Assembly: GCA_018823885.1 (NCBI GenBank)
Contig: JAHJHG010000006.1
Location: 10,752 to 74,751 of the forward strand
Source of the DNA: Patescibacteria group bacterium
GTDB lineage: Bacteria; Patescibacteriota; Microgenomatia; UBA8517
Direction of reading: 5' to 3'
Length of the DNA stretch: 64,000 bases
Shown here: piece after piece, positions 1 to 64,000 of the stretch
Numbering within the stretch: position 1 is the stretch's first letter
How the letters are laid out: each line of letters opens with the position of its first letter
Notes under the pieces: generated by a model
The model's database searches: none
What the model saw: the letters and a program-made list of their open reading frames with translations, nothing else
What the model was told of the DNA's origin: nothing
Translations under genes and position numbers: made by a program

Positions 1-112
1 CTCCCTGCATATTTCGTTTCCAAATATATAGTAGGTCAAATAAGTTGAGGCTACCTGAAAAGATATAGTTGACGCGCCCATAATAAATCTGCGATAAATA
101 ATAAAGGGAAAA

Positions 113-934
113 ATGACGCCTGAGAATCCTTACTTTGGAGCAACTAATAAAGAATTAGATACAAAACGCCTTGAGATTCAATCAAGTGGTTTCAATCCTT
201 ACACTGAGAAATTTTTAGAAGATTTAGGTCTATCAAAAGAAACTGCTTTAGATCTGGCAACTGGAACAGGGGCCGTCCTAACAATACTGGCGAAATATGC
301 AAATCGGATCACAGCGCTTGACTCTGACAAAGATCAGCTAGCTGAGGCTCAAAAAGTTATCGAGCTATTCAATCTTGGGAGCAAAGTAGAACTTAGGCAA
401 GGAAACGCTTTAGAACTAGACTTGCCTGACAATACATTCAGCATAGTTCACGCAAGACTCCTTCTTACAAATCTTCCAACAAAAACGCACTCGCAAGTGG
501 TAAACGAGTCTATCAGGGTTCTCAAACCCGGTGGGGTGTTAGTTCTGGAAGAACTCGGAGTTGACCGGGGATGGCACGCCAAACCTCCTTCTTCACATTT
601 TGAAACTCTTGTTAATGCCGTCATTGAAGCACGCAACAGAACGGAGATCTCTAACCAAACAGGGCCAGAATTGGAAGATTTGGTCACAATCTCTGGTCTA
701 AAAACGATAGCTAAAAATTCATACTCTATCGAAAGTCGTGCCAAGGATCCTTTTACACAGCTTAATGTCATGTTTATGACCCTCTATACTCCTCTTCTCG
801 TAAGAACCGGCGCTTTGAGTAAAGAGGAAAGTGAAGTTCATTTGGAAGGCCTCAAAAATGATATTAAGGATAATCCTGATATGAAAGTTTGGGCACCGCA
901 AATGTTTCAGGTTGCGGCGAAAAAACTCTCCTAA
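113..934 (+). CDS. Class I SAM-dependent methyltransferase
   Basis: The ORF track lists a 273-aa ORF. It carries the glycine-rich SAM-binding motif I (LDLATGTGAVLTILAKYA) followed by an acidic residue (ALDSD), which is the typical Rossmann-fold methyltransferase arrangement. Confidence 0.65.
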   Translation: MTPENPYFGATNKELDTKRLEIQSSGFNPYTEKFLEDLGLSKETALDLATGTGAVLTILAKYANRITALDSDKDQLAEAQKVIELFNLGSKVELRQGNALELDLPDNTFSIVHARLLLTNLPTKTHSQVVNESIRVLKPGGVLVLEELGVDRGWHAKPPSSHFETLVNAVIEARNRTEISNQTGPELEDLVTISGLKTIAKNSYSIESRAKDPFTQLNVMFMTLYTPLLVRTGALSKEESEVHLEGLKNDIKDNPDMKVWAPQMFQVAAKKLS

Positions 935-977
935 AAGGTTTGCCTTTTCCTCCATTTTCATTCATCATTAAAATGAA

Positions 978-3152
978 ATGATAGATCTTCTTCTAAGTAT
1001 TATTGTTTGGATCTGTGCAGTAGGAAATCTCTTCCTTGGTTTCCTTGTTTATACTAGAAAAAAGAAAACTGTCATCTCAATCACCTTTGCTTCATTCGCC
1101 ACCAGTGCTGCGTTTTGGACCATGGCACTTTTCTTCTTTGAGCATCCAATTATTTTCTCTAGCCTTATTTGGCTAAAAATTGTTTATTGCATCGTTCTCC
1201 TGATGACTGGGTTGCTTTTCTCTTTTTCCTTTATTTTTCCCCGAAAAACCACTAGGCCACGTACTCTTCCTATTTTGTTTTTTATTCTCACGGCTATCTT
1301 CTTCGCCTATTTAATCAGTTGCACAAAATTGTTTGTAGCAAACGTTACATTAGAGCCCTGGGGTTACAAACAAATATTAGGACATGCCTATCCATTTTTC
1401 GCATCCTGGGCCACTTTCTTTATCTTCTGGGCACTTTATAATTTCTACCAAAGTCATAAAAAGGGACGGGGTCTGGAAAGAGCTCAAGTCAAGTTTATAT
1501 TTTTAGGGATGTTCTTTTTTACTTTAATCCCAATCGTCCTAGATGCCATTCTTCCAATTTTTTTCAAAAACTCCAAGTTTATTTGGTTCAGTCCCATCTC
1601 TGCAATCTTTCTTGTTGGCTTCACGGCCTACGCAATTATAAAACACCGCTTTTTAGACATCCGTCTAATTATTGCTCGCTCCATCTCGTATGCATTGTTG
1701 ATTATTACCTTTAGCCTCATTTATGCAGGTGGCCTATTTGGTCTTGGCACACTCATCACAAGAAGCCAGGGAACTACTGCTAACTCAATAGTCTCTGCTG
1801 TCTTAGCGATCGCTATAGCTTTTTCTTTTCAACCTCTCAGGCGATTCCTTGAAAAAATAACAGATAAAATTTTTTACAAAGAAAAATATGACTCAAATAA
1901 GCTTATCTATAAACTTTCACTAAAAATGGCAGAAAATATTCAATTAGATGTTTTAACGGGAGAAATTTTGGAAATACTAAGAGATGAAATGAGAATATCT
2001 ACAGCCTCTTTCCTTGTTATTACTAAAAAAGGGCTCGAATACACCATTAAAGACCATAATACATTCCATTCTCAACCCACAAAAGAAGAGCTTAAATTGA
2101 TAAGCGAAGAGGGTAAAATCTTAATATTTGAAGAACTAGAGAAAGGAAAAGTTAAAAACGTTCTCCGAAAACACAATCTTTCAGTATTTACACCCTTAAC
2201 AACTAAAGGAAAACGGGTGGGATATTTATTACTAGGCGAAAAATCTTCAGGTGATATTTATTACGATCAAGACATTAAAACCTTAAGTATACTTGCATCC
2301 CAATTCGCCATCTCAATCCAAAACGCTCAAAGCTACGAAGAAATTACGAAATTCAATAAAACCTTAAAACAAGAGGTAGATAAAGCAACCTTAAACCTTC
2401 AGGTCGCCAATAAACGCTTAACAGAATTAGGGAAATTAAAAGATGAATTTTTCTCAATCGCGGCCCATGAGTTAAGAACACCTTTGACGGCAATACAAGG
2501 AAATACTTCCCTCATCCAAGAATATTTTGGTGATGATATTAGAAAAAACAAAGATCTGGAAGAAATGGTGGAAGATGTGAACGAATCAAGTAAAAGACTA
2601 ATTAAAATTGTCAATGATTACCTGGATGCTTCCAGGCTTGAGCAAGGAAGAATCGTGTTCAAGAATAAGAATATTGACATAAAAGAAATAATCACCGATG
2701 TTGTTGCTGAAACAAAAGAATTAGCTACTGAGAAAAATTTATACATAAAGCTGGGCGAGGAAATAAATGCCAAACTTCTCCAGGTCTTTGCAGACAAAGA
2801 TCGGGTCAAGCAAGTTATCTATAATTTAGTCGGAAATGCAATTAAATATACCAAACAAGGAGGGCTTACAATTCATGCCCAGGAAGAAAACGGATCATTG
2901 CTTCTAAGGTTTGAAGATACCGGGATAGGAATTGACCCAGAGGGGCAGCAACTACTCTTCCAAAAGTTCCAACAAGTAGGAGAAAATCATTTAGATAGGA
3001 AGACAAATCGTGGTGCGGGTATTGGCCTCTATATCTCTAAGCTTTTAGTAGAAAGCATGGGAGGAAAAATATATTTAGAGAAATCAGAGGTAAATAAGGG
3101 CTCTATCTTTACTTTTACTCTACCTCTGGCCAAGGTTGCAAAGACTGCCTAA
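978..3152 (+). CDS. Sensor histidine kinase with an N-terminal polytopic membrane domain, a GAF-like middle region, HisKA and HATPase_c
   Basis: The 724-aa ORF has about 7 hydrophobic helices in its first roughly 300 aa. It contains the H-box EFFSIAAHELRTPL, and N, G1 and G2 boxes (VGNAIKYT, EDTGIGI, GAGIGLY). The gene directly precedes a receiver-domain gene. Confidence 0.85.
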   Translation: MIDLLLSIIVWICAVGNLFLGFLVYTRKKKTVISITFASFATSAAFWTMALFFFEHPIIFSSLIWLKIVYCIVLLMTGLLFSFSFIFPRKTTRPRTLPILFFILTAIFFAYLISCTKLFVANVTLEPWGYKQILGHAYPFFASWATFFIFWALYNFYQSHKKGRGLERAQVKFIFLGMFFFTLIPIVLDAILPIFFKNSKFIWFSPISAIFLVGFTAYAIIKHRFLDIRLIIARSISYALLIITFSLIYAGGLFGLGTLITRSQGTTANSIVSAVLAIAIAFSFQPLRRFLEKITDKIFYKEKYDSNKLIYKLSLKMAENIQLDVLTGEILEILRDEMRISTASFLVITKKGLEYTIKDHNTFHSQPTKEELKLISEEGKILIFEELEKGKVKNVLRKHNLSVFTPLTTKGKRVGYLLLGEKSSGDIYYDQDIKTLSILASQFAISIQNAQSYEEITKFNKTLKQEVDKATLNLQVANKRLTELGKLKDEFFSIAAHELRTPLTAIQGNTSLIQEYFGDDIRKNKDLEEMVEDVNESSKRLIKIVNDYLDASRLEQGRIVFKNKNIDIKEIITDVVAETKELATEKNLYIKLGEEINAKLLQVFADKDRVKQVIYNLVGNAIKYTKQGGLTIHAQEENGSLLLRFEDTGIGIDPEGQQLLFQKFQQVGENHLDRKTNRGAGIGLYISKLLVESMGGKIYLEKSEVNKGSIFTFTLPLAKVAKTA

Positions 3153-3170
3153 TAGTTATATAAATTAGAT

Positions 3171-3584
3171 ATGCCGAGAATACTAATTATCGAAGACGAC
3201 CCCTTAATGACCCGTTTGTATCAAAAGGTTTTTAGGTTTGAAAAATACGATGTTGATGTTGCTTCGAATGGCAAGTTGGGTTTAGAAAAAGTCAAATTGG
3301 AGAAACCAACCCTCATCCTTCTTGACATCATGATGCCAGAAATGAATGGTCTGGAGGTCTTGACAAAGTTAAAGGCTGATGAAGAAACCAAGAAAATACC
3401 AGTTATCGTTTTAACAAATCTGGCCGGAACTCAAGATGCAGAAACCGCTATGGCTAAGGGAGCCGTTCGATATATTGTTAAAAGCGAGCATGATCCTAAA
3501 GAAGTAGTTAAAATCGTTAAAGAAATATTGGCAGGATATACGAGAGATAAGATACCAGAAGTAAGCAAAGAAAAAAAAGAGTAA
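3171..3584 (+). CDS. Single-domain response regulator (CheY-like receiver)
   Basis: The 137-aa ORF has an acidic pocket (IIEDDP), the phospho-acceptor Asp context LILLDIMMPEMNGLEV, and a conserved Lys region (VKS). It starts 19 nt after the kinase gene. Confidence 0.8.
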   Translation: MPRILIIEDDPLMTRLYQKVFRFEKYDVDVASNGKLGLEKVKLEKPTLILLDIMMPEMNGLEVLTKLKADEETKKIPVIVLTNLAGTQDAETAMAKGAVRYIVKSEHDPKEVVKIVKEILAGYTRDKIPEVSKEKKE

Positions 3585-3604
3585 ATTCTAAATTATCTAT
3601 CTAG

Positions 3605-5848
3605 CTATATCATTCCTGCAAAGATATTTTCAACTTCTTCCTGATTTAAAACCCCTGTTATTATTCTTTTAACGATTCCCTTTCTGTCTAAGAAGTAATG
3701 AGTCGGAAGTGAGTATATACTGTAATCTTCTATCAACCTTCCGTCAGCATCTATTACAATAGGTAAACTATAATTCCCTCGTTTAGCAAAAATGGAAACT
3801 TTAGAGCTTGTTTCCTGAGTTGAAACTACTGCCATCTGAGTATCCCCACCTGTCATATTGTTAAGAACGGCTAGTTGTTCCAAAGATGGAGATGACCAAG
3901 TACTGATAAAAGTCAGTAATAAAGGCTTTCCCCGCGTGTCAGTTAACCCAAACTCACCATCAATAGTAGGCAGAGTAAATACAGGGGCTTCCTTTCCTAA
4001 TATATCCCACTTCGCTGCTTCTACCGGTATGACTGGGGTACTAATATTGACATTCGCTTTATCTCCGGAAAAATCAGGTAAGGTGAAAACAAAGGGCCCC
4101 AGATTAATCCGTCTGCCAACTTCAAGCTCGAAATCAGCATTGATGGGAGCGGGGACTGAAAGAGTAAATATCTTGCTGGTTAGAGTTGTATAACCGGAGG
4201 AACTGATTCTAAAATAGTATGTACCAGGTGGTAAAAAGTATTGGTAGTTTCCACTCTCATCTGTTTCTTGCGGGTTTTCTTGACCAAAAGGTTTTGCATC
4301 CCAAAGCGTCCAAATCTCACTTAATGGATCCTTGTAATAAGCACTAACTTTGGCCTCTTTGGGTGGCTTCTGAGTATCTTTTGCCACCACTTTACCTGGA
4401 CTAAGAACAACAACTGAATTAAGAATTCTTTCCGTTTCGTTCTCGGCACCATCTTTTGCTTTTACCAGCAACTCATAAAATCCTGGATCGGGAAAGTTAA
4501 TTGTTCCGGACCAAAGACCTGTTTCCGGTGAACGAGGTAAAGAATACATGGCGTCATTGGCATATAAATCAATAGAAGTCGGACCACCAACAGTTGACAA
4601 TGTAATTCTTTGTTCTAACCCTGCCATGGTCACTATTACCCCATCTTTATTCGGCATTAGTATTAAAGGGCCCAAAGAAAGAAGGTTTCCTCCAACCAAT
4701 GGAGGAAGGCGGTCTATTATTAAAGTATGTGTTTTTGAAGTACCCCTGTTCCCTGCTCCATCTGTAGCTCTAACCACTATTTCATAATTACCATCATCAA
4801 AGATTTCGGGAACAAAACTAAATTCCGTCGAAGTTGCTCCAGGGTCGATAATTTCATCAACGGGTAACCAATTGACTCCCCCATCCGTTGAATAATCAAC
4901 TCCAGCTATTCTTGATTTATCCGAAGCCCTTCCTGTTATTAATGGTGGTTGTTCAAAAGGATCATCAAAATCCGTAGTGATAGTAACACTTGGTGGTATT
5001 TTATCCGTTGGGGCTTTAACAATGATTGTTTGTGTCGTTGTCACTGTTTGTGTCGTTGTCACTGTAGTCGCCATACCAACACTGGTAGCCGTACCAGTTG
5101 TAAAAGAATTTTCAGTAGTACAACCCTGATTCCCTGCTGCATCTGTACTGCAAGCCCGATAATAGTAGGTTGTACTAGCCCCTAAATTGTCTGGAGAAAG
5201 CGAATGAGAGGTTGACAATGTCGCGCTATTTTTGTTAAGAGAATATATTCCTGTTTCTAAGCCATATTCGACTAAAGAAGTTGCCGACTCGCTACTTGTC
5301 CAAGCCACCACCGCAGATGAGCTTCCTATACTTGAAACACTTAAATTCGATATTGTGGGGGCGGTAATATCAGTCCCCCCGGTAACATTAAACGCCAAGT
5401 TGCCCGAACAAGAAAAAGAATTCGCTCCTCCTGCGTCATCCGAAACCTCCACTGACCAATTTCCAGAAGCCCCAGCAATATCGCCAATGTCAGCTGAAAT
5501 ATTAGGAGTAATAGTTCCTCCTGCAGCAAGAGGGTCCTGATAATACCTATATGTTATTGAGTCGCTAGCCCAATCTGTATACCAAGCTGGATAGACTGAA
5601 GCCCCCTTAAAAGTTACGCCATCGTTCGGTCTAGTAATTTTAAACCATAAAACATCGGCCGCATCTGTATTGTTTAACGTAAAAATAAAAGCAATCCCAT
5701 TAACATTGGCCTCTGGATCATTTGGGGTAACGGAAACAGAGCAAGAACTAATGATCGCTTCTGCCGGTTTTATAAATTCAAAACGAAGAAATGCAACAAA
5801 AGCAAAAACAAAAATAATCGCCAAATATTTTTTAGTCCGAGCAGGCAT
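3605..5848 (-). CDS. Secreted multidomain protein: signal peptide, fibronectin-III-like, Ig-like and carboxypeptidase-regulatory-like beta-sandwich domains, and a C-terminal thioredoxin/TlpA-like fold without a CXXC motif
   Basis: The 747-aa ORF begins with an N-terminal signal peptide (MPARTKKYLAIIFVFAFVAFL...AEA). An FN3-like segment (PTISNLSVSSIGSSSAVVAWTSSE...) is followed by a Thr-rich repeat (TTVTTTQTVTTTQT). The C-terminal about 110 aa resembles a redoxin/TlpA fold, but the active-site position reads WSSPS instead of CxxC. Confidence 0.55.
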   Translation of the reverse strand: MPARTKKYLAIIFVFAFVAFLRFEFIKPAEAIISSCSVSVTPNDPEANVNGIAFIFTLNNTDAADVLWFKITRPNDGVTFKGASVYPAWYTDWASDSITYRYYQDPLAAGGTITPNISADIGDIAGASGNWSVEVSDDAGGANSFSCSGNLAFNVTGGTDITAPTISNLSVSSIGSSSAVVAWTSSESATSLVEYGLETGIYSLNKNSATLSTSHSLSPDNLGASTTYYYRACSTDAAGNQGCTTENSFTTGTATSVGMATTVTTTQTVTTTQTIIVKAPTDKIPPSVTITTDFDDPFEQPPLITGRASDKSRIAGVDYSTDGGVNWLPVDEIIDPGATSTEFSFVPEIFDDGNYEIVVRATDGAGNRGTSKTHTLIIDRLPPLVGGNLLSLGPLILMPNKDGVIVTMAGLEQRITLSTVGGPTSIDLYANDAMYSLPRSPETGLWSGTINFPDPGFYELLVKAKDGAENETERILNSVVVLSPGKVVAKDTQKPPKEAKVSAYYKDPLSEIWTLWDAKPFGQENPQETDESGNYQYFLPPGTYYFRISSSGYTTLTSKIFTLSVPAPINADFELEVGRRINLGPFVFTLPDFSGDKANVNISTPVIPVEAAKWDILGKEAPVFTLPTIDGEFGLTDTRGKPLLLTFISTWSSPSLEQLAVLNNMTGGDTQMAVVSTQETSSKVSIFAKRGNYSLPIVIDADGRLIEDYSIYSLPTHYFLDRKGIVKRIITGVLNQEEVENIFAGMI
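5028..5063. repeat. Perfect tandem 2 x 18-bp repeat (tgtttgtgtcgttgtcac) inside the 747-aa secreted-protein gene
   Basis: The repeat is seen directly in the sequence. It encodes the duplicated TTTQTV hexapeptide on the minus strand, and its length of 18 is a multiple of 3. Confidence 0.8.
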
Positions 5849-5933
5849 TACTTTATTCTACTATGGAAAATGTTACCGACAAAGAACCCTTGAACAAAAC
5901 CACACAACCCCGCTATTATTAAAATATACTTAT

Positions 5934-6389
5934 ATGGTTGGTGTTGTTACATTTTGGGAAACTTTTATCGGAGTAGATAATCCAATCTACATTGGAGATA
6001 TATGGGCTAACACCATAAGACCACTTGGTGGTACCCATTTATTTTATGTTGACCAGCAAGGAATAGGAACACCGAGCATAGATGCTTCTATCGTTTCTAA
6101 AACCTATTCTACTTTCCAAGAAGTATTGGATGACAACCCCGATGCAACCTATGTGTTTCTTGAGGCTGAAAGGAGTATTCCAAAAGGTACCGATTTTACT
6201 TACTTAAAAGACTTTGTTCATCCCAAAGAAGACGTCATTTATGTTTTCGGCAAAGATAGTTCTGATGTGTTCACAGAGAACCTGCCACTTGAAGGAAATC
6301 ATGTTGTATCAATTACCACAAATGATAATCTTGTGCTCTGGTCATTAATAACAGTCGGTATCGTTCTGTATGATAGAAAGGTTAAATAA
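5934..6389 (+). CDS. Hypothetical protein, first gene of the beta-helix cluster; the start is uncertain
   Basis: The ORF runs 5670..6389, but its first 180 nt overlap the convergent 747-aa gene. The first in-frame ATG outside that overlap is at 5934 (151 aa). Its stop, TAA, overlaps the ATG of the next gene (taATGg), which suggests translational coupling. Confidence 0.35.
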   Translation: MVGVVTFWETFIGVDNPIYIGDIWANTIRPLGGTHLFYVDQQGIGTPSIDASIVSKTYSTFQEVLDDNPDATYVFLEAERSIPKGTDFTYLKDFVHPKEDVIYVFGKDSSDVFTENLPLEGNHVVSITTNDNLVLWSLITVGIVLYDRKVK

Positions 6390-8500
6390 TGGCATTTTCA
6401 ATTACATCAGATATGACCACTATTGATACTTGTTCTGATACCACAAACTGGTCAGGAACTATTACTCCTACGCAAGACACTGAGGTGTTTATTGAGGGCG
6501 CCGCCTCAGTCGGAATGGTAAAAGTATCACAGGGGAAATTTATTGAAAAATTTGATTATTATACTGAAAAAGCAAGCAATTATTATAATGCTTCTACTAA
6601 TCCTACTCATTTATATTTTTGGGTAAATGTCTCCAACGGCGGTGGACTTTATCCGCTGTCTAGTGGAACAGAATCTACAGAAGGCGGAGTTAGACTATAT
6701 ATGGAAGACAGCGCTGGTGCTTATGTTGAGTGGTACGTTGCAGGTTCAGACACTTACTCTGGTGGTTGGAGATGTTTCGTAGCCTACACCGATGCCGCGC
6801 CCAATAACTCATCTGGTTCAATTAACAAATCACAAATTCGATATTTTGGTGTAACTCTAAATATGCAAGCTAAAACCACAGCTAACGTGAGAAATGCTTG
6901 GATAGATTTTATCAGATATGGTTCAGGTCTCATTTGTAGTGGAACCGACACGGGCCAAATGACTTGGGATGATATTTATGCCGGTGATCTTGCGGGTCCA
7001 CATGGGGTTATTAGAAAAGAAGGTGGAATTTTCTTCGTACAAGGATCGGTCACCATAGGCGACAATATTGGAACAAGTGCAACAGATTTCAGTGATGCTA
7101 ACCAAGTTCTCGTATTTGAAGACGCAAACGTTTCAAGTACTTTATATAACATTACAATCGTCGGCAATGCCACAGGAGATACTGATTTTCAAATGGGAAC
7201 CAAATCGGGTACGGCAGGAATTTCAGGATGCATTATCAGGTCGGCTGGTATAAATAAATATGATTTCACTTGTACCGATACTGCAGTCGAAGAGCTGTTG
7301 TTATACGGGTGTACTTTTTATGATGCGGACGTTATTTCTCTCCCGGCCTATTCCGCCTCGGCTCCACTTAGAGAAGTATTAAACTGCAACTTTGAGGCGT
7401 GTAATCAGGTTGATCCTGATACTTGTACAGTAACTAATTGTAATTTCATTAACGCTGATGACAGAGGGTGTTTGATAGATACTTCATCTCACCATATTAC
7501 CGATTCAAATTTTATTGCCTGTCCAGACGCAGTACATATTAATACTGCTGATACTTATACTTTTTCTGGTCTTATCTTCACCAACAACACCTATGACGTA
7601 GAAAACTCATCTGCCGGTGTCGTAAATATTAACGTATCCGGAACTGGAGCGGCTTCCTCAGCTGAAAATACTGGTGGGGGCTCTACAAACTTTATTTCGT
7701 CCGTTGATGTAGATGCCAAAGTACTAAACGATGCAGGCTCAAATATAGAAAATGCGCAAGTGTATATTCAAAAATCCGATACTGGAAAACAATGGAATTA
7801 TGTTTCTCATTCTGGAAATGCATTAAACGACACTGACTTTGTGGTTACTGGAGCAATTGACGATGATTTGCCCTCATCAGGGTGGATACACGTTTGGGAC
7901 AAATCAGATAATTCCAAGCAGAATTATAGATATACCGGATGGGCAACGGCAACAGATACAACTTTTACACTAAAAACTAATGTAACAGGAAGTGCAACAA
8001 GTGAAGATGGAACAAGCCCAGAAATAAAATTAATTTCTACATCGTCTGATTTTATAGCAATGAAAACGGCTGGGACTATTGAAGAAGGAGACTCAATTTA
8101 TAATTCAACTGATTTAAGCTGGGCTATTGTAGACGAAATAGTAGATGCAGACAATGTAACTACAACTCCACTACAAGGTGGTTCGGACAATAAATGGCAA
8201 GCCAGTGATGGATTCAGTCTACATAAATTAGTAAAGGCTTATACTCTCACCGATGATAAAATAGACATTCCCCTATTCAACGGACAGACTGATTCAAACG
8301 GAGAAATATCAACCTCATATAACTATGGAGAAATTGGAAATCCTCCTGGTCAGTCTGGTTATACTTCCCTGCCCATTTGGATCAGAATTAGATCAAACCA
8401 AGGTACACCTAAATATATTCCATACAACACGAGCGGAACCATAACAGGAAGTGGATACGATTTAACGGCGGTTATCACAGAAGACGATGTAGCAACATAA
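6389..8500 (+). CDS. Right-handed parallel beta-helix repeat protein (pectate-lyase / tailspike-like fold)
   Basis: The 703-aa ORF has repeated short beta-helix rungs rich in N, C, T, I and V (NITIVGNATGD; CIIRSAGIN; NCNFEACNQVD; VTNCNFINADDRGCLIDTSSHHITDSNFIACPDAVHIN). There is no N-terminal signal peptide. Confidence 0.6.
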   Translation: MAFSITSDMTTIDTCSDTTNWSGTITPTQDTEVFIEGAASVGMVKVSQGKFIEKFDYYTEKASNYYNASTNPTHLYFWVNVSNGGGLYPLSSGTESTEGGVRLYMEDSAGAYVEWYVAGSDTYSGGWRCFVAYTDAAPNNSSGSINKSQIRYFGVTLNMQAKTTANVRNAWIDFIRYGSGLICSGTDTGQMTWDDIYAGDLAGPHGVIRKEGGIFFVQGSVTIGDNIGTSATDFSDANQVLVFEDANVSSTLYNITIVGNATGDTDFQMGTKSGTAGISGCIIRSAGINKYDFTCTDTAVEELLLYGCTFYDADVISLPAYSASAPLREVLNCNFEACNQVDPDTCTVTNCNFINADDRGCLIDTSSHHITDSNFIACPDAVHINTADTYTFSGLIFTNNTYDVENSSAGVVNINVSGTGAASSAENTGGGSTNFISSVDVDAKVLNDAGSNIENAQVYIQKSDTGKQWNYVSHSGNALNDTDFVVTGAIDDDLPSSGWIHVWDKSDNSKQNYRYTGWATATDTTFTLKTNVTGSATSEDGTSPEIKLISTSSDFIAMKTAGTIEEGDSIYNSTDLSWAIVDEIVDADNVTTTPLQGGSDNKWQASDGFSLHKLVKAYTLTDDKIDIPLFNGQTDSNGEISTSYNYGEIGNPPGQSGYTSLPIWIRIRSNQGTPKYIPYNTSGTITGSGYDLTAVITEDDVAT

Positions 8501-8567
8501 AAATGGGTCTTGATTATATTAGGAGAAATGTCTCATTATAGTTTATAGTTAATTACAGGACAAAAAT

Positions 8568-8909
8568 ATGAAAATAAAACTAATTAGTTATCCCTATAAG
8601 GATTATGAAGTTGGAGAGATTGTTGATCTTGGTGAAGACAAAAATAGGTCGATGGTGTCTTTGCAAAGAGCTGTTTGGGTTGAAGAAGAAGAGAAAAAGA
8701 AAAGGACACCAAAAAAGACCGTTACAAAAACAGCCACGCAAACACAAGACGATGTAATTGAAGAAGAAGAAAAACCAGCAAAAGAGACCGAAGAAGTTGA
8801 AGAAACAAAAAAGCCGACTCGAGGACCAGACGGGAAATTTGTAAGCAAAGAGGAAACAGAAAATACAGAAAAACCTAAAAAAAAAGGCTTTCTGAGTAGG
8901 CTGAGGTAA
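8568..8909 (+). CDS. Lys/Glu-rich low-complexity hypothetical protein
   Basis: The 113-aa ORF is highly charged low-complexity sequence (EEEEKKKRTPKK...EEEEKPAKETEE). It sits in the same orientation as the flanking large genes. Confidence 0.4.
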   Translation: MKIKLISYPYKDYEVGEIVDLGEDKNRSMVSLQRAVWVEEEEKKKRTPKKTVTKTATQTQDDVIEEEEKPAKETEEVEETKKPTRGPDGKFVSKEETENTEKPKKKGFLSRLR

Positions 8910-8921
8910 AACAAGAGTAGG

Positions 8922-9122
8922 ATGGAAATTTTTAATTTACACTCTAATAATAAAAAGAAAATTAAAGGCTTGAAAGTTACGTCACACAAAGAATATGATA
9001 AGAACGGGAAGAAGCGTACCAATCGGTACGTAGAGTTTACGGTTGTCGGAAAAAATCGACAATGGAAAGATTTTATGCCGGTTGAAGACTTTAAAAAATT
9101 GAATCCCGAGATTAATATCTAA
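8922..9122 (+). CDS. Small basic hypothetical protein
   Basis: This 66-aa ORF fills the gap between the KE-rich gene and the 982-aa gene on the same strand. Confidence 0.3.
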   Translation: MEIFNLHSNNKKKIKGLKVTSHKEYDKNGKKRTNRYVEFTVVGKNRQWKDFMPVEDFKKLNPEINI

Positions 9123-9127
9123 CTGCC

Positions 9128-12076
9128 ATGGCAATACAAAACGATTTTACAGTCTACCCTACATCAAAAGTAATTAGGCATACTTCTGGAACAACCGTTT
9201 ACTCAGCGGTTGCTTTCTACTCCTGGTTAATGAACACTTTTGACGAGCCAGGATACTTGACCTATGAAACCCCGATAAGGTTCAACACACCAACTTCGTT
9301 CACGATGATTAATGGCTGGTTTCTAGACGATGGGGATGGCAATCCCGCTGACACGGAAGATGGCCACATTCTTAAATATATAACTGGTGGTGGTATTGAT
9401 ACCTCCGGTTATGCCACAGTTTCTGATCCTATCTATATGGCAGACCTGGCTACTTCTACAGTCGATTTTGTCTACACAGATAAAGACCTACAAGTAACGT
9501 CTGGAGCAGCCGTGGGCCCACTACTGGCCTATAAAAATGATTACCCCACTTCCGCCCGCATTCGTATTTGGGTCAGAGATACTGAATCACACGGAGCACT
9601 CGCCACATCAACTGTCACAGAGGTCACCACTGCGGGAGGTTCGGGAACGGGTACTACTGATGGCACCACAGCATCTGTAAGCGGTGATGAGATTTACCAC
9701 AATCTGTTTACCATTGCGTCCTTTCCAACTGACGTTTATCCCCAGGTATATGTCTATCAACGACACCCTGTAACAACACAAAGTTATAACACCAGAGTCC
9801 GCATAGCGGAGTGGTCTGGTTTTACCAACTGGGACAGAGGTTCGGATGGAATTGATGTCCTCATTCCAGTCAAGCTAGGTGGTACAGCTGTTGACGGTGG
9901 CAACCTTACAGCTTTCGTCCGCGAAACTGGCGACACCTACACTTTTGTTAAGTCTACACTGACATCATCAGGTAGAACCCCTATCGCTACTGAAACTTCC
10001 GCTGACGAGGTAAATATTACTGAAGGTGAACACTATTTGCTTTACGACGGTTCTGATACTGGCTCATTTTCCGCTGATGATGTCATTACCGACAGCGATG
10101 TTTCAACGGGTGTCCCCCCCTCCTGGTACGCCGAGGTAGTTGAGGTAGATGAATTTACTGCCACTGCCACCGGTTTGCTCACAATTCGGTCTTTGCACGG
10201 AACCATTTCAGACAATGACGATATTTATGTCACCGCTTATTCTGCTGGTGCACCGGTGAGCGTACTTGAGGGTACAGTTAATGGTACTGTGGGCGACACA
10301 CTTGTGACACACACTGGAGCTGGTACTGAACCGGTTATAGGAGACATTGATTTACCTTTTGAAGGGGGTACTAGTGGAGCACACCGAGTCTTGAGAGGGT
10401 ATGATAATGCTGAAAACAAGCTTGTTATGCAGGTATATCATACATTTGGCACTCTCGACTCTCAGGTTTATACCGGATCGGGCAGAGATGCTCTTTACAT
10501 AGATTTTTCATTAACTGAAGTAGTAGACGCTCCAGCCAGTGGTACTGGTCTCATGAGTGTAACCACATCAGCAGTTAGCACTACTTTAATCTCTGGATTT
10601 TCTGATGTCACAGTGGCTCATATGAACGGTACTGTAACAGTCAGTGGTATTGCCAACGGCCCACTTATTCTTGGAGATAGATTCACGTACAACACAGGGG
10701 CCCAATCTGGGATCTTAATTTATGCCGATAGCCTAACTGCCCCCACATCTCTCATGCTCGGGAATATTGATCCTGACAATGAACCAGATGCGTCAGACCA
10801 ATTTGCTTTCCAGCTCGCCGGATCTGGTGCATGTACTGTCGACTGTGACTCTGTTTTGACTGATAATAATTCACAAAATTTTGAATTTACTCTTCAATCG
10901 ACTGGGGCGCTTTACACTATTTTTATTGAAGGAGGATCCATTTACAACGCTGGTCGAAGTCTTGCCGATATCTATGCATATTTGCAATACTACGTTCGAG
11001 ACGGCCAGAATATATCCGAGAGAACTATCTATACCAGCGATGGCACTGCCATTACAAAATTAGCGGCCGAAGAATATATCAAGGCAGTCGATGTAACTGC
11101 TTATTCTGCAACCAAACCAGCACCGTTCGGAACCTTAGCTGGAACCACTTTCTTCGGTGCCCAAGGTGTGTGGCTGCAGGGCATGACAAGCACTGACAAC
11201 AACAACATAAAATTCATTGATGCTGGTACAAGCCCCACTTGGGTAGGAACTCTCCGAGAGCCTGATCCATCTATAAACTTAACGATAAGTAACACTAGGG
11301 TTGGCGATAGAATAGCAGTCTACCTAGAAAGTGGCTCTACTACTTTGCCTGACAAAGCTCAATACACGAGCCATGCCACACTTAATGCTCAAAGTGACTC
11401 AACTTTTGATAGAAATGCCTCTGATGGTGCATTCCCCATCGACACACCAACTTTTGGAACTTTTATCGCAGTTGCCACTGATGAAAGCGAGGAGCACAGA
11501 TATAGATATACTTCTTATAACGCAACTGGTGGTGGTGGTTCCGATGGACAATTAGTGTTACCGACTGAAAGGACGGGAACGGCGACAGCTGGTTCTACTG
11601 GACAAACTTTGGTAGCTTCGGCTGCAACGTTTGTTAGCTGGGTCGACCAGAATGGATTAACAACCCAAATTGGAGATATTATCAGAAGAACCAATAATGA
11701 GGGTGGGTGGGCGTATATCACCAGCATCGATTCAGAAACACAAGTTACGACAACACTATTTAACGCTGGCATCACTCAGGGTTGGGATGATACTGCAACA
11801 GCTGATACATTTGAGATGCTCTCTTTAGTGCAATTATATGATGACAGCGATACTTTCTTTATCCCTTATATGGACTTTAGAGAATCCGCTGGAACGGATG
11901 GTTCCCCGGGTTCAGAAACAGTAACAGTATTGTATTATGCAAATCGAGAAGTAGTAATTGAGGTTCGCAACGTCGAAGCTTCCACTCAGATTATTCCTTT
12001 CAAAACCACCGGAACTATTTCTTCAACAGGTTTGACTCAGTCTGTAATTAGAAACGAAGATACTGTTTACACTTAA
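9128..12076 (+). CDS. Large Thr/Gly/Ser/Asp-rich hypothetical structural protein (fibre/adhesin-like), no signal peptide
   Basis: The 982-aa ORF has a composition typical of beta-sandwich fibre or adhesin proteins. It shares its strand with the beta-helix genes, and no catalytic motifs were recognised. Confidence 0.55.
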   Translation: MAIQNDFTVYPTSKVIRHTSGTTVYSAVAFYSWLMNTFDEPGYLTYETPIRFNTPTSFTMINGWFLDDGDGNPADTEDGHILKYITGGGIDTSGYATVSDPIYMADLATSTVDFVYTDKDLQVTSGAAVGPLLAYKNDYPTSARIRIWVRDTESHGALATSTVTEVTTAGGSGTGTTDGTTASVSGDEIYHNLFTIASFPTDVYPQVYVYQRHPVTTQSYNTRVRIAEWSGFTNWDRGSDGIDVLIPVKLGGTAVDGGNLTAFVRETGDTYTFVKSTLTSSGRTPIATETSADEVNITEGEHYLLYDGSDTGSFSADDVITDSDVSTGVPPSWYAEVVEVDEFTATATGLLTIRSLHGTISDNDDIYVTAYSAGAPVSVLEGTVNGTVGDTLVTHTGAGTEPVIGDIDLPFEGGTSGAHRVLRGYDNAENKLVMQVYHTFGTLDSQVYTGSGRDALYIDFSLTEVVDAPASGTGLMSVTTSAVSTTLISGFSDVTVAHMNGTVTVSGIANGPLILGDRFTYNTGAQSGILIYADSLTAPTSLMLGNIDPDNEPDASDQFAFQLAGSGACTVDCDSVLTDNNSQNFEFTLQSTGALYTIFIEGGSIYNAGRSLADIYAYLQYYVRDGQNISERTIYTSDGTAITKLAAEEYIKAVDVTAYSATKPAPFGTLAGTTFFGAQGVWLQGMTSTDNNNIKFIDAGTSPTWVGTLREPDPSINLTISNTRVGDRIAVYLESGSTTLPDKAQYTSHATLNAQSDSTFDRNASDGAFPIDTPTFGTFIAVATDESEEHRYRYTSYNATGGGGSDGQLVLPTERTGTATAGSTGQTLVASAATFVSWVDQNGLTTQIGDIIRRTNNEGGWAYITSIDSETQVTTTLFNAGITQGWDDTATADTFEMLSLVQLYDDSDTFFIPYMDFRESAGTDGSPGSETVTVLYYANREVVIEVRNVEASTQIIPFKTTGTISSTGLTQSVIRNEDTVYT

Positions 12077-12082
12077 ACCCAA

Positions 12083-12565
12083 TTAGTTTGATTTTGAAGG
12101 AGATCTAAGCTTCTCTAAGATTATTCTCGTTTCAAGTGCTTTTTTAGTCTCACCTGTAAAATAATATACTTGGCCAAGATTATAGTATGCTTCCCGGTAC
12201 TTCGGATATATTTTAATCGCTCTTTTGTAAAAAAATTCAGCCTCCTTAAGTCGATCTGTACTCATGTAAACATTTCCCAAGTTATTATAGACTACTCCAC
12301 TATTCGGCTTTATTTTTAAAGCTTTGACATAAATATTTTCTGCTTCCTTAAAAAGCCCCGCACATTTATAGGCCACTCCAAGATTGCAGTAAGCCTTAAA
12401 GTAATCAGGCATAATTTTAATAGCCTGTTTATAACTGGCAATGGCTTTGGGATATTCCCTCTTTTTCAAAAAATCGTTGCCAGCCTGATAGTACACTTTT
12501 GCCTGCTGCTGCTTCATTTTGTAAATTGTACCATTTAAGATGACGAACACTTTGACTTCGAGCAA
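12083..12565 (-). CDS. Tetratricopeptide (TPR) repeat protein
   Basis: The 160-aa ORF contains about four 34-aa repeats with the W/LG/Y and A/F/AP signature (AIASYKQAIKIMPDYFKAYCNLGVAY...). Confidence 0.7.
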   Translation of the reverse strand: MLEVKVFVILNGTIYKMKQQQAKVYYQAGNDFLKKREYPKAIASYKQAIKIMPDYFKAYCNLGVAYKCAGLFKEAENIYVKALKIKPNSGVVYNNLGNVYMSTDRLKEAEFFYKRAIKIYPKYREAYYNLGQVYYFTGETKKALETRIILEKLRSPSKSN

Positions 12566-12657
12566 TCTGCTGCTACAGGCGATTATTATTAGTTTAAGCT
12601 CCTAATGCCGTTAACAACTAGATTTGAAGGAATTCTTCCGACATAATAGTATGAGTT

Positions 12658-13977
12658 ATGGCAATAAGAGTAAATCCTTACGTTAGCCCTAGAATTATAG
12701 AGGTTCAAGCACCCCTTACAGAAATCTCTATTCAAGACTTAACTGACCAAATAAAAGACTGGGAAGACGAACCAGCCGATCTTGCCTTTCCTATTTTGAT
12801 TAGAACGTACGGAAAACAACCTCTTGGTGGCGGATCTTTCGTGGGAATAACAGCTGTATTACAAAACGCAAAAATTTCTTTTGAAGCTAGGGACGGATTA
12901 GATACTCCACCCGAGGTTTTATGTACTATCTCCGGAGGAAATTTAGTTGCCGTTGACGATGTTGGTGCCTCAATGAACCCTATTCACCCAACTGCTTATA
13001 CTCAAGTTGTTATTGCCCAGTCAACCTCTCCTTCTATTATTACTCCACCCGAAGACCTTAACATGCTTTACCTTATTGAATCTCTAAGAGGTACTGGTAA
13101 ATCTTTGGGGAGTATTTTCTACTGGGATCCGGAAGGTGGAAGCGATACAAACGATGGGAGCCAACCTAGTGAAGCTGTTCAAACCTTTGCCGCAGCACAG
13201 GCATTGACGACAGCCGGAGCGGGAGATATTATTTTTGCTCTCTCAACCCACTCAAGTGGAATCACAACTACCTCTGAAAAACTAAGCATTACTACCGCGG
13301 GCCTGAAAGTAAGAGGCCCTGGCTACAGACTTCAATTGATTCCATCGGCCACCGGTTCCCCTACCGTCAATATCTCAGCCAACTCTGCTGAATTTGAGGG
13401 TTTTTATATCGAAACGAAGAGTGGAGGAACAGACAACGGAATCACAGCGACTGGAAATAATGTGGTGATTAAAGACTGTTGGGTAAATTCTGCCACTGGT
13501 AATGGAATTGATATTTCCTCGACCAGTAGAACTGAAATTAATACTTGCGTGATTGAAGAGAGTGTTGGTTACGGAATCAATGTGGGGGCAACAACAAGTC
13601 TCTCAACAATTCGAAAATGTATCATCTCTGGCAACTCCGAAGGAGTATATATTGCGGGGGCCAGCATTACGGACAACATATTGGAAAACAATATAATTTA
13701 CAACAACACGACCAGCGGAATTGAAATTGGCAACGGAGTGGTCAGAACCGGGATTCGATTGCATCATACTTTTGCCGCCAATAACCCCAATATCACTGAC
13801 GATGGAACAGGGACTTATCAAGACACATCAGGGACAATCGAGCAAGGGGATATCGACAACATTGTTAGTGGGGTTTGGGATGAAGTAATTTCAGCTACAG
13901 CTCATGCGGGTGCCGGAAGTGCCGGAAAGACATTGAGGGACGCGAAAACGAAAGCCACCCTTGCTTCCCTTAAGTAA
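12658..13977 (+). CDS. Right-handed parallel beta-helix repeat protein (second tailspike-like paralog)
   Basis: The 439-aa ORF has consecutive beta-helix rungs (NGITATGNNVVIKDCWVNSATGNGIDISSTSRTEINTCVIEESVGYGINVGATTS...CIISGNSEGVYIAGASITDNILENNIIYNNTTSGIEIGNG). There is no signal peptide. Confidence 0.65.
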   Translation: MAIRVNPYVSPRIIEVQAPLTEISIQDLTDQIKDWEDEPADLAFPILIRTYGKQPLGGGSFVGITAVLQNAKISFEARDGLDTPPEVLCTISGGNLVAVDDVGASMNPIHPTAYTQVVIAQSTSPSIITPPEDLNMLYLIESLRGTGKSLGSIFYWDPEGGSDTNDGSQPSEAVQTFAAAQALTTAGAGDIIFALSTHSSGITTTSEKLSITTAGLKVRGPGYRLQLIPSATGSPTVNISANSAEFEGFYIETKSGGTDNGITATGNNVVIKDCWVNSATGNGIDISSTSRTEINTCVIEESVGYGINVGATTSLSTIRKCIISGNSEGVYIAGASITDNILENNIIYNNTTSGIEIGNGVVRTGIRLHHTFAANNPNITDDGTGTYQDTSGTIEQGDIDNIVSGVWDEVISATAHAGAGSAGKTLRDAKTKATLASLK

Positions 13978-14512
13978 TATGAGCTATCTCTAACTCGTAG
14001 GCCATTTTTTCTCCTATAAATTTAATCTTTGCGAGCTCTACCTCATTCAACTCTTCATTGGCTCCACCAATTCCAATTCTTACTTTCCAGAAATCTTTGC
14101 TGTTTAATTTCTTCTCCATTTTCAAAATTGCTTCCGGGGCAGAACCTAAATTTTTACTTATATCAAACTGGCCAAAAGTAAGGTTTTCGTCAGGATAAAT
14201 AATATAAAAGTCTTCGGGAATCACTCTGTAAAACGCGTAGAGACCAAAGGCAACATCATCAAACTTGTCTGTAGGGGTCCTAGGCTTAACCACCATCGTC
14301 AAAGGATTCAGATTGGTAGTCATGAGCATATATTTTGATCTCATCGCCCAGCCGCTTACCATGGCGTTAGGATATAGCTTTCTCACTTTTTCCACGGCAT
14401 AATCAATAATCATATAACCCACATTGCTTCGGGCTTTTGCATACCGTATTCCGGGGTTCCCGTAAGCAATAATCAGTCTTACTTTTTCCTCTATATTCTT
14501 TTCCTCTGTCAT
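13970..14512 (-). CDS. Divergent peptidyl-tRNA hydrolase (Pth)-like paralog with the catalytic His position substituted
   Basis: The 180-aa ORF aligns by eye to the canonical Pth in this same window: N-terminus LIIAYGNPGIRYAKARSNVGYMIIDY against [26 protein letters not shown], and C-terminal motif DFWKVRIGIGG against DFWRVRIGVDN. The His of the conserved R-H-N motif reads Ser here (ARSN). Confidence 0.6.
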   Translation of the reverse strand: MTEEKNIEEKVRLIIAYGNPGIRYAKARSNVGYMIIDYAVEKVRKLYPNAMVSGWAMRSKYMLMTTNLNPLTMVVKPRTPTDKFDDVAFGLYAFYRVIPEDFYIIYPDENLTFGQFDISKNLGSAPEAILKMEKKLNSKDFWKVRIGIGGANEELNEVELAKIKFIGEKMAYELEIAHIT

Positions 14513-14599
14513 CTCTTTTAAGTCCCCATTCTTTCAAAATATGATAGCATTTTTTCCCCTCTTGCTTTTGGAAAATATTTCTTTTACCATCTTACTAGA

Positions 14600-14791
14600 A
14601 TGCCAGCCTTCTTAAAAAACATCGGAGCAGTCGAGCTCATCATCATTGCCCTCATTCTTGTTCTTCTTTTCGGAGGTAAAAAGTTTAAGGAATTAGCTCG
14701 TGGACTTGGAGAGTCAAAACACGAAGCGAAAAAACTTAAAGAAGAAATTATAGGCAAGGGCAAGAAGGATTCTGAAGAAGACGCTTCTTGA
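14600..14791 (+). CDS. tatA: Twin-arginine translocase subunit TatA/E family (copy 1, subtype a)
   Basis: The 63-aa product has a single N-terminal TM helix (GAVELIIIALILVLLFGGKKF) followed by an amphipathic basic helix. This is the classic TatA architecture. Confidence 0.8.
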   Translation: MPAFLKNIGAVELIIIALILVLLFGGKKFKELARGLGESKHEAKKLKEEIIGKGKKDSEEDAS

Positions 14792-14841
14792 CTAGTTGCC
14801 ACAAACAAGTAAGAATTAATAAGTAAGGGAGGTGGTAGATA

Positions 14842-14985
14842 GTGATCAAGAATCTAGGAACAACTGAACTAATAATTATCGCTTTAATCTTAATACTTCT
14901 ATTTGGTGGCAAAAAGATACCTGAGTTTATAAAGGGTGTCGGAGAGGCTGTTAAAGAATTCCGAAAGGCGTCTAAAGAAGACTAA
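14842..14985 (+). CDS. tatA: TatA family protein (copy 2, subtype b), GTG start
   Basis: The 47-aa product reads VIKNLGTTELIIIALILILLFGGKKIPEFIKGVGEAVKEFRKASKED. An AAGGGAGG RBS lies 10 nt upstream. An in-frame stop lies immediately upstream of the GTG, so no ATG start is possible. The product is too short for the ORF track. Confidence 0.65.
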   Translation: MIKNLGTTELIIIALILILLFGGKKIPEFIKGVGEAVKEFRKASKED

Positions 14986-14991
14986 TTTTCT

Positions 14992-15198
14992 ATGCTAAAA
15001 AACTTAGGAACGGTTGAATTTGTGGTTATCGGAGTAATCGCAGTTCTTTTGTTTGGAAGCAAAAGAATAACAGATGTGGCCAAAGGCCTGGGCAAGTCAA
15101 CAAAGGAATTCAAAAAAGCACAAAGTGAATACGAAAAAACAGTTAACAAAGATGTCTCCGAAGAAGAGTCGGAAGACAAAGATAAGGAGGTGACATAG
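14992..15198 (+). CDS. tatA: TatA family protein (copy 3, subtype a)
   Basis: The 68-aa product begins MLKNLGTVEFVVIGVIAVLLFGSKRITDVAKGLGKSTKEFKK. Confidence 0.8.
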   Translation: MLKNLGTVEFVVIGVIAVLLFGSKRITDVAKGLGKSTKEFKKAQSEYEKTVNKDVSEEESEDKDKEVT

Positions 15199-15351
15199 AT
15201 GTTTGGAAAACTTGGAGCATTAGAATTAATTATTATCGCTTTTGTCTTAATCCTACTTTTCGGTGGCAAAAAGATCCCTGAATTAGTTCGCGGAATCGGT
15301 GAGGCCGTTCGTGAATTTAAAAAGGGTGCCAAAGAAGAAAAAAAAGATTAA
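15199..15351 (+). CDS. tatA: TatA family protein (copy 4, subtype b)
   Basis: The 50-aa product reads MFGKLGALELIIIAFVLILLFGGKKIPELVRGIGEAVREFKKGAKEEKKD. A GGAGGTG RBS sits 6 nt upstream. The sequence was found by manual translation. Confidence 0.75.
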   Translation: MFGKLGALELIIIAFVLILLFGGKKIPELVRGIGEAVREFKKGAKEEKKD

Positions 15352-15412
15352 ATTACTCCTCTTGCACATATCCCCCTGTTTAACTTATCATTAGACAAAT
15401 TAGCTTTTATCT

Positions 15413-15577
15413 ATGTTAAATAACGTTGGACCGGCTGAAATGATAATCATTGGTATTGTGGCTCTTTTCCTTTTCGGAAACAAGAAACTGTCCGAATTGG
15501 CTCGAGGCCTCGGGGAGTCAACTAAAGAATTTAAAAAGATTAAAAAAGACATTGGAAAAGAAATTGATACAGACTAA
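15413..15577 (+). CDS. tatA: TatA family protein (copy 5, subtype a)
   Basis: The 54-aa product reads MLNNVGPAEMIIIGIVALFLFGNKKLSELARGLGESTKEFKKIKKDIGKEIDTD. It was found by manual translation. Confidence 0.75.
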   Translation: MLNNVGPAEMIIIGIVALFLFGNKKLSELARGLGESTKEFKKIKKDIGKEIDTD

Positions 15578-15609
15578 TAAATATTTAAGACCGGAAGGGG
15601 GTGTTATAA

Positions 15610-15762
15610 ATGCCTAGTCGATTTGGAGCATTAGAAATTGCCATTATCGCTTTGATTCTTATATTGCTTTTTGGTGGTAAAAAGATCCCTGAATTAATAA
15701 AGGGGGTCGGAAAAGGAATCCGAGAGTATCGCAAAGCGTCAAAAGAAGAGAAAAAGGAATAA
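15610..15762 (+). CDS. tatA: TatA family protein (copy 6, subtype b)
   Basis: The 50-aa product reads MPSRFGALEIAIIALILILLFGGKKIPELIKGVGKGIREYRKASKEEKKE. A GGAAGGGGG RBS lies upstream, and the stop abuts the tatC ATG. Confidence 0.75.
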   Translation: MPSRFGALEIAIIALILILLFGGKKIPELIKGVGKGIREYRKASKEEKKE

Positions 15763-16506
15763 ATGGACGATATATATAATCGCTTCTTCCCGTACCTTAT
15801 GGAGGTTCGAAAAAGGCTGTTTTTTATAGCCTCTATTTTTCTTATTTCATCCGCCCTGGGTTTCATCTATTACGAGAAGATAATCACCACCAGCCTGGGT
15901 ATTTTTAATCTTGAGGGAATAAATATTGTTTTTACCTCTCCTTTTCAATTTTTAGAACTTTCAATTAATTCCGGCCTCCTGGTCGGTTTGATTGCTGTTT
16001 TCCCTCTGATAATAGTTCAGGTCCTGTCATTCTTAAAACCCGCCTTAAAGAAAAGCGAATTTAAGCTGGTTATTTCTCTCTTGCCCTTAAGTATCTTTCT
16101 TTTTATCTTCGGATTTACCTACGGCATCTTTATCATGAGATATGTCTTGGTTATCTTCTATGAGAAGTCCTTAGCGCTTTCCATTGGCAACTTCTTAGAT
16201 GTTAGCAAGTTCCTCTCTCAGATTCTGCTTACCTCGGCTCTAATGGGCCTAGCCTTCCAATTTCCTGTTATCTTGACAGTCCTAATGCGCCTAAGAGTAA
16301 TAACGTATAGCGCCCTTTCAAAACAAAGAATGATCGCTTACTCCTCCTCAATTATCTTTGCCGCCTTTTTGCCACCTACCGACCTGCTCTCTCTTGCCCT
16401 TTTAACAGTCCCTCTTGTAATACTTTTCGAAACTACGCTATTATTAAACAAGGTGGTATTCAAAGCCCCCCTTAAACCAAAAAAGGAGGTGAAACGTAAT
16501 GTTTAA
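15763..16506 (+). CDS. tatC: Twin-arginine translocase subunit TatC
   Basis: The 247-aa product has 6 predicted TM helices. It shows TatC-like conserved stretches (FLKPAL, PPTDLLS), and its ATG sits 1 nt after the stop of the sixth tatA. Confidence 0.85.
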   Translation: MDDIYNRFFPYLMEVRKRLFFIASIFLISSALGFIYYEKIITTSLGIFNLEGINIVFTSPFQFLELSINSGLLVGLIAVFPLIIVQVLSFLKPALKKSEFKLVISLLPLSIFLFIFGFTYGIFIMRYVLVIFYEKSLALSIGNFLDVSKFLSQILLTSALMGLAFQFPVILTVLMRLRVITYSALSKQRMIAYSSSIIFAAFLPPTDLLSLALLTVPLVILFETTLLLNKVVFKAPLKPKKEVKRNV

Positions 16507-16657
16507 AACAATTGGATCAACAGAACTACTAATAATTGCCATAATATTACTTATTCTTTTTGGAGGAAGAAAGCTTCCAGAGCTTGGAAAAGGAATGGGA
16601 GAATCTGTAAAGGAATTTAGAAAATCTTTAAAGAAAGAACCTAAAACCAAAAAGTAA
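16499..16657 (+). CDS. tatA: TatA family protein (copy 7)
   Basis: The 52-aa product reads MFKTIGSTELLIIAIILLILFGGRKLPELGKGMGESVKEFRKSLKKEPKTKK. It overlaps the tatC stop by 8 nt, and an AAAGGAGGTG RBS lies inside the tatC 3' end. Confidence 0.75.
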   Translation: MFKTIGSTELLIIAIILLILFGGRKLPELGKGMGESVKEFRKSLKKEPKTKK

Positions 16658-16662
16658 TTCCT

Positions 16663-17046
16663 TTGCTAACCCCTCTACTCGCCTTAATAGCACCATTCAT
16701 TGTTTGGCCTATTGAGTTAATATTGCCATATCCTCACATCATTGAGGAGTTGGCAAAAGCGGTTCTTGTTTTTACCCTACTGGATCTTCCGGATCGTTTA
16801 ACGAAAATCAAACTTACGATCTTAATCGGAGTACTTTTTGCATTCTCCGAATCAGTCCTCTATCTTTTCAATATTCAAATGGTCGGCATTATGCGGACAT
16901 ATTTTGTCAGACTTCTTGTCACCATTCCACTTCATGTCATCACAACATTAATCATTTTATTACCGGCCCTGAAAAATAAGAAATTAATTATTGTCGGAGT
17001 TTTATTTGCTTCCCTAATCCACTACCTCTTCAATTTATACATCTAA
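16663..17046 (+). CDS. Small integral membrane protein (about 4 TM helices)
   Basis: The 127-aa ORF is hydrophobic throughout and lies directly downstream of the tat array. Confidence 0.4.
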   Translation: MLTPLLALIAPFIVWPIELILPYPHIIEELAKAVLVFTLLDLPDRLTKIKLTILIGVLFAFSESVLYLFNIQMVGIMRTYFVRLLVTIPLHVITTLIILLPALKNKKLIIVGVLFASLIHYLFNLYI

Positions 17047-17107
17047 TAACAGTAAACAAGAGATACATTGATAAATAGTTGGCTATACTATTATATATAT
17101 TGATATA

Positions 17108-17608
17108 TTATAGTTGCCAAGATAAGAAGGCAGTGCTCAAATCTTCATCTGAAAAATCCTGAATGATATTTGCTTTCTTCTTTTTATAAAAATTTAGAGC
17201 GGCCGGACTTCTATCACTAACATATGCATAGATTTCTCTAATCCCCTTATCTTTTGTAAAAGCTAATACTTTTTCAAATAATTTATTGCTGTACCCCTCT
17301 CCTCTAAGTTCTGGTTTGACATACATGTACATCAACTCAAACGGATCTGGGTCCATCTGAAAATCATTCTTAACCCATCCTTCTTCTTTAAAGGTCTGTC
17401 CCCACACTTTCATTTTGGCTGGTGAGTGACCAATAACCACAAAGCCAATTCTTTCTCCTTTTTTGTTTTCTTGAAAAATAACATATACCTTGGAGTTTCT
17501 TTCCTCGTCGCTTAAATCAAATTCCTTATTTATTCTTTTAACAAAATGTGAATAGGCTTTATCATCGCCAACAATATCAGCGATCTCCCGTATCTCGTCT
17601 CTGCTCAT
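17108..17608 (-). CDS. GNAT family N-acetyltransferase
   Basis: The 166-aa ORF has an acetyl-CoA-binding motif A-like segment (RGEGYSNKLFEKVLAFTKDKG) and GNAT-like topology. Confidence 0.65.
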   Translation of the reverse strand: MSRDEIREIADIVGDDKAYSHFVKRINKEFDLSDEERNSKVYVIFQENKKGERIGFVVIGHSPAKMKVWGQTFKEEGWVKNDFQMDPDPFELMYMYVKPELRGEGYSNKLFEKVLAFTKDKGIREIYAYVSDRSPAALNFYKKKKANIIQDFSDEDLSTAFLSWQL

Positions 17609-17665
17609 AAAACTATTATGAAACAGGAAAGAATAATTAGAAAGTATTAATTGAAGTCTTACTTA

Positions 17666-20443
17666 TTAATACTCAAGAGAAGAATACTCTTTTGAAACCC
17701 AGCCTAATGTTCCATCATTCAGCTCTATCTGGTACCAATCAGCTTTTTCGTCTATGAGAGCAAAAGATTCACCCGGTTCAACTTTGGCAATCTCTATTCC
17801 GCCGGGGGCCTTTCTCACTCTTAACCAGCCTGTAGGAGTATCTTCAATCATCACCGTGCCTCCAATGGGGTCAGTTAGGCTTTCAAACTCTTCCTCTCCT
17901 AACGAATCTTCTTCAAAAGGTACCCCTTCTACAACAAATTCTAAATAAACCCAGCCTTCTGTGTAATCGCCCTCTTTCTCGTTCACAAAGGCAATGTTCG
18001 CCCAATCTCCTTCCTCCCCTATCCTAACCACTTCTTGAGTTACCTTAAGGCGCATGATCACCGCAGAAGTTAATGACGGCTCTTCTCTGATGTTGACCGA
18101 AGAACCGACCGGTACTTCTACCATCACAATATCCTCTCCCCCAGTCGCATCTTCTTCAAGCTCTTCTTCCTCAAGGTCAATTACTTCAGCTTCCTCCTGC
18201 TCACCCAAAACAAACTCCGATTCGTCTATGGTTTCGGCCACTTGCTGAGAAACAATTTTGGCGGTGATCACCTTGCTGGTAATAAAAGCGGTCAGGGCGG
18301 CAATCCCGGCACCAAACAGAATGAATAAAACAGCCAGTCTAATGGCAACCTGCTTTCTAATACGTCTTCTGGCTTCACCATTTGTCTTCTTTGTCTTTGT
18401 TTTCATCTTCATGGGTTGTGTCTTCTTCTTATTGCTCTTGGCCATCTCCTTGTCTCTAAGAGTCTTCATGTAGACTGCCAGGAAAATAAATCCGCCGGCA
18501 ACGATAACAATCATTCCCCAAACGGCCAGTGTTTGGGTACTGCCGACAAAACCAAAGAGGGTGCCGATAGAACCTGCTTCAGTGACCAATTCTTGAAGTT
18601 TGTCCATCTTGGTGTTGACAGCATCAAGTTCGATTTCGGCCTCACGGTAAGCTCTAATCTTTTGTTCGGGAGTAATAGCCGTCTTCTGAAGTTCAATAAT
18701 TTTGTCTAAAGAAACATCAATATCGCTTTTAAGAGTCACTCCTTGAGCGAAGTAGGATGTCTTCTCAAGTGGTCTGGAAAGTTCTTCTGCTTGTTTGCGT
18801 AAACTTTCTACCTGTTCTTCCGTAATTACCCAAATATCGTTTACCTGAATTGATACCGTTTTTGTTTGTCCGGCTCCTAATGTAAACTCACCTTCTACGT
18901 AATATTGATCTTGCTCTGCATCATATTTAACTGTTAAATCATCATCTGTTGAAATAATATCTTCCTCTCTCACTTCGGGAGGCAAATAGTATTTTAACGG
19001 AACAGTTTGGCTAATTAAGCTGGAAGGGTTTGTTATTAATGACTTAAAAACAATGCTTCCCAATTCAAGCCAGGTGCTGGCAATGGTTGAGCCCGCCTTT
19101 TTGGCCAAAAATGTTTCGTTTGCTTGAATTAATCCCTTTAAGCTCAATAATTTGTTCTTGAGGATCTTTTCGTCCGAAGTATCTTTGTAAGTCGAAGCGC
19201 CTAAAACTTTTTCTATCCTCGGCAATCTGTTGATGGCAATTATCTTGTTGTATAAGGTATTGATTTTAGAAACTCGATCATTGGCTCTTGTTGAATTCCA
19301 TTTTGCCAATACATTATCAATATCACCTTTTCGAGTTTCAAAAATATCAGCTAAGTCTCTAACCTCTTTTATCTTCCCGAACAATGTCCTTTGGTTTGAA
19401 GAATCTGCAGCATCCCCAACCAATGTCTCAAGTCTATCGATATTACCTACCAGGCCTTTTATTTCATTGTAGGCAAAATTGGTTTTACCATAAGAACCAA
19501 GCCTGTATTGAGTGGCTGAAAGAACATTGCCAATGGCGATTGCCTGATTATAAACATCCTCGGTTGCTTTCCACCCCCAAGCTTCCTTTAGCCAATTTAT
19601 TTGTCCAAAAATGGTGTCTTTGTTGTCTGAATCCCCCTCATCTCCCAACATTGCCGAAAGCTCCATGACATTCGAAAGAAGCTCTCTTTCGCTTAGTTTT
19701 GACCACTTCGTAACCAATAAGCTTGCCTTACTTCTCAAATATTGATTGTTTACATAGAGTGTGTTGGCAACTGATTTTGTTTGCTCAAGCTTCTCCCCCA
19801 AATCAGGGGTTTCTTCTTCTTCAATGAAATTTTGAATGATTGGTTCGTTAACCAGCCGCTCAAGCAAAAGCCTGTTTTCATTAATTGTTGCTTCCATACT
19901 GGAAATATCTATTGCATCTTCGTCCCCTGCATTAAGACTGGTCAAGGATCGTGAGGCGTTTGACCATATATTAGAAATCAAATCACCAAAATTGGAAAGA
20001 GTTCTGCCTGAATATCCCCACACAGCCGATGAAATATCTCCGGTGGAGGGAGTAGTTGACGACGCTTTAACTTCGTAACTCTTGTCTAAACACAAATAAT
20101 CACCACTGGCCGTACAACAAACTTGAGCTCGATAAAGACCGGTAGTGGTTGGGGCTGTAAAAGTATGATAATACCAACCATCTGTAGCCTTGGACATTAC
20201 CTCTCCATTAAGATGAAGAGATCCATCGGGATAACGGCTAGTAATAGTACAATCAGCCGTAGTAATAGGAACATAAGAGTCATCATAAAGAAACTCTCCT
20301 ACTGTGCAACTACTGCTTACTGTGCAATCTTGAGGACTTCCTGCTGAGGCCAAAGTATTCCGGGGGAAAACAAGGGCCCCAGCAAGAGCAGAAACAGCAA
20401 TTGCCACAAACACTTGTTTTTGAACAGTTTGGGCAGTTACCAT
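17666..20443 (-). CDS. Large secreted/membrane-anchored protein: signal peptide, long alpha-helical ectodomain, 2 TM helices with a polybasic loop, acidic linker, two C-terminal bacterial SH3 (SH3b) domains
   Basis: The 925-aa ORF begins with a signal peptide (MVTAQTVQKQVFVAIAVSALAGALVFPRNTLASA). It has TM segments flanking KSNKKKTQPMKMKTKTKKTNGEARRRIRK, and an EEEELEED acidic stretch. The two C-terminal segments of about 60 aa carry GW...Y/W signatures typical of SH3_3. Confidence 0.55.
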   Translation of the reverse strand: MVTAQTVQKQVFVAIAVSALAGALVFPRNTLASAGSPQDCTVSSSCTVGEFLYDDSYVPITTADCTITSRYPDGSLHLNGEVMSKATDGWYYHTFTAPTTTGLYRAQVCCTASGDYLCLDKSYEVKASSTTPSTGDISSAVWGYSGRTLSNFGDLISNIWSNASRSLTSLNAGDEDAIDISSMEATINENRLLLERLVNEPIIQNFIEEEETPDLGEKLEQTKSVANTLYVNNQYLRSKASLLVTKWSKLSERELLSNVMELSAMLGDEGDSDNKDTIFGQINWLKEAWGWKATEDVYNQAIAIGNVLSATQYRLGSYGKTNFAYNEIKGLVGNIDRLETLVGDAADSSNQRTLFGKIKEVRDLADIFETRKGDIDNVLAKWNSTRANDRVSKINTLYNKIIAINRLPRIEKVLGASTYKDTSDEKILKNKLLSLKGLIQANETFLAKKAGSTIASTWLELGSIVFKSLITNPSSLISQTVPLKYYLPPEVREEDIISTDDDLTVKYDAEQDQYYVEGEFTLGAGQTKTVSIQVNDIWVITEEQVESLRKQAEELSRPLEKTSYFAQGVTLKSDIDVSLDKIIELQKTAITPEQKIRAYREAEIELDAVNTKMDKLQELVTEAGSIGTLFGFVGSTQTLAVWGMIVIVAGGFIFLAVYMKTLRDKEMAKSNKKKTQPMKMKTKTKKTNGEARRRIRKQVAIRLAVLFILFGAGIAALTAFITSKVITAKIVSQQVAETIDESEFVLGEQEEAEVIDLEEEELEEDATGGEDIVMVEVPVGSSVNIREEPSLTSAVIMRLKVTQEVVRIGEEGDWANIAFVNEKEGDYTEGWVYLEFVVEGVPFEEDSLGEEEFESLTDPIGGTVMIEDTPTGWLRVRKAPGGIEIAKVEPGESFALIDEKADWYQIELNDGTLGWVSKEYSSLEY

Positions 20444-20450
20444 ATTTTAC

Positions 20451-20597
20451 CTACACCTTCTCTTTCGCTACTCGCCGGAGTTCAGAGACAGACTCTCCTA
20501 CTCCCTTGGCAAGTTCTGGCAGCTTCTTGCCGCCAAAGAGAACAAAAAGCATCACAGCTATTACGCCTAGCTCTGTTGCTCCTATGTTATTTAACAT
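20451..20597 (-). CDS. tatA: TatA family protein (copy 8), immediately upstream of the 925-aa gene
   Basis: Manual translation of the minus strand gives MLNNIGATELGVIAVMLFVLFGGKKLPELAKGVGESVSELRRVAKEKV (48 aa). A GGGAGGTG RBS lies upstream, and the stop is 5 nt from the next ATG. The antisense ORF 20401..20664 shows the characteristic mirror sequence (SGSFLPPKR). Confidence 0.7.
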   Translation of the reverse strand: MLNNIGATELGVIAVMLFVLFGGKKLPELAKGVGESVSELRRVAKEKV

Positions 20598-20827
20598 GCA
20601 GTCAATCACCTCCCTTCTAATAAGTTGGCTGGGTTTCCAACAGGTAAAACCAAAGTGTATTTAGTTGGGCAGGATTTTCCGTGAAAACCCAGCTGTCTCC
20701 AGTATTGACTGTTATTTGATATATTGTCAAGGGGCATTTTCTATCCAATTTTTCTTATCATAATCTTATCATATTTTGTTATTCTAGCCTCAAATTTAGG
20801 AAATTATTCCAAGATTGACTCTGTGAT

Positions 20828-21805
20828 GTGATTATGATACATTCTTGTTACATGACAATTTTGGCTTACAATTTATCTTCGAACATAAAAGACAATTTGC
20901 AAAAAATTGAAGCCCTTCGACGCCAGATATTACTTCTTCCCATTCCTCCAAAAACAGAGCTCAGACTAAAATGGGAAGCCTCTCTTCAACGAACTTATTG
21001 GTCATTAATTTTGGCAGGTAATCCTCTCAGTAAAACCGATATGGTCAAGCTCCTTTCCACTCAGAGCAAGACAAGGCTAAACCCAGAACAGAAGGAAGTG
21101 GTCAATTACAAAAAGACCCTCGATTTCATAAGAGAGAACTGGCTTATCTCCTCAAAACCCGTAAGTCTCACTACCATAAAGAAACTTTACGATCTTGCCT
21201 GCAAACCTACACTTGGTACCAATACCCGGCTCAGCTCAAATTCAAAAAAACTTCAACCCTTCATTGATTATCTGCAGGCAGGTAAGGAAAGCCCTGTCAT
21301 TCAAGCTGGTATTGCCCAGATATCAACCATTAATGCCGATGCCTTTGGTGAAGGCAACGGCTCTATTGCCAGACTGGTCCCCTATTTGTATTTATATAAG
21401 CATGGATATGATTTCCGAGGGTTGTTGGTATTGGATGAATATTTAAGAAAAGATCTTTTTTCTCTAAAAGAAGCAATTGAAAGCGTTGGCAGAAATAAAC
21501 ACTTAACTCTTTGGCTGGAATATTTCACTAATGGAATTCTCACCCAACTCCAAAGTGCATACAAGATTGCTTCTTCTGCAAAATTCCAAACAGATCTCCC
21601 GGCCGCCTTTTGGAAATTAAATGACAGACAGGTAGACATTTTAAATTCTCTTGAGCAACCGGGGGCGAAAGCTACAAATAAGAAAGTTCAAGAGAAATAT
21701 AAGGTATCTCAAATTACAGCATCTAGGGATTTATCAAAGCTTGTTAAGTTAGGGCTTCTTTTCTCCCACGGTAAAGGTCGCTCCGCTCACTATACCAAAG
21801 TATAA
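20828..21805 (+). CDS. Fic/DOC-family protein with degenerate Fic motif and C-terminal winged-HTH
   Basis: The 325-aa ORF carries DAFGEGNGSIAR at the position of the canonical HPFx(D/E)GNGRxxR; the His and Arg are substituted. The C-terminus (VSQITASRDLSKLVKLGLLFSHGKGRSAHY) resembles the wHTH of the canonical Fic protein at 62815..63879. Confidence 0.55.
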   Translation: MIMIHSCYMTILAYNLSSNIKDNLQKIEALRRQILLLPIPPKTELRLKWEASLQRTYWSLILAGNPLSKTDMVKLLSTQSKTRLNPEQKEVVNYKKTLDFIRENWLISSKPVSLTTIKKLYDLACKPTLGTNTRLSSNSKKLQPFIDYLQAGKESPVIQAGIAQISTINADAFGEGNGSIARLVPYLYLYKHGYDFRGLLVLDEYLRKDLFSLKEAIESVGRNKHLTLWLEYFTNGILTQLQSAYKIASSAKFQTDLPAAFWKLNDRQVDILNSLEQPGAKATNKKVQEKYKVSQITASRDLSKLVKLGLLFSHGKGRSAHYTKV

Positions 21806-21833
21806 GGCAATGTATAAGAAGGTATCAGTTTAG

Positions 21834-21904
21834 TGGACCCGCCGAGAATCGAACTCGGGACTCACCCATGCGAAGGGTACGGTATACCACTTACCTACGG
21901 GCCC
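21834..21904 (-). tRNA. tRNA-Ala (anticodon CGC)
   Basis: The reverse complement folds as a cloverleaf with a GGGCCCG acceptor stem including the G3:U70 alanine identity pair. The anticodon loop is TTCGCAT and the T-loop is TTCGATT. Confidence 0.7.
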
Positions 21905-21941
21905 AAGAGATTAAATTATACCAAATCCATATCTTTCCGCT

Positions 21942-23069
21942 TTACTGAAGTACACTAAGAGGATTTAGATAGACACCGTTTCGGATAACCTCGAAATGAA
22001 GATGTATTCCCGTCGATCTACCGGTTGAACCCATTTTACCAATGGCTGTACCTCTGGCCACTGTTTGTCCGGGGACAACATAGACTTGTGATAAGTGAGC
22101 GTAAAGAGTTCTGTAACCATTGCCATGATCGATTATCACTCTGTTTCCATATCCATAACCATCAAGCCATCCGGCAGCAACAACCGTTCCCGAATCAGCC
22201 GCTAAGATACTGGGAGCGGCCCTATTAGCGATATCAATTCCTTTGTGGTACCAAACAAATCTCTGGGTGATCGAACCGCCTGCGGGCCAAACAAAGCTTC
22301 CTGAAGCCACTACCGTTCCAGCATCAGGTGTAATTTGCCTGATTCTTGGGGAAGTAGGAGCGGCGGCAGGAGGAATACCATCAGGAACCACGATTGTTTG
22401 GCCAATAGCTAATTCAAAAGTCTCATCATTGGTAAAGGAATTAAAAGGAAAATCAACAATTCCCTGAGGTGAAGTGTCATATTTTTTGGCAATCGAGTAA
22501 ACAGTATCGCCTTTGCTTACCTTGTGGGAAACGCCGACCACCGGTAAAACCTCTAATGTCTGTCCCGCTTTTATCGTATCTTTGCTGCCCAGATTATTCT
22601 GCCAACGAATTGTGTCCGCAGATATTCCGAATTTTTCAGCAATTGTACCTACTGTATCTCCTTCAAGAACTGTATATTCAATTGCTTTATCACGCATTTT
22701 CTCGGAAACCAAAGTGTTTGTGTAGGAATCTTCTGTCGCCGCAGAAAGAACGGTTGAAGTGGAAGGAATATCCCAAGGATCAACGCTTCTCCCGGGAAAC
22801 TCTTGGGCAATAATCGGGGCAATCATCATACCAACGGCCGCCAAACCGGCCATACCGGAATGCATAAGGCGCCTAGCCATCTTTCCTCTTTGCTTATAAA
22901 GAGCAGTAACAAAAACACCCTTTCCCTCTTCAAAGCGCAAGAAAGATAAATGCAAGTTCTTAATGATGTAAACAGTCAACTCTTTAAAAAAGAGTTTGAG
23001 GTCAAAAAAGAAGCTTAAAATTAAATCGTAGGTTTCTTCCATTTTTTGTCGGTAGAATGAAGATAACAC
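21942..23069 (-). CDS. LysM-domain M23 family metallopeptidase (cell-wall hydrolase)
   Basis: The 375-aa ORF has two LysM-like segments (LEGDTVGTIAEKFGIS..., GDTVYSIAKKYDTSPQGI). Its C-terminal M23 signature reads HKGIDIA...GNRVIIDHGNGYRTLYAHLS...STGIHLHFEV. Confidence 0.8.
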   Translation of the reverse strand: MLSSFYRQKMEETYDLILSFFFDLKLFFKELTVYIIKNLHLSFLRFEEGKGVFVTALYKQRGKMARRLMHSGMAGLAAVGMMIAPIIAQEFPGRSVDPWDIPSTSTVLSAATEDSYTNTLVSEKMRDKAIEYTVLEGDTVGTIAEKFGISADTIRWQNNLGSKDTIKAGQTLEVLPVVGVSHKVSKGDTVYSIAKKYDTSPQGIVDFPFNSFTNDETFELAIGQTIVVPDGIPPAAAPTSPRIRQITPDAGTVVASGSFVWPAGGSITQRFVWYHKGIDIANRAAPSILAADSGTVVAAGWLDGYGYGNRVIIDHGNGYRTLYAHLSQVYVVPGQTVARGTAIGKMGSTGRSTGIHLHFEVIRNGVYLNPLSVLQ

Positions 23070-23118
23070 ATGGAAAAATGATGGTCAAATAAACTCGGGG
23101 AGCAAAAAAATTACCCAA

Positions 23119-24474
23119 CTACGATACCTTGAGGCTGTCAAGAAAATCTCTGTTGCTTTCCGACTTTTTTAGCCTCTCAAGAAGTGTTTCTGTTCTTTCC
23201 TCTTGGGAAACCATCTCCAACATTCGCCTAAGGGTGTGAATCAATTCCAAATCCTTCTTGCCATACAATAACTCTTCCTGTCTCGTACCAGACAGGGAGA
23301 CATCAATCGCCGGGAAAATTCTTTTGTCCGCAAGCTTTCTGACAAGATGAATTTCCATATTTCCGGTACCTTTGAATTCTTCATAAATCAGATCATCCAT
23401 TCTGGAGCCCGTCTCTACCAAACATGTCCCAAGGATGGTCAACGAACCTTTGTCTTCAATCCTCCTGGCAGCTCCAAAAAGTTTTTTGGCCGGGAAAAGA
23501 GCAACAGGGTCAAAACCTCCTGTTAGTGTTCTCCCTGATGTTGGCAAAGCCAGATTGTATGCACGAGCCATCCTGGTTATTGAATCAAGAACAACAACTA
23601 CATCTTTACCGTCTTCCACTAGTCGCCTTGCCCGTTCAAGAGCCAATTCCCCTACTCTTGTTTGTGCACCTGGAGATTCATCGAAATTGCTGGCAGCCAC
23701 TTCTCCTTTTCCACCAGTCACTTCCTCCATGTGACGAACAATGTCGGTTACTTCTTCCGGTCTTTCACCAATAAGGGCAGCCATCAAGTGGACATTTTTA
23801 CCTCCCTTGGCTTTACCTTCTTCAGGATAATTTTTAGCTATTCCCGAAAGAATATCCTTTAGAAGCCATGTTTTCCCAGCTTTTGGAGGAGACACAATCA
23901 ATCCTCTTTGACCAAACCCAATAGGAGCAATTAAATCCAAAACGCGGGTTGTCAGTATGTCTTTATCCGTACTAAGTATTATTTGTGCATCAGGATAGAC
24001 GGCGGTAAGGTCATCATAATTCGCCCTATCGATGACTTTATCAATCGGATTTCCATTAACTTCTTCCACTTTGAGAAGTCCCCAAAATCGCTCATTTTCT
24101 TTGGGACGTCGCGCTTGCCCGGTAATCAAATCCCCTACTCTCAAATTAAATCTCCTAATCTGAGAAGCGGAAATATAAATATCCTTCTCCGAAGCGGCAA
24201 ATTTTGGCCTTAGAAGTCCGGATCCTTCATTGGCAATATCCAATACTCCCTGAACATGTTCCGTGGGAAGACCTGAGTCCGGAATAGCCCTTCTATCGAC
24301 AATTAGATTTTTTGGTTCTTGTGTTTGAATATCGGTTTCTCCTTTTCCAAGAAAACCGGTCGGTTCAGATGATGTCAATGTTTTCTCTTCTTCCACAGAA
24401 TCAGCGACCTTCTTTACGTCTGAAGTTGTTGTACGAGTGGAACTAGAACTGATAGATTTTTTCGTTGCGGCCAT
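23119..24474 (-). CDS. rho: Transcription termination factor Rho
   Basis: The 451-aa ORF has an N-terminal RNA-binding region and a cold-shock-like segment (IRRFNLRVGDLITGQAR). It carries a Walker A motif (GLIVSPPKAGKT), and its RecA-like core matches the Rho architecture. Confidence 0.85.
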   Translation of the reverse strand: MAATKKSISSSSTRTTTSDVKKVADSVEEEKTLTSSEPTGFLGKGETDIQTQEPKNLIVDRRAIPDSGLPTEHVQGVLDIANEGSGLLRPKFAASEKDIYISASQIRRFNLRVGDLITGQARRPKENERFWGLLKVEEVNGNPIDKVIDRANYDDLTAVYPDAQIILSTDKDILTTRVLDLIAPIGFGQRGLIVSPPKAGKTWLLKDILSGIAKNYPEEGKAKGGKNVHLMAALIGERPEEVTDIVRHMEEVTGGKGEVAASNFDESPGAQTRVGELALERARRLVEDGKDVVVVLDSITRMARAYNLALPTSGRTLTGGFDPVALFPAKKLFGAARRIEDKGSLTILGTCLVETGSRMDDLIYEEFKGTGNMEIHLVRKLADKRIFPAIDVSLSGTRQEELLYGKKDLELIHTLRRMLEMVSQEERTETLLERLKKSESNRDFLDSLKVS

Positions 24475-24561
24475 TAAAATAAAACTCTACATTGTAAGAA
24501 AATCCGGAAGTGCCTGTCGGCTTTCGAGCTTGATTTGATCCTAATGATCCTTAAGCTAGCG

Positions 24562-27513
24562 TTATTTTAACTTTAGGCTCTTACCTTTGTCAACTGCCAA
24601 GTCTGATTTTCCCTTTTTGTTATATAACCAGATTAAACCAATTACTGAGATGGCAATACCAAAATACTCAAGATATTGCGGCCAAAAAACAAAAATTAGT
24701 CTTTGATTGCCTTCTGTTGCAAACCATCCATTGGCCCAGGAATTTACTTTTACGTGTTTTAAATAATCTCCGGAAAACCAAGGAAATACCTTATTGAAAA
24801 CATTGATATCGTCTTCCTCAAACCCAAAACCTAACCACCCCGACTCATATCCCTGACCCAAGACAATAAGTCCTTCCTTTGAGTTTGTTTTTAGGTTGTA
24901 ATAGCCGGTTCCAACCTTCTGGCTCTCAAGAATTTCTATATCATTTCCGACGTTACTATAGCTATCTGGTACAAGCTTTATGCTTTGCAATACCGATATA
25001 GGAACGGGAATGAGTTCAATTCTCTCTAAAATGTTCTCTGAAGAGACACGACCATAAGAGCGGGTTTCCAGATTAAGTGTATAACCCGAACCGTCAATGT
25101 CCTTCGGTAGAATAACAAAGGTTTCATTAAACTTGCCCTCGGGAAGTAGTTCTTCCAAATCCATCCTTTTTGTTTTTGTGTTTTGCAGATAGAACTTGAG
25201 ACTTCTTCCTTCTGTGTTTTCTCCGCTAATTCGCAATACATATCCTTGGGAATAGGAAAGGCCAGGATAACTGAAAAAGTCGCAACTTACTCCCCCATCA
25301 AAGGCTTTATAGGTAATTTTATCTCCATCATTTTCTTTCGAAACAGAACCTATCTTCTTCAAATCACAGTTATAGCCTGCATCAAACCCCCTCCTTAAGG
25401 AAAAATCTTCTTCAATTTTTTCGTCTATCGCCACACTTGTCTTCACTCGTTTCTCATTGTTAAGTTCTATCTTGACAGCACCGCTATTATCTGAGATTAC
25501 TAATTTCTTTGTACCGGAGAAATCTAGGGGCAAACTATAGAAAACAACATTATCTTCCTCAATTTCAACATCGATTCCAGCTCTTCTATCAAAATTTGCA
25601 TACGGGTATGTTAATCCTTCTTTGTCCTCAACATACACACCGTTTTCAACATATATTGCGTTCTTCTCTGAATATTTCGTGTCACCGTCTACTAGAACAT
25701 AAGACTTTGGAGTACTGAGATAATTCTTGTTCTGTCCAAAATCAGTTTCGTAAATTGAAAGAAAACCAAATTCCTGAACAATCTTTGTGTGAGAAGATTC
25801 AGTAAGCATTCTCTTAATCTCGTTTATGCGGAGAATCTCTGCTAATCCCCCGGCATTTAAGATCGATTCATCCAGTAAAAGATAGTTTACTTGATATTTT
25901 CCCAAAGTATTCTCTAAGCCTTCTAAATCATCTGAATAGAGAGCAAAGGAGGCTTCATTGTAAAAACTTTCGTTATACGGACTCCAACGGTCAAATTCCC
26001 GGTCTAGTGTGGGTTGAGTCAAGCCAAACCAGGTAAAACCAGCCCCTTGGTAACCCCAAGAGTTAAACTGCCAACCCCAAAGAGAATGGAGCGGTAATTT
26101 GGCTATCCTAGCTGTTGGATCTTTCTTGTTAAACCATTCAAAAACCTCGAAATATTCATTAGGAATTTCAACTTTCATTGAGGGGCTGATTAAATATCCT
26201 TCAAAAGCAGGCAAGGAAAAGTAAATCAGTGATGCACAAATAATGAAGAAACAACTCACACTCAACTTGATCTTTTTAAGCTTTTCGAGAACAAATTGAG
26301 CAAAAAAGGAGAAGTAAGTAGCCAGTGTAAAAATTAAAAGGATTGAAATCTTGGTAAACGAAAATCTTAATCCCTCCTTGAAGAGAGCTAGATTATCTCT
26401 CAATAAATTAAAGAGTGATTCAAACGGAGGGTTTGCGTTAATCCAAAAGAAAACAGCAACTGCCAAAAGCGGCAGTAATGAAAAAGAATAGCCTGAACCA
26501 CCAAACATGGAAATAATTGAACCCGACACTGCTAACCCAAACAAAGTATATCCAACTATCTCAATACCAGGCTTATTGAGGTGGGTTTTCCATTCATCCA
26601 TCAAGTCAACGAACGTATTTTCGCCTGTATTAAACTCTCTCCAATTAAAAAGAAAGTTTTTCGACAGGGCCAAACTCTCTATATCTCCAAAGGATTTGCC
26701 TTGCAGAAACGCTTCGTCACTAAAAATACGGTGAATTCTTGAACTAGTTACTTCTTTCGAGTGGTTGACAATAAAATACAAATTTGGCAGAAGCCAAAAC
26801 GAATTCAGAAGCAGGGTAAGAAAAACAATGACTATTCCCCTCTTAAACACTCTTCTGCCTTTAATCAGTGAAAGTAAGGCAATATAAACAACCAACGCAC
26901 CTAGATAGACATAGAACAGAGTTGCCGTGTGTGCCATGCCGGCAGCAAACAGAGTTGCTAGGGAAAACCAAATGAGAAACTTTCCTTTTCCTTGCCTAAG
27001 ATACAAAACAGTTAACAAAAACAACCAAGGAAGAGCGGCAAAATGGATAGCAAACATTTCTAAGGGGACATAGAAATGCTGAAGAGTGGTCAAGTTTAGG
27101 ACATAAAAAAGAGCGGCTAAAAAAGCAGATGAACCGAGATAGTGACGCTTAGTAATAGCCAGTAAGTATTTTGAGAAATAATAAATACCTAAAGCGCCCA
27201 ACCCCAAACAGAGAAAGAAAAATACATATCTAACCGCCGAGAGAGGTAAAATCAAAGACAGCAAAAAAACAATTAAAAGTCTCGGAATTTCAGCAATATG
27301 AGCCTGAGAAGCAACCGCCCCAACTCCTTGATGCTCCTGCCAAACGCCAAAAAATGCGCGCTTAAGATAAAGGCCCAAATTGAATTCAGGATGAAGGGTG
27401 TCCCAGCCGGAAAGAATGGTTCCTGGAACATAATTTTTCCAAACCAAAACACCAGTAATCAAAATTAGAAGTACTGGGAATAGAAATTTTTGAAGATGTT
27501 TATTAAATTTCAT
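24562..27513 (-). CDS. Very large polytopic membrane protein with a big C-terminal extracytoplasmic domain (possible GT-C-type glycosyltransferase / YfhO-like)
   Basis: The 983-aa ORF has roughly 14 or more hydrophobic helices in its first 450 aa, followed by a soluble domain of about 500 aa. The family assignment is only an architectural guess. Confidence 0.45.
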   Translation of the reverse strand: MKFNKHLQKFLFPVLLILITGVLVWKNYVPGTILSGWDTLHPEFNLGLYLKRAFFGVWQEHQGVGAVASQAHIAEIPRLLIVFLLSLILPLSAVRYVFFFLCLGLGALGIYYFSKYLLAITKRHYLGSSAFLAALFYVLNLTTLQHFYVPLEMFAIHFAALPWLFLLTVLYLRQGKGKFLIWFSLATLFAAGMAHTATLFYVYLGALVVYIALLSLIKGRRVFKRGIVIVFLTLLLNSFWLLPNLYFIVNHSKEVTSSRIHRIFSDEAFLQGKSFGDIESLALSKNFLFNWREFNTGENTFVDLMDEWKTHLNKPGIEIVGYTLFGLAVSGSIISMFGGSGYSFSLLPLLAVAVFFWINANPPFESLFNLLRDNLALFKEGLRFSFTKISILLIFTLATYFSFFAQFVLEKLKKIKLSVSCFFIICASLIYFSLPAFEGYLISPSMKVEIPNEYFEVFEWFNKKDPTARIAKLPLHSLWGWQFNSWGYQGAGFTWFGLTQPTLDREFDRWSPYNESFYNEASFALYSDDLEGLENTLGKYQVNYLLLDESILNAGGLAEILRINEIKRMLTESSHTKIVQEFGFLSIYETDFGQNKNYLSTPKSYVLVDGDTKYSEKNAIYVENGVYVEDKEGLTYPYANFDRRAGIDVEIEEDNVVFYSLPLDFSGTKKLVISDNSGAVKIELNNEKRVKTSVAIDEKIEEDFSLRRGFDAGYNCDLKKIGSVSKENDGDKITYKAFDGGVSCDFFSYPGLSYSQGYVLRISGENTEGRSLKFYLQNTKTKRMDLEELLPEGKFNETFVILPKDIDGSGYTLNLETRSYGRVSSENILERIELIPVPISVLQSIKLVPDSYSNVGNDIEILESQKVGTGYYNLKTNSKEGLIVLGQGYESGWLGFGFEEDDINVFNKVFPWFSGDYLKHVKVNSWANGWFATEGNQRLIFVFWPQYLEYFGIAISVIGLIWLYNKKGKSDLAVDKGKSLKLK

Positions 27514-27624
27514 ACTCTCATCTTAACAAACAACTAAAATTAGTTATTTACTAAGGTGAAACGGCAGCGCTTTGAAATTCTCTATGGTAGAGAACCAAGG
27601 CGCTGCCAGATCGAAACATACAGA

Positions 27625-28443
27625 TTAGTTGCTTTCGAGAAGCTTCCAGTTGTCCAAATCGCCTGCTTTGACTTCAAACTTCTGATAGAAGTGACTGTCA
27701 ACATCAAACAGGACAACGTGAACAGTGGTGCAACCAGTTGCTCCGCAGTTGGTTCCACCCGTAGTGGTGCTGGTAACCAATTGCTCGCGAAACCAGTCCT
27801 TGGATACATATGCCCCAGGAGGCATGATGGACCAAGTGGCGTGACCAGGAACGAATTCCACCACCATTGCGGTCATGTTGAGATCAGAATCAACGATCGT
27901 ATCGTCAATCCGCCCGCGAATAAGGACCAAATAATTCAATCCTTTTGCGCCGGGCAAAACCAAGGAAACGCCGTCAACCGTGATTATTCCCTTGCCAAGG
28001 CTAAAGGGAGTAAATCCTCCTTCAGGGACATTAGCAAAATGCTCTGCCTCAACAGAAGGAATTACCCAAGTAGCCGCATCATCCAAGATGGCACCGGGTT
28101 CCGCGATCAACCAGGAACTTTCCTCGTTGAAAACATCGATTGTTTGAACCGGAGTTTGGAAGAGCTCTCCTGCAGGCATTCCGCCAGCAATGAGAGCAAA
28201 CTCAACTGGATCACTTTTTACTATCTCTTCTTTCTCTTCTTCGGCTGGAACTGGTGTTACTGGCGGTAAGGTCGCGGCTTTGAGCTCCTCTGCTAGCTCA
28301 GCAATCGTCGATTTTTTATCTTCGATTTCCGCTTCGATTTCCGCTATTTCGGAAAAAAGGATCACGGCCCAAACAAGCAACACAGTAATTAAAAGAATAC
28401 CAAGAGCCACTCCAATCCACCCAAAAAACTTTTTCCAATTCAT
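27625..28443 (-). CDS. Membrane-anchored hypothetical protein (N-terminal TM, coiled-coil, C-terminal globular domain)
   Basis: The 272-aa ORF begins MNWKKFFGWIGVALGILLITVLLVWAVILF. It is preferred over the overlapping plus-strand ORF 27556..28269, whose translation is low-complexity. Confidence 0.4.
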   Translation of the reverse strand: MNWKKFFGWIGVALGILLITVLLVWAVILFSEIAEIEAEIEDKKSTIAELAEELKAATLPPVTPVPAEEEKEEIVKSDPVEFALIAGGMPAGELFQTPVQTIDVFNEESSWLIAEPGAILDDAATWVIPSVEAEHFANVPEGGFTPFSLGKGIITVDGVSLVLPGAKGLNYLVLIRGRIDDTIVDSDLNMTAMVVEFVPGHATWSIMPPGAYVSKDWFREQLVTSTTTGGTNCGATGCTTVHVVLFDVDSHFYQKFEVKAGDLDNWKLLESN

Positions 28444-28689
28444 TTTGCACCTCCCGTGCTTGTATTTAATTGCGGATAGAATTTGCTTAACAGTCTTTTT
28501 AAAGACTGGATTTTCTGTATGTTTCGTTAATGTGCCTCCTAAAAACCTCCGAAAAAGCGCGAAAAAAATATTTGACAGGCCTTTTCTTTGGTCTAGGAAA
28601 CGTTTTTGCTTTTAATTTCTTAAAGGCAAAGGAGAAGAAATAATATGGGTTTTTTGATTATTTACTCTCCTCTACCTCCATGGAAGTGT

Positions 28690-28983
28690 TTATCTATTAA
28701 CCTGCGCCTTCTTTGCAAATTTTTTAGAAAGATACAGAAGTGATCCTGAAGCTAAAAGAAACCCTGTGCCTAAAATAGCAGGATTAATATCACCCAAGTC
28801 AGTATCTACCGGCTCATGAGTTTCTGCCCCGCAAACCACTCCGCCACCATACACAGTGACACAATTTTCCTGCGCCAGAACTGCTTTTGGCAGAGAAAAT
28901 AAAACAGCGGTAATTACTAAAGATAAAAATAGTTTTTTCATACGATTAGGTGGCATTATATGTAATATAGGATGAGATGTCAA
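28690..28983 (-). CDS. Small secreted protein with a C-terminal hydrophobic segment and basic tail (candidate sortase substrate)
   Basis: The 97-aa ORF has a signal peptide (MKKLFLSLVITAVLFSLPKAVLA), a mature segment of about 40 aa with 2 Cys, and the C-terminus ...NPAILGTGFLLASGSLLYLSKKFAKKAQVNR. It lies immediately downstream of the sortase gene. Confidence 0.4.
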   Translation of the reverse strand: MTSHPILHIMPPNRMKKLFLSLVITAVLFSLPKAVLAQENCVTVYGGGVVCGAETHEPVDTDLGDINPAILGTGFLLASGSLLYLSKKFAKKAQVNR

Positions 28984-29001
28984 GGCTGTAGGATTTATTA
29001 A

Positions 29002-29739
29002 CTAAATCTCTAAAAGTCTGGCATATTTATAGATCCTAATAGGCGAACTTAAGGTCTCACAGGTATATAAAATCAAGTCTGCAGAGTAATCAGATATTTC
29101 TTCAGCTTCCTCCGTCGCATAGACTTCATAAACATACTTTCTTTGACGCCAAATAATTTCTACTATATCCCCTTCTTTAAGTTTAGGTAGATTAAAAAAT
29201 GAATTTTCCCGCCTAAAAATATTATTCCAAGCCAAATACCCAAATCTGTGAGCAGCCATTATCGTCGGTTTATTTCTGGTATATGGAGTGCCGAAATCAG
29301 AAACTCTCCAAATTCCTTTTTTCAAAGCCTTCTCATAATATTCAAGAGTTGATTCTTGAATTTCCGAATTTACACCAATCGAAGAGATCCTGATTGTATT
29401 TTCAAGAGGCAAAGATGCATCAAACCTTGGCTGATAACCAATATTGCTCACGGTGTTCATCAATCCATTAACTTCATTTGCCTCCGTTTTCGCGAATATT
29501 TTGGAAGCAAACGCAACACCCTGAGTCTTTGTTGCATGCCAGATAGATGGAGCGAAAGAAATAAATAACAATATTGTCCCAATTACAGCTGTTGTTTTTG
29601 CCGCCTTAATCAATAATTCAGAAATCTTTAATGAAAAGCTGTTTGTATCAACAGGTTTTTGCCAAACAAAAATATCACCCGCTGTAGAGGCGCCTTTGTA
29701 CGTGTGAATAAAGACAGTATTTTCCATATATAAATTCAA
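29002..29739 (-). CDS. Sortase family transpeptidase
   Basis: The 245-aa ORF has an N-terminal TM anchor, a conserved His (IMAAHRFG), the catalytic Cys in LILYTC (TLxTC-like), and a downstream Arg (IRIYKYARL). Confidence 0.7.
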   Translation of the reverse strand: MNLYMENTVFIHTYKGASTAGDIFVWQKPVDTNSFSLKISELLIKAAKTTAVIGTILLFISFAPSIWHATKTQGVAFASKIFAKTEANEVNGLMNTVSNIGYQPRFDASLPLENTIRISSIGVNSEIQESTLEYYEKALKKGIWRVSDFGTPYTRNKPTIMAAHRFGYLAWNNIFRRENSFFNLPKLKEGDIVEIIWRQRKYVYEVYATEEAEEISDYSADLILYTCETLSSPIRIYKYARLLEI

Positions 29740-29954
29740 AATCTGAAGCCGAAAATAGGTTCAAAAACCTAAATCGGCCCCACAAGGAGCGGGTAGTAAG
29801 CCTGCCCTACGTACCACCCGCCCCCTCTGGAGCCGAACACTAAACGGGTCTTGACAAGACCCTCATTTTAATTTTAGTCTGTTCTTGGATTTATCTTGAT
29901 TCCTGTCCTCAAGACAAACTGCACTTGTCTTGCCCAAGGTAAATCTGAACGAAG

Positions 29955-30028
29955 GGCATCTCTATTTGTGGCAAACCTGCAAGTTCTCACGAATTGGCAG
30001 GGCCAACGGTGGAGATGCTCTTTTTTTG
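29955..30028 (+). terminator. Intrinsic terminator-like hairpin followed by a T7 tract on the plus strand
   Basis: The stem GGGCATCTC...GAGATGCTC is followed by TCTTTTTTT. The stem contains a G.U pair in the plus-strand RNA that would be an A-C mismatch on the minus strand, which argues for plus-strand function. Confidence 0.45.
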
Positions 30029-30202
30029 GTTAAAGAACTGTGAATAGTTTACATCGATATTATTCATTTTGTCAAATCCTATAACTAAATGTACCTACTC
30101 CTTGTATCTCCCCCATAGTAACTACTTACATATAATTAGCTTTGTGATTCGGTAATTCTCTGGGAAAAAAATAAAATGTGGAAAACTTGGGGAAATCTTC
30201 TT

Positions 30203-31513
30203 CTACCTCAATAATTTCTTGATCGCCTGGTTTAAAAACTTTGTGTTTCCTTGTGACATTGTAATATTAAAACCTAACCTTCTTGCTTCTCTAAGTCTTC
30301 TTGCTTCCACCGCTACTTCTCGTATCTCCCCCAAAAGCCCAACCTCTCCAATTGCCATAAGTTTATTGGGAAGTGCTTTATCAAAAAAGGCGGATGCCAA
30401 GGACAAACATATTGCCAGATCGACACCGGTATCTTTAACACGAATTCCACTGGTAATATTAACAAAACAATCGTATTCATATAGAGGCAAGCCACAGCGG
30501 CGAGCCAAAACAGCAATTAATAGCTCCAACCTTTTTGAATCAATCCCTTGTGCAATTCTTCTAGGAAAGGCCAGTTTTGTGGGTACAACAAGGCTTTGAA
30601 TTTCAACAATGATCGGTCGAGTTCCTTGCATTACTGAGGAAACAACACTCCCTGCTACGTTTCTTACCCCTTTTGTTAAGAACATTTTCTCTGGATCGGT
30701 CATACTTATTAAACCTTTGTCTTCCATTGAAAATATTCCCACTTCATCCGTCGGGCCAAAACGATTTTTGACAGCACGAAGAAGTCTCAATGCCGTTGTT
30801 TTATCACCTTCAAACCACAACACCGTATCGACTATATGAGCCAGAACCGCAGGTCCAGCCACCACTCCCTCTTTGGTTACATGTCCTACTAAAAAGAGAG
30901 GTACGTTTTTCCCTTTAGCCGCAGATAATAACCTAAAAGCACATTCCCGAACTTGCCCGACAGAGCCTGCGAGCCCTGAAAGATCTTGTGTTGTCGTTGT
31001 TTGAATCGAGTCTATTATCACGCATGATATTTTTTTAACTTCTTTAATCTGAGCCACAATTGCATCCACATCTGTTTCTTCCATTATCTGGATACTTTTC
31101 TTGGTTACCTTTAATCTGTCTGCCCTTAATTTAAGCTGATGAGCAGATTCCTCGCCTGAGACATATAAAGTATCACCAAGCTTATCTGCCAGTTGAAGTA
31201 AAAGTGTTGATTTCCCAATACCGGGTTCTCCCGCTAAAAGACCTACTTGGCCTGAAACCAATCCCCCTCCCAAAACCCTATCCAGTTCAGATATCTTTGT
31301 AGATGTTCTTGGGATTCTTCTAGAAGGAATTGAAGATAAACTAACAGGTTTTTTGCCGCCTCTTGTTTTTCTTGCCCTACTTTCTTCTCTTTCCTTTTCA
31401 ATAATTGTTTCAACCAAGCTTCCCCAGGTCTCACAATTTGGACATTTACCAGCCCACCCAACCTGGGCATAGCCACACTGTTGACAAACATATTGTGAGT
31501 GAGTTTTCGCCAT
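30203..31513 (-). CDS. radA: DNA repair protein RadA/Sms
   Basis: The 436-aa ORF has an N-terminal C4 zinc finger (CQQCGYAQVGWAGKCPNCETW), a Walker A motif (GEPGIGKSTL), a KNRFG motif, and a Lon-protease-like C-terminal domain. Confidence 0.9.
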   Translation of the reverse strand: MAKTHSQYVCQQCGYAQVGWAGKCPNCETWGSLVETIIEKEREESRARKTRGGKKPVSLSSIPSRRIPRTSTKISELDRVLGGGLVSGQVGLLAGEPGIGKSTLLLQLADKLGDTLYVSGEESAHQLKLRADRLKVTKKSIQIMEETDVDAIVAQIKEVKKISCVIIDSIQTTTTQDLSGLAGSVGQVRECAFRLLSAAKGKNVPLFLVGHVTKEGVVAGPAVLAHIVDTVLWFEGDKTTALRLLRAVKNRFGPTDEVGIFSMEDKGLISMTDPEKMFLTKGVRNVAGSVVSSVMQGTRPIIVEIQSLVVPTKLAFPRRIAQGIDSKRLELLIAVLARRCGLPLYEYDCFVNITSGIRVKDTGVDLAICLSLASAFFDKALPNKLMAIGEVGLLGEIREVAVEARRLREARRLGFNITMSQGNTKFLNQAIKKLLR

Positions 31514-31532
31514 TTGGCCAATTATATATTAT

Positions 31533-31889
31533 TCATTCGCCCTCTTCTTCAGGCGCCTGATCATTGAGATATCCCAATCTTTCTCCGACTACCAATTTTC
31601 TCATTTCACTCACTCTATCCGTACCCGCATCTCTCATAATTTTACTTGCACGATTAATAATTTCATTCACCACCTCAATGCTCTGTCCAAGAGCTTGTGC
31701 TCCTTGAAAAACTATTTCATTAGAACTTACTTTTAGATAAATAAGCCTAAGCCTTACAATTCCATCTCTTTCTTTCCGAAGATCATCAATCGCTTCTTCT
31801 CCTTGTTCGGCTAGAAAGGAAGCATAAAAATCTATATTTTCTTCTAGTTCGGGGGCAAATTGTGGTATTTTTCTTTCTGGCCCACTCAT
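31533..31889 (-). CDS. Hypothetical protein
   Basis: This 118-aa acidic protein lies between rpsA and radA on the same strand. No motif was recognised. Confidence 0.4.
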   Translation of the reverse strand: MSGPERKIPQFAPELEENIDFYASFLAEQGEEAIDDLRKERDGIVRLRLIYLKVSSNEIVFQGAQALGQSIEVVNEIINRASKIMRDAGTDRVSEMRKLVVGERLGYLNDQAPEEEGE

Positions 31890-31906
31890 ATTTTTTAGAC
31901 AGGAGT

Positions 31907-33016
31907 TTACTTGTATCCAGCTGGCTTAGCCGTAAGAACTAAGCCTAAAGAAATTTTTCTAGAACTGGCATCTGTTTCCTCAATATAGCAATTTACTTCT
32001 TGGCCTCTTTCGTATCTTTTGCCTGGGGGAATTTTTGTTAAATGAATTAATCCTTCAATTCCCGGTTCCAATTGCACAAATACGCCAAAATCAGACAATC
32101 TTGCTACTTTGCCTGTTACTTTATTATCTTTCTTATACTTCTTCCCCGCACTCTCCCAAGGATCTTTTTGAGCGTGTTTCATAGACAAAGAAAGTCTTCC
32201 ATTCTTCTTCCCTATCGCCTTAACCTTGACTGCATCTCCCTCTTTTAAAACATCACTCGGTTTATCAACTTTATCCCAGGAAATCTCCGAGATGTGGACC
32301 AAGCCTTCAATTGGAGTCATTTTTTTCTTCGATTCTTCTTTTATTTGAACAAAGCATCCAAAATCCGAGACTGTTGTGACCACTCCGTCATATATTTTCC
32401 CTTCAATTATTTTTTCTAAGGCTTTCTGGGCAAGTTCAATATTTGCGGCTTCTGATACAGCTTTTTCGGAAAGAACCACCTTGTTGGAAGCCCGATTAAG
32501 ATCAATTATTTGTACCTTAAAGCTATTTTCAATTAATACTGATGTATCTTTTGCGGCTTCTTTTCCAATTTGAGAGCCTGGAATAAAACCGCTCATACCC
32601 ATCACATCAACGATTACTCCCGATGGATTCACCGCTTTACCAAGAACAATTATTGGTTTTTTGTCCTTCTTTGCCTTTTCTAGCTTTTTCCAAATAGAGT
32701 TTTGAGCCGCTCTTCTCAAAGAAAGAACCGTATAACCGTCTGGTGTTTCGGTGATAAGAACACTTGCTTCAATTTCATCCCCTATCTCTAAATCTTTAAC
32801 AAAAGATTTAGCTTCCTCGAAAGCTTTTTCAGCCACAACACCTTCTGTTTTTGAACCAATATCAAGGAGAACTTTTTTGCCAGTTATTTCAACTATTTTA
32901 CCTGTTACTCTTTGGCCAACAGATAAGCCTTTAGGTTCTCCACCATAGGCAGCCAGGAGCTCTTCCATGCTCTTTATCTCAGAGGTCTTTTTTGAAGTTT
33001 TTTTCTTTGCTACCAC
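31907..33016 (-). CDS. rpsA: 30S ribosomal protein S1 (short, 4 S1 domains)
   Basis: The 369-aa ORF has four S1/OB-fold repeats, each with G-x-V and hG-L-hH-hSEhS-like signatures (for example GLVHISEISWDKV). Confidence 0.8.
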   Translation of the reverse strand: MVAKKKTSKKTSEIKSMEELLAAYGGEPKGLSVGQRVTGKIVEITGKKVLLDIGSKTEGVVAEKAFEEAKSFVKDLEIGDEIEASVLITETPDGYTVLSLRRAAQNSIWKKLEKAKKDKKPIIVLGKAVNPSGVIVDVMGMSGFIPGSQIGKEAAKDTSVLIENSFKVQIIDLNRASNKVVLSEKAVSEAANIELAQKALEKIIEGKIYDGVVTTVSDFGCFVQIKEESKKKMTPIEGLVHISEISWDKVDKPSDVLKEGDAVKVKAIGKKNGRLSLSMKHAQKDPWESAGKKYKKDNKVTGKVARLSDFGVFVQLEPGIEGLIHLTKIPPGKRYERGQEVNCYIEETDASSRKISLGLVLTAKPAGYK

Positions 33017-33090
33017 TTACCATACCACCTTTCTTTTTAGTACAAAGGCATTATACAGCATACTAGCCTCAAATTCAATCCACAAAAAAA

Positions 33091-33209
33091 GCCCAGCAAT
33101 GAACTATTTTCGCATAGAGTTGCCCCTATACTATCGTCGCCGCTGGTGTGTTTTACTTTCCTGTTCGGAATGGGAAGGAGTAGGACCACACCGCTAAAAT
33201 TACTAGGCT
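33091..33209 (-). rRNA. 5S ribosomal RNA
   Basis: The reverse complement reads GCCTAGTAATTTTAGCGGTGTGGTCCTACTCCTTCCCATTCCGAACAGGAAAGTAAAACACACCAGCGGCGACGATAGTATAGGGG...GCGAAAATAGTTCATTGCTGGGC. This matches the 5S consensus (CCGAAC...GAAAC, terminal helix I). Confidence 0.7.
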
Positions 33210-33289
33210 ATTTTTATGGTTAATAGATTTTCTCTATTAACCACATATGTTAATGTTTTTTGTTCTCTGAAAACTGAAGGGAATGGGTC

Positions 33290-36511
<3,222 letters not shown>

Positions 36512-36538
36512 TTTCCCTTCAGATGTCAAAGAACAAAG

Positions 36539-36613
36539 TGGACCTGACCGGGCTCGAACCGGTGACCTCTACATTGCAAATGTAGCGCTCTTGCCAGCTG
36601 AGCTACAGGCCCG
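36539..36613 (-). tRNA. tRNA-Ala (anticodon TGC)
   Basis: The reverse complement reads GGGCCTGTAGCTCAGCTGGCAAGAGCGCTACATTTGCAATGTAGAGGTCACCGGTTCGAGCCCGGTCAGGTCCA. It has a G3:U70 pair and the anticodon loop TTTGCAA. Confidence 0.85.
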
Positions 36614-36825
36614 AAAAATAATAATATTAATTTTTAAACTAAAAAACCGGCCTTGAAGCCGGTTACATAAAAGAAGCGTATAAACTATCTAGCCACTATC
36701 AATGCCCCCAAGGGCTTGTCTTTGGTTAAATGTTGAGCTTCTCATAAAGTAACTTGCCTCAATCGGCAGAGACTATTATATATAGTAAGAAACAAAGAGT
36801 CAACAGAGGAGAAAGTAGAAGTGTG

Positions 36826-36898
36826 TGGGTCCGGATGGGATCGAACCATCGACCTCTTACTTATCAGGTAAGCGCTCTAGCCACTGAGCTACGGACCC
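36826..36898 (-). tRNA. tRNA-Ile (anticodon GAT)
   Basis: The reverse complement reads GGGTCCGTAGCTCAGTGGCTAGAGCGCTTACCTGATAAGTAAGAGGTCGATGGTTCGATCCCATCCGGACCCA. The anticodon loop is CTGATAA. Confidence 0.85.
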
Positions 36899-36990
36899 TG
36901 GAGCAACCAATAATTTACCATAAATTAGCCTTAAAAACAAACTATTAATATCTGCTACATTTTCAGAAAGCTACCATATATAATAGTTGT

Positions 36991-39210
36991 ATGACGAACT
37001 TAACAACGCTTCTTTTAAAACTTCCACGAAATACTGAAGTTACACCTGAAGCAGCTCAAACATTCCTCTCTGCATTAACACAAATAAATTCAGTTTCCTC
37101 TTTAAGAAAATTATTAGGCACAAAATCACAAGCCTTAGCTTTGGAAATTGTGCTTTTCGATCAACAAATAAGGTTTCAAATAACTTGCGACCGCGACCTG
37201 GTTCCTTTTCTTAAAACACAAATTCAGTCTAACTATCCCCTTGTCCTAATTGAGCAAACACAAGACCCATTAGTAAATAAAAGGCTTGAAATAAAAAAAC
37301 TCTGTCTTGCTAAGGGAAGTTATTACCCAATTGCAACTTTCGAATCATTTCAAGACATTGACCCTCTCTCCTCTGTTCTTTCTGTTTTATCAAAAGGCAA
37401 TCCTGATGAAGTCGGCCTTGTTCAGTTCGCCTTGGAGGCAACAGGTTCTTCTTGGCAAAGAAAAGGGGCTCTTTATGCAGAAAGAGGTACAAAGAATGAA
37501 GATGGTTCTTATTCCCCAAGATCGGACGCAAACATAATAACTGAGAAAATTTCTTACCCAGGTTTCAAGGTCACAATAAGGCTTGCTGCAAACACGAAAC
37601 AAACCCTTAGAGAACTTATATCTAGCTTTGGAGTATTCACAAGAGCTGATGGAAATAGGCTCTCATCGAAGAAAACTTCACAGCTAAAGAAAAAGTCTGC
37701 TCTAGCTTGCCTTTTACAAAGAAAGGTCGTAGATAACCAAATATTAAACATTCAAGAACTGGCAACTATTTGGCATCTTCCAAGCGATAAGATAAAAACC
37801 ACCTCCATTGCTTGGGGAACGTCTGTTCTTTCAGAGCCCCCCGAAAATTTACCTATCGCAATCGATAAGTCAGAAGATGAAAAAAGGGAAATAAACTACT
37901 TTGCCAAAACTCATTTCAAAAACAAAGAAACAATATTTGGTATTGAGACTCCAGACAGAAGACGCCACATATGGACCTTAGGAAAAACAGGTACCGGTAA
38001 ATCCACTCTAATTGCCAACATGGCCATCGATGATCTCAAGAAAGGTCGTGGTTTAGCCGTTATAGATCCCCATGGAGATCTTATTGAAATACTTCTTGAT
38101 TATATTCCGAAGAACAGAATTAACGATGTCATTTACTTCAATCCCGCAGATAGCCAACCTCCAACAATTAATCCTCTTGAGGTTAGAACTCGTGAGGAAG
38201 CAGAACTGGCTGCTTCCGGTCTTCTTTCAATATTCACAAAAATTTGGGCCAATGTCTGGTCCGCACGGATGGAATATATCTTAAGAAACTCATTCCTCAC
38301 TTTAGCGCAAACTCCTAACTCTACTTTGGCGGATGTTTTGAAACTTCTGGCAAATAGAAAATTCAGAGATCAAATCGTAGAAAAAATTGATGACCCAAAT
38401 CTTGTCCACTTCTGGAAAGAAGAATTCGATAAAATGCCGGAAAGACTTCAAAAGGAGGCTATTTCCCCTATTCAGAATAAGGTAGGCCAATTTGTCCTAT
38501 CACCTATGATTCGCGAAATAATCGGTCAACCAAAAGGTTCTTTTAGAATTGACGAGATCATGGATGGCGGAAAAATATTCCTTGCCAATTTATCACAAGG
38601 AAGAATCGGAGAAGATAATGCTAATTTACTTGGCGCCATGTTGATAACGAAAATCCAACTTGCGGCCATGCATCGAGTCGAGATAAGGGAACAGGAAAGA
38701 CGCGATTTCTATCTCTATGTCGATGAGTTCCAGAATTTTGCCACCACATCATTTATAAAAATCCTCTCAGAAGCCAGAAAATACAGACTTAACTTGATGC
38801 TTGCAAACCAATATATTGCTCAAATTCCCGAAGAGGTTCAAAAAGCAATATTAGGAAATATCGGAACAATGATTAGTTTTACCGCCGGTGCGGAAGACGC
38901 GCAAATTCTTCAAAAAGAGTTTTCAGAAGTCTTTACCGAAAACGACCTTGTCAACCTATCACGCTTCCAAGTGGCCATTAAACTTACTATAGATGGGCAA
39001 TCCAACAGACCCTTCTTAGCTCATACTCTGCCTCTTCCTGTCTCAAGAAACCAGAACAGGCCAAAAGTTATTACGGCCTCAAGGGAAAGATGGTCAAAAA
39101 GAGAAAAACCACAACAAGACCTGGAACAAAAGCCATATACACCTAAACAGAAACCATACACACCCAGACATCGACAATACCCACGTAGGAGCAAGTCCCA
39201 TCAAAGATAA
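36991..39210 (+). CDS. VirD4/TraG/TraD-like coupling-protein-type ATPase (FtsK/HerA superfamily) with a basic Pro-rich C-terminal tail
   Basis: The 739-aa ORF has a Walker A motif (LGKTGTGKSTL) and a Walker B motif (FYLYVDEFQNFAT), followed by an ANQY..Q segment typical of TraG/TraD C-terminal domains. It sits inside the 16S-23S spacer on the strand opposite the rRNAs. Confidence 0.6.
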   Translation: MTNLTTLLLKLPRNTEVTPEAAQTFLSALTQINSVSSLRKLLGTKSQALALEIVLFDQQIRFQITCDRDLVPFLKTQIQSNYPLVLIEQTQDPLVNKRLEIKKLCLAKGSYYPIATFESFQDIDPLSSVLSVLSKGNPDEVGLVQFALEATGSSWQRKGALYAERGTKNEDGSYSPRSDANIITEKISYPGFKVTIRLAANTKQTLRELISSFGVFTRADGNRLSSKKTSQLKKKSALACLLQRKVVDNQILNIQELATIWHLPSDKIKTTSIAWGTSVLSEPPENLPIAIDKSEDEKREINYFAKTHFKNKETIFGIETPDRRRHIWTLGKTGTGKSTLIANMAIDDLKKGRGLAVIDPHGDLIEILLDYIPKNRINDVIYFNPADSQPPTINPLEVRTREEAELAASGLLSIFTKIWANVWSARMEYILRNSFLTLAQTPNSTLADVLKLLANRKFRDQIVEKIDDPNLVHFWKEEFDKMPERLQKEAISPIQNKVGQFVLSPMIREIIGQPKGSFRIDEIMDGGKIFLANLSQGRIGEDNANLLGAMLITKIQLAAMHRVEIREQERRDFYLYVDEFQNFATTSFIKILSEARKYRLNLMLANQYIAQIPEEVQKAILGNIGTMISFTAGAEDAQILQKEFSEVFTENDLVNLSRFQVAIKLTIDGQSNRPFLAHTLPLPVSRNQNRPKVITASRERWSKREKPQQDLEQKPYTPKQKPYTPRHRQYPRRSKSHQR

Positions 39211-39255
39211 TTATTAACTTTAATAGTGCTTCCTCTCTTGAATAATCCCATAATC

Positions 39256-39283
39256 TTGCAATATTGCGCATATTTGTTATAAT
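39256..39283 (+). promoter_or_regulatory. Sigma70-like promoter candidate (TTGCAA - 16 nt - TATAAT)
   Basis: TTGCAA is at 39256-39261 and TATAAT at 39278-39283, about 200 nt upstream of the 201-aa secreted-protein gene. Confidence 0.3.
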
Positions 39284-39480
39284 TTTCTCAGTCTTTCCCT
39301 TCTGGCCTATCGCAGGTGAGATGTGGGAAAGATGTAAAGTTCTTTAATAACGGGAGAATATAATCTCCTCGGGACGCAATGGGTACTTAAAACCTTTTTT
39401 GAGTATCTTTTGCGTCTCGGGGGCAAAGGGCAGGAGACGTAAAAATCCAACCATTCTTATCAAAAAGGAGAATAGCAACT

Positions 39481-40086
39481 ATGAAGCGTTGGAAAATTGT
39501 AAGTTTGTTGGCTGTTTTCGCTCTTCTGATCACCGCTGTACCAGTATTTGCCATGGCAGAAAACGGAGCTCCATGGACCGGAGATCCAGATCCATATGCC
39601 TGTAACGTCTATCAGGACTGTTTCTACACAGTAACTGTCTGCATCGATGGTACAACCTACGAAGTAGGTATCTACTACGACCCAGCGACTCAAACCGCTG
39701 CGTACATGGAAGCAGACGCCTTAGGCTGGTCGGATATCGTCCTTACAATCGGCGCCTGTCCATATGTATGCGAAGTGAGACCGCTTTACCGAATGGTCAC
39801 TCTGGTTGATAACGACGCACCTGACTGGTATTTGTATGATGGTCGTTGTTACATTATCATGCACGAAGACGGAACTGTCCCCTCAGTTGATCGCCAGGCC
39901 GAAGTTTGTAGTGTTTGCGAGCATCCTGATTTCATCTATGAAGGAGATGGTCCCGCTCTTTACGACTCCTATGTCGGTGTGGATTGCTATGGCAACTACG
40001 TCTATGCAGATCCTCTGTGGGATCCTGAATGGATCAATCTGGATCCTGACAACATCTGTCACGAAGAATCCTGCATTACCAAATAG
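39481..40086 (+). CDS. Secreted cysteine/aromatic-rich hypothetical protein (short paralog)
   Basis: The 201-aa ORF has a signal peptide (MKRWKIVSLLAVFALLITAVPVFAMA) and 14 Cys. Its C-terminal module (CSVCEHPDFIYEGDG...YDSYVGVDCYGNYVY) resembles the C-terminus of the 695-aa neighbour. The GC content is visibly higher than in flanking DNA. Confidence 0.5.
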   Translation: MKRWKIVSLLAVFALLITAVPVFAMAENGAPWTGDPDPYACNVYQDCFYTVTVCIDGTTYEVGIYYDPATQTAAYMEADALGWSDIVLTIGACPYVCEVRPLYRMVTLVDNDAPDWYLYDGRCYIIMHEDGTVPSVDRQAEVCSVCEHPDFIYEGDGPALYDSYVGVDCYGNYVYADPLWDPEWINLDPDNICHEESCITK

Positions 40087-40208
40087 ATCCGAGGAAGGTG
40101 TCTGTACACTACTGCCCAAAAGGCACCTTCCTGCTCTACCCATTATTCTCCCGTTTTAATTTTTTTTAGATACTTCATGAACCTATAATTTGTAATTTTT
40201 ATCATTTG

Positions 40209-40217
40209 TGCTATAAT
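40209..40217 (+). promoter_or_regulatory. Extended -10 promoter element (TGCTATAAT) upstream of the 695-aa gene
   Basis: The element TGnTATAAT sits in an AT-rich 300-bp intergenic region. Confidence 0.3.
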
Positions 40218-40455
40218 TCTTCAAGAAATTTCCTACTCGCTTATTGTAAATGTAGTATGGAAAAATTCTAATTAAATTTTGTTCTTTAACAACAAGATAA
40301 TACCTTTTTGCGCTTCTTGCGCAAAAAAATGTAAATTGTCAAAAAACTCATAACAAAAGGAGGAAAAGCATGACAAAAGGATAGCCGCGTCTTCTGTCCT
40401 ATGGGGCTACTTCCCCAAATAGACGTAATCGTTTTTCAAAAAAGGAGAAAGTACG

Positions 40456-42543
40456 ATGAAGAAACTTTTTGTTATCGCATTGACACTGTTACTATTGTTA
40501 GTAGCAGCGGTCGCCGTATCAGCGGCCACTCCCCTCCCAGTATGTCCAGAAAGTGGAGGCGGCTGGACCAGGGTTAATAACGGAAATTGGACTGAAGTCA
40601 CGGGCGCGACTAACTACTGCTTTAAGTTCGGGAATGGTGCAGCGCCTGGAGCCGGACCATCATGCGCACCAGAACCTGCGCTCTACGGCTCGAGCTACCC
40701 GGGAGCAACACCCGCAAGTCGGTGTCCCCTAAATCACTGGGCATACTTTGTTCCCCCGGAACCTCAGTGTGGACCGAACGAGTGGTCAACTGAAGAGGGG
40801 TGTATACCCAAAACCGACATCTGTCATGCAACCGGTAGTTGGATTCACCCATTCCAACTGATCTCCCCTTCCAATATCGGCATTCTCATGGGGCATGTTG
40901 GTCCAGGCCATCAAAGTGGTGAGGACATCATCCCGCCGATCCCCTTCTATCTGCCAGCAGGTCAAAATTGGAATACGGTTGGGCAGGCTATCTTCAACAA
41001 CGGATGTGAATTGCCTGAGCCTCATGACTACGAGCTTGTGTTTGACTATCGTAACGAATGCGATGGTAATAATTACTATCGCATCATGCTGACGGATTTT
41101 GGTCAGTATGTCACCACTCTCTATCACAGTGGTTACTTCGTATGGTCTGAGCCGTTCTTGCTCGAAAACAAAACGTTTGGACCGTTTGATCTTGGCGAGT
41201 TTGGGACATTCCCTGCTGTAACGCTGGATGAACCCTTGGATTGCCAAGTCGAACATGAACTTGCGTTCGTGTATACGAATAAGTGCGTCGGTTGGTCCTA
41301 TGGGTATGTACTCGATGGCGTCGAAACAATCATCGCCTCTGGTGAATGGGTTGATCCATATGGTGAGCCGGAAAAGATCTTTGTAAGTTTTGAGGTCTTC
41401 CTACCCGCAGGTGAGATTGCAAATCGCAGTCCCATCTTCGGCCCGTGGTACCTTGTGGAACCAGCCGATTGCCAGATCTTCCGCACGTACAAGGCTCATC
41501 AAGCATATCTTGCGGATAGTTGCGAGGGAATCCATCGAGTGATCAACTTGTACGAAGGCCCAGCCAGTGATCCGTATGATGTATTGGTTGGCACTCTCTA
41601 CAACGAGACGGTTCTGTTCTCGGATCCTTTCAATCTCGAGACCATTCCGGCCGTCACCGTTGATGTCCCGGCAGCGTATGGCCCAGACTACACCTTCGCC
41701 GCTATGGACGAACCATCAACCTGTTACAGCACCTGTGATCTGACCACTCCGGTGGTACAAGATCCTGTTTGGAACCCGTGGTCACCATGGGTATACAATC
41801 CTATCAGCGGTCTTGAGGAAAGTTTCCACACAGGAACACAGACAACCTTATTCATGGACAGTGTCGATGAAGGGTATGTCTGTGGCTCATCGGTTGAAGA
41901 GTTATTCGAATCTCGAACACGGGAAGTGGATTACTCGCTAACCGTCGTTGGTTCCGGAGACTGCTTCAACTGGGAGTACGTCCCTGCTTTCACCAAGGGT
42001 GGTGAAATGACCGTCGTTGGCGATCTGACAGGCGAATGGCTGGACATCTATGGGCCTGAAACCGCTCCAGTACCAACCGTCACTGTTGTATGGCCAAGCG
42101 GCTATGCTCTGACAGTTACACCTGAAGCCGTTGTCAAAGATGTTGGCTGTATTCAATGCCGAATCACGCCTTACTACCCACAAGCGTCATACCATGACGC
42201 AGCTGCTCCTGGCGTTTACTGGCAAGGTCCATTCGGTCTAGGAGCTGGTGTGTGTAGCGTTATTCATCCTGAAGGCCAAGTACCTTCAGCTGAGCGCGTA
42301 ACCACGATCTGCTCCCTCTGCCCCGATGTGTTTGAAGGTGGTTATATCTATCAGGTTAACCACATGTTCTATGACGGCTGGGTCTACAAGGTCCAGTGCT
42401 ACGGTCAAGAACCTCACTACACGTACATGGGGTACAACTGGGACGCATACGTCAGAATTGGCGAATACACCACAGAAGGTGAACGCCTCTCCTGCCGCGT
42501 TCAAGGTTGTGCGGACTGGATTCACGAAAACATGGTGGAATAG
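40456..42543 (+). CDS. Secreted cysteine/aromatic-rich hypothetical protein (long paralog)
   Basis: The 695-aa ORF has a signal peptide (MKKLFVIALTLLLLLVAAVAVSAA), many Cys, Trp, Tyr and Pro residues, and a C-terminal module (CSLCPDVFEGGYIYQVNHMFYDGWVYKVQCYG...) related to the 201-aa protein. The GC content is higher than in flanking genes. Confidence 0.55.
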   Translation: MKKLFVIALTLLLLLVAAVAVSAATPLPVCPESGGGWTRVNNGNWTEVTGATNYCFKFGNGAAPGAGPSCAPEPALYGSSYPGATPASRCPLNHWAYFVPPEPQCGPNEWSTEEGCIPKTDICHATGSWIHPFQLISPSNIGILMGHVGPGHQSGEDIIPPIPFYLPAGQNWNTVGQAIFNNGCELPEPHDYELVFDYRNECDGNNYYRIMLTDFGQYVTTLYHSGYFVWSEPFLLENKTFGPFDLGEFGTFPAVTLDEPLDCQVEHELAFVYTNKCVGWSYGYVLDGVETIIASGEWVDPYGEPEKIFVSFEVFLPAGEIANRSPIFGPWYLVEPADCQIFRTYKAHQAYLADSCEGIHRVINLYEGPASDPYDVLVGTLYNETVLFSDPFNLETIPAVTVDVPAAYGPDYTFAAMDEPSTCYSTCDLTTPVVQDPVWNPWSPWVYNPISGLEESFHTGTQTTLFMDSVDEGYVCGSSVEELFESRTREVDYSLTVVGSGDCFNWEYVPAFTKGGEMTVVGDLTGEWLDIYGPETAPVPTVTVVWPSGYALTVTPEAVVKDVGCIQCRITPYYPQASYHDAAAPGVYWQGPFGLGAGVCSVIHPEGQVPSAERVTTICSLCPDVFEGGYIYQVNHMFYDGWVYKVQCYGQEPHYTYMGYNWDAYVRIGEYTTEGERLSCRVQGCADWIHENMVE

Positions 42544-42567
42544 CTCTGAGATAGCTTAGCCATGTGT

Positions 42568-42609
42568 GAGGTGTCACTCAACTATGTACAACCGAGTGGC
42601 ACCTCATTT
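42568..42609 (+). terminator. Hairpin terminator candidate after the 695-aa gene
   Basis: A 12-bp stem (GAGGTGTCACTC / GAGTGGCACCTC, one G.U pair) is followed by ATTTCC. Confidence 0.35.
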
Positions 42610-42753
42610 CCAAATTACGACAATTACATTCAAAATCAATACAACAAATTATATTTATCGCAAATATGAATATTTGTTTTTTGGTTTTACGGTATTATCT
42701 TGTTTCGCGTCTACTGAATATCAGTACTGAAGAGTCTTCCAAAAGGCAAGACG

Positions 42754-42790
42754 AAACGCAAAAACCCGCTTTAAAAAAGCGGGTTTCTTT
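42754..42790. terminator. Bidirectional rho-independent terminator (AAAAACCCGCTTTAAAAAAGCGGGTTTCTTTGTTTT)
   Basis: A perfect 8-bp GC-rich stem is flanked by an A-tract and a T-tract. It is located about 120 nt beyond the 16S 3' end on the minus strand and about 210 nt beyond the 695-aa gene on the plus strand. Confidence 0.6.
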
Positions 42791-42910
42791 GTTTTAACAA
42801 TCAAAATACGACTAGAAGCGGGTTCGGTTTTTTTACAGTTTAACCGTGACCTAAAAGCTGGGTGTATACCTACCCTCAGATAAATCTGAAAGCAGTCGTG
42901 ATACTCCTTA

Positions 42911-44372
42911 GAAAGGAGGTGATCCATCCGCTCCTTCCAGAACGGATACCTTGTTACGACTTAATTCTTGTCGCTGGTCTCACCTTCCCCCGATTCAATC
43001 GAGGTTCGGGTGCTTCCAACTTCACTAACTTGACGGGCGGTGTGTACAAGACCTGAGAACGTATTCACCGCGGCTTGGCTGATCCGCGATTACTACCAAT
43101 TCCACGTTCATGAGGGCGAATTGCAGCCCTCAATCCCCACTGAGAAGCCGTTTGATGGGATTAGCTCCGTGTTACCACTTGGCAACCCATTGTCGGCTCC
43201 ATTGTAGCATGTGTGTAGCCCTGGACATAAGGGCCATGCTGACTTAACGTCGTCCCCGCCTTCCTCCCGAGAATGACTCGGGCAGTCCCGTATGAATATT
43301 CAACATACGGCGAGGGTTGCGCTCGTTACCCCACTGAAGGGAACACCTCACGACACGAGCTGACGATAGCCATGCAGCACCTGTTCTAGTACCTTCGAAA
43401 GAGTCACCATTTCTGGTGATGTGCAACTAGTATGTCAAGTCCAGGTAAGGTTCTTCGGTTCGTCTCGAATTAAACCACATGCTCCACTGGTTGTGCAGGT
43501 CCCCGTCAATTCCTTTGAGTTTTAGTCTTGCGACCGTACTCCCCAGGCGGCTCGCTTAACGCGTTAGCTTGCGAGACGGAAAAATAAATTCCCCATCCCT
43601 AGCGAGCATCGTTTACGGCTAGGACTACAGCGGTCTCTAATCGCTTTCGCTACCCTAGCTTTCGTTCCTCAGCGTCAAGAAATGCCTAGTTACCCGCCTT
43701 CGCCCTTGGTGTTCTTGTCGATATCAACGGATTTCACCCCTACACCGACAATTCCAGTAACCCCGACATTCTTCAATTCTGGTAGTATTATGCCCCTTCC
43801 CGAGGTTAAGCCCCGGTCTTTGAAACATAACTTACCAAAAAGCCTACGAACTCTTTACGCCCAATAAATCCGGACAACGCTTGCACCCTACGTATTACCG
43901 CAGCTGCTGGCACGTAGTTAGCGGGTGCTTATTCTCCAGTCGGTCTCCCTTCTGGCAAAAGAGGTTTACAACCCTAAGGCCTTCATCCCTCACGCGGCGT
44001 CGCGGCGTCAGACTTTCGTCCATTGCGCACGATTCCCGGTTGCTGCCACCCGTAGGTGTAAGGCCCGTGTCTCAGTGCCTTTCTGGGGGAACACGCTCTC
44101 ACGCCCCCTACCCGTCGTAGCCTTGGTAGGCTATTACCCTACCAACAAGCTGATGGGCCGCAGGCTCCTCCCTCGGCGGGCAGTTACGCCCTTTCATCCT
44201 TGGATCTTATGCGGTATTAACTACTCTTTCGAGTAGGTATTCCACACCAAGGGGTAGATTCCTACGTGTTACTCAGCCGTTCGCGACTTACTATCCGAAG
44301 ATAGCTCGTTCCACTTGCATGCCTAAGGCACGCCGCCAGCGTTCGTCCTGGGCCAGGATCAAACCCTCAAAT
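42911..44372 (-). rRNA. 16S ribosomal RNA
   Basis: The 3' end reads ...GGATCACCTCCTTTC (complement at 42911-42924) and the 5' end reads GAGGGTTTGATCCTGGCCCAGGACGAACGCTGGCGGCGTGCC. The internal conserved blocks (GTGCCAGCAGCTGCGGTAATAC, etc.) are present. Confidence 0.9.
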
Positions 44373-44477
44373 AGTGACGAGTTTTGAACCTAAACATGCA
44401 TAAGCACGAATAAGTATTCGTCTTACGCTTCCAGTCATATTTTGATTGTCAAAGTGCGCACATTTTTGAGACTAAAA

Positions 44478-44530
44478 AACCGCCCAGATGGACGGCTTCA
44501 CAAGGCTTTTTAAGCCATCTGGTATTTCGT
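44478..44530 (-). terminator. Rho-independent terminator on the minus strand upstream of the 16S promoter region
   Basis: On the minus strand the sequence reads CCAGATGG-CTTAAAAAGCCTTGTGAAGCCGTC-CATCTGGG followed by CGGTTTTTT. Confidence 0.45.
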
Positions 44531-44613
44531 CTTACATCATGTGCATCGTTATTATAACACACGATTCAATGGGGTCAACGAGAAGTAAATAATTGTTTTT
44601 GCAGCCCTCCAAC

Positions 44614-44690
44614 CCTACTTCTTTTCCATCACTTTGGTCATCATAAACTCGAGAAGATCGCTCCTAGAGATTAAATAGACACTATATTTT
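44614..44690 (-). repeat. Orphan copy of the 3' end (last 24 codons plus stop) of the HTH gene at 45106..45291
   Basis: The copy is about 80% identical over about 75 bp to 45108-45183. Its reading frame is conserved (...KYSVYLISRSDLLEFMMTKVMEKK* against ...KYGVYLVSRSDLLEFMMSKVMEER*), but it is preceded by a stop only 10 codons upstream. Confidence 0.6.
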
Positions 44691-44730
44691 ATTCAGCAAT
44701 AACGAAGTTGACTTGTCCTATTTTCTTTCA

Positions 44731-45045
44731 TTAAACCTCCCTTAACTCCATCCCCTCTTTATGAAGCCACTCGGCAAGAAAATCTGATACTTTAGTTCCG
44801 GAAATACCTTTCTTGGTATAAATTTGTATTACAGAAGGATTTTGTCCAGAAATTATCTGGGCATTTCTTTCAAAATTTCCTAAACCCTCTCTTAATCTTT
44901 CGGGAAGATTGTCCGTAAACTCAATAACACATCTATCACTGTCAACTGGAACTATTACTAAATCGATTTCTCCTTCTATTAACAGCTGAGGAACATCTTT
45001 CCAAGGTACATTCGTAGAATATCTTATTCCTTCTTTTTCAATCAT
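44731..45045 (-). CDS. Hypothetical protein, located between the duplicated HTH-gene 3' ends
   Basis: No motif was recognised in this 104-aa ORF. Confidence 0.4.
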   Translation of the reverse strand: MIEKEGIRYSTNVPWKDVPQLLIEGEIDLVIVPVDSDRCVIEFTDNLPERLREGLGNFERNAQIISGQNPSVIQIYTKKGISGTKVSDFLAEWLHKEGMELREV

Positions 45046-45105
45046 ATAATAATCGTGTAATTACTTTCCTGCAAGATAAACTAGACAAAATTAAAGGCTT
45101 TCAAT

Positions 45106-45291
45106 TCACCTTTCTTCCATCACTTTAGACATCATGAATTCGAGGAGATCACTCCTGGAGACTAAATAGACGCCGTATTTACCGGCCAGTTTTGTTGCAC
45201 GAAGTTTTTTCTCTCTAATCCAACGCCTAATCGTATCAGGGTGTTTTTTGAGATATTTGGCAGTTTGTTTAACTGTCAGATAATCCTTCAC
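45106..45291 (-). CDS. Excisionase/MerR-like helix-turn-helix DNA-binding protein
   Basis: The 61-aa ORF reads LTVKQTAKYLKKHPDTIRRWIREKKLRATKL, which is typical of excisionase-family HTH_17 domains. Confidence 0.6.
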   Translation of the reverse strand: MKDYLTVKQTAKYLKKHPDTIRRWIREKKLRATKLAGKYGVYLVSRSDLLEFMMSKVMEER

Positions 45292-45325
45292 AATACCTTA
45301 GTATATCATAATGTATCAGTGGTAC

Positions 45326-45943
45326 CTAGGGAGCACAATTAGGCCAAATAGAAGCATGGCCTATTGAATAAGCATAGGCAGCCGTTTGAACTGCCTCTTC
45401 GGCATTAAGACGCAAATCAATATCAGTATCCTCCCCCATTAATAGTCTGTATTTAATCCATGTATTGGGAGAGAACTGAAAAAGACCAGCATAATTGAGT
45501 TTTATCGCCAAAGGATTAAACCCAGATTCACAAACAGCCAGATGTCTCAAAACATTAGGGTCAACACCATATTGACCAGCAAATCTTTCAATAAATCCAT
45601 GAATTTCCTCAGAACTGAAAACAGGTTGCTGAATTGGTGTAGGACTAGGTGAAGGTGTTGAAGTGGGCTTTGGTGTTTGAGTTGGTTCGGAAGTTGGTGA
45701 AGGCGTAGGGCTAGGTGTCATCACTAAAGAAGAATCATGAGTTAAACTACCATCTCCGGCAACATAATATTCTGAAAGAACCTCACCTTTTAAAAAAAAA
45801 TCCTCCCCAAAAAAACTCATACCAAAATACCCAAGCAAGAAACCCATCAAAAGAGGGGCAACAAGAAATATTTTCCTGAACATATTAACGCCCCTCATTA
45901 AACCACAATGTAAATAGATTAGAAAGCGAGCAGAGTGTTTCAA
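45326..45943 (-). CDS. Secreted lytic transglycosylase (SLT domain) with Pro/Thr/Ser-rich linker
   Basis: The 205-aa ORF has an N-terminal TM/signal segment and a PTPSPTSEPTQTPKPTSTPSPSPTP linker. Its SLT signature reads LAVCESGFNP...YAGLFQFSPNTW (catalytic E-S and GLxQ-like motif). Confidence 0.6.
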   Translation of the reverse strand: MKHSARFLIYLHCGLMRGVNMFRKIFLVAPLLMGFLLGYFGMSFFGEDFFLKGEVLSEYYVAGDGSLTHDSSLVMTPSPTPSPTSEPTQTPKPTSTPSPSPTPIQQPVFSSEEIHGFIERFAGQYGVDPNVLRHLAVCESGFNPLAIKLNYAGLFQFSPNTWIKYRLLMGEDTDIDLRLNAEEAVQTAAYAYSIGHASIWPNCAP

Positions 45944-46253
45944 AAAATGATGAGCATGCCGATCTTGGCCTTTTTGCTCCTATAACTAGATGTTGTACCT
46001 GCAGTTATAATCCGAAAAAATCATTCATACGGGTCTGAGCCCTATCTATCCCTAGAAGTGTTCCAAACTAAAACTAAGCGCAATAAATAGAATACTATAG
46101 AAGTGGTCGACCGCGTTCTTTTATTATGTGTGAATCATAAATATCAACACAATACGATTAAGCTTTGGATAATTCATATATACAACATTGAAATAGGTTT
46201 TGATATCAAGAAATATTTAGACATCTCTAAATACACCCCAATTTACAAGTAAA

Positions 46254-48611
46254 TTATTTCAACCTTAGGGACAACTCTCTCTTAAGAGAATTTAAATTTT
46301 GTAGCGTCTCTGAAATTTCAAGCGTTCTCCACTTCCATTGTTTGGCCTTATTCAGGTTTTTGTCTGACACAATATTGACAACAGAACACACAGAATACTT
46401 TCTGTCATTAAATCCTATCTTTATATATTCATCTTGATCTTCTTGGTCAAAGTCAAAACCAACTAATATATGTACGCCATTTTTTTCGATAAGGGTATAT
46501 CTATCTTTAAAATCATAATGTTCCTCAATAAAGTGATAAAATGGAGCAAGCTTCGGATCGAGGTCCCACATAATTCCTCCAACGTTCTCTTCCATCGAGT
46601 GTGCACTAGAGTCAGAATTTTCTTCAACCACTTTTGTTGTAATCTCAAAAAACACTTTGTTTCTCAAATTATATAAAATGTCCTCAATTCTCTCTGAATA
46701 ATTTTGTACCTGACTTTTCCTTTCGGCTCGAGGTTTTTCCTTCTTAATTTTGTTTGCCAAAGCTAAATACATAGTATGCTCATCTACATATTCTTTAAAT
46801 GAACTAAGCCCAGAAGAATCAATCTGGGATTTTGTCTTATCAAGTTTCTCAAACCAATCCAAAAATCCTTCTTCATATTTTGTTTTTAAAGTCTTTAATC
46901 TCACGCTCTCAAGGTCGGGAAAACTAAATTTATCCTTTAAAGAATAAATACACACACTTGTTTCAAGTTCTTTGCCGTCTTTATCTGTGGCTTTCCGTTT
47001 TTCCTCTTTAGAATCAATTATTCCGTACATTTCATTCCTTTCAGCCCTCAATAGAAAATCCTCAATTGCACCTGCAAAATCTTGTCTTGATGCCTCATCA
47101 AGATCATCCAATCTTAATCTTTTTTGTATATCTTTTGGCAATATGCCCAAGAAATCGTCTTCTTTTATCTCGATTGATTTGTTACTTTGTAAAATTCCGC
47201 ACACCTCACGCATAACCAAATATAATTTTTCATTGGTCTCGTATTCTCCTGGGTATAATTTTTCATCGTAAGATGCATTTAAAAACACCTGTAGGGCGGC
47301 ACAGGTCTCCCAGTCCTCTGGTATATTGCCCTTGGATAATCCCTCAGCAGAATACACTTTTACCGAAGGTGTTTCATCCTTGTTAAAATTAATGAAATTC
47401 TCTATCAGATTATGTGTGTCAAAAATGTGGTTTTTAGCTTGCCAACTAACAAAAGATATAAATTTACTAAAAGACTTTGCATACTCCTCCGCAATATGGC
47501 CTTTTACGTAACTCATTACAATATCTTTAATGTCTGCATAATACATTGGCGAAAGAAACAGTCTGTCTGTGAACAAAGTGTACACATTTGAATACGGGTC
47601 GGTTTTCCGTTTGTTTTCTAAAATATGAAAAAAGTCATCGCTTCCCACAAATACAAAGATTGAGTTTGATAAAGTAAACAAATTTTTTAGCGACTTAACA
47701 ACTTTGTAAATTGTATGGGTGGCAACAGCATCCTCATTTAATTCTTCTGCGCTATCAAGTTTGTCCAATTCATCTATCACAAAAACAACTTTGTAGTCCT
47801 TGTTCAGCTCCACAAGCACTTGATTTAAACCAAACTCAATTGTATCGGATGACAAGTCGTATTTCGCGATACCTGTTTTTCCAGTTTTTTTATCTATTCC
47901 TGATTCTTCTCCTTCAACCGATCCATTTGTGAATGTAAAATTCAAATTAACGTTTAACAGAATCAAAATAAAGGCAGCTCCAATCAAAAACAAGATAATC
48001 ATTACCCAAGGATTAGGATTTGGGTAAAATCTAGTCAACATGTCCGCAAGCAGCCAAAAGCCAAAACCACCACTCAACCATTTCAAAAATAACTTCACCG
48101 ATGATCCTATGTCCCACTTGATGATGGTTTCCTGTGTTTCTTTTTCTTCGTGATATGAAGATTGTTTTTTAACTAACTCACTTATATTTTTATCTTTGAA
48201 CTCAGAATAATAACTTTTTTGATATAAACCTTCCAATATATCTTTTGTGTTTGACTTAACGCCTTTCCACTTGCTTTTATTTAGTGTCAAATACAAAGAT
48301 CGAGTAAGAGAATTTAATACTTTTTTCCTAATACTACCCCCTTTGGCAATACTTGCTAGTGTGGCCTCAAGAACAATTAATGACTTTTTGTTTTTTGAGT
48401 GTTTTATCTGTCTTAGAACCTCTTTCACGAATGACGTTTTGCCAATTCCCCTGGCTCCTCCAATCAATACACATGCGGCCTTACGATTTAAAATAACGTT
48501 TTTGAATTTTTGTATCAATTCGTCCCGACCTTTAAAAACGCTTTTGTCACTATCTACATCAATAGGGTCCCGATAATTTGTTCTTATATCAAACTTAAGT
48601 ATTGTTGCCAT
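46254..48611 (-). CDS. KAP-family P-loop NTPase (Walker A and B split by inserted transmembrane helices)
   Basis: The 785-aa ORF has a Walker A motif (IGGARGIGKTSF) near residue 50. TM helices (GFWLLADMLTRF...VMIILFLIGAAFILILLNVNL) lie around residues 190-235, and a Walker B motif (VVFVIDELDKLD) near residue 290. A large C-terminal domain follows. This is the KAP NTPase topology. Confidence 0.65.
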   Translation of the reverse strand: MATILKFDIRTNYRDPIDVDSDKSVFKGRDELIQKFKNVILNRKAACVLIGGARGIGKTSFVKEVLRQIKHSKNKKSLIVLEATLASIAKGGSIRKKVLNSLTRSLYLTLNKSKWKGVKSNTKDILEGLYQKSYYSEFKDKNISELVKKQSSYHEEKETQETIIKWDIGSSVKLFLKWLSGGFGFWLLADMLTRFYPNPNPWVMIILFLIGAAFILILLNVNLNFTFTNGSVEGEESGIDKKTGKTGIAKYDLSSDTIEFGLNQVLVELNKDYKVVFVIDELDKLDSAEELNEDAVATHTIYKVVKSLKNLFTLSNSIFVFVGSDDFFHILENKRKTDPYSNVYTLFTDRLFLSPMYYADIKDIVMSYVKGHIAEEYAKSFSKFISFVSWQAKNHIFDTHNLIENFINFNKDETPSVKVYSAEGLSKGNIPEDWETCAALQVFLNASYDEKLYPGEYETNEKLYLVMREVCGILQSNKSIEIKEDDFLGILPKDIQKRLRLDDLDEASRQDFAGAIEDFLLRAERNEMYGIIDSKEEKRKATDKDGKELETSVCIYSLKDKFSFPDLESVRLKTLKTKYEEGFLDWFEKLDKTKSQIDSSGLSSFKEYVDEHTMYLALANKIKKEKPRAERKSQVQNYSERIEDILYNLRNKVFFEITTKVVEENSDSSAHSMEENVGGIMWDLDPKLAPFYHFIEEHYDFKDRYTLIEKNGVHILVGFDFDQEDQDEYIKIGFNDRKYSVCSVVNIVSDKNLNKAKQWKWRTLEISETLQNLNSLKRELSLRLK

Positions 48612-48755
48612 AAAAAACCTGCCTTCAGGCAGGTCAACTGATTCGATTGTATATCCCTTTTCCTACAGAAACAAGCGGAGCGCTCTATACAACTGTTTTT
48701 AAATTTAACTGTTAGGCAGCTTTTGGAACTATACCCAAGAATCCTGCCTATCCTG

Positions 48756-48826
48756 CTGCGGGACAGGGATTTGAACCCCAATTTCCGCTTCCAAAGAGCG
48801 GCGTGCTACCATTACACCATCCCGCA
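48756..48826 (-). tRNA. tRNA-Gln (anticodon TTG)
   Basis: The reverse complement reads TGCGGGATGGTGTAATGGTAGCACGCCGCTCTTTGGAAGCGGAAATTGGGGTTCAAATCCCTGTCCCGCAg. It has a U1-A72 pair, a G73 discriminator and the anticodon loop CTTTGGA. Confidence 0.75.
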
Positions 48827-48835
48827 AGGAAAATG

Positions 48836-48907
48836 TGAGCCCGGAAGGATTCGAACCTTCGACCATCAGCTTAAAAGGCTGTTGCTCTGCCACTGAGCTA
48901 CGGGCCC
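48836..48907 (-). tRNA. tRNA-Lys (anticodon TTT)
   Basis: The reverse complement reads GGGCCCGTAGCTCAGTGGCAGAGCAACAGCCTTTTAAGCTGATGGTCGAAGGTTCGAATCCTTCCGGGCTCA. The anticodon loop is CTTTTAA. Confidence 0.75.
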
Positions 48908-48923
48908 ATGTGTATTTTTGTTG

Positions 48924-48996
48924 TGACCCCACAGGGACTCGAACCCTGGTTCCAGGCCTGAAAAGCCCGTGTCCTAGGCCACTAGACGATGGGGCC
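48924..48996 (-). tRNA. tRNA-Glu (anticodon TTC)
   Basis: The reverse complement reads GGCCCCATCGTCTAGTGGCCTAGGACACGGGCTTTTCAGGCCTGGAACCAGGGTTCGAGTCCCTGTGGGGTCA. The anticodon loop is TTTTCAG. Confidence 0.75.
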
Positions 48997-49061
48997 AAGA
49001 ATACAAAATAATACACTATTCCAATTCAAGGCCATAGTATTTTACCAAATAACCCCATGGA

Positions 49062-49613
49062 ATGCTACAATATGGCCTAGTTATGGTCAAATTAAACGCC
49101 CAGCAATTAAGAAAATCTGAGCCTAATATAAAGGAAGTTGAGAAAATAGAAAGAAATCCAATTTACCTTGTGTTAGATAGAATCATTGATACATACAACA
49201 CAGGCTCTCTTTTTAGACTGGCTGATGCTATTGCTGTTGAAAAAATGTATCTCTGTGGCGAAATGGAATATCCACCATTGTCCCGAATACATAAAGCAGC
49301 TGTAGGAACCGAGAAGTGGGTCCCTTGGGAGAAAAAGAATTCCACACTTGCCGCGGTTAAAGAACTAAAAAAGAAAGGTGTCCAAATAATAGTCGTTGAA
49401 CAAGATAGCCGATCTGTTTCATACAAGAAGATTGAGCCTAACTTGCCCGTTGCCATTGTTGTCGGGAGTGAAACTGGAGGTATTGAAAAAAAAGTGTTAG
49501 ATGAGGCAGATATTATCGTTGAATTACCAATGCTTGGGATAAATAGATCTTTTAATGTCTGGGGGTCAGCGGCCGTTATCTCGTACAAAGTGCTAGAATT
49601 TATTGAGAAATGA
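49062..49613 (+). CDS. SpoU/TrmH-family RNA 2'-O-methyltransferase
   Basis: The 183-aa ORF shows SPOUT-fold motifs: NPIYLVLDRIIDTYNTGSLFRLADAIAV, a glycine-rich segment VAIVVGSETGGI, and the C-terminal knot motif ELPMLGINRSFNVWGSAAV. Confidence 0.7.
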   Translation: MLQYGLVMVKLNAQQLRKSEPNIKEVEKIERNPIYLVLDRIIDTYNTGSLFRLADAIAVEKMYLCGEMEYPPLSRIHKAAVGTEKWVPWEKKNSTLAAVKELKKKGVQIIVVEQDSRSVSYKKIEPNLPVAIVVGSETGGIEKKVLDEADIIVELPMLGINRSFNVWGSAAVISYKVLEFIEK

Positions 49614-49864
49614 AAAACTTGCCCAAAAGTATCTTTTCCCTGCTAATTGCCCTTCTTTTGGTTGCAGTTTTGCTTATCCTCCCCGATGCAGACGTCACCT
49701 TCAAAAAACAGCTTGATTTTCTTACTAAAAGTGACAATGCGGCCATTGCCTTTGGCTATTATCTTCTTCAAAAAATAATATCTGGCGCTTTAGTTATTTT
49801 TCTAACAATAACCATTTCTATTGCCGGTCATAGAACATATAAGAAATATAGAAGCGAAATTTGA
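49610..49864 (+). CDS. Small membrane protein (2 TM)
   Basis: The 84-aa ORF overlaps the previous stop by 4 nt, and its product is hydrophobic. Confidence 0.35.
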   Translation: MKNLPKSIFSLLIALLLVAVLLILPDADVTFKKQLDFLTKSDNAAIAFGYYLLQKIISGALVIFLTITISIAGHRTYKKYRSEI

Positions 49865-49866
49865 AG

Positions 49867-50616
49867 TTATTGACTTTGAAGGGCTACGTCTATTGCCTGC
49901 TTCATGGAATCAAAAGGAAGTGCTCCCGGTATAAGCCAAGCTTCACCTTTATCATTTAATATAATATTTCCAGGCGTTCCATTAACTCCTGCGGCCATTC
50001 CACCTTGATATTGGTTTTCAACCTTCTCATCGTTGTTACCAGCCTCAAGACAATTTGCAAATTCACTTGCGTCAAGACCAATATTTGCGGCCACTTTCTT
50101 AAGTCCGGCATCAGTAAGGTTCGTTGTTTGGTCTGCAAATACTCCACCTATAAAGGCCCAAAAACTTTCGTCTCCCCCTTTCTCTGCAGCGCACTCGGAC
50201 GCTATGGCAGCGGGACGGGCTCTATCATGAAATTCCAGAGGAAAATGCCTATACACCCAAGCAATATCGTCTCCATATTCATCTTTTAGCTGTTGCGCCG
50301 TGGCATGGAAAGTCGAACAATACGGACACTCAAGATCTGAGTATTCAATTAGAATAACCTTTGCGTCTTTGTTTCCTTTAATATGGTCTTCGTCGCTTAT
50401 GGGTACAATATTTTTTACCTGATCCTCTGTTAGTTTGCCATCTGCTGGGGGCGGCACAACATCGGCCGGCTGAGCAACACCCTCTACTTTTCCTCCCTCA
50501 AGAGTGCTCACTTTTTGCCAAAGAATCCCAACTGCAAAAGCAAGTATTACTGTCGCCACAAGAAGAATCGGGGTCAATTTTTCAAAGGTGCCTTCTTTGG
50601 TGGACTTTTCTGGCAT
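49867..50616 (-). CDS. DsbA-like thiol:disulfide oxidoreductase, membrane-anchored
   Basis: The 249-aa ORF has an N-terminal TM anchor and a thioredoxin-fold active site, CPYC (YSDLECPYCSTFH). Confidence 0.7.
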   Translation of the reverse strand: MPEKSTKEGTFEKLTPILLVATVILAFAVGILWQKVSTLEGGKVEGVAQPADVVPPPADGKLTEDQVKNIVPISDEDHIKGNKDAKVILIEYSDLECPYCSTFHATAQQLKDEYGDDIAWVYRHFPLEFHDRARPAAIASECAAEKGGDESFWAFIGGVFADQTTNLTDAGLKKVAANIGLDASEFANCLEAGNNDEKVENQYQGGMAAGVNGTPGNIILNDKGEAWLIPGALPFDSMKQAIDVALQSQ

Positions 50617-50640
50617 ATGGAGATATTGCTCGAAAAAGCC

Positions 50641-51642
50641 CTATTTGTCAAGGGTTGTCTCTTGCTTCTTATTCCCCTGTTTTTCGTCCAAATACTTTAA
50701 GGCTTCCATCCCCGCCATACAACCAAAACCTGCGGCCGTTATCGCCTGACGGTAATGATAATCATGAACGTCACCAGCGACAAATACTCCATCTGTGCTG
50801 GTTTTAGTATGATCATTAACAACAATATAGCCTTTTTCATCAAGCTCGACCTTGCCTTTAAAAATAGCGGTTGAAGGGGTGTGCCCTACGGCTACAAAAA
50901 CTCCGTCTACTACCAGTTCGCTTTTTTCCCCTGTCTTGGTGTTTTCAAGAAGTATTTTTTCTAGTTTTTGTTCTCCAACAAACTCTTTTACTTGAGTATC
51001 CCAAATTACTTTAATTTTTTTATTATCTTTCACCTTTTTCTGCATGGCCGCCGAGGCCCTAAATTCTTCTCTCCTGTGGACAATGGTTATGGAATTTGAA
51101 TATTTCGTAAGAACCAAGGCTTCTTCCATTGCAGAATCCCCTCCTCCAATGACAGCCGTGTCTTTGTCTTTAAAAAATGGAGCATCACATGGAGCACAAG
51201 ATGAAACTCCTCTTCCACGCAATCTGTCTTCACCTGGTACTCCAAGCCATTTAGTCTCTGCTCCAGTGGCGATAATTACCGATTTTGCTAGGTATTTTGT
51301 TTCTCCAACTGTCAATTCAAAATATTCTTTACTAAAATCAACGGCCTCTACATTTTTCTCGATGAATTCCGCTCCAAACCTCTCACTTTGCTTCCTCATT
51401 TTTTGCATCAAATCAGGACCCTCAATTCCTTCATGAAAGCCTGGATAATTATCTACTTCTGTTGTTAGCATTAATTGACCACCCCACTTTTCTCCTCCTA
51501 ATATCAAAGTCGAAGCAGCTCCTCTTGTTGTGTAAATAGCGGCTGTCAATGAAGCGGGTCCGGAACCTATTACTGCGACATCCCAAGGTTCTGTGAAGTT
51601 TTTCGGTTTTTGTGCAAATTCAATCTTTTGCTTTTCATCCAT
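50641..51642 (-). CDS. trxB: Thioredoxin-disulfide reductase
   Basis: The 333-aa ORF has FAD-binding (VAVIGSGPASLTAAIY) and NADPH-binding (AVIGGGDSAMEEA) GxGxxG/A motifs. Its redox-active pair is CAPC (SCAPCDAPFF). Confidence 0.85.
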   Translation of the reverse strand: MDEKQKIEFAQKPKNFTEPWDVAVIGSGPASLTAAIYTTRGAASTLILGGEKWGGQLMLTTEVDNYPGFHEGIEGPDLMQKMRKQSERFGAEFIEKNVEAVDFSKEYFELTVGETKYLAKSVIIATGAETKWLGVPGEDRLRGRGVSSCAPCDAPFFKDKDTAVIGGGDSAMEEALVLTKYSNSITIVHRREEFRASAAMQKKVKDNKKIKVIWDTQVKEFVGEQKLEKILLENTKTGEKSELVVDGVFVAVGHTPSTAIFKGKVELDEKGYIVVNDHTKTSTDGVFVAGDVHDYHYRQAITAAGFGCMAGMEALKYLDEKQGNKKQETTLDK

Positions 51643-51710
51643 ACTAATATTTCTACAAAGCCAGGCAAGCCTAATGAATCATTAGGCTGCCTTCTTCTTT
51701 TTTAACAAAT

Positions 51711-51986
51711 TTATACTGCAGGAGGTGTTCCTGCTCCAGGTGTTCCTTTGTCCTCCTCTGTTATTGGCGCGGGGACTGTAGGTGCTGGCTCCGGAGTTAC
51801 TACTTCTGGTGTTTCTGATACAGGTTTGTCTATTGGCTCCGGAGTAACCGCTGGTTCCACTGGTTGATCCATCGGTACTACTGGAGGAGTTTGATCTCCA
51901 ACGGTAGGCTGATCAGTGCCTGTAGGTGTAGGAGTTGTTACTCCTGTGTCATCTGTTTTATCTTGTTTAGGATCCAAATTACTCAC
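51711..51986 (-). CDS. Pro/Thr-rich small hypothetical protein
   Basis: The 91-aa ORF is low-complexity sequence (PTPTGT, PPVVP, PEP repeats). Coding status is uncertain. Confidence 0.3.
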   Translation of the reverse strand: MSNLDPKQDKTDDTGVTTPTPTGTDQPTVGDQTPPVVPMDQPVEPAVTPEPIDKPVSETPEVVTPEPAPTVPAPITEEDKGTPGAGTPPAV

Positions 51987-51996
51987 CCCCTTCTAA

Positions 51997-52368
51997 TTAA
52001 ATACCTTTTTTAATAAGGTCTTCAAAAACTTTTTTTCCTGCAAATCCAATTTGACGTCCTATTTCGTTGCCGTCTTTAATAAGAACTGTTGTCGGAATAG
52101 ACATAACATCATAATCGGCAGCAGATTTTTGATTCTCATCTATATTGAGTTTAACAATCTGAATCTTACCTTCGTATTCCTCAGCAAGTTCATCTAATAC
52201 AGGACCAGCCATTCTGCAAGGACCGCACCAAGGAGCCCAAAAATCAACCAAAACAGGAATCGTCGATTTTAAGACCTTCTCATCAAAAACTGCATCTGTT
52301 ATTTCCATCGTTGCCATACGGTTCTCACTATACCCAGCAAAACCACGCCCAGTCAATACGCAAAGCAC
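51997..52368 (-). CDS. trxA: Thioredoxin
   Basis: The 123-aa ORF carries the WCGPC active site (FWAPWCGPCRM) in a thioredoxin fold. Confidence 0.85.
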   Translation of the reverse strand: MLCVLTGRGFAGYSENRMATMEITDAVFDEKVLKSTIPVLVDFWAPWCGPCRMAGPVLDELAEEYEGKIQIVKLNIDENQKSAADYDVMSIPTTVLIKDGNEIGRQIGFAGKKVFEDLIKKGI

Positions 52369-52392
52369 ACGGCTCTGCCAAGATTAAACTAC

Positions 52393-52926
52393 TTATAATA
52401 CGAAACTCAACAATAAAAGAACTAAAAACATTATTGACCAATAAACTTTTGCTTGATTTTCGCTTATTTCGAAATTATATCCCCCGGTCCAATTGTCCAT
52501 ATTGCCCGTTTCTACTAAATCTACTGCCTGATCAACCAAAAGGTGCAAGAAAAATGCTAAAACGACTCCTCTACTAAACAGGCTGCCTGAAGAAGTAACC
52601 ACCAAGAAAGCAAGAACAATAAAGACCAACTGGAAAAGGCCCGAATGAAATACCAATTTTGTTCTTTCGCTCCGAGTTTCGGCTAAAAGACGGAACGACT
52701 TTGAAAGATTTCTTTTCCCCATCATATAGCCCACTCTTTGCGAAGTAAGTTCGTGAGGTTTTAGAAAATATACATATATAAAATGATCTAAATCAGGCAG
52801 GATATTACCAAATATTCCCCCTATCCAAAGGGGCCAATAAGAAAGGCTCATCCAGCCCTTGGCAAGAGATATAAAGATAAAAAGGGAAATTAAGAACGAG
52901 TAATGTATGAAAATTTCTTTTTTCAT
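52393..52926 (-). CDS. Integral membrane protein (about 5 TM)
   Basis: The 177-aa ORF is hydrophobic. No motif was recognised. Confidence 0.4.
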   Translation of the reverse strand: MKKEIFIHYSFLISLFIFISLAKGWMSLSYWPLWIGGIFGNILPDLDHFIYVYFLKPHELTSQRVGYMMGKRNLSKSFRLLAETRSERTKLVFHSGLFQLVFIVLAFLVVTSSGSLFSRGVVLAFFLHLLVDQAVDLVETGNMDNWTGGYNFEISENQAKVYWSIMFLVLLLLSFVL

Positions 52927-52954
52927 TACGGCAGTTTACTTAAGAATACTTTAG

Positions 52955-53230
52955 TTACCTCTCAATTTCAAAGCCTGTATGCTCCTTGGTCGCCTTTTTC
53001 CATTTAACTTCTACGTACTTAACCCCCGCGACGCTTGGTCCTATTTTGCATTTATTGATTATTTCTTCTATTTTATCTTTTGGCCCTTCAAAAACAGCCT
53101 CCACTCTACCGTCAGTAAGATTTTTTACCCAGCCGGTTAAACCTAATCTTTCAGCCTGAGTACGAACCCAAACGCGATAGAAAACACCTTGAACTTCCCC
53201 TTTGATAAATACGTGTGCGCTTGTGTTCAT
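52955..53230 (-). CDS. Acylphosphatase
   Basis: The 91-aa ORF carries the signature VxGxVQGVxFR (VFIKGEVQGVFYRVWV) and GWVKNLTDGRVE. Confidence 0.8.
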   Translation of the reverse strand: MNTSAHVFIKGEVQGVFYRVWVRTQAERLGLTGWVKNLTDGRVEAVFEGPKDKIEEIINKCKIGPSVAGVKYVEVKWKKATKEHTGFEIER

Positions 53231-53259
53231 TTAACCATCTCTTTCTTTTTCTACTTTTC

Positions 53260-54237
53260 TCAGTCCGTAAACACCTGGACAAACATTTTGCCGTATATTC
53301 CATTATCAATAACTCCAATGCCAACTTTATTAAACTTAGGCTCTAAAATATTTTCTCTGTGCCCCTCTGAATTCATTAATCCTACGTGTGCCGATGACAC
53401 AGTCGGAGCTAGAGCTAAGTTCTCCCCCGCATAATCGTAATTAATTCCTGCTTCCGTCAATCTATCTCCAGCATCTTTTCCCTCAGGCGAAACATGGCCA
53501 AAATATTTTCTTTCCCACATGTCAGTGGCGTGCACCCTTGCTACCGAAACAATTTCTGTATCCCAGCTGAGCTTATTCAAACCGGCCGCCTCTCTTTCTT
53601 CATTCACCAATTTGAACATTTCCCCTTCAGACGCTTCATCAACTAGTAATTCTTGGGTGGCAACTTCAAGAGCAACTCTTTCCTTGCTTTCAGGCTTAAT
53701 GGTGAAATAAGTAAGAGAATCTTCTATTACTCCCCCAAATATTTCGTTTATCTTACTTTCAATTCCCGCTGTTTGTTCTAAGATGTACCCACCTATCTTT
53801 GACTCTGTCGTGCTTAGTTTAATCTTGGGCGAAACAGGAAGACCAAGAACAAGAGTTAAAATAAAGGCAACAATAATTAACCCTTCACCCAAGGCAGGTA
53901 AAATTGCCAATATTTTTTGACCTTTTATTTTTCTATATTTTTTAGGGAGCTTTGTAATCGCATGACCAAATAAATAACCCAACAACGCTTCTGTCAATAT
54001 CGCTGTTATTAAAAAACCTAAGGCATTTGAAGCTGATGGAGAGAGCGAAAAATTAGCTCGAAGCAATCCGGCTGTAAATTGATAGGCTCGGAAAGAAATG
54101 AGAATCGAGCCCAGAAAAGAAAAGAAATCTGCAAGTATTACCCAAAATCCATGTCTTACTCCTTCGGTTACAAAAAACAATATTATGGCGATTATGAGTA
54201 AATCAACCCAGTTCCCATTTAGGCTTAATATATTCAT
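53260..54237 (-). CDS. Membrane protein with N-terminal CvpA-like TM domain and C-terminal CAP/SCP (YkwD-like) domain
   Basis: The 325-aa ORF has 4 TM helices. Its C-terminal segment (HATDMWERKYFGHVSPEG...GENLALAP...GHRENIL) matches CAP-domain motifs. Confidence 0.55.
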   Translation of the reverse strand: MNILSLNGNWVDLLIIAIILFFVTEGVRHGFWVILADFFSFLGSILISFRAYQFTAGLLRANFSLSPSASNALGFLITAILTEALLGYLFGHAITKLPKKYRKIKGQKILAILPALGEGLIIVAFILTLVLGLPVSPKIKLSTTESKIGGYILEQTAGIESKINEIFGGVIEDSLTYFTIKPESKERVALEVATQELLVDEASEGEMFKLVNEEREAAGLNKLSWDTEIVSVARVHATDMWERKYFGHVSPEGKDAGDRLTEAGINYDYAGENLALAPTVSSAHVGLMNSEGHRENILEPKFNKVGIGVIDNGIYGKMFVQVFTD

Positions 54238-54551
54238 TTTTGTTTCTTTGCTTCTGCTTCTTTTTTAAGTTGTTGTAATTTCCACATAAATAATCGTGGT
54301 TTACTTTTAACATTTGCCGCATCTTTAACAAAATTTTTTGCCACCTCCAATAATCCACGAGGGGTTTCTTTTGCCAGTTTTATATATAAAGATGTGTTTT
54401 TTAAGTCCCCCATTTCCTTAGCAAGCTCATAACCATATTTTTGAAACTCGTGAGAAATATATTTGTCCTCGTCAATCTTAAATCTTTTCAATACATCCCC
54501 AACTAATGAAAATTCTTTATTTTTGCCTCGTTTTTTTATATTTTTTGTCAT
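54234..54551 (-). CDS. Lys-rich hypothetical protein
   Basis: This 105-aa ORF overlaps the next gene by 4 nt. Confidence 0.35.
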   Translation of the reverse strand: MTKNIKKRGKNKEFSLVGDVLKRFKIDEDKYISHEFQKYGYELAKEMGDLKNTSLYIKLAKETPRGLLEVAKNFVKDAANVKSKPRLFMWKLQQLKKEAEAKKQK

Positions 54552-55750
54552 TTGTCTTGAAGTTTTCTCTTATACACAGCAATCAATGGCAGCGTGCTCA
54601 AAACTGCGGCAATTATAAAACCTTCTTCCAATCTGCCACCATATAACATCCAGACAATAAGTAATATTAAAGACAACAGCCCACCTATTGTAATGGCTGT
54701 TTCTCTAAAAAGAATCGCTCTCGCGGACCCGCCTTCAACTCCTTTTTTATAAGTTAAGGTATTTAAAGGCAGTTCAACCATTCTTTGACCGAAATTCCAA
54801 ACACTGTCCGCTAAGATAAAGATTGGTAAAGATTTTTTAATAATCCTAATAATCCAAGAGAGTGTAACCAAAGGTACTCCGATAGAAATAATCTTTCTTT
54901 CCCCTTGTTTATCAACCCATCTCCCCAAAACTAAAGAGAAAATCGCTGCAAAAAATATTGATACCGACACTACTGCTCCCAGGCTGATGACCTGCCCAAA
55001 AAATCTAAACAGAAACACAGGCCAAATAACCATATAAAGAATAGTTTCAGCTGATGATCCAATATAGGCAAGTGAAATGGATTTATGGCTCTTTATCAAT
55101 GAAATCACCTCAGAAAACTTAATGTCTCTCCTTTGCCTTCTTTCGTGATCTTTCCCTAATAAAAGAAGGGCGATACCCATAAAAACTCCTGAGAATATAT
55201 ATAGAGAGTTAAAGCCCAAAAAACTGATAAGTAAGGCTCCCAGGAAAGGAGATAAAACAGCAACGATCGTTTCTAAAAACCTCGCTTCACCTATATTAAG
55301 ACCAAAATGATCACCATCCCCCTCCTTAATAAAATACCCGTGATATCCCCACCAGAAAAAGCCGACATGAATCCCCCAAAAAATTGCCGCTGGGATAAGT
55401 AAATACGGACACAGAGATGTAAAAACTAAACTTAAGATAAATATAACAAAAGGCACAAATGATGCCCAAATCATGCTCTTAAAACCAATCTTCTGGCTTA
55501 AATTTTCAGAAAAGGAAAGACTGATAGTCTTCGACAATATGGCAATTACGTAATACAAAAGGACAACAATAATCGCATAACGTGAGTCCAAACCATATTT
55601 TTGCCCAATTTCATAGATATATATTGGAGAAAAAATAGAAATAAGTGTAACGGCCACTCTTCGCGCCACACCACTTAAAAGAAGAGGCTTTAATTCATTT
55701 TTACGATAATTAAAAAAATTAAAGTTATTTGGAAGATGCCAAGTAAGCAT
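54548..55750 (-). CDS. Polytopic membrane protein (possible MFS-type transporter)
   Basis: The 400-aa ORF has about 10-12 TM helices. The assignment is by architecture only. Confidence 0.4.
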   Translation of the reverse strand: MLTWHLPNNFNFFNYRKNELKPLLLSGVARRVAVTLISIFSPIYIYEIGQKYGLDSRYAIIVVLLYYVIAILSKTISLSFSENLSQKIGFKSMIWASFVPFVIFILSLVFTSLCPYLLIPAAIFWGIHVGFFWWGYHGYFIKEGDGDHFGLNIGEARFLETIVAVLSPFLGALLISFLGFNSLYIFSGVFMGIALLLLGKDHERRQRRDIKFSEVISLIKSHKSISLAYIGSSAETILYMVIWPVFLFRFFGQVISLGAVVSVSIFFAAIFSLVLGRWVDKQGERKIISIGVPLVTLSWIIRIIKKSLPIFILADSVWNFGQRMVELPLNTLTYKKGVEGGSARAILFRETAITIGGLLSLILLIVWMLYGGRLEEGFIIAAVLSTLPLIAVYKRKLQDK

Positions 55751-56286
55751 TATTTGTTTTTAACCATTAACGATATAACTTCTCTATTTATTTTAACAAT
55801 CACGGGAGTAATAATTTTGACTTCTTCTTCTGTAAAATCTTGCAAAACATATGCTTCTCCGGAGATCTTGTTCTCCGCACTTCGGTTATCTACACCAATC
55901 CTTACCCTCCAAAAATCAGTTTTCCCTATTTTATCCTCAATTGACTTGATCCCTTTATGAAGTTTCGGACCTTTTCCTTTTTGAATTTTATAGTCTCCCA
56001 AAGCAATATCTAAATCATCGTGAATAACCCATAAGTCAGAGCTTTTTATTTTATACTGATCAATTAATTTCTTCACAGCTTCGCCTGATTGATTCATAAA
56101 AGTTTGAGGTTTGGCCAACATAAATAATCCTTCGTGTTTGATTATTAATGACTGAAATTTCTTAACCGAGGACCATTCTTCTTCAAACAGTTGGTTCGCC
56201 ATTTCATCAACAACTAAATAACCGCTGTTGTGGCGATTGTTTCTGTGTTTATCCCCCGGATTACCTAGGCCTACTATTAATTTCAT
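55750..56286 (-). CDS. pth: Peptidyl-tRNA hydrolase (canonical)
   Basis: The 178-aa ORF reads LIVGLGNPGDKHRNNRHNSGYLVVD (Asn10, His20), FMNQSG, VIHDDLD, HKG and FWRVRIGV. Confidence 0.9.
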   Translation of the reverse strand: MKLIVGLGNPGDKHRNNRHNSGYLVVDEMANQLFEEEWSSVKKFQSLIIKHEGLFMLAKPQTFMNQSGEAVKKLIDQYKIKSSDLWVIHDDLDIALGDYKIQKGKGPKLHKGIKSIEDKIGKTDFWRVRIGVDNRSAENKISGEAYVLQDFTEEEVKIITPVIVKINREVISLMVKNK

Positions 56287-56303
56287 CGGTTTAATTTTAG
56301 CAC

Positions 56304-56927
56304 TTACTTCCTTACGAAGGGAACGAAGTGAAAAATGCCATGTTCTTCTTTTTTAATTTTTCTATCTTCTCCTTTAAAAAACTTGGTCATCATCTTATCA
56401 CTTCCTTTACCTACGGGTGCGACAAGAACACCCCCCTCTTTTAATTGGTCAAATAATACTTGAGGTACTTCACCCTCTATCCCTGCTGTTACCAGGATTG
56501 CATCAAACGGCGCCTTCTCGAGCCACCCTACTCCCCCTGTCCCTGCTTTTGTATACACATTCTTAAAATTCAGTTTTGCTAATTTCTTTCGCGCTTTTCT
56601 GGCCAAATCCTCAATTATCTCTATCGTAAAAACTTCTTTAGCCAGAAGAGAAAGAATTGCTGCTTGATAACCAGAACCCGTTCCTATTTCAAGAACTCTT
56701 TCTTTGCCTTTAAGATTCAGCAAATCGGTCATAAAGGCGACTGTATACGGCTGAGACATTGTCTGGCCGTGTCCTATGGGTACAGGGCTATCCCCGTATG
56801 CAGAATGCCGATACTCTTTGGGGGAGAATTTATCACGAGGAACCTGAAGCATGGCAGAAAAAACACTGGGCGAGTCAAGGTCATACCTTGTCTTTATCTC
56901 CCAAACCATCTTCTCTCGGGGATTCAT
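56304..56927 (-). CDS. pcm: Protein-L-isoaspartate O-methyltransferase
   Basis: The 207-aa ORF carries the SAM motif VLEIGTGSGYQAAIL and has a PIMT-like overall length and order. Confidence 0.8.
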   Translation of the reverse strand: MNPREKMVWEIKTRYDLDSPSVFSAMLQVPRDKFSPKEYRHSAYGDSPVPIGHGQTMSQPYTVAFMTDLLNLKGKERVLEIGTGSGYQAAILSLLAKEVFTIEIIEDLARKARKKLAKLNFKNVYTKAGTGGVGWLEKAPFDAILVTAGIEGEVPQVLFDQLKEGGVLVAPVGKGSDKMMTKFFKGEDRKIKKEEHGIFHFVPFVRK

Positions 56928-56931
56928 TTTT

Positions 56932-57270
56932 CTATGCCTTCTCTGCTAATTGCTTTGCAAACTTTCCAAAGAGAGGGACTTCCCATTTTTCTCCTTGCCA
57001 AGCTTTATATATTAATAGGAGCCAAAGAACAAAAGAAACAATCCCGATTAGTGGTACTAATGGCAAAAGGAAAATAGTTAACCCTAATATAAACTGCAAA
57101 ATAAATAGTCCAATAAAGACCACTATCGATTGCATTGCGTGGAAACGGACATAGGCATCTTTCTCAATAACCAAGAAAATAACACCAGTAATTGGACCTA
57201 ATACATATGCCATCGCTCCAGCAGTATTTTTATTTAAACCTGTACCTGATTTTGTCGCCATCTCTATCAC
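56932..57270 (-). CDS. Small membrane protein (DUF4870-like, 3 TM)
   Basis: The 112-aa ORF is hydrophobic. Confidence 0.4.
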   Translation of the reverse strand: MIEMATKSGTGLNKNTAGAMAYVLGPITGVIFLVIEKDAYVRFHAMQSIVVFIGLFILQFILGLTIFLLPLVPLIGIVSFVLWLLLIYKAWQGEKWEVPLFGKFAKQLAEKA

Positions 57271-57397
57271 CCCCTCTTTTTATGAAACAAGTCTGTTTCT
57301 ATGATTTCAAAAGCAACAAGATTAGTCAAGGTCTGCAAAATATAAAAATATCTCCTGGGGATCATTACGCTACAAACTAATATCTAAATAATGATTC

Positions 57398-58369
57398 TCA
57401 AACAAAGGTGGCAAGAAGAAAAAGGAGATAAAGAAGGAGGAGAATGCCAGCTTCCCACCTGTCCAGCCTGTGCTTGCTCCTTATAAAATACCAAAAAGTA
57501 ATAAAGATTAATAAGAAAGCTCCTACGGCAATCATATACTCGCTTCCCGAAACTACCTTAATGGGGTAAATAACCGCAGCAATGCCGATTACAAGGGTTG
57601 AGTTGGCAATAATCGAGCCCAGCAAGTTTCCAAAAAACATGGATGGCTGGCGATCTTCTAAGGAGCGCAGAGAAAACGCAAGCTCAGGTAAAGATGTCCC
57701 GGCTGCGATAAGAATAAGTCCAATAACAAACACCTCGACTCCTGCGGCCACGGCCAACTGAGTTGACAGTTTCACAATCACGTCTGCAGAAAAAAGAAGA
57801 ACTGCAATTCCAACAAAAAGTTTGCCAAATTCCTTTGTTCTTGCTCCATTAATATGATTTACTTTCCTCAAGAAACGGTAATAAAAACTTTCTTTTTTAT
57901 GCTCCTCTGCGATTTCAAGAAAACGTCCTTTAAAGAAACCTGTAGCATAAGCTCCATACATAGCCAGTAGAACAAGGCCATCTACGCGACTGAGTTCTCC
58001 GTCCAAAACCAAAGCAAGGGGCATAATTCCGGCAACTAAGGCTATTAATGCATCGCGCTTCAGAAAATCTCCATGAACATTTACTTTGCCAACAATGAAA
58101 GCAGTTAGTCCCGCAACTAAAGAAATGTTAGCAATATTCGAACCAACAATTACACCCAAGGTGATACTTGGCGTTTTTTCAATTGCTGAAGTTATAGAAA
58201 CGAAGAGTTCGGGAAAAGAAGTGCCTACGGCCAGGATAATTGCCGAAAGAGCAAAAAGGCCGGTTTTTGTCTGTTTGGCTATCCTTCTTAAGGCAACAAT
58301 TGCCATATCGGCGGATTTAACAAGAATAAACGAAAATAGAATTAGTAATAGTATTAACCCTGGAACCAT
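57398..58369 (-). CDS. Sodium/calcium exchanger family (CaCA, YrbG-like) membrane protein
   Basis: The 323-aa ORF has two alpha-repeat signatures, GTSFPELFVSI and GTSLPELAFS. Confidence 0.8.
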   Translation of the reverse strand: MVPGLILLLILFSFILVKSADMAIVALRRIAKQTKTGLFALSAIILAVGTSFPELFVSITSAIEKTPSITLGVIVGSNIANISLVAGLTAFIVGKVNVHGDFLKRDALIALVAGIMPLALVLDGELSRVDGLVLLAMYGAYATGFFKGRFLEIAEEHKKESFYYRFLRKVNHINGARTKEFGKLFVGIAVLLFSADVIVKLSTQLAVAAGVEVFVIGLILIAAGTSLPELAFSLRSLEDRQPSMFFGNLLGSIIANSTLVIGIAAVIYPIKVVSGSEYMIAVGAFLLIFITFWYFIRSKHRLDRWEAGILLLLYLLFLLATFV

Positions 58370-60807
58370 TCTGGTTTTCCTCTAAATAATACTTTAGCAG
58401 TTTCAATAATGATAAACATTAGTATTGATGCTGAAAAAACAATCGCCCATTGCAGAACGGTCAAGGGAACAATTCCCAGAAAATCTCGCGAGAATTCGAA
58501 AAGAAAGGGGGCTACTTGAAGCACCAGTCCTGCCAATACAGCTATATTTAGCCATCGATTAGCGAACACCTTCCCTTTCCAAAAAGAAACTGTCAGGGTC
58601 CTTATCGAGAAAACATAAACAAGTGAGTTTACGCCTAATGTAGCAAAAGCGATTGAACGGGCAACCGGCAGTTCTCCTGTTGTTTTATAAAAATAGATAA
58701 ATAGAGCTAGGGCAACAATACCGCCAACCAAAGAAACTATCAATATTATGTCTTTCATCCAAGTGTTCACGATTGGCTCCTTAGAGGAGCGCGGAGCTCT
58801 TTTCATAATGTCAGGCGCCCGGGGATCAACCGTTAAAGCAAGATCGGGAAAACCATCCGAAATCAAGTTAATCCACAATATTTGTCCTGCCGTTACCGCC
58901 AGAGGTAAGCCCAAAATAAGCGTACCCAAAACAGCGACAATTTCTTCAAAAGCATCGCTCATCAGGTAAAGAATTATTTTTCTAATGTTGTCAAATATTC
59001 CTCTGCCTTCTTCTATCGCCTCAACAATGGTCGCAAAACTCGAATCAAGAAGAATCAAGTCAGCCGTTTCCTTAGCAACATCGGTGGCTTCTCCAACCAC
59101 AATTCCAATATCGGCTTTTTTCAGAGCAGGGGCATCGTTAACGCCATCCCCCATCATGGCAACTACCTCTCCATTTTTCTTTAACGCCTCGACTATTTTT
59201 AATTTATGCTCTGGTGTTGTTCTCGCAAAAAGCTTTGTCTCACCCTCAATAAGCATGGCCGCCAATTTATCAACATTAAGCTTTGCCACATCTTCACCCA
59301 AAACAACGCAATTATCTTCGCAGGCAATACCAAGCTGGTCCATAACAGAAATTGCAGTTTGGGGATAATCTCCCGTAATCACTAAAAACTTAACCCCTGC
59401 CGCTCTTGTTTTCTTAAAAGCCTCACCTACTCCAGGTCTTACCGGATCTGAAAAAGCCAAAAGCCCAACCCACTCAAGATCTTTTTTGACATCCCTTTCT
59501 TTTATTTCTTTATAACTTGAAGGAACCTTCTTTCTTGCCATTCCTATAAGTCTTTTGCCGTGTGACGATAGTTCCTTGATTGTCTGATTTAATTCTTGTT
59601 TTTCTTTTTTACTTAGGGTTGACCATTCAATCAAAAACTCCGGAGCCCCATTTACGAAAAGCATATTCCCTCCATCCTTCCATCTACTTAAACTCGCAAA
59701 AAACCTGTTCTTTGAAGTAAAAGGAATACTAGTAATGCGGGTGTGTTTTTTTCTTAAGCTTTTCGAATTCTTAAGTTTTTTCCCTGCCCATTCCCAGGCA
59801 GCGATAAGAAGAGGATCGTCTAAATCATTTGCCAGAATCGCTTGAGAAGCTATATCGTGTTCTTTTCCAATAGCGTCGACAACCCTCATTTTCCCCTCCG
59901 TCAGAGTGCCTGTTTTATCTACACAAATTACGGTAACGCTACCTAATGTTTCCGCCGAAACTAAATTTCTAACCAAGCCCTTTCTTTTTAAGATTCTCTG
60001 CATTCCTATGGCTAAAACCACAGTCAATCCAACCAAAAGACCTTCAGGAATACTCGAAACCGCCAAGGCTACGGCAGTCGTAAAAAGATCAATTATTTCT
60101 AATCCTTTAAGCATGCCAACAACAAAAACAATGGCTGTCAATCCTAATACCAACAATGAAAGCTGTTTGCTTAAAGTTTTGAGTTGTACTCGTAAAGGAG
60201 TGTCTTGACTAGGCTCCTGAATTTTCTCGGCAATCTTCCCAATCTCAGTATCCTCTCCGGTAATCTCAACAATCATTTTCGCTTGCCCAGAAACGACAAT
60301 TGTGCCCATAAAAGCTTTATCGTTTTCCTTTTTGGCAACGGATACAGATTCCCCCGTCAATATTGCCTCTGATACAAAGAGTTTATTAACTTCTACCAAT
60401 TTTCCGTCTGCGGGAATCTTTTCTCCTTGACCTAAAACAACAATATCTCCAGGAACAACTTCTGAGACATCTATCTTTTCCAAATGTCCATTTCTTATTA
60501 CTTGAGCCTCAGGATGAATAAGTTTTTTGAGGGCAAAGAGAGCTTTGCTGGCACGCCTTTCTTGAAAAAACCCTAATATCGTATTTAAAAAAACAGCAAA
60601 GAAAATTATGGCTGTATCTGAGCGATGGTTCAGGAAAAATGTTACAACTCCTGCCGCCACCAAAACATAAACCAAAGGATTTTTCAGTTGAGAAATAAAA
60701 ATAATCAAATCGCTTGGAGGAGGCTTCTCAGGCAAGATGTTGGGGCCATGTTTTTGCCGTTGCTCTGCTGCTTCCTTAGAAGTTAAACCCTTTTGCTCAG
60801 GTGGCAT
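58354..60807 (-). CDS. Cation-transporting P-type ATPase (type II, Ca2+/Mg2+-like)
   Basis: The 817-aa ORF carries a TGES motif (LTGESVSV), the phosphorylation site ICVDKTGTLT, and the hinge MMGDGVNDAPAL. It has 10 TM segments. Confidence 0.9.
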   Translation of the reverse strand: MPPEQKGLTSKEAAEQRQKHGPNILPEKPPPSDLIIFISQLKNPLVYVLVAAGVVTFFLNHRSDTAIIFFAVFLNTILGFFQERRASKALFALKKLIHPEAQVIRNGHLEKIDVSEVVPGDIVVLGQGEKIPADGKLVEVNKLFVSEAILTGESVSVAKKENDKAFMGTIVVSGQAKMIVEITGEDTEIGKIAEKIQEPSQDTPLRVQLKTLSKQLSLLVLGLTAIVFVVGMLKGLEIIDLFTTAVALAVSSIPEGLLVGLTVVLAIGMQRILKRKGLVRNLVSAETLGSVTVICVDKTGTLTEGKMRVVDAIGKEHDIASQAILANDLDDPLLIAAWEWAGKKLKNSKSLRKKHTRITSIPFTSKNRFFASLSRWKDGGNMLFVNGAPEFLIEWSTLSKKEKQELNQTIKELSSHGKRLIGMARKKVPSSYKEIKERDVKKDLEWVGLLAFSDPVRPGVGEAFKKTRAAGVKFLVITGDYPQTAISVMDQLGIACEDNCVVLGEDVAKLNVDKLAAMLIEGETKLFARTTPEHKLKIVEALKKNGEVVAMMGDGVNDAPALKKADIGIVVGEATDVAKETADLILLDSSFATIVEAIEEGRGIFDNIRKIILYLMSDAFEEIVAVLGTLILGLPLAVTAGQILWINLISDGFPDLALTVDPRAPDIMKRAPRSSKEPIVNTWMKDIILIVSLVGGIVALALFIYFYKTTGELPVARSIAFATLGVNSLVYVFSIRTLTVSFWKGKVFANRWLNIAVLAGLVLQVAPFLFEFSRDFLGIVPLTVLQWAIVFSASILMFIIIETAKVLFRGKPEWFQG

Positions 60808-60827
60808 ATTTTAATGCTAGCAAACAA

Positions 60828-62540
60828 CTACACATTTTGCATTTTAAAAAGTCTTTTGACTTCAGAAGTTGTAGTTGCCTGACTCACGTTTTTGTCATCC
60901 CTGAAGCGCACTAGGCGCGGGAACCTTAAAGCATATCTGCTAGAATGTGTAGGGCTTTTGGTAATATCATCTGCCGCAACTTCCATAACTAATACAGGTT
61001 CTATCCAATAGTCTGGTTCCAAGTTTTTGTGAACAATATAAGCTTTCGGCTTTTCTTTCACTTCAAGCTTGGTTAAGCGTTTCTTAAATTCTTTAAATTG
61101 CTCATCTGTTATTCCTGTACCTATTTTTGAAATGGTTTTTATTTGCTCCCCATCTCTTACGCCTACCAAAAGCTGTCCCATCCCAAATTGGGCTCTTCTT
61201 CCCTTCCCTACTGAATATCCCATCACAACACAATCAACCGTATCTGATAACTTTCCTGTTGATTTTTCTGCTTCCTTCATCTTTACCCATCGCCAACCGG
61301 TCCTACCAGGAATATATGCACTATCCACCTTCTTTAACATTATTCCTTCATATCCTTCCTTCCTTTTTTGCTTATTTAACCTGCTGATTTCATCAGGATC
61401 CTCAGTTAGATGATTTTCAACTATCTTGAAATACTCACCTTTATTAATAGATTGCTCTAAAATTTTTCTTCTCTCGAGATAGGATTTATCCATTAAATTT
61501 TTCCCATCTTTACTCAGTAAATCAAAAACATAAAACTTTATAGGCACTTTGGAAGTAGTCTCATTAATTGAGTGCTTTCTCCTTCGAGTCATTGTTGTTT
61601 GAAAACTCGCCATCGCTATTTTTTTCTCGTCAAGCCCAACCGCTTCCGCGTCAAAAATAATTTCTTTTGCTTTAACAAAGTTACTGATATTTGTTAATTC
61701 AGGAAACATCCAACTTGTTTCATTAAGATTTCTGGTAAAAGATTTAATAAATCCATTCTTACCTGCCTTGAAATGAATTTGGATTCTCAAGCCATCTAAC
61801 TTAGGCTCAACGGCCACCTTCCCCATCTTTTTAATCATCTCAGTAGGGCTCTTAATTCTCTGAGCCAGCATTGGCAAAACAGGAATTCCCAAAGTTGGAG
61901 AAATATTCTTGGCTACCTTCTCTATACCCAGTTTTTTAACCTTCTTCGTCAAAGCCCCAACATCAGGTATCACTCGATACGCCCTCTCCAGTTTTGATTT
62001 TGCACTTTTATCTCCATTTTTCATCCAAGACAACGCATCTAATATTGTTTTATCCGAAAATCCGAGTCGAAGTTTGCCAATAGGAATTCTAGCAACAAAT
62101 CTGGCACTTAAGGGGTCAAGATCCTTCAATAGTTTTGCCATTTCGTTTATCTTTCTTTCCTGACTCCCTCCCCCTTCATCTTGAGCAATTGCGAGGGTCC
62201 TTTCATAAACCTGAATCACACTTAAATTCTTTCCTTTACCAACAGCAACTTTTGTGACAACATCGCCCAGGTCTCCTTCTTTCTTATATATAGTTCTTAT
62301 CTCTTTAATTTCTTTACCGTAGGCTTCGGAAACCGCACGGAGCATCATTCTGTCAGCAATATTAAATACAATATTTTTATAATTTGGAGCAAGTTTCCCC
62401 AAAACGAGGTAGGTAATCTTGTCTATCTCTTCCGCACCTGCTTTTTTGAAAATCGAGGACAATATTTTAGTAATTTCAATTCTCGAAGAGGTTTCTTCTA
62501 ACTTCTCAAGATATTTTGCGAGTTCACTAAATTTCATCAT
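60828..62540 (-). CDS. ATP-dependent DNA ligase
   Basis: The 570-aa ORF has the adenylation motif I KxDG (VEPKLDGLRIQIHF), motifs III-V (FDAEAV, EGIMLK) and a C-terminal OB domain. Confidence 0.85.
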   Translation of the reverse strand: MMKFSELAKYLEKLEETSSRIEITKILSSIFKKAGAEEIDKITYLVLGKLAPNYKNIVFNIADRMMLRAVSEAYGKEIKEIRTIYKKEGDLGDVVTKVAVGKGKNLSVIQVYERTLAIAQDEGGGSQERKINEMAKLLKDLDPLSARFVARIPIGKLRLGFSDKTILDALSWMKNGDKSAKSKLERAYRVIPDVGALTKKVKKLGIEKVAKNISPTLGIPVLPMLAQRIKSPTEMIKKMGKVAVEPKLDGLRIQIHFKAGKNGFIKSFTRNLNETSWMFPELTNISNFVKAKEIIFDAEAVGLDEKKIAMASFQTTMTRRRKHSINETTSKVPIKFYVFDLLSKDGKNLMDKSYLERRKILEQSINKGEYFKIVENHLTEDPDEISRLNKQKRKEGYEGIMLKKVDSAYIPGRTGWRWVKMKEAEKSTGKLSDTVDCVVMGYSVGKGRRAQFGMGQLLVGVRDGEQIKTISKIGTGITDEQFKEFKKRLTKLEVKEKPKAYIVHKNLEPDYWIEPVLVMEVAADDITKSPTHSSRYALRFPRLVRFRDDKNVSQATTTSEVKRLFKMQNV

Positions 62541-62606
62541 TCTATATATTAAACCATATATGTATTGTTATTAAGCTTCGTTTTTGACTTCAATCTTTTT
62601 CCCCAT

Positions 62607-62810
62607 TTATATTTGTTTGCCAAAGTATGAGGAAAAGAAAAGAAATGCAAAAATCACCAAGCTGATAAAAACCAGGCCAAAAGTAATACTGATTAAGCCA
62701 GCCCACTTTTCATGCACAACTTTATTTATCCCTTCTCCAATAAGGGCCAACCCAAAAAGGCTTGGTAAAACCAAAATCATATATAGAAACTGTGGATCAG
62801 ATGGTGACAT
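62607..62810 (-). CDS. Small membrane protein (2 TM)
   Basis: The 67-aa ORF is hydrophobic. It overlaps a plus-strand ORF that is judged spurious. Confidence 0.3.
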   Translation of the reverse strand: MSPSDPQFLYMILVLPSLFGLALIGEGINKVVHEKWAGLISITFGLVFISLVIFAFLFFSSYFGKQI

Positions 62811-62814
62811 GTCT

Positions 62815-63879
62815 TTATCTATTGCCCATATGGTACCTGGCTGCTTTTGTTCGACCTTTTTTATTAATTATGTCTTTATCCATTAAATCTCTTATGTCTC
62901 TTAAAACCGTATCTTCTGAAACCATCGGCAGCACGCTCTTGAGATCTTGCATTACGGCCGAACCTTGATCAGAGAGATATTCCACAAGTCTCATTTGGCG
63001 CTCGCTTAAGGCCACTTGTTTACCCATTTTTGTTTTTAGTCTCGTATCTACAGAAAGTTTCCTAACTTTATCTTTTATTTTAGTTAACTCAACAGCCACA
63101 ACTTCCGTAAAATATTCAAGCCATGGCGTTAAATCACGTTGTCCAATATTCGGAGATTGCTTGTCTACCAAAGAAAAGGCATCATAGTAGGAGCCTGGAT
63201 CCTGGTCAAAATGTTCTTCTAAAGCGAAAAATTGCTTAATATCATAATTCTCTCGCCTCAAAATTAAGGAGGCAAAAGCTCGAGCTGTCCTTCCGTTTCC
63301 TTCAACAAAAGGGTGGATAGCAACCAAAACATAATGGGCAATTCCGGCTTTAATGATTGGATGAAGTGGCTTAGTCTCTTTTGCATTCAGCCATCCGATA
63401 AAATCTTCCAAAAGAAACGGCACTTCCACAAAAGGAGGTGGCTGGAAAATAATTTTGCCCGTCCCTTCTTCTTTGACTACAACTTGGCTTGTTCTAAAAA
63501 CACCAACCTTTTCTTCGGCAACGATTTTTTGAACCGTTTCTTTGTGAATATCTTTAAGAATGTCTAAATCATACCCTCCCCTTTTGCTTGCCAATTCCTC
63601 TAAAAGCCCCACAGCTCTTCTGTAATTTATTACTTCCTGAATATCCCGAGCTCGGGCAACAACGTTTTCCCCCTCAAGAACTTTTTTAGTCTGGGAAAGG
63701 CTTAAATCATTTCCTTCAATATGGGTCCCGTGGTAAATCGTCCTTACAATTGCATCTGATTGAAATTGTTTTTCAAAAGAAGGAACTAGCGGGGCATTTT
63801 CAATTACCTCCTTTGCAGCCTCAATTAAGCCAACATTTTTCAAAACGATATTGGAGATAGAGAATATAGGAGAATACAT
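62815..63879 (-). CDS. Fic family protein (canonical motif) with C-terminal winged-HTH
   Basis: The 354-aa ORF carries an intact Fic motif, IHPFVEGNGRTARAF. Its C-terminus has a wHTH (LSERQMRLVEYLSDQGSAVMQDL). Confidence 0.8.
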   Translation of the reverse strand: MYSPIFSISNIVLKNVGLIEAAKEVIENAPLVPSFEKQFQSDAIVRTIYHGTHIEGNDLSLSQTKKVLEGENVVARARDIQEVINYRRAVGLLEELASKRGGYDLDILKDIHKETVQKIVAEEKVGVFRTSQVVVKEEGTGKIIFQPPPFVEVPFLLEDFIGWLNAKETKPLHPIIKAGIAHYVLVAIHPFVEGNGRTARAFASLILRRENYDIKQFFALEEHFDQDPGSYYDAFSLVDKQSPNIGQRDLTPWLEYFTEVVAVELTKIKDKVRKLSVDTRLKTKMGKQVALSERQMRLVEYLSDQGSAVMQDLKSVLPMVSEDTVLRDIRDLMDKDIINKKGRTKAARYHMGNR

Positions 63880-64000
63880 TTCTACTTAATTATCGCAAAA
63901 TTTGCGGAAAAAACAATGTTATTATGAAGCGTTTTATGTATCTGGTATTATACTGTTAGCATGCTGGAAACAGCCAAAAAGGAAACCAAGCAATTTAAAA

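Follow-up and report, generated by a model that had tools for sequence, protein, structure and literature searches.

Why does a Patescibacteria chromosome carry a set of spike-like and fibre-like proteins that resemble the receptor-binding end of a phage? An earlier note had raised this question for positions 5934-13977 of the stretch of DNA analysed here (64,000 nucleotides, hereafter the window). The host belongs to the Microgenomatia, a large class of ultra-small, presumably partner-dependent bacteria. Conserved lineage-specific genes of Patescibacteria are mostly unannotated and, to our knowledge, the mode of cell contact is unknown for most of these organisms, the type IV pili of Saccharibacteria excepted. 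The explanation that we favour, with somewhat more belief than doubt, is the domestication of a phage receptor-binding module (tail fibre/tailspike), now resident and selected on the chromosome of Microgenomatia-type Patescibacteria. In the literature on Patescibacteria tail fibres, tailspikes, prophages and Tat, we found no description of this locus.

The cluster contains six plus-strand ORFs, all intact and with exactly the sizes and positions reported before. The first, w151, encodes a small protein (5934..6389; 151 aa if the first ATG is taken as the start, whereas the mechanical ORF begins at the TTG at 5670). It shares a TAATG stop/start overlap with the next gene at 6387-6391, which had been placed at 6389. 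This next gene encodes the spike-like protein W703 (6389..8500, 703 aa), composed of a CBM-like jelly roll (residues 1-185), a right-handed beta-helix (about 200-430) and C-terminal sandwich domains that are paralogous to the C-terminus of W982. It is followed by w113 (8568..8909, 113 aa), a small acidic/lysine-rich protein of which about 40 N-terminal residues are conserved, and by w66 (8922..9122, 66 aa), a small conserved partner that adjoins the fibre gene. W982 (9128..12076, 982 aa) is a multi-domain, all-beta, fibre-like protein and is Thr/Gly-rich as described (Thr 14.6%, Gly 9.8%). The last ORF encodes the beta-helix protein W439 (12658..13977, 439 aa), which is matched by Pfam Beta_helix/NosD, so that W703 and W439 are both beta-helical, as had been proposed. 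The statement that the cluster lies on one strand holds for these six ORFs, but not for a small TPR protein inside the cluster, which is encoded on the minus strand (12083..12565, 160 aa; Pfam TPR_1 E 1e-29).

In agreement with the earlier note, all checks for secretion signals in the cluster proteins were negative. The peak 15-residue Kyte-Doolittle hydropathy of the first 50 residues was 0.5-1.3, compared to 2.6-2.7 in two neighbours whose signal peptides are obvious. No RR was present in the first 40 residues of any cluster protein, no Tat signal (S/T-R-R-x-F-L-K plus a hydrophobic stretch) in the first 50 residues, and none of the proteins had membrane-spanning segments. Sortase anchoring was rejected, as the proteins have no LPXTG-type C-terminus. 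The folds of the cluster proteins nevertheless suggest an extracellular location.

When W703, W982 and W439 were compared with Pfam, PHROGs, NCBIfam, PADLOC and PDB, only generic beta-helix and TPR matches were obtained, and the cluster proteins had no sequence-level match to characterised tailspikes. A tblastn search of 50,697 GenBank phage records matched W703 once, and weakly, but neither W982 nor W439; the phage link derives solely from metagenomic contigs. The order 151-like, 703-like, 66-like, 982-like and W439 N-domain recurs in contigs with portal, protease and major head genes. All cluster proteins have blastp matches in L006 and L007 with conserved order, and L007 also has Pfam SU10_adaptor and Gp80 matches. 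In L018, the W982/W439 homologues lie four genes downstream of genes for head morphogenesis and major head proteins (E 1e-20), in L029 portal and major head genes are followed by W703-W982-W439, and matches to minor tail and tail spike proteins were obtained in L016. The W703/W982/w66 module is also found in virus-like contigs assigned to archaeal bins (L042, L052, L063) and in Desulfarculales prophages with portal and head protease genes (L061, portal E 1e-125, and L062). Judged from these alignments, the cluster is phage-related by homology and gene order, beyond the mere appearance or fold resemblance to tailspike and tail-fibre genes that had been noticed at first.

A virion structural module accompanies the homologues in L018, L029, L061 and L007, but not the cluster in the window or the Tat-linked CPR loci. 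Neither Pfam searches of 29 neighbouring ORFs across the 64-kb window nor PHROG searches of the six plus-strand cluster proteins detected a capsid, portal, terminase, sheath, tube or integrase gene, so that the reported absence of other phage genes extends to the flanking regions within the window. Baseplate and tape-measure genes, like tube and sheath genes, were absent from the Pfam matches of the cluster and its neighbours and from the PHROG matches of the cluster proteins. Long direct repeats flanking the cluster were not found. A DGR was rejected for the window, as the scanned ORFs contain no RT domain and positions 5000-21000 contain no repeat pair except the tatA copies.

The W982/W439 pair is located at one conserved chromosomal site next to tatA/tatC in many Microgenomatia species, without head or packaging genes. 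We found 47 loci in species-representative genomes, including Pace-, Ames-, Collier-, Roizman-, Shapiro-, Gottesman- and Levyibacteria as well as a complete genome of the Beckwith- lineage. In the window, W439 is separated by pth from the plus-strand Tat genes (14600..16657), which comprise five tatA paralogues, tatC (15763-16506; Pfam TatC E 1.5e-36) and a sixth tatA, all tatA copies being TatA-type sequences. With an additional tatA-like repeat copy (14851-14981, repeat family D1), the window has six or seven tatA copies; the equivalent array in L068/L069 has Pfam TatA_B_E matches. Among 24 testable CPR loci, tatC is less than 5 kb from W439 in 20 and not nearby in four, and in L047 it overlaps the end of W439. 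This operon-level linkage is a concrete lead on the export route, although it could be inherited gene order instead of function.

Besides tatC, the genes that recur downstream across loci encode PrsW-like, SH3 and Fic/HTH proteins. Their counterparts in the window, assigned with Pfam/NCBIfam, are a PrsW-like membrane protein (16663-17046, plus strand; together with W982/W439 in 17 fetched loci), a 925-aa signal-peptide protein with C-terminal SH3 domains (17666-20443, minus strand; SH3 protein in 19 fetched loci) and a Fic/wHTH protein (20828-21805, plus strand; in eight fetched loci). A GNAT protein (17108-17608, minus strand) accompanies W982/W439 in five fetched loci. Pfam was uninformative for the families conserved upstream at other CPR loci (membrane families f8, f9 and f33; f10, f17, f20 and the giant f29), and a suspected pilin identity was rejected because no prepilin motif was found. 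Separately, bAvd-like genes were observed at the equivalent locus in relatives.

Strong conservation was found in W439, which consists of an N-terminal domain of about 125 residues, a conserved CPR-specific beta-helix and a conserved C-terminal tail. Its N-domain (1 to about 125) aligns with phage-contig proteins of 315-896 aa whose remaining parts differ, and by identity comparison the beta-helix is confined to the CPR copies. W439 has the right-handed parallel beta-helix body of tailspikes and pectin-lyase-fold proteins, and it combines an N-terminal module (putatively anchoring) common to virion-borne homologues with a variable distal part. Its profile gave weak PDB matches to LnbX, mannuronan epimerase and NosD. 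There are more than 450 homologues, and the best 120 of these are 411-452 aa long (nearly all 431-452) with at least 52% identity. At 64 positions conservation is at least 97%, including D190, E245, E300, E343, R363 and R367; the acidic helix residues E245, E300 and E343 are candidates for glycan-binding or depolymerase activity. The dN/dS values were 0.07-0.09 for W439, 0.08-0.14 for tatC and 0.12 for pth, and W439 therefore evolves as slowly as its housekeeping neighbours. Across 20 species, mean pairwise identity was 55% for W439 versus 44% for TatC, and the distances of the two proteins were modestly correlated (Mantel r 0.31).

These data bear on the first of three options in the earlier note, a cryptic prophage remnant, in which the cluster would be the tail end of a degraded prophage without function for the cell. 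The homology to phage tail-module proteins and the lack of other phage genes in the window would fit such a remnant, and the related locus L004, with a tyrosine recombinase upstream and more unknown plus-strand genes downstream, could be a real prophage. However, we consider it hardly credible for the window, given the intact ORFs, an orthologous locus whose host flanks are shared by many species from different candidate phyla, and a W439 that is uniform in length among its best homologues and more conserved than TatC. Nor is the composition atypical, as GC3 (0.29-0.37) and RSCU correlation (r 0.76-0.87) in the cluster are within the host-gene range. The conserved locus, selection and host-like codons instead make a domesticated apparatus the best supported of the three options, the third being proteins that leave by a non-classical export route. 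Conserved synteny in relatives had been named as an argument against a viral reading if the homologues were ordinary surface glycosidases. Synteny is indeed present, but the homologues are not ordinary signal-bearing glycosidases, and therefore the core interpretation stands.

W982 showed a different pattern. Its conserved parts (the N-terminal region 1 to about 310, and 600-760) are combined with variable stretches (361-480 and 521-600) and C-terminal sandwich domains. No global structural match was found and the resemblance to baseplate or fibre proteins is weak and at the fold level only, 'fibre' being a description. The family occurs in several length types, which made its distance correlation with TatC uninformative, and is carried by 13 IMG/VR contigs; in 43 of 50 loci, W982 is followed by W439 or its N-domain within four genes. 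W982 diverges much faster than W439 and in this lineage groups with phage copies, the window protein being 48-50% identical to those in L008-L011 versus 30-36% to other Tat-linked CPR W982. The locus is therefore a mosaic of a stable spike gene (W439) and a fibre slot (W982) that exchanges with phages. The closeness of W982 to phage copies and the retained putative anchor domains could also mean that the cassette serves a phage life cycle, either used in trans by phages or satellites (host-range switching) or as a piece of a dispersed phage-like particle. This is very improbable in our view, because no gene for a head, portal, terminase, tube or sheath protein was found in the 64 kb, the genes conserved alongside are cellular ones (tat, PrsW-like, SH3 protein) and the beta-helix of W439 is specific to the CPR copies.

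In the N-domain NJ tree, the CPR W439 sequences form one cluster among several deeper phage branches. The suggested direction of transfer, from phage to cell, rests on such unrooted or midpoint-rooted trees of short domains. As these are not reliably rooted, W982 and W439 might instead be ancestral Patescibacteria surface-fibre proteins that CPR phages captured, entirely or as anchor domains; the very large and uniform chromosomal W439 family and the W982 modules inside giant cellular proteins (2,000-4,000 aa) would agree with this. We find a cellular origin rather unlikely, since the W703/W982/w66 module occurs far outside Patescibacteria, the deep branches belong to phages, and all components are without the signal peptides normal for cellular surface proteins.

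The smaller genes travel with the module. In phage contigs w151 is always directly upstream of the 703-like gene (blastp match in L007, E 1e-8). It matched nothing in Pfam or PHROG, whereas its profile, built on seven homologues from phage-like contigs, was weakly SPOUT-methyltransferase-like against PDB (SpoU rRNA methylase 4cnf, E 0.002; TrmL 4pzk, E 0.11). For w113, PHROG matches were found to two families of unknown function (phrog_19684, E 2.8e-6; phrog_829, E 1.3e-3), and orthologues are upstream of w66/W982 in L002, L022, L024 and L025. The w66 family, known from 20 loci on CPR chromosomes and phage contigs (L006, L008, L009, L011, L013, L015, L019, L020 and L042), always adjoins W703/W982. 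Orthologues of the TPR protein adjoin W439 or W982 in eight distinct further loci of different clades (10 loci counting the window and one duplicate contig), and a role as assembly chaperone is possible.

The core of the set is intact across a whole bacterial class, and therefore the cell seems to have taken over viral equipment for attachment. In the mechanism that we propose, W982 would form an elongated, probably trimeric, multi-domain fibre, on which W439 may dock via the N-terminal domain in common with phage spikes, as gene order and the shared N-domains suggest. W439 would present its conserved pectin-lyase-fold beta-helix and bind or cleave a conserved polysaccharide. W703 might act as a second spike, with its CBM-like domain, beta-helix and C-terminal domain paralogous to that of W982, and the small proteins and the TPR protein could help assembly. 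The complex would work outside the cell, and its target would be either the glycans of the cell's envelope or the surface of a partner. The most speculative step is the exit through the adjacent tatA-expanded Tat system, with a non-canonical or piggy-back signal; we infer this route because the proteins would fold and oligomerise in the cytoplasm without Sec signals. A bolder version would make the locus a Microgenomatia surface fibre-and-spike organelle from domesticated phage receptor-binding proteins, exported pre-folded via a dedicated tatA-amplified Tat system without canonical twin-arginine, binding or digesting partner-cell envelope glycans, and with a fibre gene periodically renewed by recombination with infecting phages. 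As a whole, we regard this version as doubtful.

The exchange with phages could also point to an anti-phage function, in which the cell's own surface receptor is destroyed or masked by a receptor-modifying depolymerase, or intracellular decoys mis-assemble with incoming tails. Related phages with compatible modules exist, the absence of export signals suits an intracellular decoy, and in L022 and L024 the locus contains inserted AbiE toxin-antitoxin genes. Moreover, unconventional defences are plausible because CRISPR is absent from most CPR genomes, according to PMC4742961. Still, we think an anti-phage role unlikely. In PADLOC, only the TPR protein was matched, by generic TPR models, and none of the other six proteins. 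The beta-helix of W439 is more strongly conserved than would be expected of a gene in an arms race, and the Tat operon link favours export over a cytoplasmic decoy.

If our preferred reading of a domesticated receptor-binding module is correct, the locus is a concrete, widely conserved and testable cell-contact candidate for Microgenomatia, with a phage-derived fibre and a highly conserved, putatively glycan-active spike. It also raises the question what the Tat cargo is in organisms where obvious Tat substrates are scarce, and for what reason tatA has been amplified. The stable spike and the phage-exchanging fibre gene show that genes move between the chromosomes of CPR bacteria and the phages of these bacteria, and the locus may help to assign uncultivated phages to CPR hosts.

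Among known systems, the tailspikes and fibres of tailed phages (P22, CBA120 TSPs, phi29 gp12, Klebsiella and Acinetobacter capsule depolymerases) differ from the window locus, which has no virion genes, a fixed chromosomal site by tatAC in many species and housekeeping-level constraint. To the anchor domains of branched multi-spike adsorption complexes (CBA120, phiK64-1/RaK2-type), no sequence homology of the cluster was detected. A precedent is WceF (PDB 6tgf) from Pantoea stewartii, a chromosomally encoded trimer with the tailspike fold and a Tat export signal (PMC7949094). This glycan-modifying enzyme resembles the cluster proteins by fold only, and its Tat signal is N-terminal and cleavable, whereas the cluster proteins have none and their Tat link is genomic adjacency only. 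Furthermore, WceF comes from a single gene within an exopolysaccharide cluster, while here a whole multi-gene phage module with retained putative anchor domains is found next to tat genes and not EPS genes. Tailocins (R- and F-type), eCIS/PLTS and gene transfer agents are similar in that phage structural genes are under selection in cells and fibres set the target specificity. However, these systems keep a tube, sheath, baseplate or head, whereas the window locus keeps the receptor-binding end alone, which would make it an unusual case of domesticated phage genes.

When the sequence was re-read, the ORF sizes, the strands and the TAATG overlap at 6389 were as the earlier note had given them. 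Six genes lie on the plus strand between 5934 and 13977 and encode, named after their length in amino acids, w151 (5934-6389), W703, w113, w66, W982 and W439, of which W982 is fibre-like and W703 and W439 are beta-helix spike-like proteins. A small TPR gene (12083-12565) is located between W982 and W439 on the minus strand. The reported lack of secretion signals was confirmed for all six plus-strand proteins, which have no hydrophobic N-terminus, RR motif, membrane segment or sortase signal; two secreted proteins encoded nearby served as positive controls. The absence of other phage genes held as well, as no head, portal, terminase, tube, sheath or integrase gene was found with Pfam in the neighbouring ORFs of the window or with PHROGs in the six cluster proteins.

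Upstream, the cluster is bordered by a methyltransferase, a two-component system and a secreted redoxin-domain protein, and downstream by pth, a tatA/tatC array, PrsW-like and GNAT genes, a 925-aa SH3 protein, a Fic/HTH protein, an M23 peptidase and Rho. The remaining genes of the window are housekeeping and envelope genes. The window is a piece of a Patescibacteria chromosome with a 23S rRNA gene (33287-36508, minus strand) containing a group I intron (34307-34536), a 16S rRNA gene (42912-44374, minus strand) about 6 kb away, a 5S rRNA gene and six tRNA genes. The gap between 16S and 23S in this rRNA region (33091-44374) holds tRNA-Ala, tRNA-Ile and three plus-strand protein genes, one of which (36991-39210) encodes an ATPase resembling type IV secretion coupling proteins. 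A 983-aa polytopic membrane protein (24562-27513, minus strand) has no Pfam match and is unlike any cluster protein.

Curated libraries and GenBank phages gave almost no matches for the cluster proteins, whereas metagenomic relatives did reveal a link to phages. Two of the fetched loci (L006 and L007) carry homologues of w151, W703, W982, w66 and the N-domain of W439 in matching order, and L007 additionally encodes SU10-adaptor and Gp80 domains. Homologues of W982 were found in 13 IMG/VR contigs, within long co-directional gene arrays. In L018, head-morphogenesis and major head protein genes (PHROG E 1e-20) are located four genes 5′ of the W982/W439 homologues, and in L029 portal and major head genes are followed by W703-W982-W439. 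Two Desulfarculales prophages (L061 and L062) encode a portal (E 1e-125) and a head protease and, downstream of these, a relative of W982 that is short and the W439 N-domain as a protein of its own. L016 gave matches to minor tail and tail spike proteins and L008 to phage-type RNA ligases, while the w151/W703/W982/w66 set is also present on virus-like contigs binned with archaea (L042, L052 and L063). In 43 of 50 cases across the fetched loci as a whole, W439 or its N-domain is encoded no more than four genes downstream of W982. What the phage versions of W439 share with the W439 of Patescibacteria (CPR) is confined to the N-terminal ~125 residues plus a short motif at the C-terminus, and their middle parts are variable, with total lengths of 315-896 aa. 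This apparently constant anchor with a variable, putatively receptor-binding body is the usual pattern of spikes. As judged from sequence, the relationship of the cluster to phages is one of homology plus synteny.

To what extent the locus is conserved became clear from a scan of one genome per species, which gave 47 loci, including those of Pace-, Ames-, Collier-, Roizman-, Shapiro-, Gottesman- and Levyibacteria and of the complete Beckwithbacteria genome CP011210. The nearest named relative of the W982 gene is found in a Pacebacteria MAG (68% identity). When all neighbouring ORFs were clustered, the families travelling with W982/W439 were tatC (24 loci), a large SH3 protein (19), a PrsW-like protein (17) and tatA (13). 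Downstream sequence of 3 kb or more was available for 24 CPR-type loci, and in 20 of these tatC is located within 5 kb of W439. Often just one tatA separates the two genes, and in CP011210 they overlap at the end of W439. In L068 and L069, which are closely related to the window, the order is W439-pth-(5-7 tatA)-tatC. The window itself harbours six tatA paralogues (14600-14791, 14992-15198, 15199-15351, 15413-15577, 15610-15762 and 16499-16657), a seventh tatA-like repeat copy (14851-14981) and a single tatC (15763-16506) flanked by tatA copies, all on the plus strand; such a tatA amplification (14600-16657), with 5-7 copies in the close relatives, is unusual. The 925-aa protein (17666-20443, minus strand), whose family is the one accompanying W439/tatC in 19 loci, has, besides its C-terminal SH3 domains, a signal peptide and a hydrophobic segment around residue 703, and its large N-terminal part is without a family match.

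More than 452 homologues of W439 were found, and the best 120 are 411-452 aa long (431-452 aa in nearly all), at least 52% identical and encoded on contigs up to complete-genome size. Mean pairwise identity over 20 species was 55% for W439 compared to 44% for TatC. Against two relatives (85-87% protein identity), dN/dS was 0.07-0.09 for W439, 0.08-0.14 for tatC and 0.12 for pth. In GC3 and in relative codon usage, the cluster genes stay inside the range of the remaining genes, and the raised GC content of W982 and W439 stems from second codon positions and hence from amino-acid composition. The option of a prophage remnant raised in the earlier note is contradicted by the conserved site, the low dN/dS of W439 and the host-like codon usage. 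Together with the uniformity of W439 these exclude a decaying prophage, and the conservation of the locus rules out a non-functional remnant. The locus is a stable cellular locus. That it acts in trans for phages, or represents a dispersed particle-forming element, seems unlikely. An anti-phage role, by receptor modification or as an assembly decoy, is conceivable, but it received no support from PADLOC and is not easily squared with how strongly W439 is conserved.

The fibre gene behaves differently from the spike gene. Genome pairs with 85-87% identity in W439 have just 47-50% in the C-terminal part of W982, and the most variable residues of the W982 family are 361-480 and 521-600. At other CPR loci linked to Tat, W982 is of a different type, with a length of either about 657 or about 1,027 aa, and at some of them the upstream slot is filled by giant proteins of 2,000-3,700 aa. 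A profile search found W982 modules in 2,298 cluster representatives, giant proteins among them. In a neighbour-joining tree of the W982 N-module, the window copy groups with phage/IMG-VR copies (L008-L011) and not with other Tat-linked W982, while in a distance tree the CPR W439 N-domains form one cluster amid deeper phage branches. The simplest reading is that the spike gene was acquired long ago and then descended vertically, whereas recombination with infecting phages replaced both the fibre gene and the w151/W703 part upstream of it; this history is provisional, since both trees are distance-based and midpoint-rooted. A cellular origin with later capture by phages would be compatible with unrooted trees, but is disfavoured because the module is also found in viruses and prophages far outside Patescibacteria.

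Several further features of the locus vary between relatives. The W703 slot of other Microgenomatia holds giants of 2,000-3,700 aa that lack a signal and partly match the W982 N-terminal module (5′ of W982 homologues in L037, 2051-10822; L054, 3136-9999; L039; L040), and the N-terminal ~90 residues of W982 also exist as separate ORFs of ~85-115 aa (family f21). Genes for bAvd/23S-rRNA-IVS-like four-helix bundles are inserted between the W982 and W439 homologues in L026, L027, L041 and L046, and in L002, where W703 is split, such a gene (6363-6773) lies between its halves. A reverse transcriptase was not seen in the vicinity of these genes. Insertions just 5′ of the fibre genes, present in some relatives (L022, 7460-9418; L024, 215-2665; L038, 4165-5304), comprise AbiEi/AbiEii-like toxin-antitoxin genes, an IS200-type Y1 transposase and an AAA ATPase, and mark the upstream edge of the locus as an insertion hotspot.

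W439 matches Pfam Beta_helix/NosD, and its family profile has weak matches to beta-helix glycan enzymes. The AF2 model of W982 is a chain of all-beta domains (pLDDT 82.8, pTM 0.74); Foldseek alignments to viral models were long with low TM, the targets being large Caudovirales structural proteins. W703 and W982 are paralogous over their C-terminal ~210 residues. The w151 family, whose profile weakly matches SPOUT methyltransferases (SpoU methylase 4cnf, E 0.002), resembles a minimal SPOUT fold. In phage contigs its gene is always the one directly upstream of the W703-type spike, which is odd company for a structural gene. The TPR protein (133-168 aa) recurs beside W439 in L002, L021, L025, L044, L054, L056 and L066, which span different CPR clades, and its gene is opposite in strand wherever W439 is also found; it may be an assembly chaperone. 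The motif RGP(D/N)G(K/R)FVSK is common to the C-terminal part of w113 (8568-8909) and the N-terminus of f20 (L036-L039), a ~170-aa protein whose gene lies, in other CPR loci, between those for W982 and W439.

Phage-module homology, a conserved chromosomal site, purifying selection, beta-helix folds, the lack of classical signals and the tat linkage are established. In the mechanism that we propose, W982 would form an elongated oligomeric fibre on which W439 docks via the N-domain shared with phage spikes, with W703 as another putative spike, and assembly would be aided by the TPR protein together with the small proteins. D190, E245, E300, E343, R363 and R367 of W439 show at least 97% conservation over 120 orthologues, and its conserved beta-helix would bind or cleave a conserved polysaccharide. 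More speculatively, the folded complex might exit the cell via the adjacent Tat system. Tat has been reported in Microgenomatia in a study of freshwater CPR in which substrates were not named (PMC9166423).

In the sources searched, the cluster proteins are named only 'hypothetical' or 'right-handed parallel beta-helix repeat-containing protein', and no description of the locus was found in the literature searched. A precedent is WceF of Pantoea, a chromosomal tailspike-fold trimer with a Tat signal (PMC7949094), from which it follows that tailspike-fold proteins can bear a Tat export signal. In contrast to WceF, none of the six plus-strand cluster proteins has a twin-arginine signal. Domestication of phage tail parts is an already known theme. 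The present locus differs from the known cases in that the receptor-binding module alone is retained, is fixed across a class-level lineage and is linked to an amplified Tat system, while its fibre appears still to be exchanged with phages.

Follow-up and report, generated by a model that had tools for sequence, protein, structure and literature searches.

Peptidyl-tRNA hydrolase 1 (Pth1), an essential enzyme found in nearly all bacteria, is a target for antibiotics, and to our knowledge its non-enzymatic derivatives are known only from plant organelles (CRS2). The roles of the individual residues in E. coli Pth were described by Ito et al. (2012; PMC3488237). His20 is the catalytic base and is polarised by Asp93, Asn68 and Asn114 constitute the oxyanion hole, and Asn10 functions in peptide recognition and discriminates peptidyl-tRNA from aminoacyl-tRNA. 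Furthermore, Lys103, Lys105, and Arg133 form a basic patch for the acceptor stem, Leu95, Gly111, and Val149 form the pocket for A76, and Lys142 belongs to the lid (PMC3488237). The chloroplast splicing factor CRS2 of plants (PDB IDs: 1RYB, 1RYN, and 1RYM) is derived from Pth and uses the Pth1 fold for a role other than hydrolysis. It functions as a protein-binding subunit together with CAF1 and CAF2 (PMC10054620), which provides a precedent for a Pth fold that works via protein binding.

The DNA analysed here, referred to as the window, is a stretch of 64,000 nucleotides from a Patescibacteria genome (contig JAHJHG010000006.1) that carries both a canonical pth and a second, Pth-like gene (Table 1). 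The identification of the former as a canonical pth in a first-pass annotation was borne out by scores of 167.5 bits with PF01195 and 173.8 bits with TIGR00447, and its product has Asn10, His20, Asn68, and Asp93, with lysine at the position of Asn114. The Pth-like ORF starts with ATG, and its product matched PF01195 alone among Pfam families, with 61.3 bits (E = 1.4e-16; gathering cutoff 27), and scored 63.1 bits with the pth equivalog model TIGR00447, below its cutoff of 100. The same annotation had placed this protein among the relatives of the Pth fold on the basis of the GNPG and FWKVRIGIG motifs; both motifs are present, and the protein showed 28% identity with the canonical Pth of the window (BLASTP, E = 9e-22). 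An identical protein was encoded on 13 independently assembled contigs, and therefore the gene is not an assembly artefact. An AlphaFold model of the protein (pLDDT 88.3, pTM 0.86) matched 2z2j in a Foldseek search of the PDB (E = 9.5e-13, TM 0.75); Pth1 or CRS2 chains made up the remaining strong matches listed (TM 0.71–0.76). As judged from this model, the protein is predicted to have the Pth1 alpha/beta fold with its core kept. In common with Pth1 (E. coli Pth, PDB IDs: 2PTH and 3VJR), it has the GxPG turn, Asn21, the KP.T strand, the FW[KR]VR[IV]G strand, which carries the Arg133 equivalent, and the C-terminal helix.

Table 1. The Pth-like gene in its beta-helix/Tat neighbourhood, with the canonical pth from elsewhere in the window
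Feature	Position	Strand	Description
Upstream genes of the same module	6389–12076	+	703-aa, 113-aa, and 982-aa Thr/Gly/Ser-rich proteins
TPR protein	12083–12565	-	160 aa
Right-handed beta-helix protein	12658–13977	+	439 aa; conserved; no signal peptide
Pth-like paralog (pseudo-Pth)	13970–14512	-	180 aa; from ORF list, profiles, alignments, and model
Spacer	14513–14599		87 nt, Pth-like gene to first tatA; presumed divergent promoter region
Tat array	14600–16657	+	Seven tatA and one tatC; Pfam labels of syntenic genes
tatA (six copies)	14600–14791, 14842–14985, 14992–15198, 15199–15351, 15413–15577, 15610–15762	+	
tatC	15763–16506	+	
Seventh tatA	16499–16657	+	
PrsW-like membrane protein	16663–17046	+	Last gene of the Tat operon; syntenic in all related loci
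Canonical pth	55750–56286	-	178 aa; same genome; used as reference

The Pth-like protein differed from Pth1 at the catalytic positions. Ser29 was placed at His20 and Pro107 at Asp93 by BLASTP, by a MAFFT alignment with E. coli Pth, and by a profile search against PDB chains, and the positions of Asn68 and Asn114 were occupied by Asp82 and Glu127, respectively. As had been read by eye, ARSN stood opposite NRHN, with Ser29 at His20 in all alignments, and YPDENL took the place of HDDLD, standing opposite HDDLDI. A register shift that restores the catalytic histidine was rejected: five independent alignments agreed, and no shift can restore the base because the single histidine, H178 of 180 residues, is not a conserved residue of the family, and the protein has no cysteine. 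Neither His20 nor Asp93 was kept in any of 33 paralog sequences (32 distinct proteins), in which the His20 column held S, E, G, D, N, K, L, Q, or F and the Asp93 column P, A, G, or Y; all of the 227 canonical relatives retrieved had kept Asn10, His20, Asn68, and Asp93. The Asn68 column is freely variable in the paralog clade. The Asn114 position varied among the canonical Patescibacteria proteins too (N in 121, K in 54, and H in 33). At Asn10, another freely variable column of the family, the window protein retains asparagine, and lysine was found in 12 of the 22 type-1 members and isoleucine in one. Met67 is also missing from the Pth-like protein. The suggestion that this is a catalytically altered or inactive protein was supported, at the level of sequence, by the replacement of His20, Asp93, Asn68, and Asn114 together, and a predicted loss of peptidyl-tRNA hydrolase activity is well supported.

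The paralog is conserved in its lineage. The 32 distinct proteins lacking the catalytic histidine and Asp93 came from Woesebacteria-like Patescibacteria, an affiliation (Patescibacteria / Candidatus Woesebacteria) taken from the source names, and formed a monophyletic clade in 50 of 50 neighbour-joining bootstraps. Full-length paralogs scored at least 181 bits with the family profile versus at most 119 bits for canonical Pths, and one 117-aa fragment of the family scored 155 bits. The paralog arose from a Patescibacteria-type pth in an ancestor of the Woesebacteria-like clade. The clade differs from Pth1 in a specific insertion after helix 1 and in its own invariant residues around the former cleft, namely Arg78, Pro70, Trp55, and a YP[NR] insertion; Arg78 was found in 32 of 32 paralogs, and 156 of the 227 canonical proteins have glutamine there. 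A scan of GTDB species-representative genomes for the family motifs gave no match. The gene is under purifying selection and is not decaying, with dN/dS of 0.04–0.10 in unsaturated pairs. The sublineages diverge fast, with 28% identity in the Pth-like protein where TatC showed 61%. The deposited names of these paralogs, 'aminoacyl-tRNA hydrolase' and 'PTH1 family peptidyl-tRNA hydrolase', are probably wrong.

In the window, the Pth-like gene lies on the strand opposite to both of its neighbours, and its 3' end shares 8 nt with that of the convergent beta-helix gene. The divergent arrangement with the tatA array reported in the first-pass annotation holds for the window, but in other sublineages the gene is co-directional with the Tat genes. 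Upstream of its ATG, an extended -10-like element (TGcTATCAT) and a putative ribosome-binding site (AAGAG) were seen by eye; no consensus sigma-70 promoter was found in the spacer. The 703-aa, 113-aa, and 982-aa proteins had neither a signal peptide nor a Pfam match and are fast-evolving.

Among the relatives, the beta-helix gene adjoined the Pth-like gene in every locus with that side visible. The beta-helix neighbour is conserved at 427–445 aa, and the Pth-like gene usually lies between it and the tatA/tatC array. An in-line order of beta-helix, Pth-like, tatA tatA tatC tatA, and PrsW was found in two sublineages (L031/L032 and L026); the spacing between the beta-helix and Pth-like genes is 6 nt in L031, which suggests that they are co-transcribed. 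In three loci (L003, L014, and L017), the adjacency persisted where the other flank was different, with L1, ASCH-like, or beta-lactamase-like genes and a TPR homolog directly upstream of the Pth-like gene, overlapping or abutting it. The beta-helix-Tat operon was present without a Pth-like gene in Beckwithbacteria and WWE3. Since most module-bearing lineages lack it, the Pth-like gene is not needed for the core function of the module.

Our preferred reading, which we hold with moderate confidence, is that the Pth-like protein is a neofunctionalised, non-catalytic protein of the Pth1 fold, a binding-type, lineage-specific accessory of the beta-helix/Tat module. Hydrolysis of peptidyl-tRNA would be left to the canonical pth, with which it coexists in the same genome, and the Pth-like protein would instead bind a partner at its remodelled cleft. 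It may act in the cytoplasm as an adaptor or chaperone-like subunit of the module, and a protein or peptide of the module would be a more likely partner than tRNA. Binding to the C-terminal tail of the beta-helix protein was weakened as a candidate by the finding that lineages lacking the Pth-like gene show equal conservation of this tail.

The position beside the beta-helix and Tat genes could also be synteny inherited within a single lineage, given that the flanking genes are syntenic as well: the whole block of SH3 protein, GNAT, PrsW, Tat, and beta-helix genes is kept across these genomes. The Pth-like protein would then be a functional pseudo-enzyme with its partner elsewhere in the cell and a location without functional meaning. 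This explanation is consistent with a module that does without the paralog in Beckwithbacteria and WWE3 and with the orientation of the Pth-like gene opposite to both neighbours in the window. We nevertheless consider it unlikely, since the beta-helix adjacency has survived where the gene was inverted in place, where TPR and unrelated genes took over the Tat flank, and where sequence identity has dropped to 28%, and since the 6-nt gap in L031 points to co-transcription.

We consider it rather improbable that the Pth-like protein is a non-catalytic RNA- or tRNA-binding protein with a function unrelated to the neighbouring genes, which might act as a sensor of peptidyl- or aminoacyl-tRNA, sequester it, or serve as an RNA-processing cofactor like plant CRS2. 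The retained Pth fold, the presence of CRS2 among the top structural matches, and an intron-containing 23S rRNA gene in the genome are in line with such a function, as are the invariant Asn21 and the Arg133 equivalent, the only residue of the basic patch that is kept (R or K in 30 of 32 paralogs). Together with the moderately basic pI of some members, these two residues leave some RNA binding possible. However, the other two of the three acceptor-stem patch positions of E. coli Pth are lost, with Asp in place of Lys103 and Ser in place of Lys105. The A76 pocket (Leu95, Gly111, and Val149) and the loop-helix alpha4 lid segment with Lys142 are deleted, with gaps in the columns of Gly111, Lys142, and Val149 in the type-1 paralogs. 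Acidic residues (Glu81, Asp82, Asp108, and Glu127) have been gained in the former cleft, and the median pI falls from 9.0 in the canonical proteins to 8.2 in type 1 and 6.2 in type 2. In addition, CRS2 itself reportedly has no RNA-binding ability and acts via CAF proteins (PMC10054620).

CRS2 resembled the model of the Pth-like protein to a comparable degree (TM 0.74–0.76), but it is eukaryotic and organellar and acts on introns. Jenkins and Barkan are said to have noted in 2001 that CRS2 still carries the catalytic residues of Pth, which the Pth-like clade has lost. No gene for a CRM-domain partner was seen in the neighbourhood of the Pth-like gene. The two recruitments are independent, and the proteins do not belong to the same subfamily.

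A hydrolase or esterase activity toward peptidyl-tRNA or another ester, using a different catalytic arrangement such as the invariant Arg78, Asp108, Asn30, and Tyr106, is very unlikely. Polar residues around the former active site (Asn30, Lys76, Arg78, and Asp108) are indeed invariant in the paralog clade, but there is no histidine, cysteine, or conserved serine that might act as base or nucleophile, the column of the catalytic base is freely variable, both oxyanion-hole positions are lost, the adenosine pocket and the lid are deleted, and the score lies below the TIGR00447 cutoff. Despite the lost catalytic residues and the fast divergence of the sublineages, a functionless duplicate decaying into a pseudogene is extremely improbable, given the intact reading frame in more than 30 distinct sequences, the clade-specific invariant residues, and the confidently predicted fold, and is contradicted by the dN/dS values.

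A more specific form of our preferred reading, in which the pseudo-Pth serves an undescribed, Patescibacteria-specific export module as its dedicated cytoplasmic adaptor or chaperone, is speculative, and we regard it as doubtful. Such a module would combine the large, signal-less, fibre-like proteins and the conserved beta-helix protein with a multi-TatA Tat translocon, and the former peptide-binding cleft of a translation-rescue enzyme might have been turned to holding a client protein either for the Tat machinery or on it. The Tat chaperones of the TorD/DmsD/NapD type offer a functional analogy only: they are likewise small cytoplasmic proteins encoded in or beside Tat-related operons, but their fold is unrelated to that of the Pth-like protein, and no sequence or experimental link connects them. 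A crude scan of the ORFs in the window found no recognisable twin-arginine signal, so a classical Tat-chaperone role would have no obvious client, and a classical chaperone with an RR-signal client was rejected for the window.

A prophage or tail-fibre origin of the neighbourhood was rejected after searches of PHROGs, phage records, and folds. In PHROGs, the 113-aa protein had two matches and the Pth-like protein one, all of unknown function, the TPR protein had repeat-level matches, and there was no match for the 703-aa, 982-aa, or beta-helix proteins. A tblastn search of 50,697 phage records with the beta-helix protein found nothing, and the matches of the Pth-like protein in 'phage' records were canonical-type pth genes with about 25% identity. 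Fold searches with the beta-helix model returned only generic beta-helices of pectate lyases, tailspikes, and depolymerases (TM <0.45). A defence system was likewise rejected: the PADLOC models did not match the Pth-like, beta-helix, 982-aa, 703-aa, or 113-aa proteins and gave only generic TPR matches with the TPR protein. Sequence searches of the PDB with the 439-aa and 982-aa neighbours returned nothing useful, and a literature search on a Pth paralog in CPR bacteria or a Tat/beta-helix module found nothing relevant.

A bacterial clade of the Pth fold that selection maintains despite the loss of its entire active site would be a clean case of pseudo-enzyme evolution in the genome-reduced Patescibacteria. 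If the predicted inactivity is true, it probably also corrects a systematic misannotation of these paralogs as peptidyl- or aminoacyl-tRNA hydrolases. The position of the Pth-like gene points to a conserved, uncharacterised module in which large signal-less proteins and a beta-helix protein are encoded together with a multi-copy TatA/TatC array and PrsW, and this beta-helix/Tat module, which spans several candidate phyla, may merit study in itself.

The first-pass annotation had described a second, divergent peptidyl-tRNA hydrolase paralog in the window, and the corresponding Pth-like ORF proved to be real. Its protein exceeded the gathering cutoff of the Pfam family PF01195 (Pept_tRNA_hydro; 61.3 bits against 27) but, with only 63 bits, fell short of the 100 required by the NCBIfam equivalog TIGR00447; the canonical pth product scored 167.5 and 173.8 bits, respectively. 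The two window proteins shared 28% identity across 145 residues (BLASTP, E = 9e-22). The Pth-like protein was found unchanged on 13 independently assembled contigs, and every motif quoted in the annotation was present in it. The substitution of the essential His was likewise confirmed: five alignments (BLASTP, two MAFFT alignments with E. coli Pth, a 260-sequence MAFFT alignment, and a family profile against PDB chains) concurred in aligning Ser29 with His20, and Pro107 with Asp93, of the E. coli enzyme. No register shift can restore a His, as the sole His is residue 178 of 180, where several relatives have Asn or Leu; Cys is absent. The catalytic pair, the oxyanion hole, the adenosine pocket, and the lid were lost, together with two of the three E. 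coli acceptor-stem basic-patch positions.

Active-site positions of E. coli Pth (roles from PMC3488237) and the corresponding residues of the window paralog
E. coli residue	Role in E. coli Pth	Window paralog	Family column
Asn10	peptide recognition	Asn (retained)	type 1: K12, N9, I1
His20	catalytic base (Pth:tRNA structure)	Ser	S, E, G, D, N, K; free variation
Asn68	oxyanion hole	Asp	N, D, K, S, A
Asp93	polarises His20	Pro	YPD in all 19 close relatives aligned; one other type-1 member has Ala
Leu95	A76 pocket		
Lys103	acceptor-stem binding	Asp	D13, K3, E2, others
Lys105	acceptor-stem binding	Ser	S15, D3, G2, E2
Gly111, Val149	A76 pocket	deleted	type 1: gaps throughout
Asn114	oxyanion hole	Glu	E in 21/22, D in one
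Arg133	acceptor-stem binding	retained	R20, K2
Lys142	on loop-helix alpha4 lid	deleted	type 1: gaps throughout

Asn10, His20, Asn68, and Asp93 were each kept in all 227 of the closest canonical Pth proteins, which came from the same searches as the paralogs and were mostly from Patescibacteria; the Asn114 column varied among them (N 121, K 54, H 33). Because of this variability, the Lys at the Asn114 oxyanion-hole position of the window canonical pth (LHKG in place of GHNG) was ordinary; it is frequent among the canonical Patescibacteria Pth proteins retrieved, so Asn114 is not strictly required in this lineage.

An AlphaFold model of the Pth-like protein, built from 19 family sequences, had a pLDDT of 88.3 and a pTM of 0.86. 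Its best PDB matches were Pth1 structures (2z2j: E = 9.5e-13, TM 0.75), with the plant Pth derivative CRS2 likewise among them (TM 0.74–0.76). The gene is under purifying selection, with a dN/dS of 0.04–0.10 for unsaturated pairs (Nei–Gojobori). The annotation had read the protein as likely to be catalytically altered or inactive; with the Pth1 fold retained and His20, Asp93, Asn68, and Asn114 lost, the alignments agree with that description, and Pth activity has very probably been lost. By fold and Pfam profile the protein belongs to the Pth1 superfamily; it fails the defining functional features, and therefore the name "peptidyl-tRNA hydrolase" should not apply. The present NCBI/JGI labels for such proteins are "aminoacyl-tRNA hydrolase" or "PTH1 family".

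A first search gave 21 proteins with 55–100% identity to the Pth-like protein, forming a single cluster at 50% identity, and a profile run against 1.84 billion representative sequences gave weaker relatives (proteins P0022–P0029), likewise without His20 (G, S, L, or Q at that position). Searching again with the widened alignment brought in proteins named Candidatus Woesebacteria by NCBI and revealed a clear gap in score: full-length clade members reached at least 181 bits versus at most 119 bits for the next, canonical, proteins; one 117-aa family fragment scored 155 bits. None of the 33 retrieved paralog sequences had either His20 or Asp93; as P0001 is identical to the window protein, they represent 32 distinct proteins. 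The paralogs shared a derived N-x-[FY]-P-[RN] insertion after helix 1. Trp55, Pro70, and Arg78 were invariant in the clade, position 78 being Arg in 32/32 paralogs versus Gln in 156/227 canonical proteins. The paralogs were monophyletic on a long stem (50/50 neighbour-joining bootstraps), which is indicative only because the tree method is simple. Conservation in the lineage, which the annotation had proposed to check, was found in the form of this clade. Within it, subtype 2 (P0171, P0024, P0025, P0028, P0029, and others) had His20 replaced by Leu or Phe and Asp93 by Tyr, and carried an acidic insertion of 15–50 residues. Members of the family are scarce: scanning for its motifs gave 11 loci in JGI metagenomes, and GTDB species representatives yielded none.

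As annotated, the Pth-like gene was divergent from the tatA array. The order in the window was beta-helix, Pth-like, six tatA, tatC, a seventh tatA, and a PrsW-like gene (+), with an 87-nt spacer between the Pth-like gene and the first tatA. The Pth-like and beta-helix genes, which converge, both have their stop codons inside the 9-nt string CTTAAGTAA, and the overlaps were 8–23 nt in related loci; a terminator therefore has no room between them. The arrangement was also present in relatives at ≥64% identity, and subtype-2 proteins, 27–28% identical to the window protein, filled the same slot. The neighbours at subtype-2 loci matched those of the window as well as those of a 64%-identical relative did (TatC, 61 vs 58%; GNAT, 57 vs 60%), so that the slot is conserved and its occupant is fast-evolving. 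In loci L026 and L031/L032, the Pth-like gene is an in-line operon member, co-directional with its neighbours (beta-helix, 6-nt gap, Pth-like, tatA, tatA, tatC, tatA, PrsW); the window lineage carries it inverted in place. In L003, L014, and L017, the Tat flank was swapped: a TPR gene overlapped or abutted the Pth-like start, with differing genes beyond it (beta-lactamase-like, ASCH-like, or ribosomal protein L1), and the convergent beta-helix gene was retained despite the changed flank. The window TPR protein showed 51–56% identity to these homologs directly upstream of the Pth-like gene, and no TPR gene was at the corresponding position in L001 and L006.

The beta-helix protein was far more widespread than the Pth-like protein, with at least 451 homologs (52–87% identical among the 120 listed). 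In Beckwithbacteria and WWE3, tatC and tatA genes directly followed the beta-helix gene and the Pth-like gene was absent; the latter has therefore been inserted, in a lineage-specific manner, into an older module of large proteins, beta-helix, and Tat genes. This module, conserved in several candidate phyla (Woesebacteria-like, Beckwithbacteria, and WWE3), contained large Thr/Gly/Ser-rich proteins without a signal peptide or Pfam match, small 60–113-aa proteins, and a 427–445-aa beta-helix protein, directly followed by tatC and multiple tatA genes and often a PrsW-like protein and a 755–980-aa SH3-domain protein. The tatA copy number varied among strains with an identical Pth-like protein (L019, L020, L021). 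The 703-, 113-, and 982-aa window proteins, in which neither a Pfam match nor a signal peptide was found, evolved very fast, with 41–48% identity to their L001 counterparts versus 84–93% for TatC (89%), GNAT, and beta-helix in the same genome pair; the 703- and 982-aa proteins were related to each other in their C-terminal thirds. These three are possibly surface or host-interaction proteins. PADLOC gave no defence matches for the neighbouring proteins, and PHROG gave none for the 703-aa, 982-aa, and beta-helix proteins and only two, both function-unknown, for the 113-aa protein; nothing in phage genomes matched the beta-helix protein. By a crude scan, no window ORF of ≥80 aa carried a twin-arginine signal, and no twin-arginine client was seen for the module. 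The beta-helix model (pLDDT 81.5) matched only generic right-handed beta-helix proteins, namely pectate lyases, epimerases, and phage tailspikes/depolymerases (E 1e-5 to 1e-8, TM <0.45). The literature searched, with incomplete coverage, described neither such a paralog nor the beta-helix/Tat module.

Coordinates of features in the window and in related loci
Feature	Position	Strand	Remarks
Histidine kinase/response regulator pair	978-3584		adjoins the 747-aa protein gene
Predicted surface protein, 747 aa	3605-5848	-	fibronectin-III and Ig-like domains, C-terminal AhpC/redoxin domain
703-, 113-, and 982-aa protein genes	6389-12076		
Counterparts in locus L001	9929-15405		
Module, window	6389-20443		
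Module, locus L027	1-12360		
Module, locus L029	350-9430		
TPR protein, 160 aa	12083-12565	-	between 982-aa and beta-helix genes, opposite strand
Beta-helix gene	12658-13977	+	
Pth-like/beta-helix 3' overlap	13970-13977		8 nt, convergent
Pth-like gene	13970-14512	-	180 aa, ATG start
Tat array	14600-16657	+	seven tatA paralogs around a single tatC
GIY-YIG endonuclease ORF, locus L023	5860-6123		inside Tat array
rRNA region	33091-44374	-	unusual layout
5S gene	33091-33207		
23S gene	33287-36508		
Group I intron	34307-34536		inside 23S gene
16S gene	42912-44374		6.4 kb upstream of 23S; tRNA-Ile, tRNA-Ala, and further sequence between
Canonical pth	55750-56286	-	

The Pth-like protein coexists with an intact pth and is linked to the beta-helix gene. 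It would not hydrolyse peptidyl-tRNA and may work through ligand binding at a remodelled cleft, predicted to be rich in acidic residues (Glu81, Asp82, Asp108, Glu127) and to have gained Arg78. The E. coli Pth cleft naturally takes peptide, a C-terminal tripeptide being bound in the 2PTH crystal (PMC3488237). A peptide-holding cleft of acidic character favours a protein or peptide from the module as the putative partner, for which the Pth-like protein might be an adaptor or chaperone-like accessory; we propose such a role in the module tentatively, as a possibility that may well prove wrong. A precedent for a Pth fold acting via protein partners is CRS2 (PMC10054620). The Pth-like protein is also a recruited Pth fold, but its recruitment in bacteria is independent, and its active site has been dismantled more thoroughly. 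CRS2, in the account attributed to Jenkins and Barkan in 2001, reportedly keeps the Pth catalytic residues.

Among other readings, the protein could be a non-catalytic tRNA or RNA binder, for which one basic-patch position persists; the acidic cleft argues against a nucleic-acid 3' end. Alternatively, the position of the pseudo-enzyme could be mere inherited synteny; slot conservation, the in-line loci, and the replaced-flank loci suggest that chance alone does not account for it. A third, unlikely reading is a hydrolase that relies on novel catalytic residues; new invariant residues do lie beside the old cleft. A decaying duplicate is contradicted by the dN/dS values. The pseudo-enzyme finding is solid, and the Pth-like gene marks a conserved module.

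Follow-up and report, generated by a model that had tools for sequence, protein, structure and literature searches.

Why would a bacterium whose genome probably measures about 1 Mb (complete relatives have 0.9-1.1 Mb) carry eight genes of the TatA family for one TatC? The Tat system is the sole general export route for folded proteins, and in solved complexes a glutamate of the transmembrane (TM) helix docks TatA or TatB onto TatC. How receptor and pore functions are split among TatA-family subunits, and how the ratio of these subunits is controlled, is still debated, with core-complex structures of 2025-2026 set against a disputing review. The tat locus analyzed here belongs to the Microgenomates (candidate phyla radiation, Patescibacteria) and lies in a stretch of 64,000 nucleotides, called the window below. 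A reading of this DNA made without database searches (the sequence-only reading) had described three tandem copies of a two-gene unit, a-b, in front of tatC.

Structure of the tat locus

The tat locus of the window is genuine and tightly packed. The tat block (14600-16657, plus strand) consists of six TatA-family ORFs, tatC and a seventh tatA, all co-oriented and with intergenic gaps of -8 to 61 nt, and an eighth tatA of class d is found 3.8 kb from the block on the opposite strand. With the classes defined below, the gene order is a-b-a-b-a-b-tatC-c-prsW-like. The features are as follows:

14600-14791, plus strand: A1, tatA of class a (subtype a1), 63 aa
14842-14985, plus strand: A2, tatA of class b (subtype b1), 47 aa, GTG start
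14992-15198, plus strand: A3, tatA of class a, 68 aa, acidic tail
15199-15351, plus strand: A4, tatA of class b (subtype b2), 50 aa, start abutting the A3 stop
15413-15577, plus strand: A5, tatA of class a (subtype a2), 54 aa
15610-15762, plus strand: A6, tatA of class b, 50 aa, stop abutting the tatC start
15763-16506, plus strand: tatC, 247 aa
16499-16657, plus strand: A7, tatA of class c (downstream type), 52 aa, 8-nt overlap with the tatC stop
16663-17046, plus strand: PrsW-family small membrane protein, 127 aa, PF13367
17666-20443, minus strand: giant SH3_3 surface protein, 925 aa
20451-20597, minus strand: A8, tatA of class d (distal type), 48 aa from the ATG at 20597

ORF translation bears out the arrangement given by the sequence-only reading, namely six tatA genes, tatC and an overlapping seventh tatA; its eighth copy at 20451-20597 is likewise real, lying on the minus strand and passing PF02416. 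Its count of four block copies shorter than 60 aa has to be raised to five of the seven (A2, A4, A5, A6, A7). A single tatC with eight tatA copies is a true description within the 64-kb window, where the TatC search matched one gene only. For A8, the automatic ORF call starts at GTG 20609 and gives 52 aa; the ATG at 20597 is the likelier start because GGGAGGTGA is located 8 nt upstream of it.

The PrsW-like gene begins 5 nt after A7 (PF13367, 32.0 bits; gathering score 23.5), is found at the corresponding place in the related loci L001, L003, L004 and L085, and putatively closes the operon. Consensus scanning of 13900-17700 for promoters and terminators gave counts not above those of shuffled sequence, so no statement is made on transcription units.

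Family membership of the small proteins

Profile searches agree that the small proteins belong to the TatA family, as had been proposed from the sequence. All eight exceed the gathering score of 21 for PF02416 (mttA/Hcf106), with 32.9-54.7 bits and E-values of about 4e-8 to 6e-15 (A1, 32.9; A2, 50.1; A3, 53.8; A4, 53.8; A5, 52.8; A6, 52.5; A7, 54.7; A8, 43.7 bits). The curated cutoff of TIGR01411 (tatA/E), 53.9 bits, is passed by six of the eight copies with 55.5-62.6 bits (A2, 57.8; A3, 57.8; A4, 62.6; A5, 55.5; A6, 55.6; A7, 56.5) and missed by A1 (37.0 bits) and A8 (41.1 bits). These two do not have the Phe of the EFKK motif, which is replaced by HEAKK in A1 and SELRR in A8. Each copy contains an N-terminal TM helix, in which a polar residue stands close to the start, followed by an FG hinge and a basic amphipathic helix; the hinge is read as LFGG, LFGS or LFGN in all eight, as stated earlier. 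In the class-a and class-b alignments the TM-helix Glu is invariant, and Glu and FG are invariant or nearly so.

None of the eight copies reaches the cutoff of TIGR01410 (tatB), 56.5 bits; they score 20.3-32.0 bits, each below its own TIGR01411 score. Profiles of class a and class b also match solved TatA chains better than TatB chains: the best solved match of class a is B. subtilis TatAd (PDB 2l16), and chloroplast TatA (PDB 7b7o) is a strong match for both. By these scores, neither class is TatB by homology and both score as TatA, and the idea that a is TatA-like and b TatB-like by homology is not supported.

TatC itself matches PF00902 with 126.6 bits (E 1.5e-36; gathering threshold 25.1) over profile positions 3-208 of 208. 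It falls below the NCBIfam equivalog cutoffs (TIGR00945, 106.9 vs 132.7; TIGR01912, 118.5 vs 192.6), and an identical protein carries the NCBI name TatC (Patescibacteria group bacterium).

Four paralogue classes in Microgenomates

Related loci were collected with a TatC alignment, which yielded 79 Microgenomates loci (~80); a scan of the genome collection with the single TatC protein of the window as query returned no relatives. Linkage of tatA to tatC is kept in the 79 loci. Across them, the ancestral unit consists of a long a gene, a short b gene and tatC; c often follows directly, and d often lies at a distance on the opposite strand. When the numbers of upstream, downstream and distal tatA genes are written in this order, the layouts are (2,0,0) in 32 loci, (2,1,1) in 15 and (4,1,1) in 6. 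Layout (6,1,1) is found in the window and L001, and L002 has 6,1,0 on a contig that ends before the distal gene.

The view that the a-b pair is a conserved unit is supported by 58 of the ~80 loci, in which exactly one such pair precedes tatC. Two pairs (abab) precede it in L003, L004, L023 and L026; three (ababab) are confined to the window and L001/L002 (sister to L003 in the TatC tree). This series from ab through abab to ababab confirms that the six upstream genes are an amplified a-b unit: the module is ancestral, was duplicated in some lineages and was triplicated in the lineage of the window.

Class profiles derived solely from other genomes, with the window and its close relatives left out, reproduce the a/b alternation that the sequence-only reading had seen. 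They assign the eight genes of the window in the order a, b, a, b, a, b, c, d, the margin ranging from 3.8 bits for A7 to 17.3 bits for A1. The class-a profile (U1) gives A1 75.0 bits (no more than 58.3 with any other profile), A3 72.7 against 65.0, and A5 71.6; the class-b profile (U2) gives A2 93.5, A4 82.0 and A6 79.8 bits; A7 scores 88.7 bits with the class-c profile (D1) and A8 83.1 bits with the class-d profile (D2). The eight genes thus represent four paralogue classes conserved across Microgenomates.

Class a (median 66 aa) is fast-evolving and has an acidic tail; it has no Pro behind the Lys-Lys of the hinge and shows no conservation of the helix-motif Phe. Its gene is usually the first of the locus. 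Class b (about 50 aa) has the signature FGGKKIPEF..G.GEA.KEFKKA. Class c (about 50 aa; signature FGGKKLPELG.G), whose translation is coupled to that of tatC, is the class nearest to class d. Class d (about 48 aa) has retained the Glu, the FGGKKLPE hinge and an EFRKA motif, the last in most genomes. A Daviesbacteria-like clade has lost b and kept a, c and d, which fits a picture in which b, c and d are interchangeable and a is not.

Asymmetry of Shine-Dalgarno sequences

A Shine-Dalgarno sequence (SD) was called where pairing with the anti-SD had a duplex energy no higher than -6; the canonical anti-SD was confirmed in the 16S of this genome. By this measure, an SD precedes only 3-5% of 81-91 class-a genes, of which 96% start with ATG, and 16-20% of 80 tatC genes. 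The corresponding values are 76-80% for class b, 90-92% for class c and 74-100% for class d; the baselines are 26-44% for long ORFs of the window and 11% for random positions. The window follows the same pattern. A1, A3 and A5 have no SD (energies +3.6, -2.2 and +0.5) and tatC has a weak one, whereas strong SDs precede A2 (GGGAGGTGG, -16.2), A4 (AAGGAGGTGA, -15.4), A6 (GGAAGGGGGTG, -17.1) and A7 (AAAAGGAGGTGA, -16.5).

A possible division of labour on one TatC

The sequence-only reading had suggested that the a-b pair functions as a TatA/TatB-like unit. In the functional sense, TatB forms a stable complex of about 1:1 with TatC to which the signal peptide binds, and it is much scarcer than TatA. 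A split of this kind now appears more plausible than before, because the absence of an SD is conserved in class a and in tatC alike, whereas b, c and d have strong SDs. On the basis of Glu conservation together with the SD asymmetry, class a is proposed here as a low-copy partner of TatC, an independently evolved analogue of TatB, with b, c and d as bulk TatA. This is the explanation tentatively preferred, at a little less than even chances.

The proposed mechanism is as follows. Because all paralogues retain the TM-helix Glu, they would probably compete for the same TatC sites. The SD-less starts of class a and tatC would give low, mutually matched output, and the strong SDs of b, c and d high output. 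Class a would thereby act as a receptor partner stoichiometric with TatC, and b, c and d would form the large stock of TatA by which the membrane is thinned. With its three diverged a/b pairs, the locus might build isoform core complexes on the one TatC, possibly with differing substrate ranges. Published work offers points of comparison. TatA and TatB share one TatC site via a polar residue at position 8, and the TatA:TatB ratio must be controlled by cells (PMC13323110); TatB is not separable from TatA by motif and arose more than once (PMC5201420). A Tat stoichiometry of about 20-50:1:1 is given in a preprint (10.1101/2025.09.29.679310).

In a stronger form, class a would be a TatB analogue specific to Microgenomates, and the three a isoforms with their own b partners would make three asymmetric core complexes that serve as substrate-selective receptors in ratios set by the SDs. 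As a whole, this extended version seems unlikely.

Correlation of evolutionary distances with those of TatC (mirror-tree) is only slightly higher for class a than for the other classes, at r 0.68 vs 0.61 over 56 loci and 0.87 vs 0.65-0.74 over 15 loci, values confounded by shared phylogeny and by the greater variability of class a. A missing SD is no proof of low translation; with its usual first position and its ATG starts (96%), class a could be initiated efficiently in a leaderless or AU-rich manner. Two observations speak against a TatB analogue: both classes are unlike TatB by profile, and b rather than a adjoins tatC, unlike the canonical order tatA-tatB-tatC.

Possible TatA isoforms without a TatB-like subunit

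The nearest competitor holds that all eight proteins are bifunctional TatA of the Bacillus TatAC type, sharing one TatC. Their diversification, comparable to that of TatAd/TatAy/TatAc or TatA/TatE, would reflect different substrates, membrane conditions or assembly sizes, and the SD difference would merely tune amounts. The higher TatA/E than TatB score of all eight copies, the best matches of the class-a and class-b profiles to solved TatA chains (including B. subtilis TatAd for class a), and the retention of Glu, FG hinge and amphipathic helix in every copy are as expected if this is so, and surveys of the group report TatA and TatC alone (PMC9166423). It does not account, however, for the conservation of a long-short pair in about 58 loci, for the systematic absence of an SD from class a, the only class to share this trait with tatC, or for the loss from class a of a Pro and a Phe that are conserved elsewhere. 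We regard it as somewhat unlikely, though still the most credible of the alternatives to a TatB-like role of class a.

Age and selection of the copies

Dosage amplification, in which redundant extra copies just raise the amount of TatA, was one of the explanations that the sequence-only reading had offered. Known systems need a large excess of TatA over TatC (PMC13323110; 10.1101/2025.09.29.679310), and the number of a-b pairs differs among lineages, as this explanation would predict. The copies themselves disfavour it. Within the window, amino acid identity is 47-54% among a copies and 63-70% among b copies (47-70% overall), and DNA identity among the b copies is 68-73%.

Position-specific orthologues are present in other genera. 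A1 is best matched by the first gene of the four-gene arrays of L023 and L003, and A5 by the third gene of those of L026 and L004; the second gene in the array of L003 shares 85% identity with A2, and the fourth in that of L004 shares 74% with A4. A3 is the most diverged copy, without a clear orthologue (best outside match 55%). Omega is 0.02-0.22 per copy (A1, 0.22 against L001; A2, 0.017; A3, 0.06) and 0.124 for the eight concatenated, with 0.089 for tatC. Every copy is kept by purifying selection, and the sequences indicate that the copies are old. The amplified unit moreover includes the SD-less class a and is therefore a poor fit to raising dosage. With deep divergence, position-specific orthologues and selection on each copy all against it, amplification for dosage is improbable.

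Neighbour of class d and candidate substrates

A8 is the first gene of a minus-strand unit, and the gene of the giant SH3_3 protein (17666-20443) follows 7 nt later. This protein combines a signal peptide of the Sec type with a transmembrane hairpin, and its C-terminal part carries SH3_3 domains (65.4 bits). A giant surface protein of 743-1124 aa follows class d in 33 of 34 loci; the N-termini of these orthologues are conserved and share no conserved twin-arginine motif.

Such a neighbourhood suggests that some paralogues may have left the Tat system, class d serving the giant Sec-exported protein or taking membrane-stress or holin-like membrane-thinning roles; non-lytic holin-like export is said to be treated in the literature. 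Class d is indeed apart from tatC, with the giant protein encoded only nucleotides downstream, and A1 and A8 are under the TIGR01411 cutoff. The signal peptide of the giant protein is ordinary Sec, however, and its internal RRRIRK is not conserved in the orthologues. Class d, for its part, is closest to class c and retains the Glu, the FGGKKLPE hinge and mostly EFRKA, so that a departure from Tat also seems to have little probability.

Candidate substrates were considered separately. The giant SH3_3 protein was rejected as a dual Sec/Tat substrate because RRRIRK, located before its second TM helix, is poorly shared (window, L001 and loosely L031) and the N-terminal signals are Sec-type. The beta-helix/NosD-like conserved neighbour at 12658-13977 was set aside because no signal peptide is visible in its sequence. 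A regular-expression scan of the 64-kb window found no credible twin-arginine substrate; its hits were two alternative starts of one ORF with RR more than 25 residues into the longer product. Most hits in the flanks of related loci were the TatC N-terminus. Textbook twin-arginine signals do occur in the group, for example TRRDFFKVAGAAAAGAF in L031 (6663-7874).

Integrity of the array

The last rival, an artefact of assembly or annotation through a collapsed or chimeric repeat or chance small ORFs, could be suggested by short repetitive genes in a metagenome-assembled genome, and is refuted for practical purposes, its remaining probability being negligible: the 2188 bp at 14513-16700 recur without a single difference in assemblies made independently from different samples (ENA, Logan, JGI), diverged relatives share the layout, the copies differ by ~30% in DNA, PF02416 E-values are ~1e-8 to 1e-15, and omega is far below 1. 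These relatives, L001 and L002, have a TatC 89% identical to that of the window and the same six-copy upstream architecture. Mis-assembly, named by the sequence-only reading as what could overturn it, is thus excluded by three independent assemblies and a diverged relative.

Comparison with known Tat systems

E. coli TatABC with TatE resembles the window in having one TatC and several TatA-family paralogues encoded beside tatC; all of these combine a TM helix that contains a polar residue with a Gly hinge and an amphipathic helix. TatA and TatB of E. coli are rivals for a single TatC site, and the proportion between them is important (PMC13323110). Unequal translation signals are a plausible means of setting subunit ratios in both systems. 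There are also differences. Whereas E. coli has three paralogues, the window has eight, which fall into four classes; it contains no TatB-profile member and repeats its a-b module three times. Its candidate low-copy class a comes first in the operon with about 66 aa, whereas E. coli TatB has 171 aa.

B. subtilis (TatAdCd, TatAyCy, TatAc) shares with the window a Gram-positive-like envelope, the lack of a recognisable TatB, short TatA with Pro after the hinge (b, c and d of the window) and several isoforms per genome. Each main TatA of B. subtilis, however, has its own TatC, whereas one TatC serves all copies within the window. A two-class pair structure and SD asymmetry are not known features of the Bacillus systems. 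The minimal TatAC arrangement, with a single bifunctional TatA type per TatC, does not describe this locus, in which four conserved classes accompany one tatC.

Chloroplast Tha4 (TatA) and Hcf106 (TatB) are near-alike and both have the TM-helix Glu, yet their roles are split; the split proposed for the classes of the window would be similar. The chloroplast split is taken as evidence for an independent origin of TatB by subtle changes (PMC5201420). In chloroplasts it was demonstrated biochemically and there is one gene per type, whereas the split in the window is inferred from sequence and would involve an amplified array.

Implications for the Tat family

Four TatA types with very different translation signals suggest, as far as sequence can tell, a division of labour that has not been described. 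A literature search on multi-tatA arrays and on Tat in these bacteria returned only TatA and TatC in Microgenomatia (PMC9166423), and queries with 'tatA' are swamped by TATA-box papers; the absence of such arrays from the literature is weak evidence of novelty.

If the copies were merely redundant, the locus would be a curiosity of gene-family expansion. Microgenomates offer a natural experiment, in which a small genome maintains four TatA classes and up to eight genes per TatC. The conserved SD asymmetry predicts that class a is scarce and TatC-bound and that b, c and d are abundant. The question is also raised of which folded proteins such fermentative, cofactor-poor cells export. Should the prediction be true, a TatB-like subunit would have arisen independently for a second or third time in class a, and these loci would provide a compact system for exploring the emergence of such a subunit.

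Gene content of the tat locus

The tat locus holds unremarkable genes of known families, which almost certainly encode a Tat translocase. The small tatA-family genes are numbered A1 to A8 in order, A8 being the distal copy.

14600-14791, +: A1, small ORF, tatA family
14842-14985, +: A2, small ORF, tatA family
14992-15198, +: A3, small ORF, tatA family
15199-15351, +: A4, small ORF, tatA family
15413-15577, +: A5, small ORF, tatA family
15610-15762, +: A6, small ORF, tatA family
15763-16506, +: tatC, 247 aa (PF00902, E 1.5e-36)
16499-16657, +: A7, small ORF, 8-nt overlap with the tatC stop
17666-20443, -: giant protein next to A8
20451-20597, -: A8, small ORF, eighth tatA-family copy

In the block 14600-16657 (+), intergenic gaps range from -8 to 61 nt, and at A3/A4 and A6/tatC the start codon directly follows the stop. 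Profile searches, proposed for all eight peptides in the sequence-only reading, were run, and every peptide exceeded the gathering score of Pfam PF02416 (TatA_B_E; E = 4e-8 to 6e-15). The curated NCBIfam cutoff of TIGR01411 (tatA/E) was passed by A2-A7, with A1 (37.0 bits) and A8 (41.1 bits) below it; that of TIGR01410 (tatB) was approached by none of the eight. Coordinates and PF02416/PF00902 matches thus agree with the array as first described: six tatA genes, tatC, a seventh tatA over the tatC stop and an eighth at 20451-20597. Five of the first seven, not four as had been counted, are shorter than 60 aa. In a six-frame HMM search, the 64-kb window gave no additional tatA or tatC.

A protein identical to the window's TatC is named in the database as TatC of "Patescibacteria group bacterium". 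Relatives of this TatC bear names such as Woesebacteria, Roizmanbacteria, Levybacteria and Blackburnbacteria, which places the host in Microgenomates. The 23S rRNA gene (33287-36508, -) contains a group I intron (34307-34536, -) and is about 300 nt longer in span than the model. About 6.4 kb separate it from the 16S gene (42912-44374, -), and this interval contains protein-sized ORFs as well as genes for tRNA-Ala and tRNA-Ile; the two rRNA genes are therefore unlinked. A group I intron in the 23S gene and unlinked rRNA genes are both typical of the candidate phyla radiation.

Two large ORFs upstream of the tat locus (6389-8500, +, 703 aa; 9128-12076, +, 982 aa) had no Pfam match at E <= 0.001. 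In relatives, both the 982-aa ORF and the beta-helix protein that comes after it (12658-13977) are conserved in place ahead of the tat operon.

Authenticity and maintenance of the array

The 2188 bp across the array recur with 100% identity in ENA, Logan and JGI assemblies, which are independent and derive from different samples, and two contigs of one relative (L001 and L002, TatC 89% identical) have the same 6+1(+1) layout. Both observations argue against mis-assembly, and an artefact is most improbable. The b copies, the short members of the alternating pairs, share 68-73% DNA identity, so repeat collapse is not a problem. Amino-acid identity within the window is 47-54% among a copies and 63-70% among b copies. 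Against L001, dN/dS is 0.02-0.22 for each copy, 0.124 for the eight concatenated tatA copies and 0.089 for tatC; all eight are maintained genes.

Layouts and paralogue classes in Microgenomates

One genome per species was scanned with a TatC alignment, yielding 79 loci in which all TatA-family ORFs were mapped. Those sensibly named belong to Roizman-, Woese-, Gottesman-, Davies-, Levy-, Ames- and Shapirobacteria and WWE3. Many others (L010-L015 and L022-L025 among them) have record titles of "uncultured Gammaproteobacteria" or "Pseudomonadales"; these dozens of public metagenome-assembled genomes have a tat locus of Microgenomates type, their TatC sharing 50-62% identity with that of the window, and the titles are probably mislabelled.

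The commonest layout is long tatA, short tatA, tatC; one large clade has two extra copies, a tatA directly following tatC and, 3-4 kb beyond it, a tatA on the opposite strand. Written as numbers of upstream, downstream and distal tatA genes, (2,0,0) was found in 32 loci, (2,1,1) in 15, (4,1,1) in 6, (6,1,1) in the window and L001, and (6,1,0) in L002, because its contig stops short of the distal gene.

Class profiles were built from loci with <=2 upstream tatA genes, leaving out the window and its close relatives.

Table. Paralogue classes of tatA: position, signature and length
a: first upstream; FG.KK..ELAR..GE..KE.KK; median 66 aa
b: second upstream; FGGKKIPEF.KG.GEAVKEFKKA; ~50 aa
c: downstream of tatC; FGGKKLPELG.G.GE.I.EFKK; ~50 aa
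d: distal; FGGKKLPELA.G..DSIKEFRKA; ~48 aa

Class a has no Pro after Lys-Lys, no conserved Phe and an acidic tail; classes a and b both have an invariant Glu in the transmembrane helix. By these profiles the window's genes read a, b, a, b, a, b, tatC, c, d, and multi-pair loci elsewhere show the same alternation.

A 127-aa PrsW-family membrane protein (16663-17046, +), starting 5 nt past the class-c tatA and found at the same position in L001, L003, L004 and L085, may be a protease tied to the Tat operon. In L005, a Woesebacteria assembly, an 87-aa GIY-YIG ORF (5782-6045) lies between tatC and the class-c tatA, which are about 320 nt apart there, against an overlap in the window; the ORF may have inserted into the operon as a homing-endonuclease-type element.

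History of the a-b pair

In a neighbour-joining TatC tree, the ababab loci (window, L001 and L002) form the sister group of L003, which is abab, and the remaining abab loci are scattered inside the ab-C-c-d clade; the outgroup has tatC, then one tatA and nothing more. Nearest-neighbour identities suggest that the first pair in abab genomes is orthologous to A1 and A2 (85% identity between A2 and the second gene of L003) and the second pair to A4 and A5; A3 is fast-evolving with no clear orthologue, and the orthology of A6 is ambiguous. The first duplication is ancient; the third pair is particular to the window's lineage. Profile alternation, tree and orthologies together uphold the triplicated two-gene unit of the sequence-only reading.

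A Daviesbacteria-like clade (L014, L018, L021, L031, L037) has lost class b and kept c and d. Its class-a protein is unusually long, at 70-103 aa (90-103 aa in L018, L021 and L037).

Shine-Dalgarno asymmetry

In the window, the b, c and d genes stand behind strong Shine-Dalgarno (SD) sites (GGGAGGTGG, AAGGAGGTGA, GGGGGTG, AAGGAGGTGA, GGGAGGTGA), and the three class-a genes have none. The anti-SD is canonical in the genome's own 16S. A strong site was defined as a predicted duplex <= -6 kcal/mol with the anti-SD, and fractions were taken over non-redundant loci at the best-scoring candidate start codon of each gene (for tatC, at both the chosen and the best-scoring start). Strong sites precede 5% of 81 class-a genes (96% ATG starts) and 16-20% of 80 tatC genes, 80% of class b, 92% of class c and 100% of class d; the window's long ORFs give 26-44% and random positions 11%. 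This asymmetry between tatA classes is new and conserved.

Proposed division of labour

Homology does not support a TatA-plus-TatB pair, the split raised in the sequence-only reading for a and b: all eight copies score higher with the tatA/E than the tatB model, and profiles of both classes give lower scores with solved TatB than with solved TatA chains (class a: 46 bits with each of B. subtilis TatAd and chloroplast TatA, 33 with the best TatB; class b: 59 bits with TatA, 36 with the best TatB). According to the literature this test is weak: TatA and TatB have no distinguishing motif, the two chloroplast proteins differ in function despite nearly identical sequences, and TatB function arose more than once (PMC5201420). 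Characterised systems have TatA:TatB:TatC of ~20-50:1:1 (10.1101/2025.09.29.679310). Through a polar residue of the transmembrane helix, TatA competes with TatB for a shared site on TatC, and cells, in the view of the authors who describe this, would need to regulate their relative levels carefully (PMC13323110).

The best-supported reading of the sequences is that class a would be a TatB analogue and classes b, c and d the TatA pool. Absence of an SD site alone is no proof of low output, and in distance correlation with TatC the edge of class a is slight and confounded. Sets of TatA isoforms, none with a TatB-like role, are a possible but rather unlikely alternative. Simple dosage amplification of tatA is improbable, as divergence, orthology and selection on the copies all count against it. 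Equally doubtful is the recruitment of some paralogues to another job, for which class d is the chief candidate because a surface-protein gene (743-1124 aa) follows within a few nt in 33 of 34 loci; the signal of that protein is of the ordinary Sec kind, and no twin-arginine motif in it is conserved. This giant protein, encoded next to A8 in the window, carries a Sec-type signal peptide; its mature N-terminus is conserved (C..SC.VGEFLYDDSY.PI), a transmembrane hairpin lies around residues 640-720, and SH3_3 domains are found at the C-terminal end.

A regex scan of the 64-kb window found no credible twin-arginine signal. In L031 a 403-aa protein (6663-7874), about 4 kb downstream of tatC, has a textbook Tat signal (TRRDFFKVAGAAAAGAF / MPNLDRQPQGLTRRDFFKVAGAAAAGAF); canonical Tat targeting therefore exists in the group, and this protein is a candidate substrate.

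Published surveys report TatA and TatC in Microgenomatia and nothing further (PMC9166423). In the literature searched, neither the four classes nor the amplified a-b module nor the SD asymmetry was described; the "tatA" queries were noisy, so this lack is weak evidence of novelty. The novelty here lies in the architecture and in the regulatory pattern. With class a as TatB analogue, a reading that the loss of b in one clade with a, c and d retained fits, class a would be made in step with TatC as its receptor partner, and classes b, c and d would be the source of an abundant TatA pool.

Follow-up and report, generated by a model that had tools for sequence, protein, structure and literature searches.

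A TatA-family gene paired with a large, hairpin-anchored SH3b protein in the expanded Tat locus of Microgenomatia

CPR bacteria account for a large share of bacterial diversity, and how they build their envelopes and contact their hosts is mostly unknown. In the window (the whole stretch of 64,000 nt of Microgenomatia DNA that was analysed), a short TatA-family ORF, tatA8, directly precedes the gene of a 925-aa envelope protein, raising the question of what such a protein has to do with a TatA of its own. Our favoured answer, held tentatively and at somewhat less than even confidence, is that the 925-aa protein is a wall-tethered, hairpin-anchored Tat accessory that pairs with its own TatA. 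The features on which this answer and its alternatives are built are listed in Table 1.

Table 1. Features of the tatA8-925 gene pair, of the encoded 925-aa protein and of the neighbouring loci in the window.
Feature	Residues	Position in window	Strand	Basis or remark
925-aa ORF		17666-20443	minus	hairpin-anchored envelope protein (predicted)
tatA8, 48-aa TatA-family ORF		20451-20597	minus	ATG at 20597, stop TAG at 20451-20453
Spacer, tatA8 stop to 925-aa ATG		20444-20450	minus	7 nt, 'gtaaaat'
Promoter-like site TTGACA-18-AATACT		20701-20730	minus	~100 nt upstream of tatA8; weak
Signal peptide, Sec-type, AxA↓G site, no twin arginine	1-34	20342-20443	minus
Cys-rich Ig/filamin-like beta-sandwich	36-126	20066-20338	minus	pLDDT >90, Ig/filamin fold matches
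Low-confidence linker with 'IAxAVW..RTL..FG' repeats	127-210	19814-20065	minus
Four-helix-bundle region	211-450	19094-19813	minus
Second beta-sandwich	454-534	18842-19084	minus	predicted structure and alignments
Helical hairpin or stalk, continuing into TM1	542-630	18554-18820	minus
TM1, motif GFVGGxQxxAVWG	629-659	18467-18559	minus
Polybasic cytoplasmic loop	660-697	18353-18466	minus
TM2, sequence poorly conserved	698-724	18272-18352	minus
Acidic extracytoplasmic linker	725-769	18137-18271	minus
Two SH3b domains (770-840, 862-925)	770-925	17669-18136	minus	Pfam SH3_3 and Foldseek
tatA1-6		14600-15762	plus	core Tat operon
tatC		15763-16506	plus	core Tat operon
tatA7		16499-16657	plus	overlaps tatC by 8 nt
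PrsW/CPBP-like intramembrane protease, 127 aa		16663-17046	plus	Pfam PF13367, 32 bits vs 23.5
Phage-tail-like module: o239, o703, o66, 982-aa protein, 439-aa beta-helix protein		5670-13977	plus

The adjacency of the two genes described in the initial annotation was confirmed, but the spacing reads 7 nt instead of the 5 nt given there. An SD-like AGAAGGTG lies inside the last codons of tatA8, just 5' of the spacer, and is consistent with translational coupling of the pair; no terminator-like site was found between the two genes. The alternative tatA8 start is a GTG at 20609, but GGGAGGTGA, located 8 nt upstream of the ATG, favours the 48-aa version, and a 48-aa TatA with the same gap also appears among the public gene calls (GCA_018815075.1, the same genome). 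Promoter-like sites of the kind found upstream of tatA8 showed no enrichment over shuffles.

TatA8 matches Pfam TatA_B_E (PF02416) over residues 5-46 with 44.1 bits (gathering score 21, E 1.2e-11). Readable in its sequence MLNNIGATELGVIAVMLFVLFGGKKLPELAKGVGESVSELRRVAKEKV are E9, the hinge FGGKKLPEL and then an amphipathic segment; the polar residue near the start of the TM helix, the Gly-containing FG-KK-P hinge and the amphipathic helix are thus all present, as in the TatA/TatE family. It departs from that family in having neither a charged tail nor the Phe of the amphipathic helix, and it scores below the NCBIfam TatA/E subfamily cut-offs (TIGR01411, 41.5 vs 53.9; NF011430, 43.9 vs 62 bits), so that it is a family member that cannot be assigned to TatA rather than TatB. 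The missing Phe is conserved in functional TatA (F39 in E. coli). Where most orthologues show (K/R)EF(R/K)K, tatA8 has SELRR, a loss shared by four related loci (L001, L036, L039, L063) that counts against a Tat accessory built on this particular TatA.

Seven further TatA ORFs in the window, arranged around tatC (14600-16657, plus strand), also score above the Pfam cut-off, and tatA8 is therefore indeed the eighth, as first counted. In TatC, Glu is retained at the positions that align with E15 and E103 of the E. coli protein, which speaks for a working Tat system. TatA8, genomically linked to this TatC and its conserved RR-binding Glu residues, may take part in Tat transport. Multiple TatA proteins (TatAd/TatAy/TatAc) are known from B. 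subtilis, where phoD-tatAd-tatCd places a tatA paralogue directly beside the gene of a specific large exported protein, much like the arrangement in the window. Compared with such known multi-TatA systems, however, the window combines eight TatA paralogues with one TatC, and its large neighbour has no twin-arginine signal, so the 925-aa protein is not a canonical Tat cargo. A scan of the window ORFs for Tat cargo yielded no convincing RR-type signals.

The 925-aa protein consists, in order, of a signal peptide, an Ig-like domain, a linker, four-helix bundles, a beta-sandwich, a stalk, TM1, a loop, TM2, an acidic linker and two SH3b domains. Its signal peptide is of the Sec type, as previously annotated: the window copy (MVTAQTVQKQVF) has no RR and the AxA↓G site is conserved, with A32 invariant and G35 nearly invariant in the homologue alignments. 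An N-terminal RR occurs in a few loci (e.g. L040, L047), but no conserved one was found in alignments of 22 and 100 sequences or in 80 loci, and an N-terminal Tat signal of the form (S/T)-R-R-x-F-L-K was rejected for this reason. C40, C46, C65 and C110 of the Cys-rich first domain are invariant, and this disulfide-type domain together with the RR-free signal peptide points to export by Sec. The ectodomain of about 600 residues, initially regarded as alpha-helical, proved to be mixed: in the predicted structure the bundles (~210-450) and the helices at 542-630 are helical, but they alternate with beta-sandwiches (36-126 and 454-534) and a disordered repeat linker (~127-210). The second beta-sandwich holds the most conserved sequence block (WLEEGS.VFK..NPS..Q...LKYYLPPE). 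No characterised relative of the ectodomain was found, and its generic folds suggest no activity, which is another point against an accessory role.

A single long helix (592-666) joins the stalk to TM1 in the predicted structure. Few regions of the protein are as well conserved as TM1 (F632, G634, V641, W642 and G643 invariant, Q637 in at least 90%), a pattern that favours a specific partner within the membrane. The two TM helices, the Lys/Arg-rich loop and the acidic linker noted at the outset were all borne out, with 18 K/R vs 3 D/E in 54 aa of the loop and 19 D/E in 60 aa of the acidic tail. Three hydrophobic segments are present in 100 of 120 homologues, their loops contain a median of 11 K/R vs 4 D/E and their tails are acidic; the topology shown by this predicted charge pattern is positive-inside.

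The basic loop offers a different link to Tat. Actinobacterial Rieske proteins undergo dual Sec/Tat insertion, and the 925-aa protein might likewise use Sec for its N-terminal part and TM1, while the RR loop and TM2 serve as an internal Tat signal-anchor that exports the folded SH3b domains. Such a route would explain the genetic linkage to Tat. As in Rieske-type proteins, an RR basic loop is followed by the last TM and a folded extracytoplasmic domain, in addition to the linkage with Tat genes; in the 925-aa protein and those closely related to it, GEARRRIRKQVAI immediately precedes TM2, and the RR-binding Glu residues of TatC are conserved. However, GEARRRIRK directly before TM2 is confined to the clade of the window. 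An RR precedes TM2 in only one clade (18/120 homologues), KR or RK in 30/120 and neither in 72/120, and a twin arginine in the loop is thus not a family-wide trait, though present here. Moreover, the motif fits Z-R-R-x-phi-phi poorly, there is no cofactor-binding domain that would require folded export, and TM2 is strongly hydrophobic in the window protein (KD 2.57), which favours Sec or YidC. We regard dual insertion as highly improbable.

At the other end of the protein, the SH3b assignment withstood both profile and fold searches. Pfam SH3_3 (PF08239) matches two stretches with 65.4 bits vs a cut-off of 27, Foldseek retrieved the tandem SH3b domains of 9a7d, 4krt, 3npf and 3h41 (E 2e-7 to 2e-4), and SH3b proteins were the sole matches in a profile search of the PDB. 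Two SH3b domains are found in 89 of 120 homologues, one in 28 and none in three. From family membership, these domains may bind peptidoglycan. Tandem C-terminal SH3b modules likewise occur in endolysins and in NlpC/P60 or amidase autolysins (phiSM101 endolysin 4krt, YrvJ 9a7d, 3h41). Unlike these wall-binding enzymes, the 925-aa protein lacks any catalytic domain (no peptidoglycan-hydrolase domain was found in Pfam, NCBIfam, PHROGs or the fold search), and its SH3b pair is joined via the TM hairpin to a 600-residue non-enzymatic ectodomain. A holin-endolysin lysis cassette was ruled out, given a wall-binding domain without a joined hydrolase domain; the sole PHROG holin match (E 0.003) falls on TM1.

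The gene pair is retained in relatives, a check proposed in the initial annotation: of the 73 loci having upstream DNA, 48 have a same-strand TatA ORF no more than 32 nt ahead of the 925 homologue, covering Microgenomatia (Woese-, Levy-, Davies-, Ames-, Gottesman-, Beckwith- and Collierbacteria) and WWE3. The gaps in these 48 are mostly 3-11 nt and recur in both gene arrangements. The nearest same-strand TatA is 74-214 nt upstream in seven further loci, and about 18 of the 73 (some Roizman-, Shapiro- and Levybacteria) have no immediately upstream TatA. The 925 gene is nearly always embedded in the Tat locus. In 42 loci the flanking sequence extends for 4 kb or more in each direction; of these, 40 contain tatC no further than 2.3 kb from the 925 homologue (median 589 nt), 39 contain a PrsW-like gene and all 42 a tatA. 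In Shapiro/Beckwith-type loci, three tatA genes, tatC, the 925 homologue and the PrsW-like gene are collinear and tightly packed. This linkage holds at 29-50% identity and has outlasted an inversion that altered the local arrangement.

These patterns also bear on the simplest alternative, an independent wall-bound spacer, adhesin or cell-shape protein that is mechanistically unlinked to Tat. Conserved gene order, or a common regulation of envelope genes, in small, streamlined genomes would then account both for its location in the Tat locus and for the tatA before it. The Sec-type signal peptide would suit such a protein, as would the generic, adhesin-like modules (Ig-like domains, helical bundles, SH3b), and the roughly 18 loci without an upstream TatA retain both the protein and its TM1 motif, which also weighs against an accessory function. 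A covariation of the TM1 motif with the upstream TatA was rejected on the same grounds, the motif being conserved in TatA-less loci too. Yet a tatC/tatA linkage in 40-42 of 42 loci that survived deep divergence and an inversion is hard to reconcile with independence, the short gaps to tatA recur in both arrangements, and so strong a conservation of TM1 would be unusual for a passive anchor. We therefore consider an independent protein unlikely.

The identity of the upstream TatAs cuts both ways. For 45 of 49 of them the nearest neighbour in another genome is likewise a TatA upstream of a 925 homologue, and, judged by sequence similarity, they form an orthologous group of their own that includes tatA8. 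Together with the embedding in the Tat locus, this lends support to the earlier idea of a dedicated TatA partner, with which the 925-aa protein may interact physically or functionally. On the other hand, their consensus is nearly identical to that of the tatA following tatC, a resemblance that also fits an independent protein, and where the operon is collinear, the tatA 3' of tatC and the 'dedicated' TatA are one and the same gene. The latter is therefore probably a duplicate of the post-tatC tatA and not an unrelated recruit, and it may be a by-product of an inversion or duplication instead of a specialised partner, which counts against a Tat accessory.

The PrsW-like gene, which begins 5 nt after tatA7 in the window, adjoins the 925 homologue in 63 of 80 loci. 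In Bacillus, PrsW acts on RsiW and signals across the membrane. The 925-aa protein might similarly be a substrate or partner of the PrsW/CPBP-like protease, with cleavage in the TM1 region releasing or activating the ectodomain or generating a signal. As in PrsW-RsiW and CPBP modules, a PrsW-family gene stands beside that of a bitopic or hairpin membrane protein with a large extracytoplasmic part (39 of the 42 well-flanked loci), in some loci end to start (L043: 8679/8680). The motifs EExxK, FxxSE, H and HxxxN are readable in the 127-aa protein, and TM1 is Gly-rich and conserved. However, the gene to which the protease is translationally coupled in most loci, the window included, is tatA7, in the tatC operon, and not the 925 gene. 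The protease also differs from the known modules in its short length of 127 aa, and the 925-aa protein lacks any regulatory domain of the anti-sigma type in the cytoplasm. TatA could equally be what the protease processes; in Providencia, TatA is reported to be processed by a rhomboid protease (PMC3712462). We consider a substrate or partner relationship with the protease very unlikely.

Starting from the gene structure, the domain architecture, the positive-inside topology, the synteny retained in relatives and the orthology shown for the partner TatAs, the Tat accessory that we favour may be pictured as follows. TatA8 and the 925-aa gene would form a translationally coupled, vertically inherited pair within an expanded Tat locus conserved across the CPR class Microgenomatia and WWE3/Dojkabacteria relatives. 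Sec would export the 925-aa protein, leaving both of its large parts outside the cell: the N-terminal ectodomain of ~600 residues, followed by the TM hairpin with its polybasic loop in the cytoplasm, and then the acidic linker and the two SH3b domains, which would bind the cell's own wall. In the membrane, TM1 (GFVGGxQxxAVWG) might pair with the short TatA paralogue, the two proteins being translated in stoichiometric amounts from a common mRNA. The TatA, or the Tat export site, would thereby be fixed to peptidoglycan beneath a long extracytoplasmic scaffold. The gene pair thus points to an undescribed component of the export system; no earlier candidate for a large accessory subunit of Tat that is anchored in the wall would precede the 925-aa protein. 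Loci of the window type also provide a natural system with up to eight TatA paralogues per TatC.

The family comprises more than 270 full-length homologues, and 298 clusters at 50% identity reach E<=1e-30. In our scan it was found only in Microgenomatia-type genomes, being specific to Microgenomatia and WWE3. Tat systems have been reported in other CPR classes (PMC9166423), so Tat in general does not depend on the 925-aa protein. A family of ~900-residue proteins, with at least 298 clusters, is locked into the Tat locus class-wide, as a rule together with a TatA of its own. The one name that it bears in public sources is 'SH3 domain-containing protein', and full-text literature searches found no description of the family or of the cluster. 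A phage origin was rejected, as neither a relative in viral contigs (IMG/VR) nor a structural-protein PHROG match was found. Likewise, PADLOC gave no match for the 925-aa, TatA8, PrsW-like, 439-, 982- or 703-aa proteins, and membership in a known anti-phage defence system was rejected.

The conserved cluster of 10-15 kb, a concrete target in CPR biology, also includes domesticated phage-tailspike-like genes. In the window these belong to the phage-tail-like module, which encloses a TPR gene on the minus strand; across the loci, a tailspike-like module is usually found 5' of the tatA array. The 925 stalk might be a docking platform on which the phage-tail-like proteins (439, 982/703 aa) are mounted via a shared 'IADAVW...G(S/T)xG' motif, with the Tat genes helping in the export of these folded proteins. 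In 31/31 relatives with a full-length copy, the beta-helix gene is found upstream of the tatA array and in the same orientation, and its 439-aa product is strongly conserved (52-87% identity) and resembles pectate lyases and phage tailspikes in fold. Tblastn of this protein against GenBank phages gave no match, though proteins of IMG/VR viral contigs share its N-terminal domain and its C-terminal motif. The repeats of the 925 linker are related to the tail-fibre-type motif 'IADAVWDE..H..GTxG' of the 439-aa protein, an HMM of which matches 95 of 120 family members at a single position (aa ~124-158) as against 15 of 120 shuffled controls. Only four of these matches reach i-E<0.01, however, and so short a motif may be convergent. 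Moreover, the 439-, 982- and 703-aa proteins carry no signal peptide of any kind and their relatives have a stop codon 1-3 codons upstream of the Met, so that their export is putative. Docking on the stalk therefore seems quite unlikely.

Distinctly improbable, too, is the broader proposal that the whole cluster forms one unrecognised apparatus, in which a Tat system with expanded TatA would export folded, signal-less, phage-derived tail-fibre or tailspike proteins that are mounted on the 925 stalk via the AVW motif; its parts would be the 703/982-aa proteins, the 439-aa beta-helix, 3-7 TatA, TatC, the PrsW-like protease, and a TatA with the 925-aa stalk. Were it true, Microgenomatia would own a phage-tail-like organelle, domesticated and used to attach to the surface of a host cell or to degrade it. 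The motif 'IADAVWDE..H..G(S/T)xG..L' is carried by phage tail-fibre and tailspike proteins in IMG/VR (L082, L089, L101, L107, L112). Unlike these, the remainder of the 925-aa protein has no relative in viral contigs and no match to structural proteins in PHROGs, whereas its linker contains one to four related copies of the motif, some in the full phage-type form, e.g. 'VANSVWNADRASHTASGSFG'.

The data show a closely linked and vertically inherited gene set that, inside the Tat locus, pairs the 925-aa envelope protein with a TatA paralogue. In the window, the 925-aa gene follows tatA8, a 48-aa TatA-family ORF, after a spacer that reads 'gtaaaat' and thus measures 7 nt instead of the 5 nt first reported; a 48-aa product and a 7-nt gap appear as well in the public annotation of this genome (GCA_018815075.1, contig JAHIYB010000008.1). 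A Shine-Dalgarno-like element (AGAAGGTG) lies inside the last codons of tatA8, GGGAGGTGA is located 8 nt 5' of its ATG, and no terminator-like hairpin was found between the two genes. The tatA8 product reaches 44.1 bits against Pfam TatA_B_E (cut-off 21), and since seven more TatA ORFs around tatC exceed this cut-off, counting tatA8 as the eighth tatA is literally correct. In the window TatC, Glu occupies both positions that correspond to E. coli E15 and E103, the glutamates contacting the twin arginines, and judged by its sequence TatC looks canonical.

Main features of the locus (window positions) and layout of the 925-aa protein (residues)
Feature	Position	Strand	Remarks
747-aa exported protein	3605-5848	-	Ig-like/fn3 domains, C-terminal AhpC/redoxin domain
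Phage-tail-like module	5670-13977	+	o239, 703-aa, o66, 982-aa, 439-aa tailspike-like beta-helix
439-aa right-handed beta-helix	12658-13977	+	
TatA array	14600-16657	+	one tatC amid seven TatA paralogues; tatA7-tatC overlap 8 nt
tatC	15763-16506	+	
PrsW/CPBP-like intramembrane metalloprotease, 127 aa	16663-17046	+	begins 5 nt past tatA7; EExxK, FxxSE, H, HxxxN motifs
925-aa ORF	17666-20443	-	
tatA8	20451-20597	-	best start ATG 20597 (48 aa), stop TAG 20451-20453; directly upstream of 925-aa ORF
SoFic-like protein	20828-21805	+	divergent from tatA8; Fic domain, C-terminal winged helix
tRNA-Ala(CGC)	21833-21904	-	adjoins LysM/M23 peptidase gene
M23 peptidase	21942-23069	-	two LysM domains
983-aa multi-TM protein	24562-27513	-	
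272-aa protein	27625-28443	-	
Sortase	29002-29739	-	
Signal peptide, Sec-type	residues 1-34		A32-x-A34 and following G35 conserved; twin arginine absent
Ig/filamin-like beta-sandwich	residues 36-126		Cys40, 46, 65, 110 invariant
Linker, low confidence	residues ~127-210		'IAxAVW..RTL..FG' repeats
Four-helix-bundle region	residues ~210-450		pLDDT about 95
Second beta-sandwich	residues 454-534		best-conserved sequence block
Helices	residues 542-630		last helix (592-666) runs unbroken into TM1
TM1	residues 629-659		conserved motif GFVGGxQxxAVWG
Loop between TM1 and TM2	residues 660-697		18 K/R vs 3 D/E
TM2	residues 698-724		
Acidic linker	residues 725-769		19 D/E within 60 residues past TM2
SH3b domains, two	residues 770-840, 862-925		

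The architecture of the 925-aa protein is shown by AlphaFold2 modelling with 100 homologues (mean pLDDT 79.5; 562 residues at 90 or above), combined with alignments and hydropathy and charge counts. Where the initial annotation described an ectodomain of about 600 helical residues, the model has mixed beta and helical domains; the rest of that description was right, including the two SH3b domains, which are borne out by Pfam SH3_3 (65.4 bits, cut-off 27) and by Foldseek matches to the tandem SH3b modules found in endolysins and NlpC/P60 proteins. The positive-inside rule predicts that both the N-terminal ectodomain and the SH3b pair lie outside, with the basic loop alone in the cytoplasm. The family as a whole keeps to this pattern: among 120 cluster representatives, 100 have three hydrophobic segments, the loop between TM1 and TM2 has a median of 11 K/R vs 4 D/E, and SH3b domains number two in 89 members, one in 28 and none in 3. 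Full-length homologues of the protein number more than 270, with identities of 38-88%; those named by taxon all belong to Patescibacteria (Levy-, Woese-, Daviesbacteria), and database names go no further than 'SH3 domain-containing protein', 'YgiM (DUF1202 family)' or 'hypothetical protein'. When residues 36-665 were compared exhaustively by phmmer with 1.84 billion cluster representatives, 298 proteins matched at E<=1e-30 and 1,091 at E<=1e-3; they are about 750-1,780 aa long. TatA and SH3b belong to known kinds. The novelty lies in the 925-aa family, in the fixed pairing of its members with a TatA paralogue and in the conserved cluster that surrounds an expanded Tat locus: a full-text literature search found no description of the family or the cluster, and a survey noting TatA and TatC in Microgenomatia recorded nothing further (PMC9166423).

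Synteny and orthology are likewise shown by the data. Scanning one genome per GTDB species gave 80 loci from Woese-, Levy-, Davies-, Ames-, Gottesman-, Roizman-, Shapiro-, Beckwith- and Collierbacteria, WWE3 and Dojkabacteria. Upstream DNA is available for 73 of them, and at 48 of these a TatA ORF ends at most 32 nt from the start of the homologue on the same strand, mostly with a gap of 3-11 nt and sometimes with an overlap of 1-4 nt; seven further loci carry a TatA array 74-214 nt upstream. Of the 42 loci flanked by 4 kb or more on each side, every one contains at least one tatA, 40 have tatC within 2.3 kb (median 589 nt) and 39 a gene for a PrsW/CPBP-like intramembrane protease. The 925-aa protein might be an unrelated envelope protein that conserved gene order keeps in place, which we consider rather unlikely. 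The upstream TatAs form a distinct group of short proteins, most of them 46-50 aa and some reaching 60, with the consensus M...IG.TE..V.A.VLL.LFGGKKLPELARG.G.SI.EFRKA; in 45 of 49 cases the closest sequence from a different genome is again an upstream TatA. The 'dedicated' tatA of the window lineage is probably a duplicate that arose when the 925 gene turned convergent to the tatC operon, since the closest paralogue of upstream TatAs is the tatA following tatC, and both are one gene in WWE3-type loci (order tatC, tatA, 925). Upstream TatAs of five such loci (L062, L066, L067, L073, L079) have a TatB-like Gly-Pro hinge, 'FGPKKLPEF', and no EF(R/K)K motif; these sequences hint that deep-branching lineages may have a 925 partner closer to TatB. 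Across genomes, with 1-6 TatA copies within 6 kb of the homologue, recurring classes are a short 'FGGKKIPEF..EFKK' type, a longer and possibly TatB-like 'FGSKK...ELKKAKKE' type, the post-tatC and the upstream-of-925 TatAs. Many GTDB record titles of loci L006-L079 ('uncultured Gammaproteobacteria', 'Pseudomonadales', 'Gemmatimonadota bacterium') are wrong for a clearly Patescibacteria-type locus and therefore unusable for taxonomy.

With its Sec-type signal and Cys-rich first domain, the 925-aa protein is not a canonical Tat cargo. The reading we favour, to which we give slightly less than an even chance, makes it an accessory of the Tat system that is anchored by its TM hairpin and tethered to the wall: the unusually conserved TM1 would contact the TatA co-translated with it, the SH3b pair would bind the wall, and the protein might play a part in export. 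Insertion by a dual Sec/Tat mechanism is the least probable account considered; a twin arginine precedes TM2 in the window clade, yet only in 18 of 120 homologues. In 63 of 80 genomes the locus retains the PrsW/CPBP-like protease, a candidate for processing either a TatA paralogue or the 925-aa protein; the account of the 925-aa protein as a substrate of this protease seems very improbable.

In all 31 loci with a full-length copy, the gene for the 439-aa beta-helix precedes the tatA array and shares its strand; ahead of it come the gene for the 982-aa protein and, in the window, also that for the 703-aa paralogue of the 982-aa protein. The 439-aa family is highly conserved (52-87% identity) and has a fold resembling pectate lyases and phage tailspikes, and no signal peptide was found in it or in the other proteins of the module. 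Over its first ~127 residues the 439-aa protein has 45-55% identity with the N-terminal ends of proteins from many IMG/VR contigs, some of which span 350-450 kb, and the order o239, o703, (o66), 982, 439 recurs in tatA-less viral contigs (e.g. L084, L101). In Microgenomatia genomes, this set, which looks like a domesticated phage module, is placed directly upstream of the tatA array. A C-terminal motif 'IADAVWDE..H..G(S/T)xG..L' is common to the 439-aa protein and viral-contig proteins, and the linker repeats of the 925 family are a version of it, with the full form in some members (e.g. 'VANSVWNADRASHTASGSFG'). An HMM of the 439-aa C-termini matches 95 of 120 members of the 925 family, in every case at residues ~124-158, compared with 15 scattered matches in shuffled sequences, only four of the family matches being individually significant. 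A docking stalk for tailspike-like proteins, which this shared motif would suit, is an improbable role for the 925-aa protein, and a Tat-dependent surface organelle derived from a phage tail has a slightly slimmer chance. At residues ~400-439 of the 439-aa protein, 'IADAVWDEVISGH.T.GT.GKTLKDAKTKATLASLK' is almost invariant in the family, and the C-terminal motif also ends viral tail-fibre-like proteins (L082, L089, L101, L107, L112).

The SoFic-like gene (PADLOC SoFic, E 2e-21) is conserved as a neighbour in 31 of the 80 loci. The N-terminus of the M23 peptidase contains 'KMARRLMHSGMAGLAAVGMMIAPIIA', judged from sequence a possible Tat-type signal or membrane anchor because a twin arginine is followed by a hydrophobic stretch. 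Further envelope genes encode the 983-aa and 272-aa proteins, both without a Pfam match, and a nearby sortase. Finally, the 747-aa exported protein may be an extracytoplasmic thiol-disulfide oxidoreductase; such an activity would bear on the first, Cys-rich domain of the 925-aa protein.
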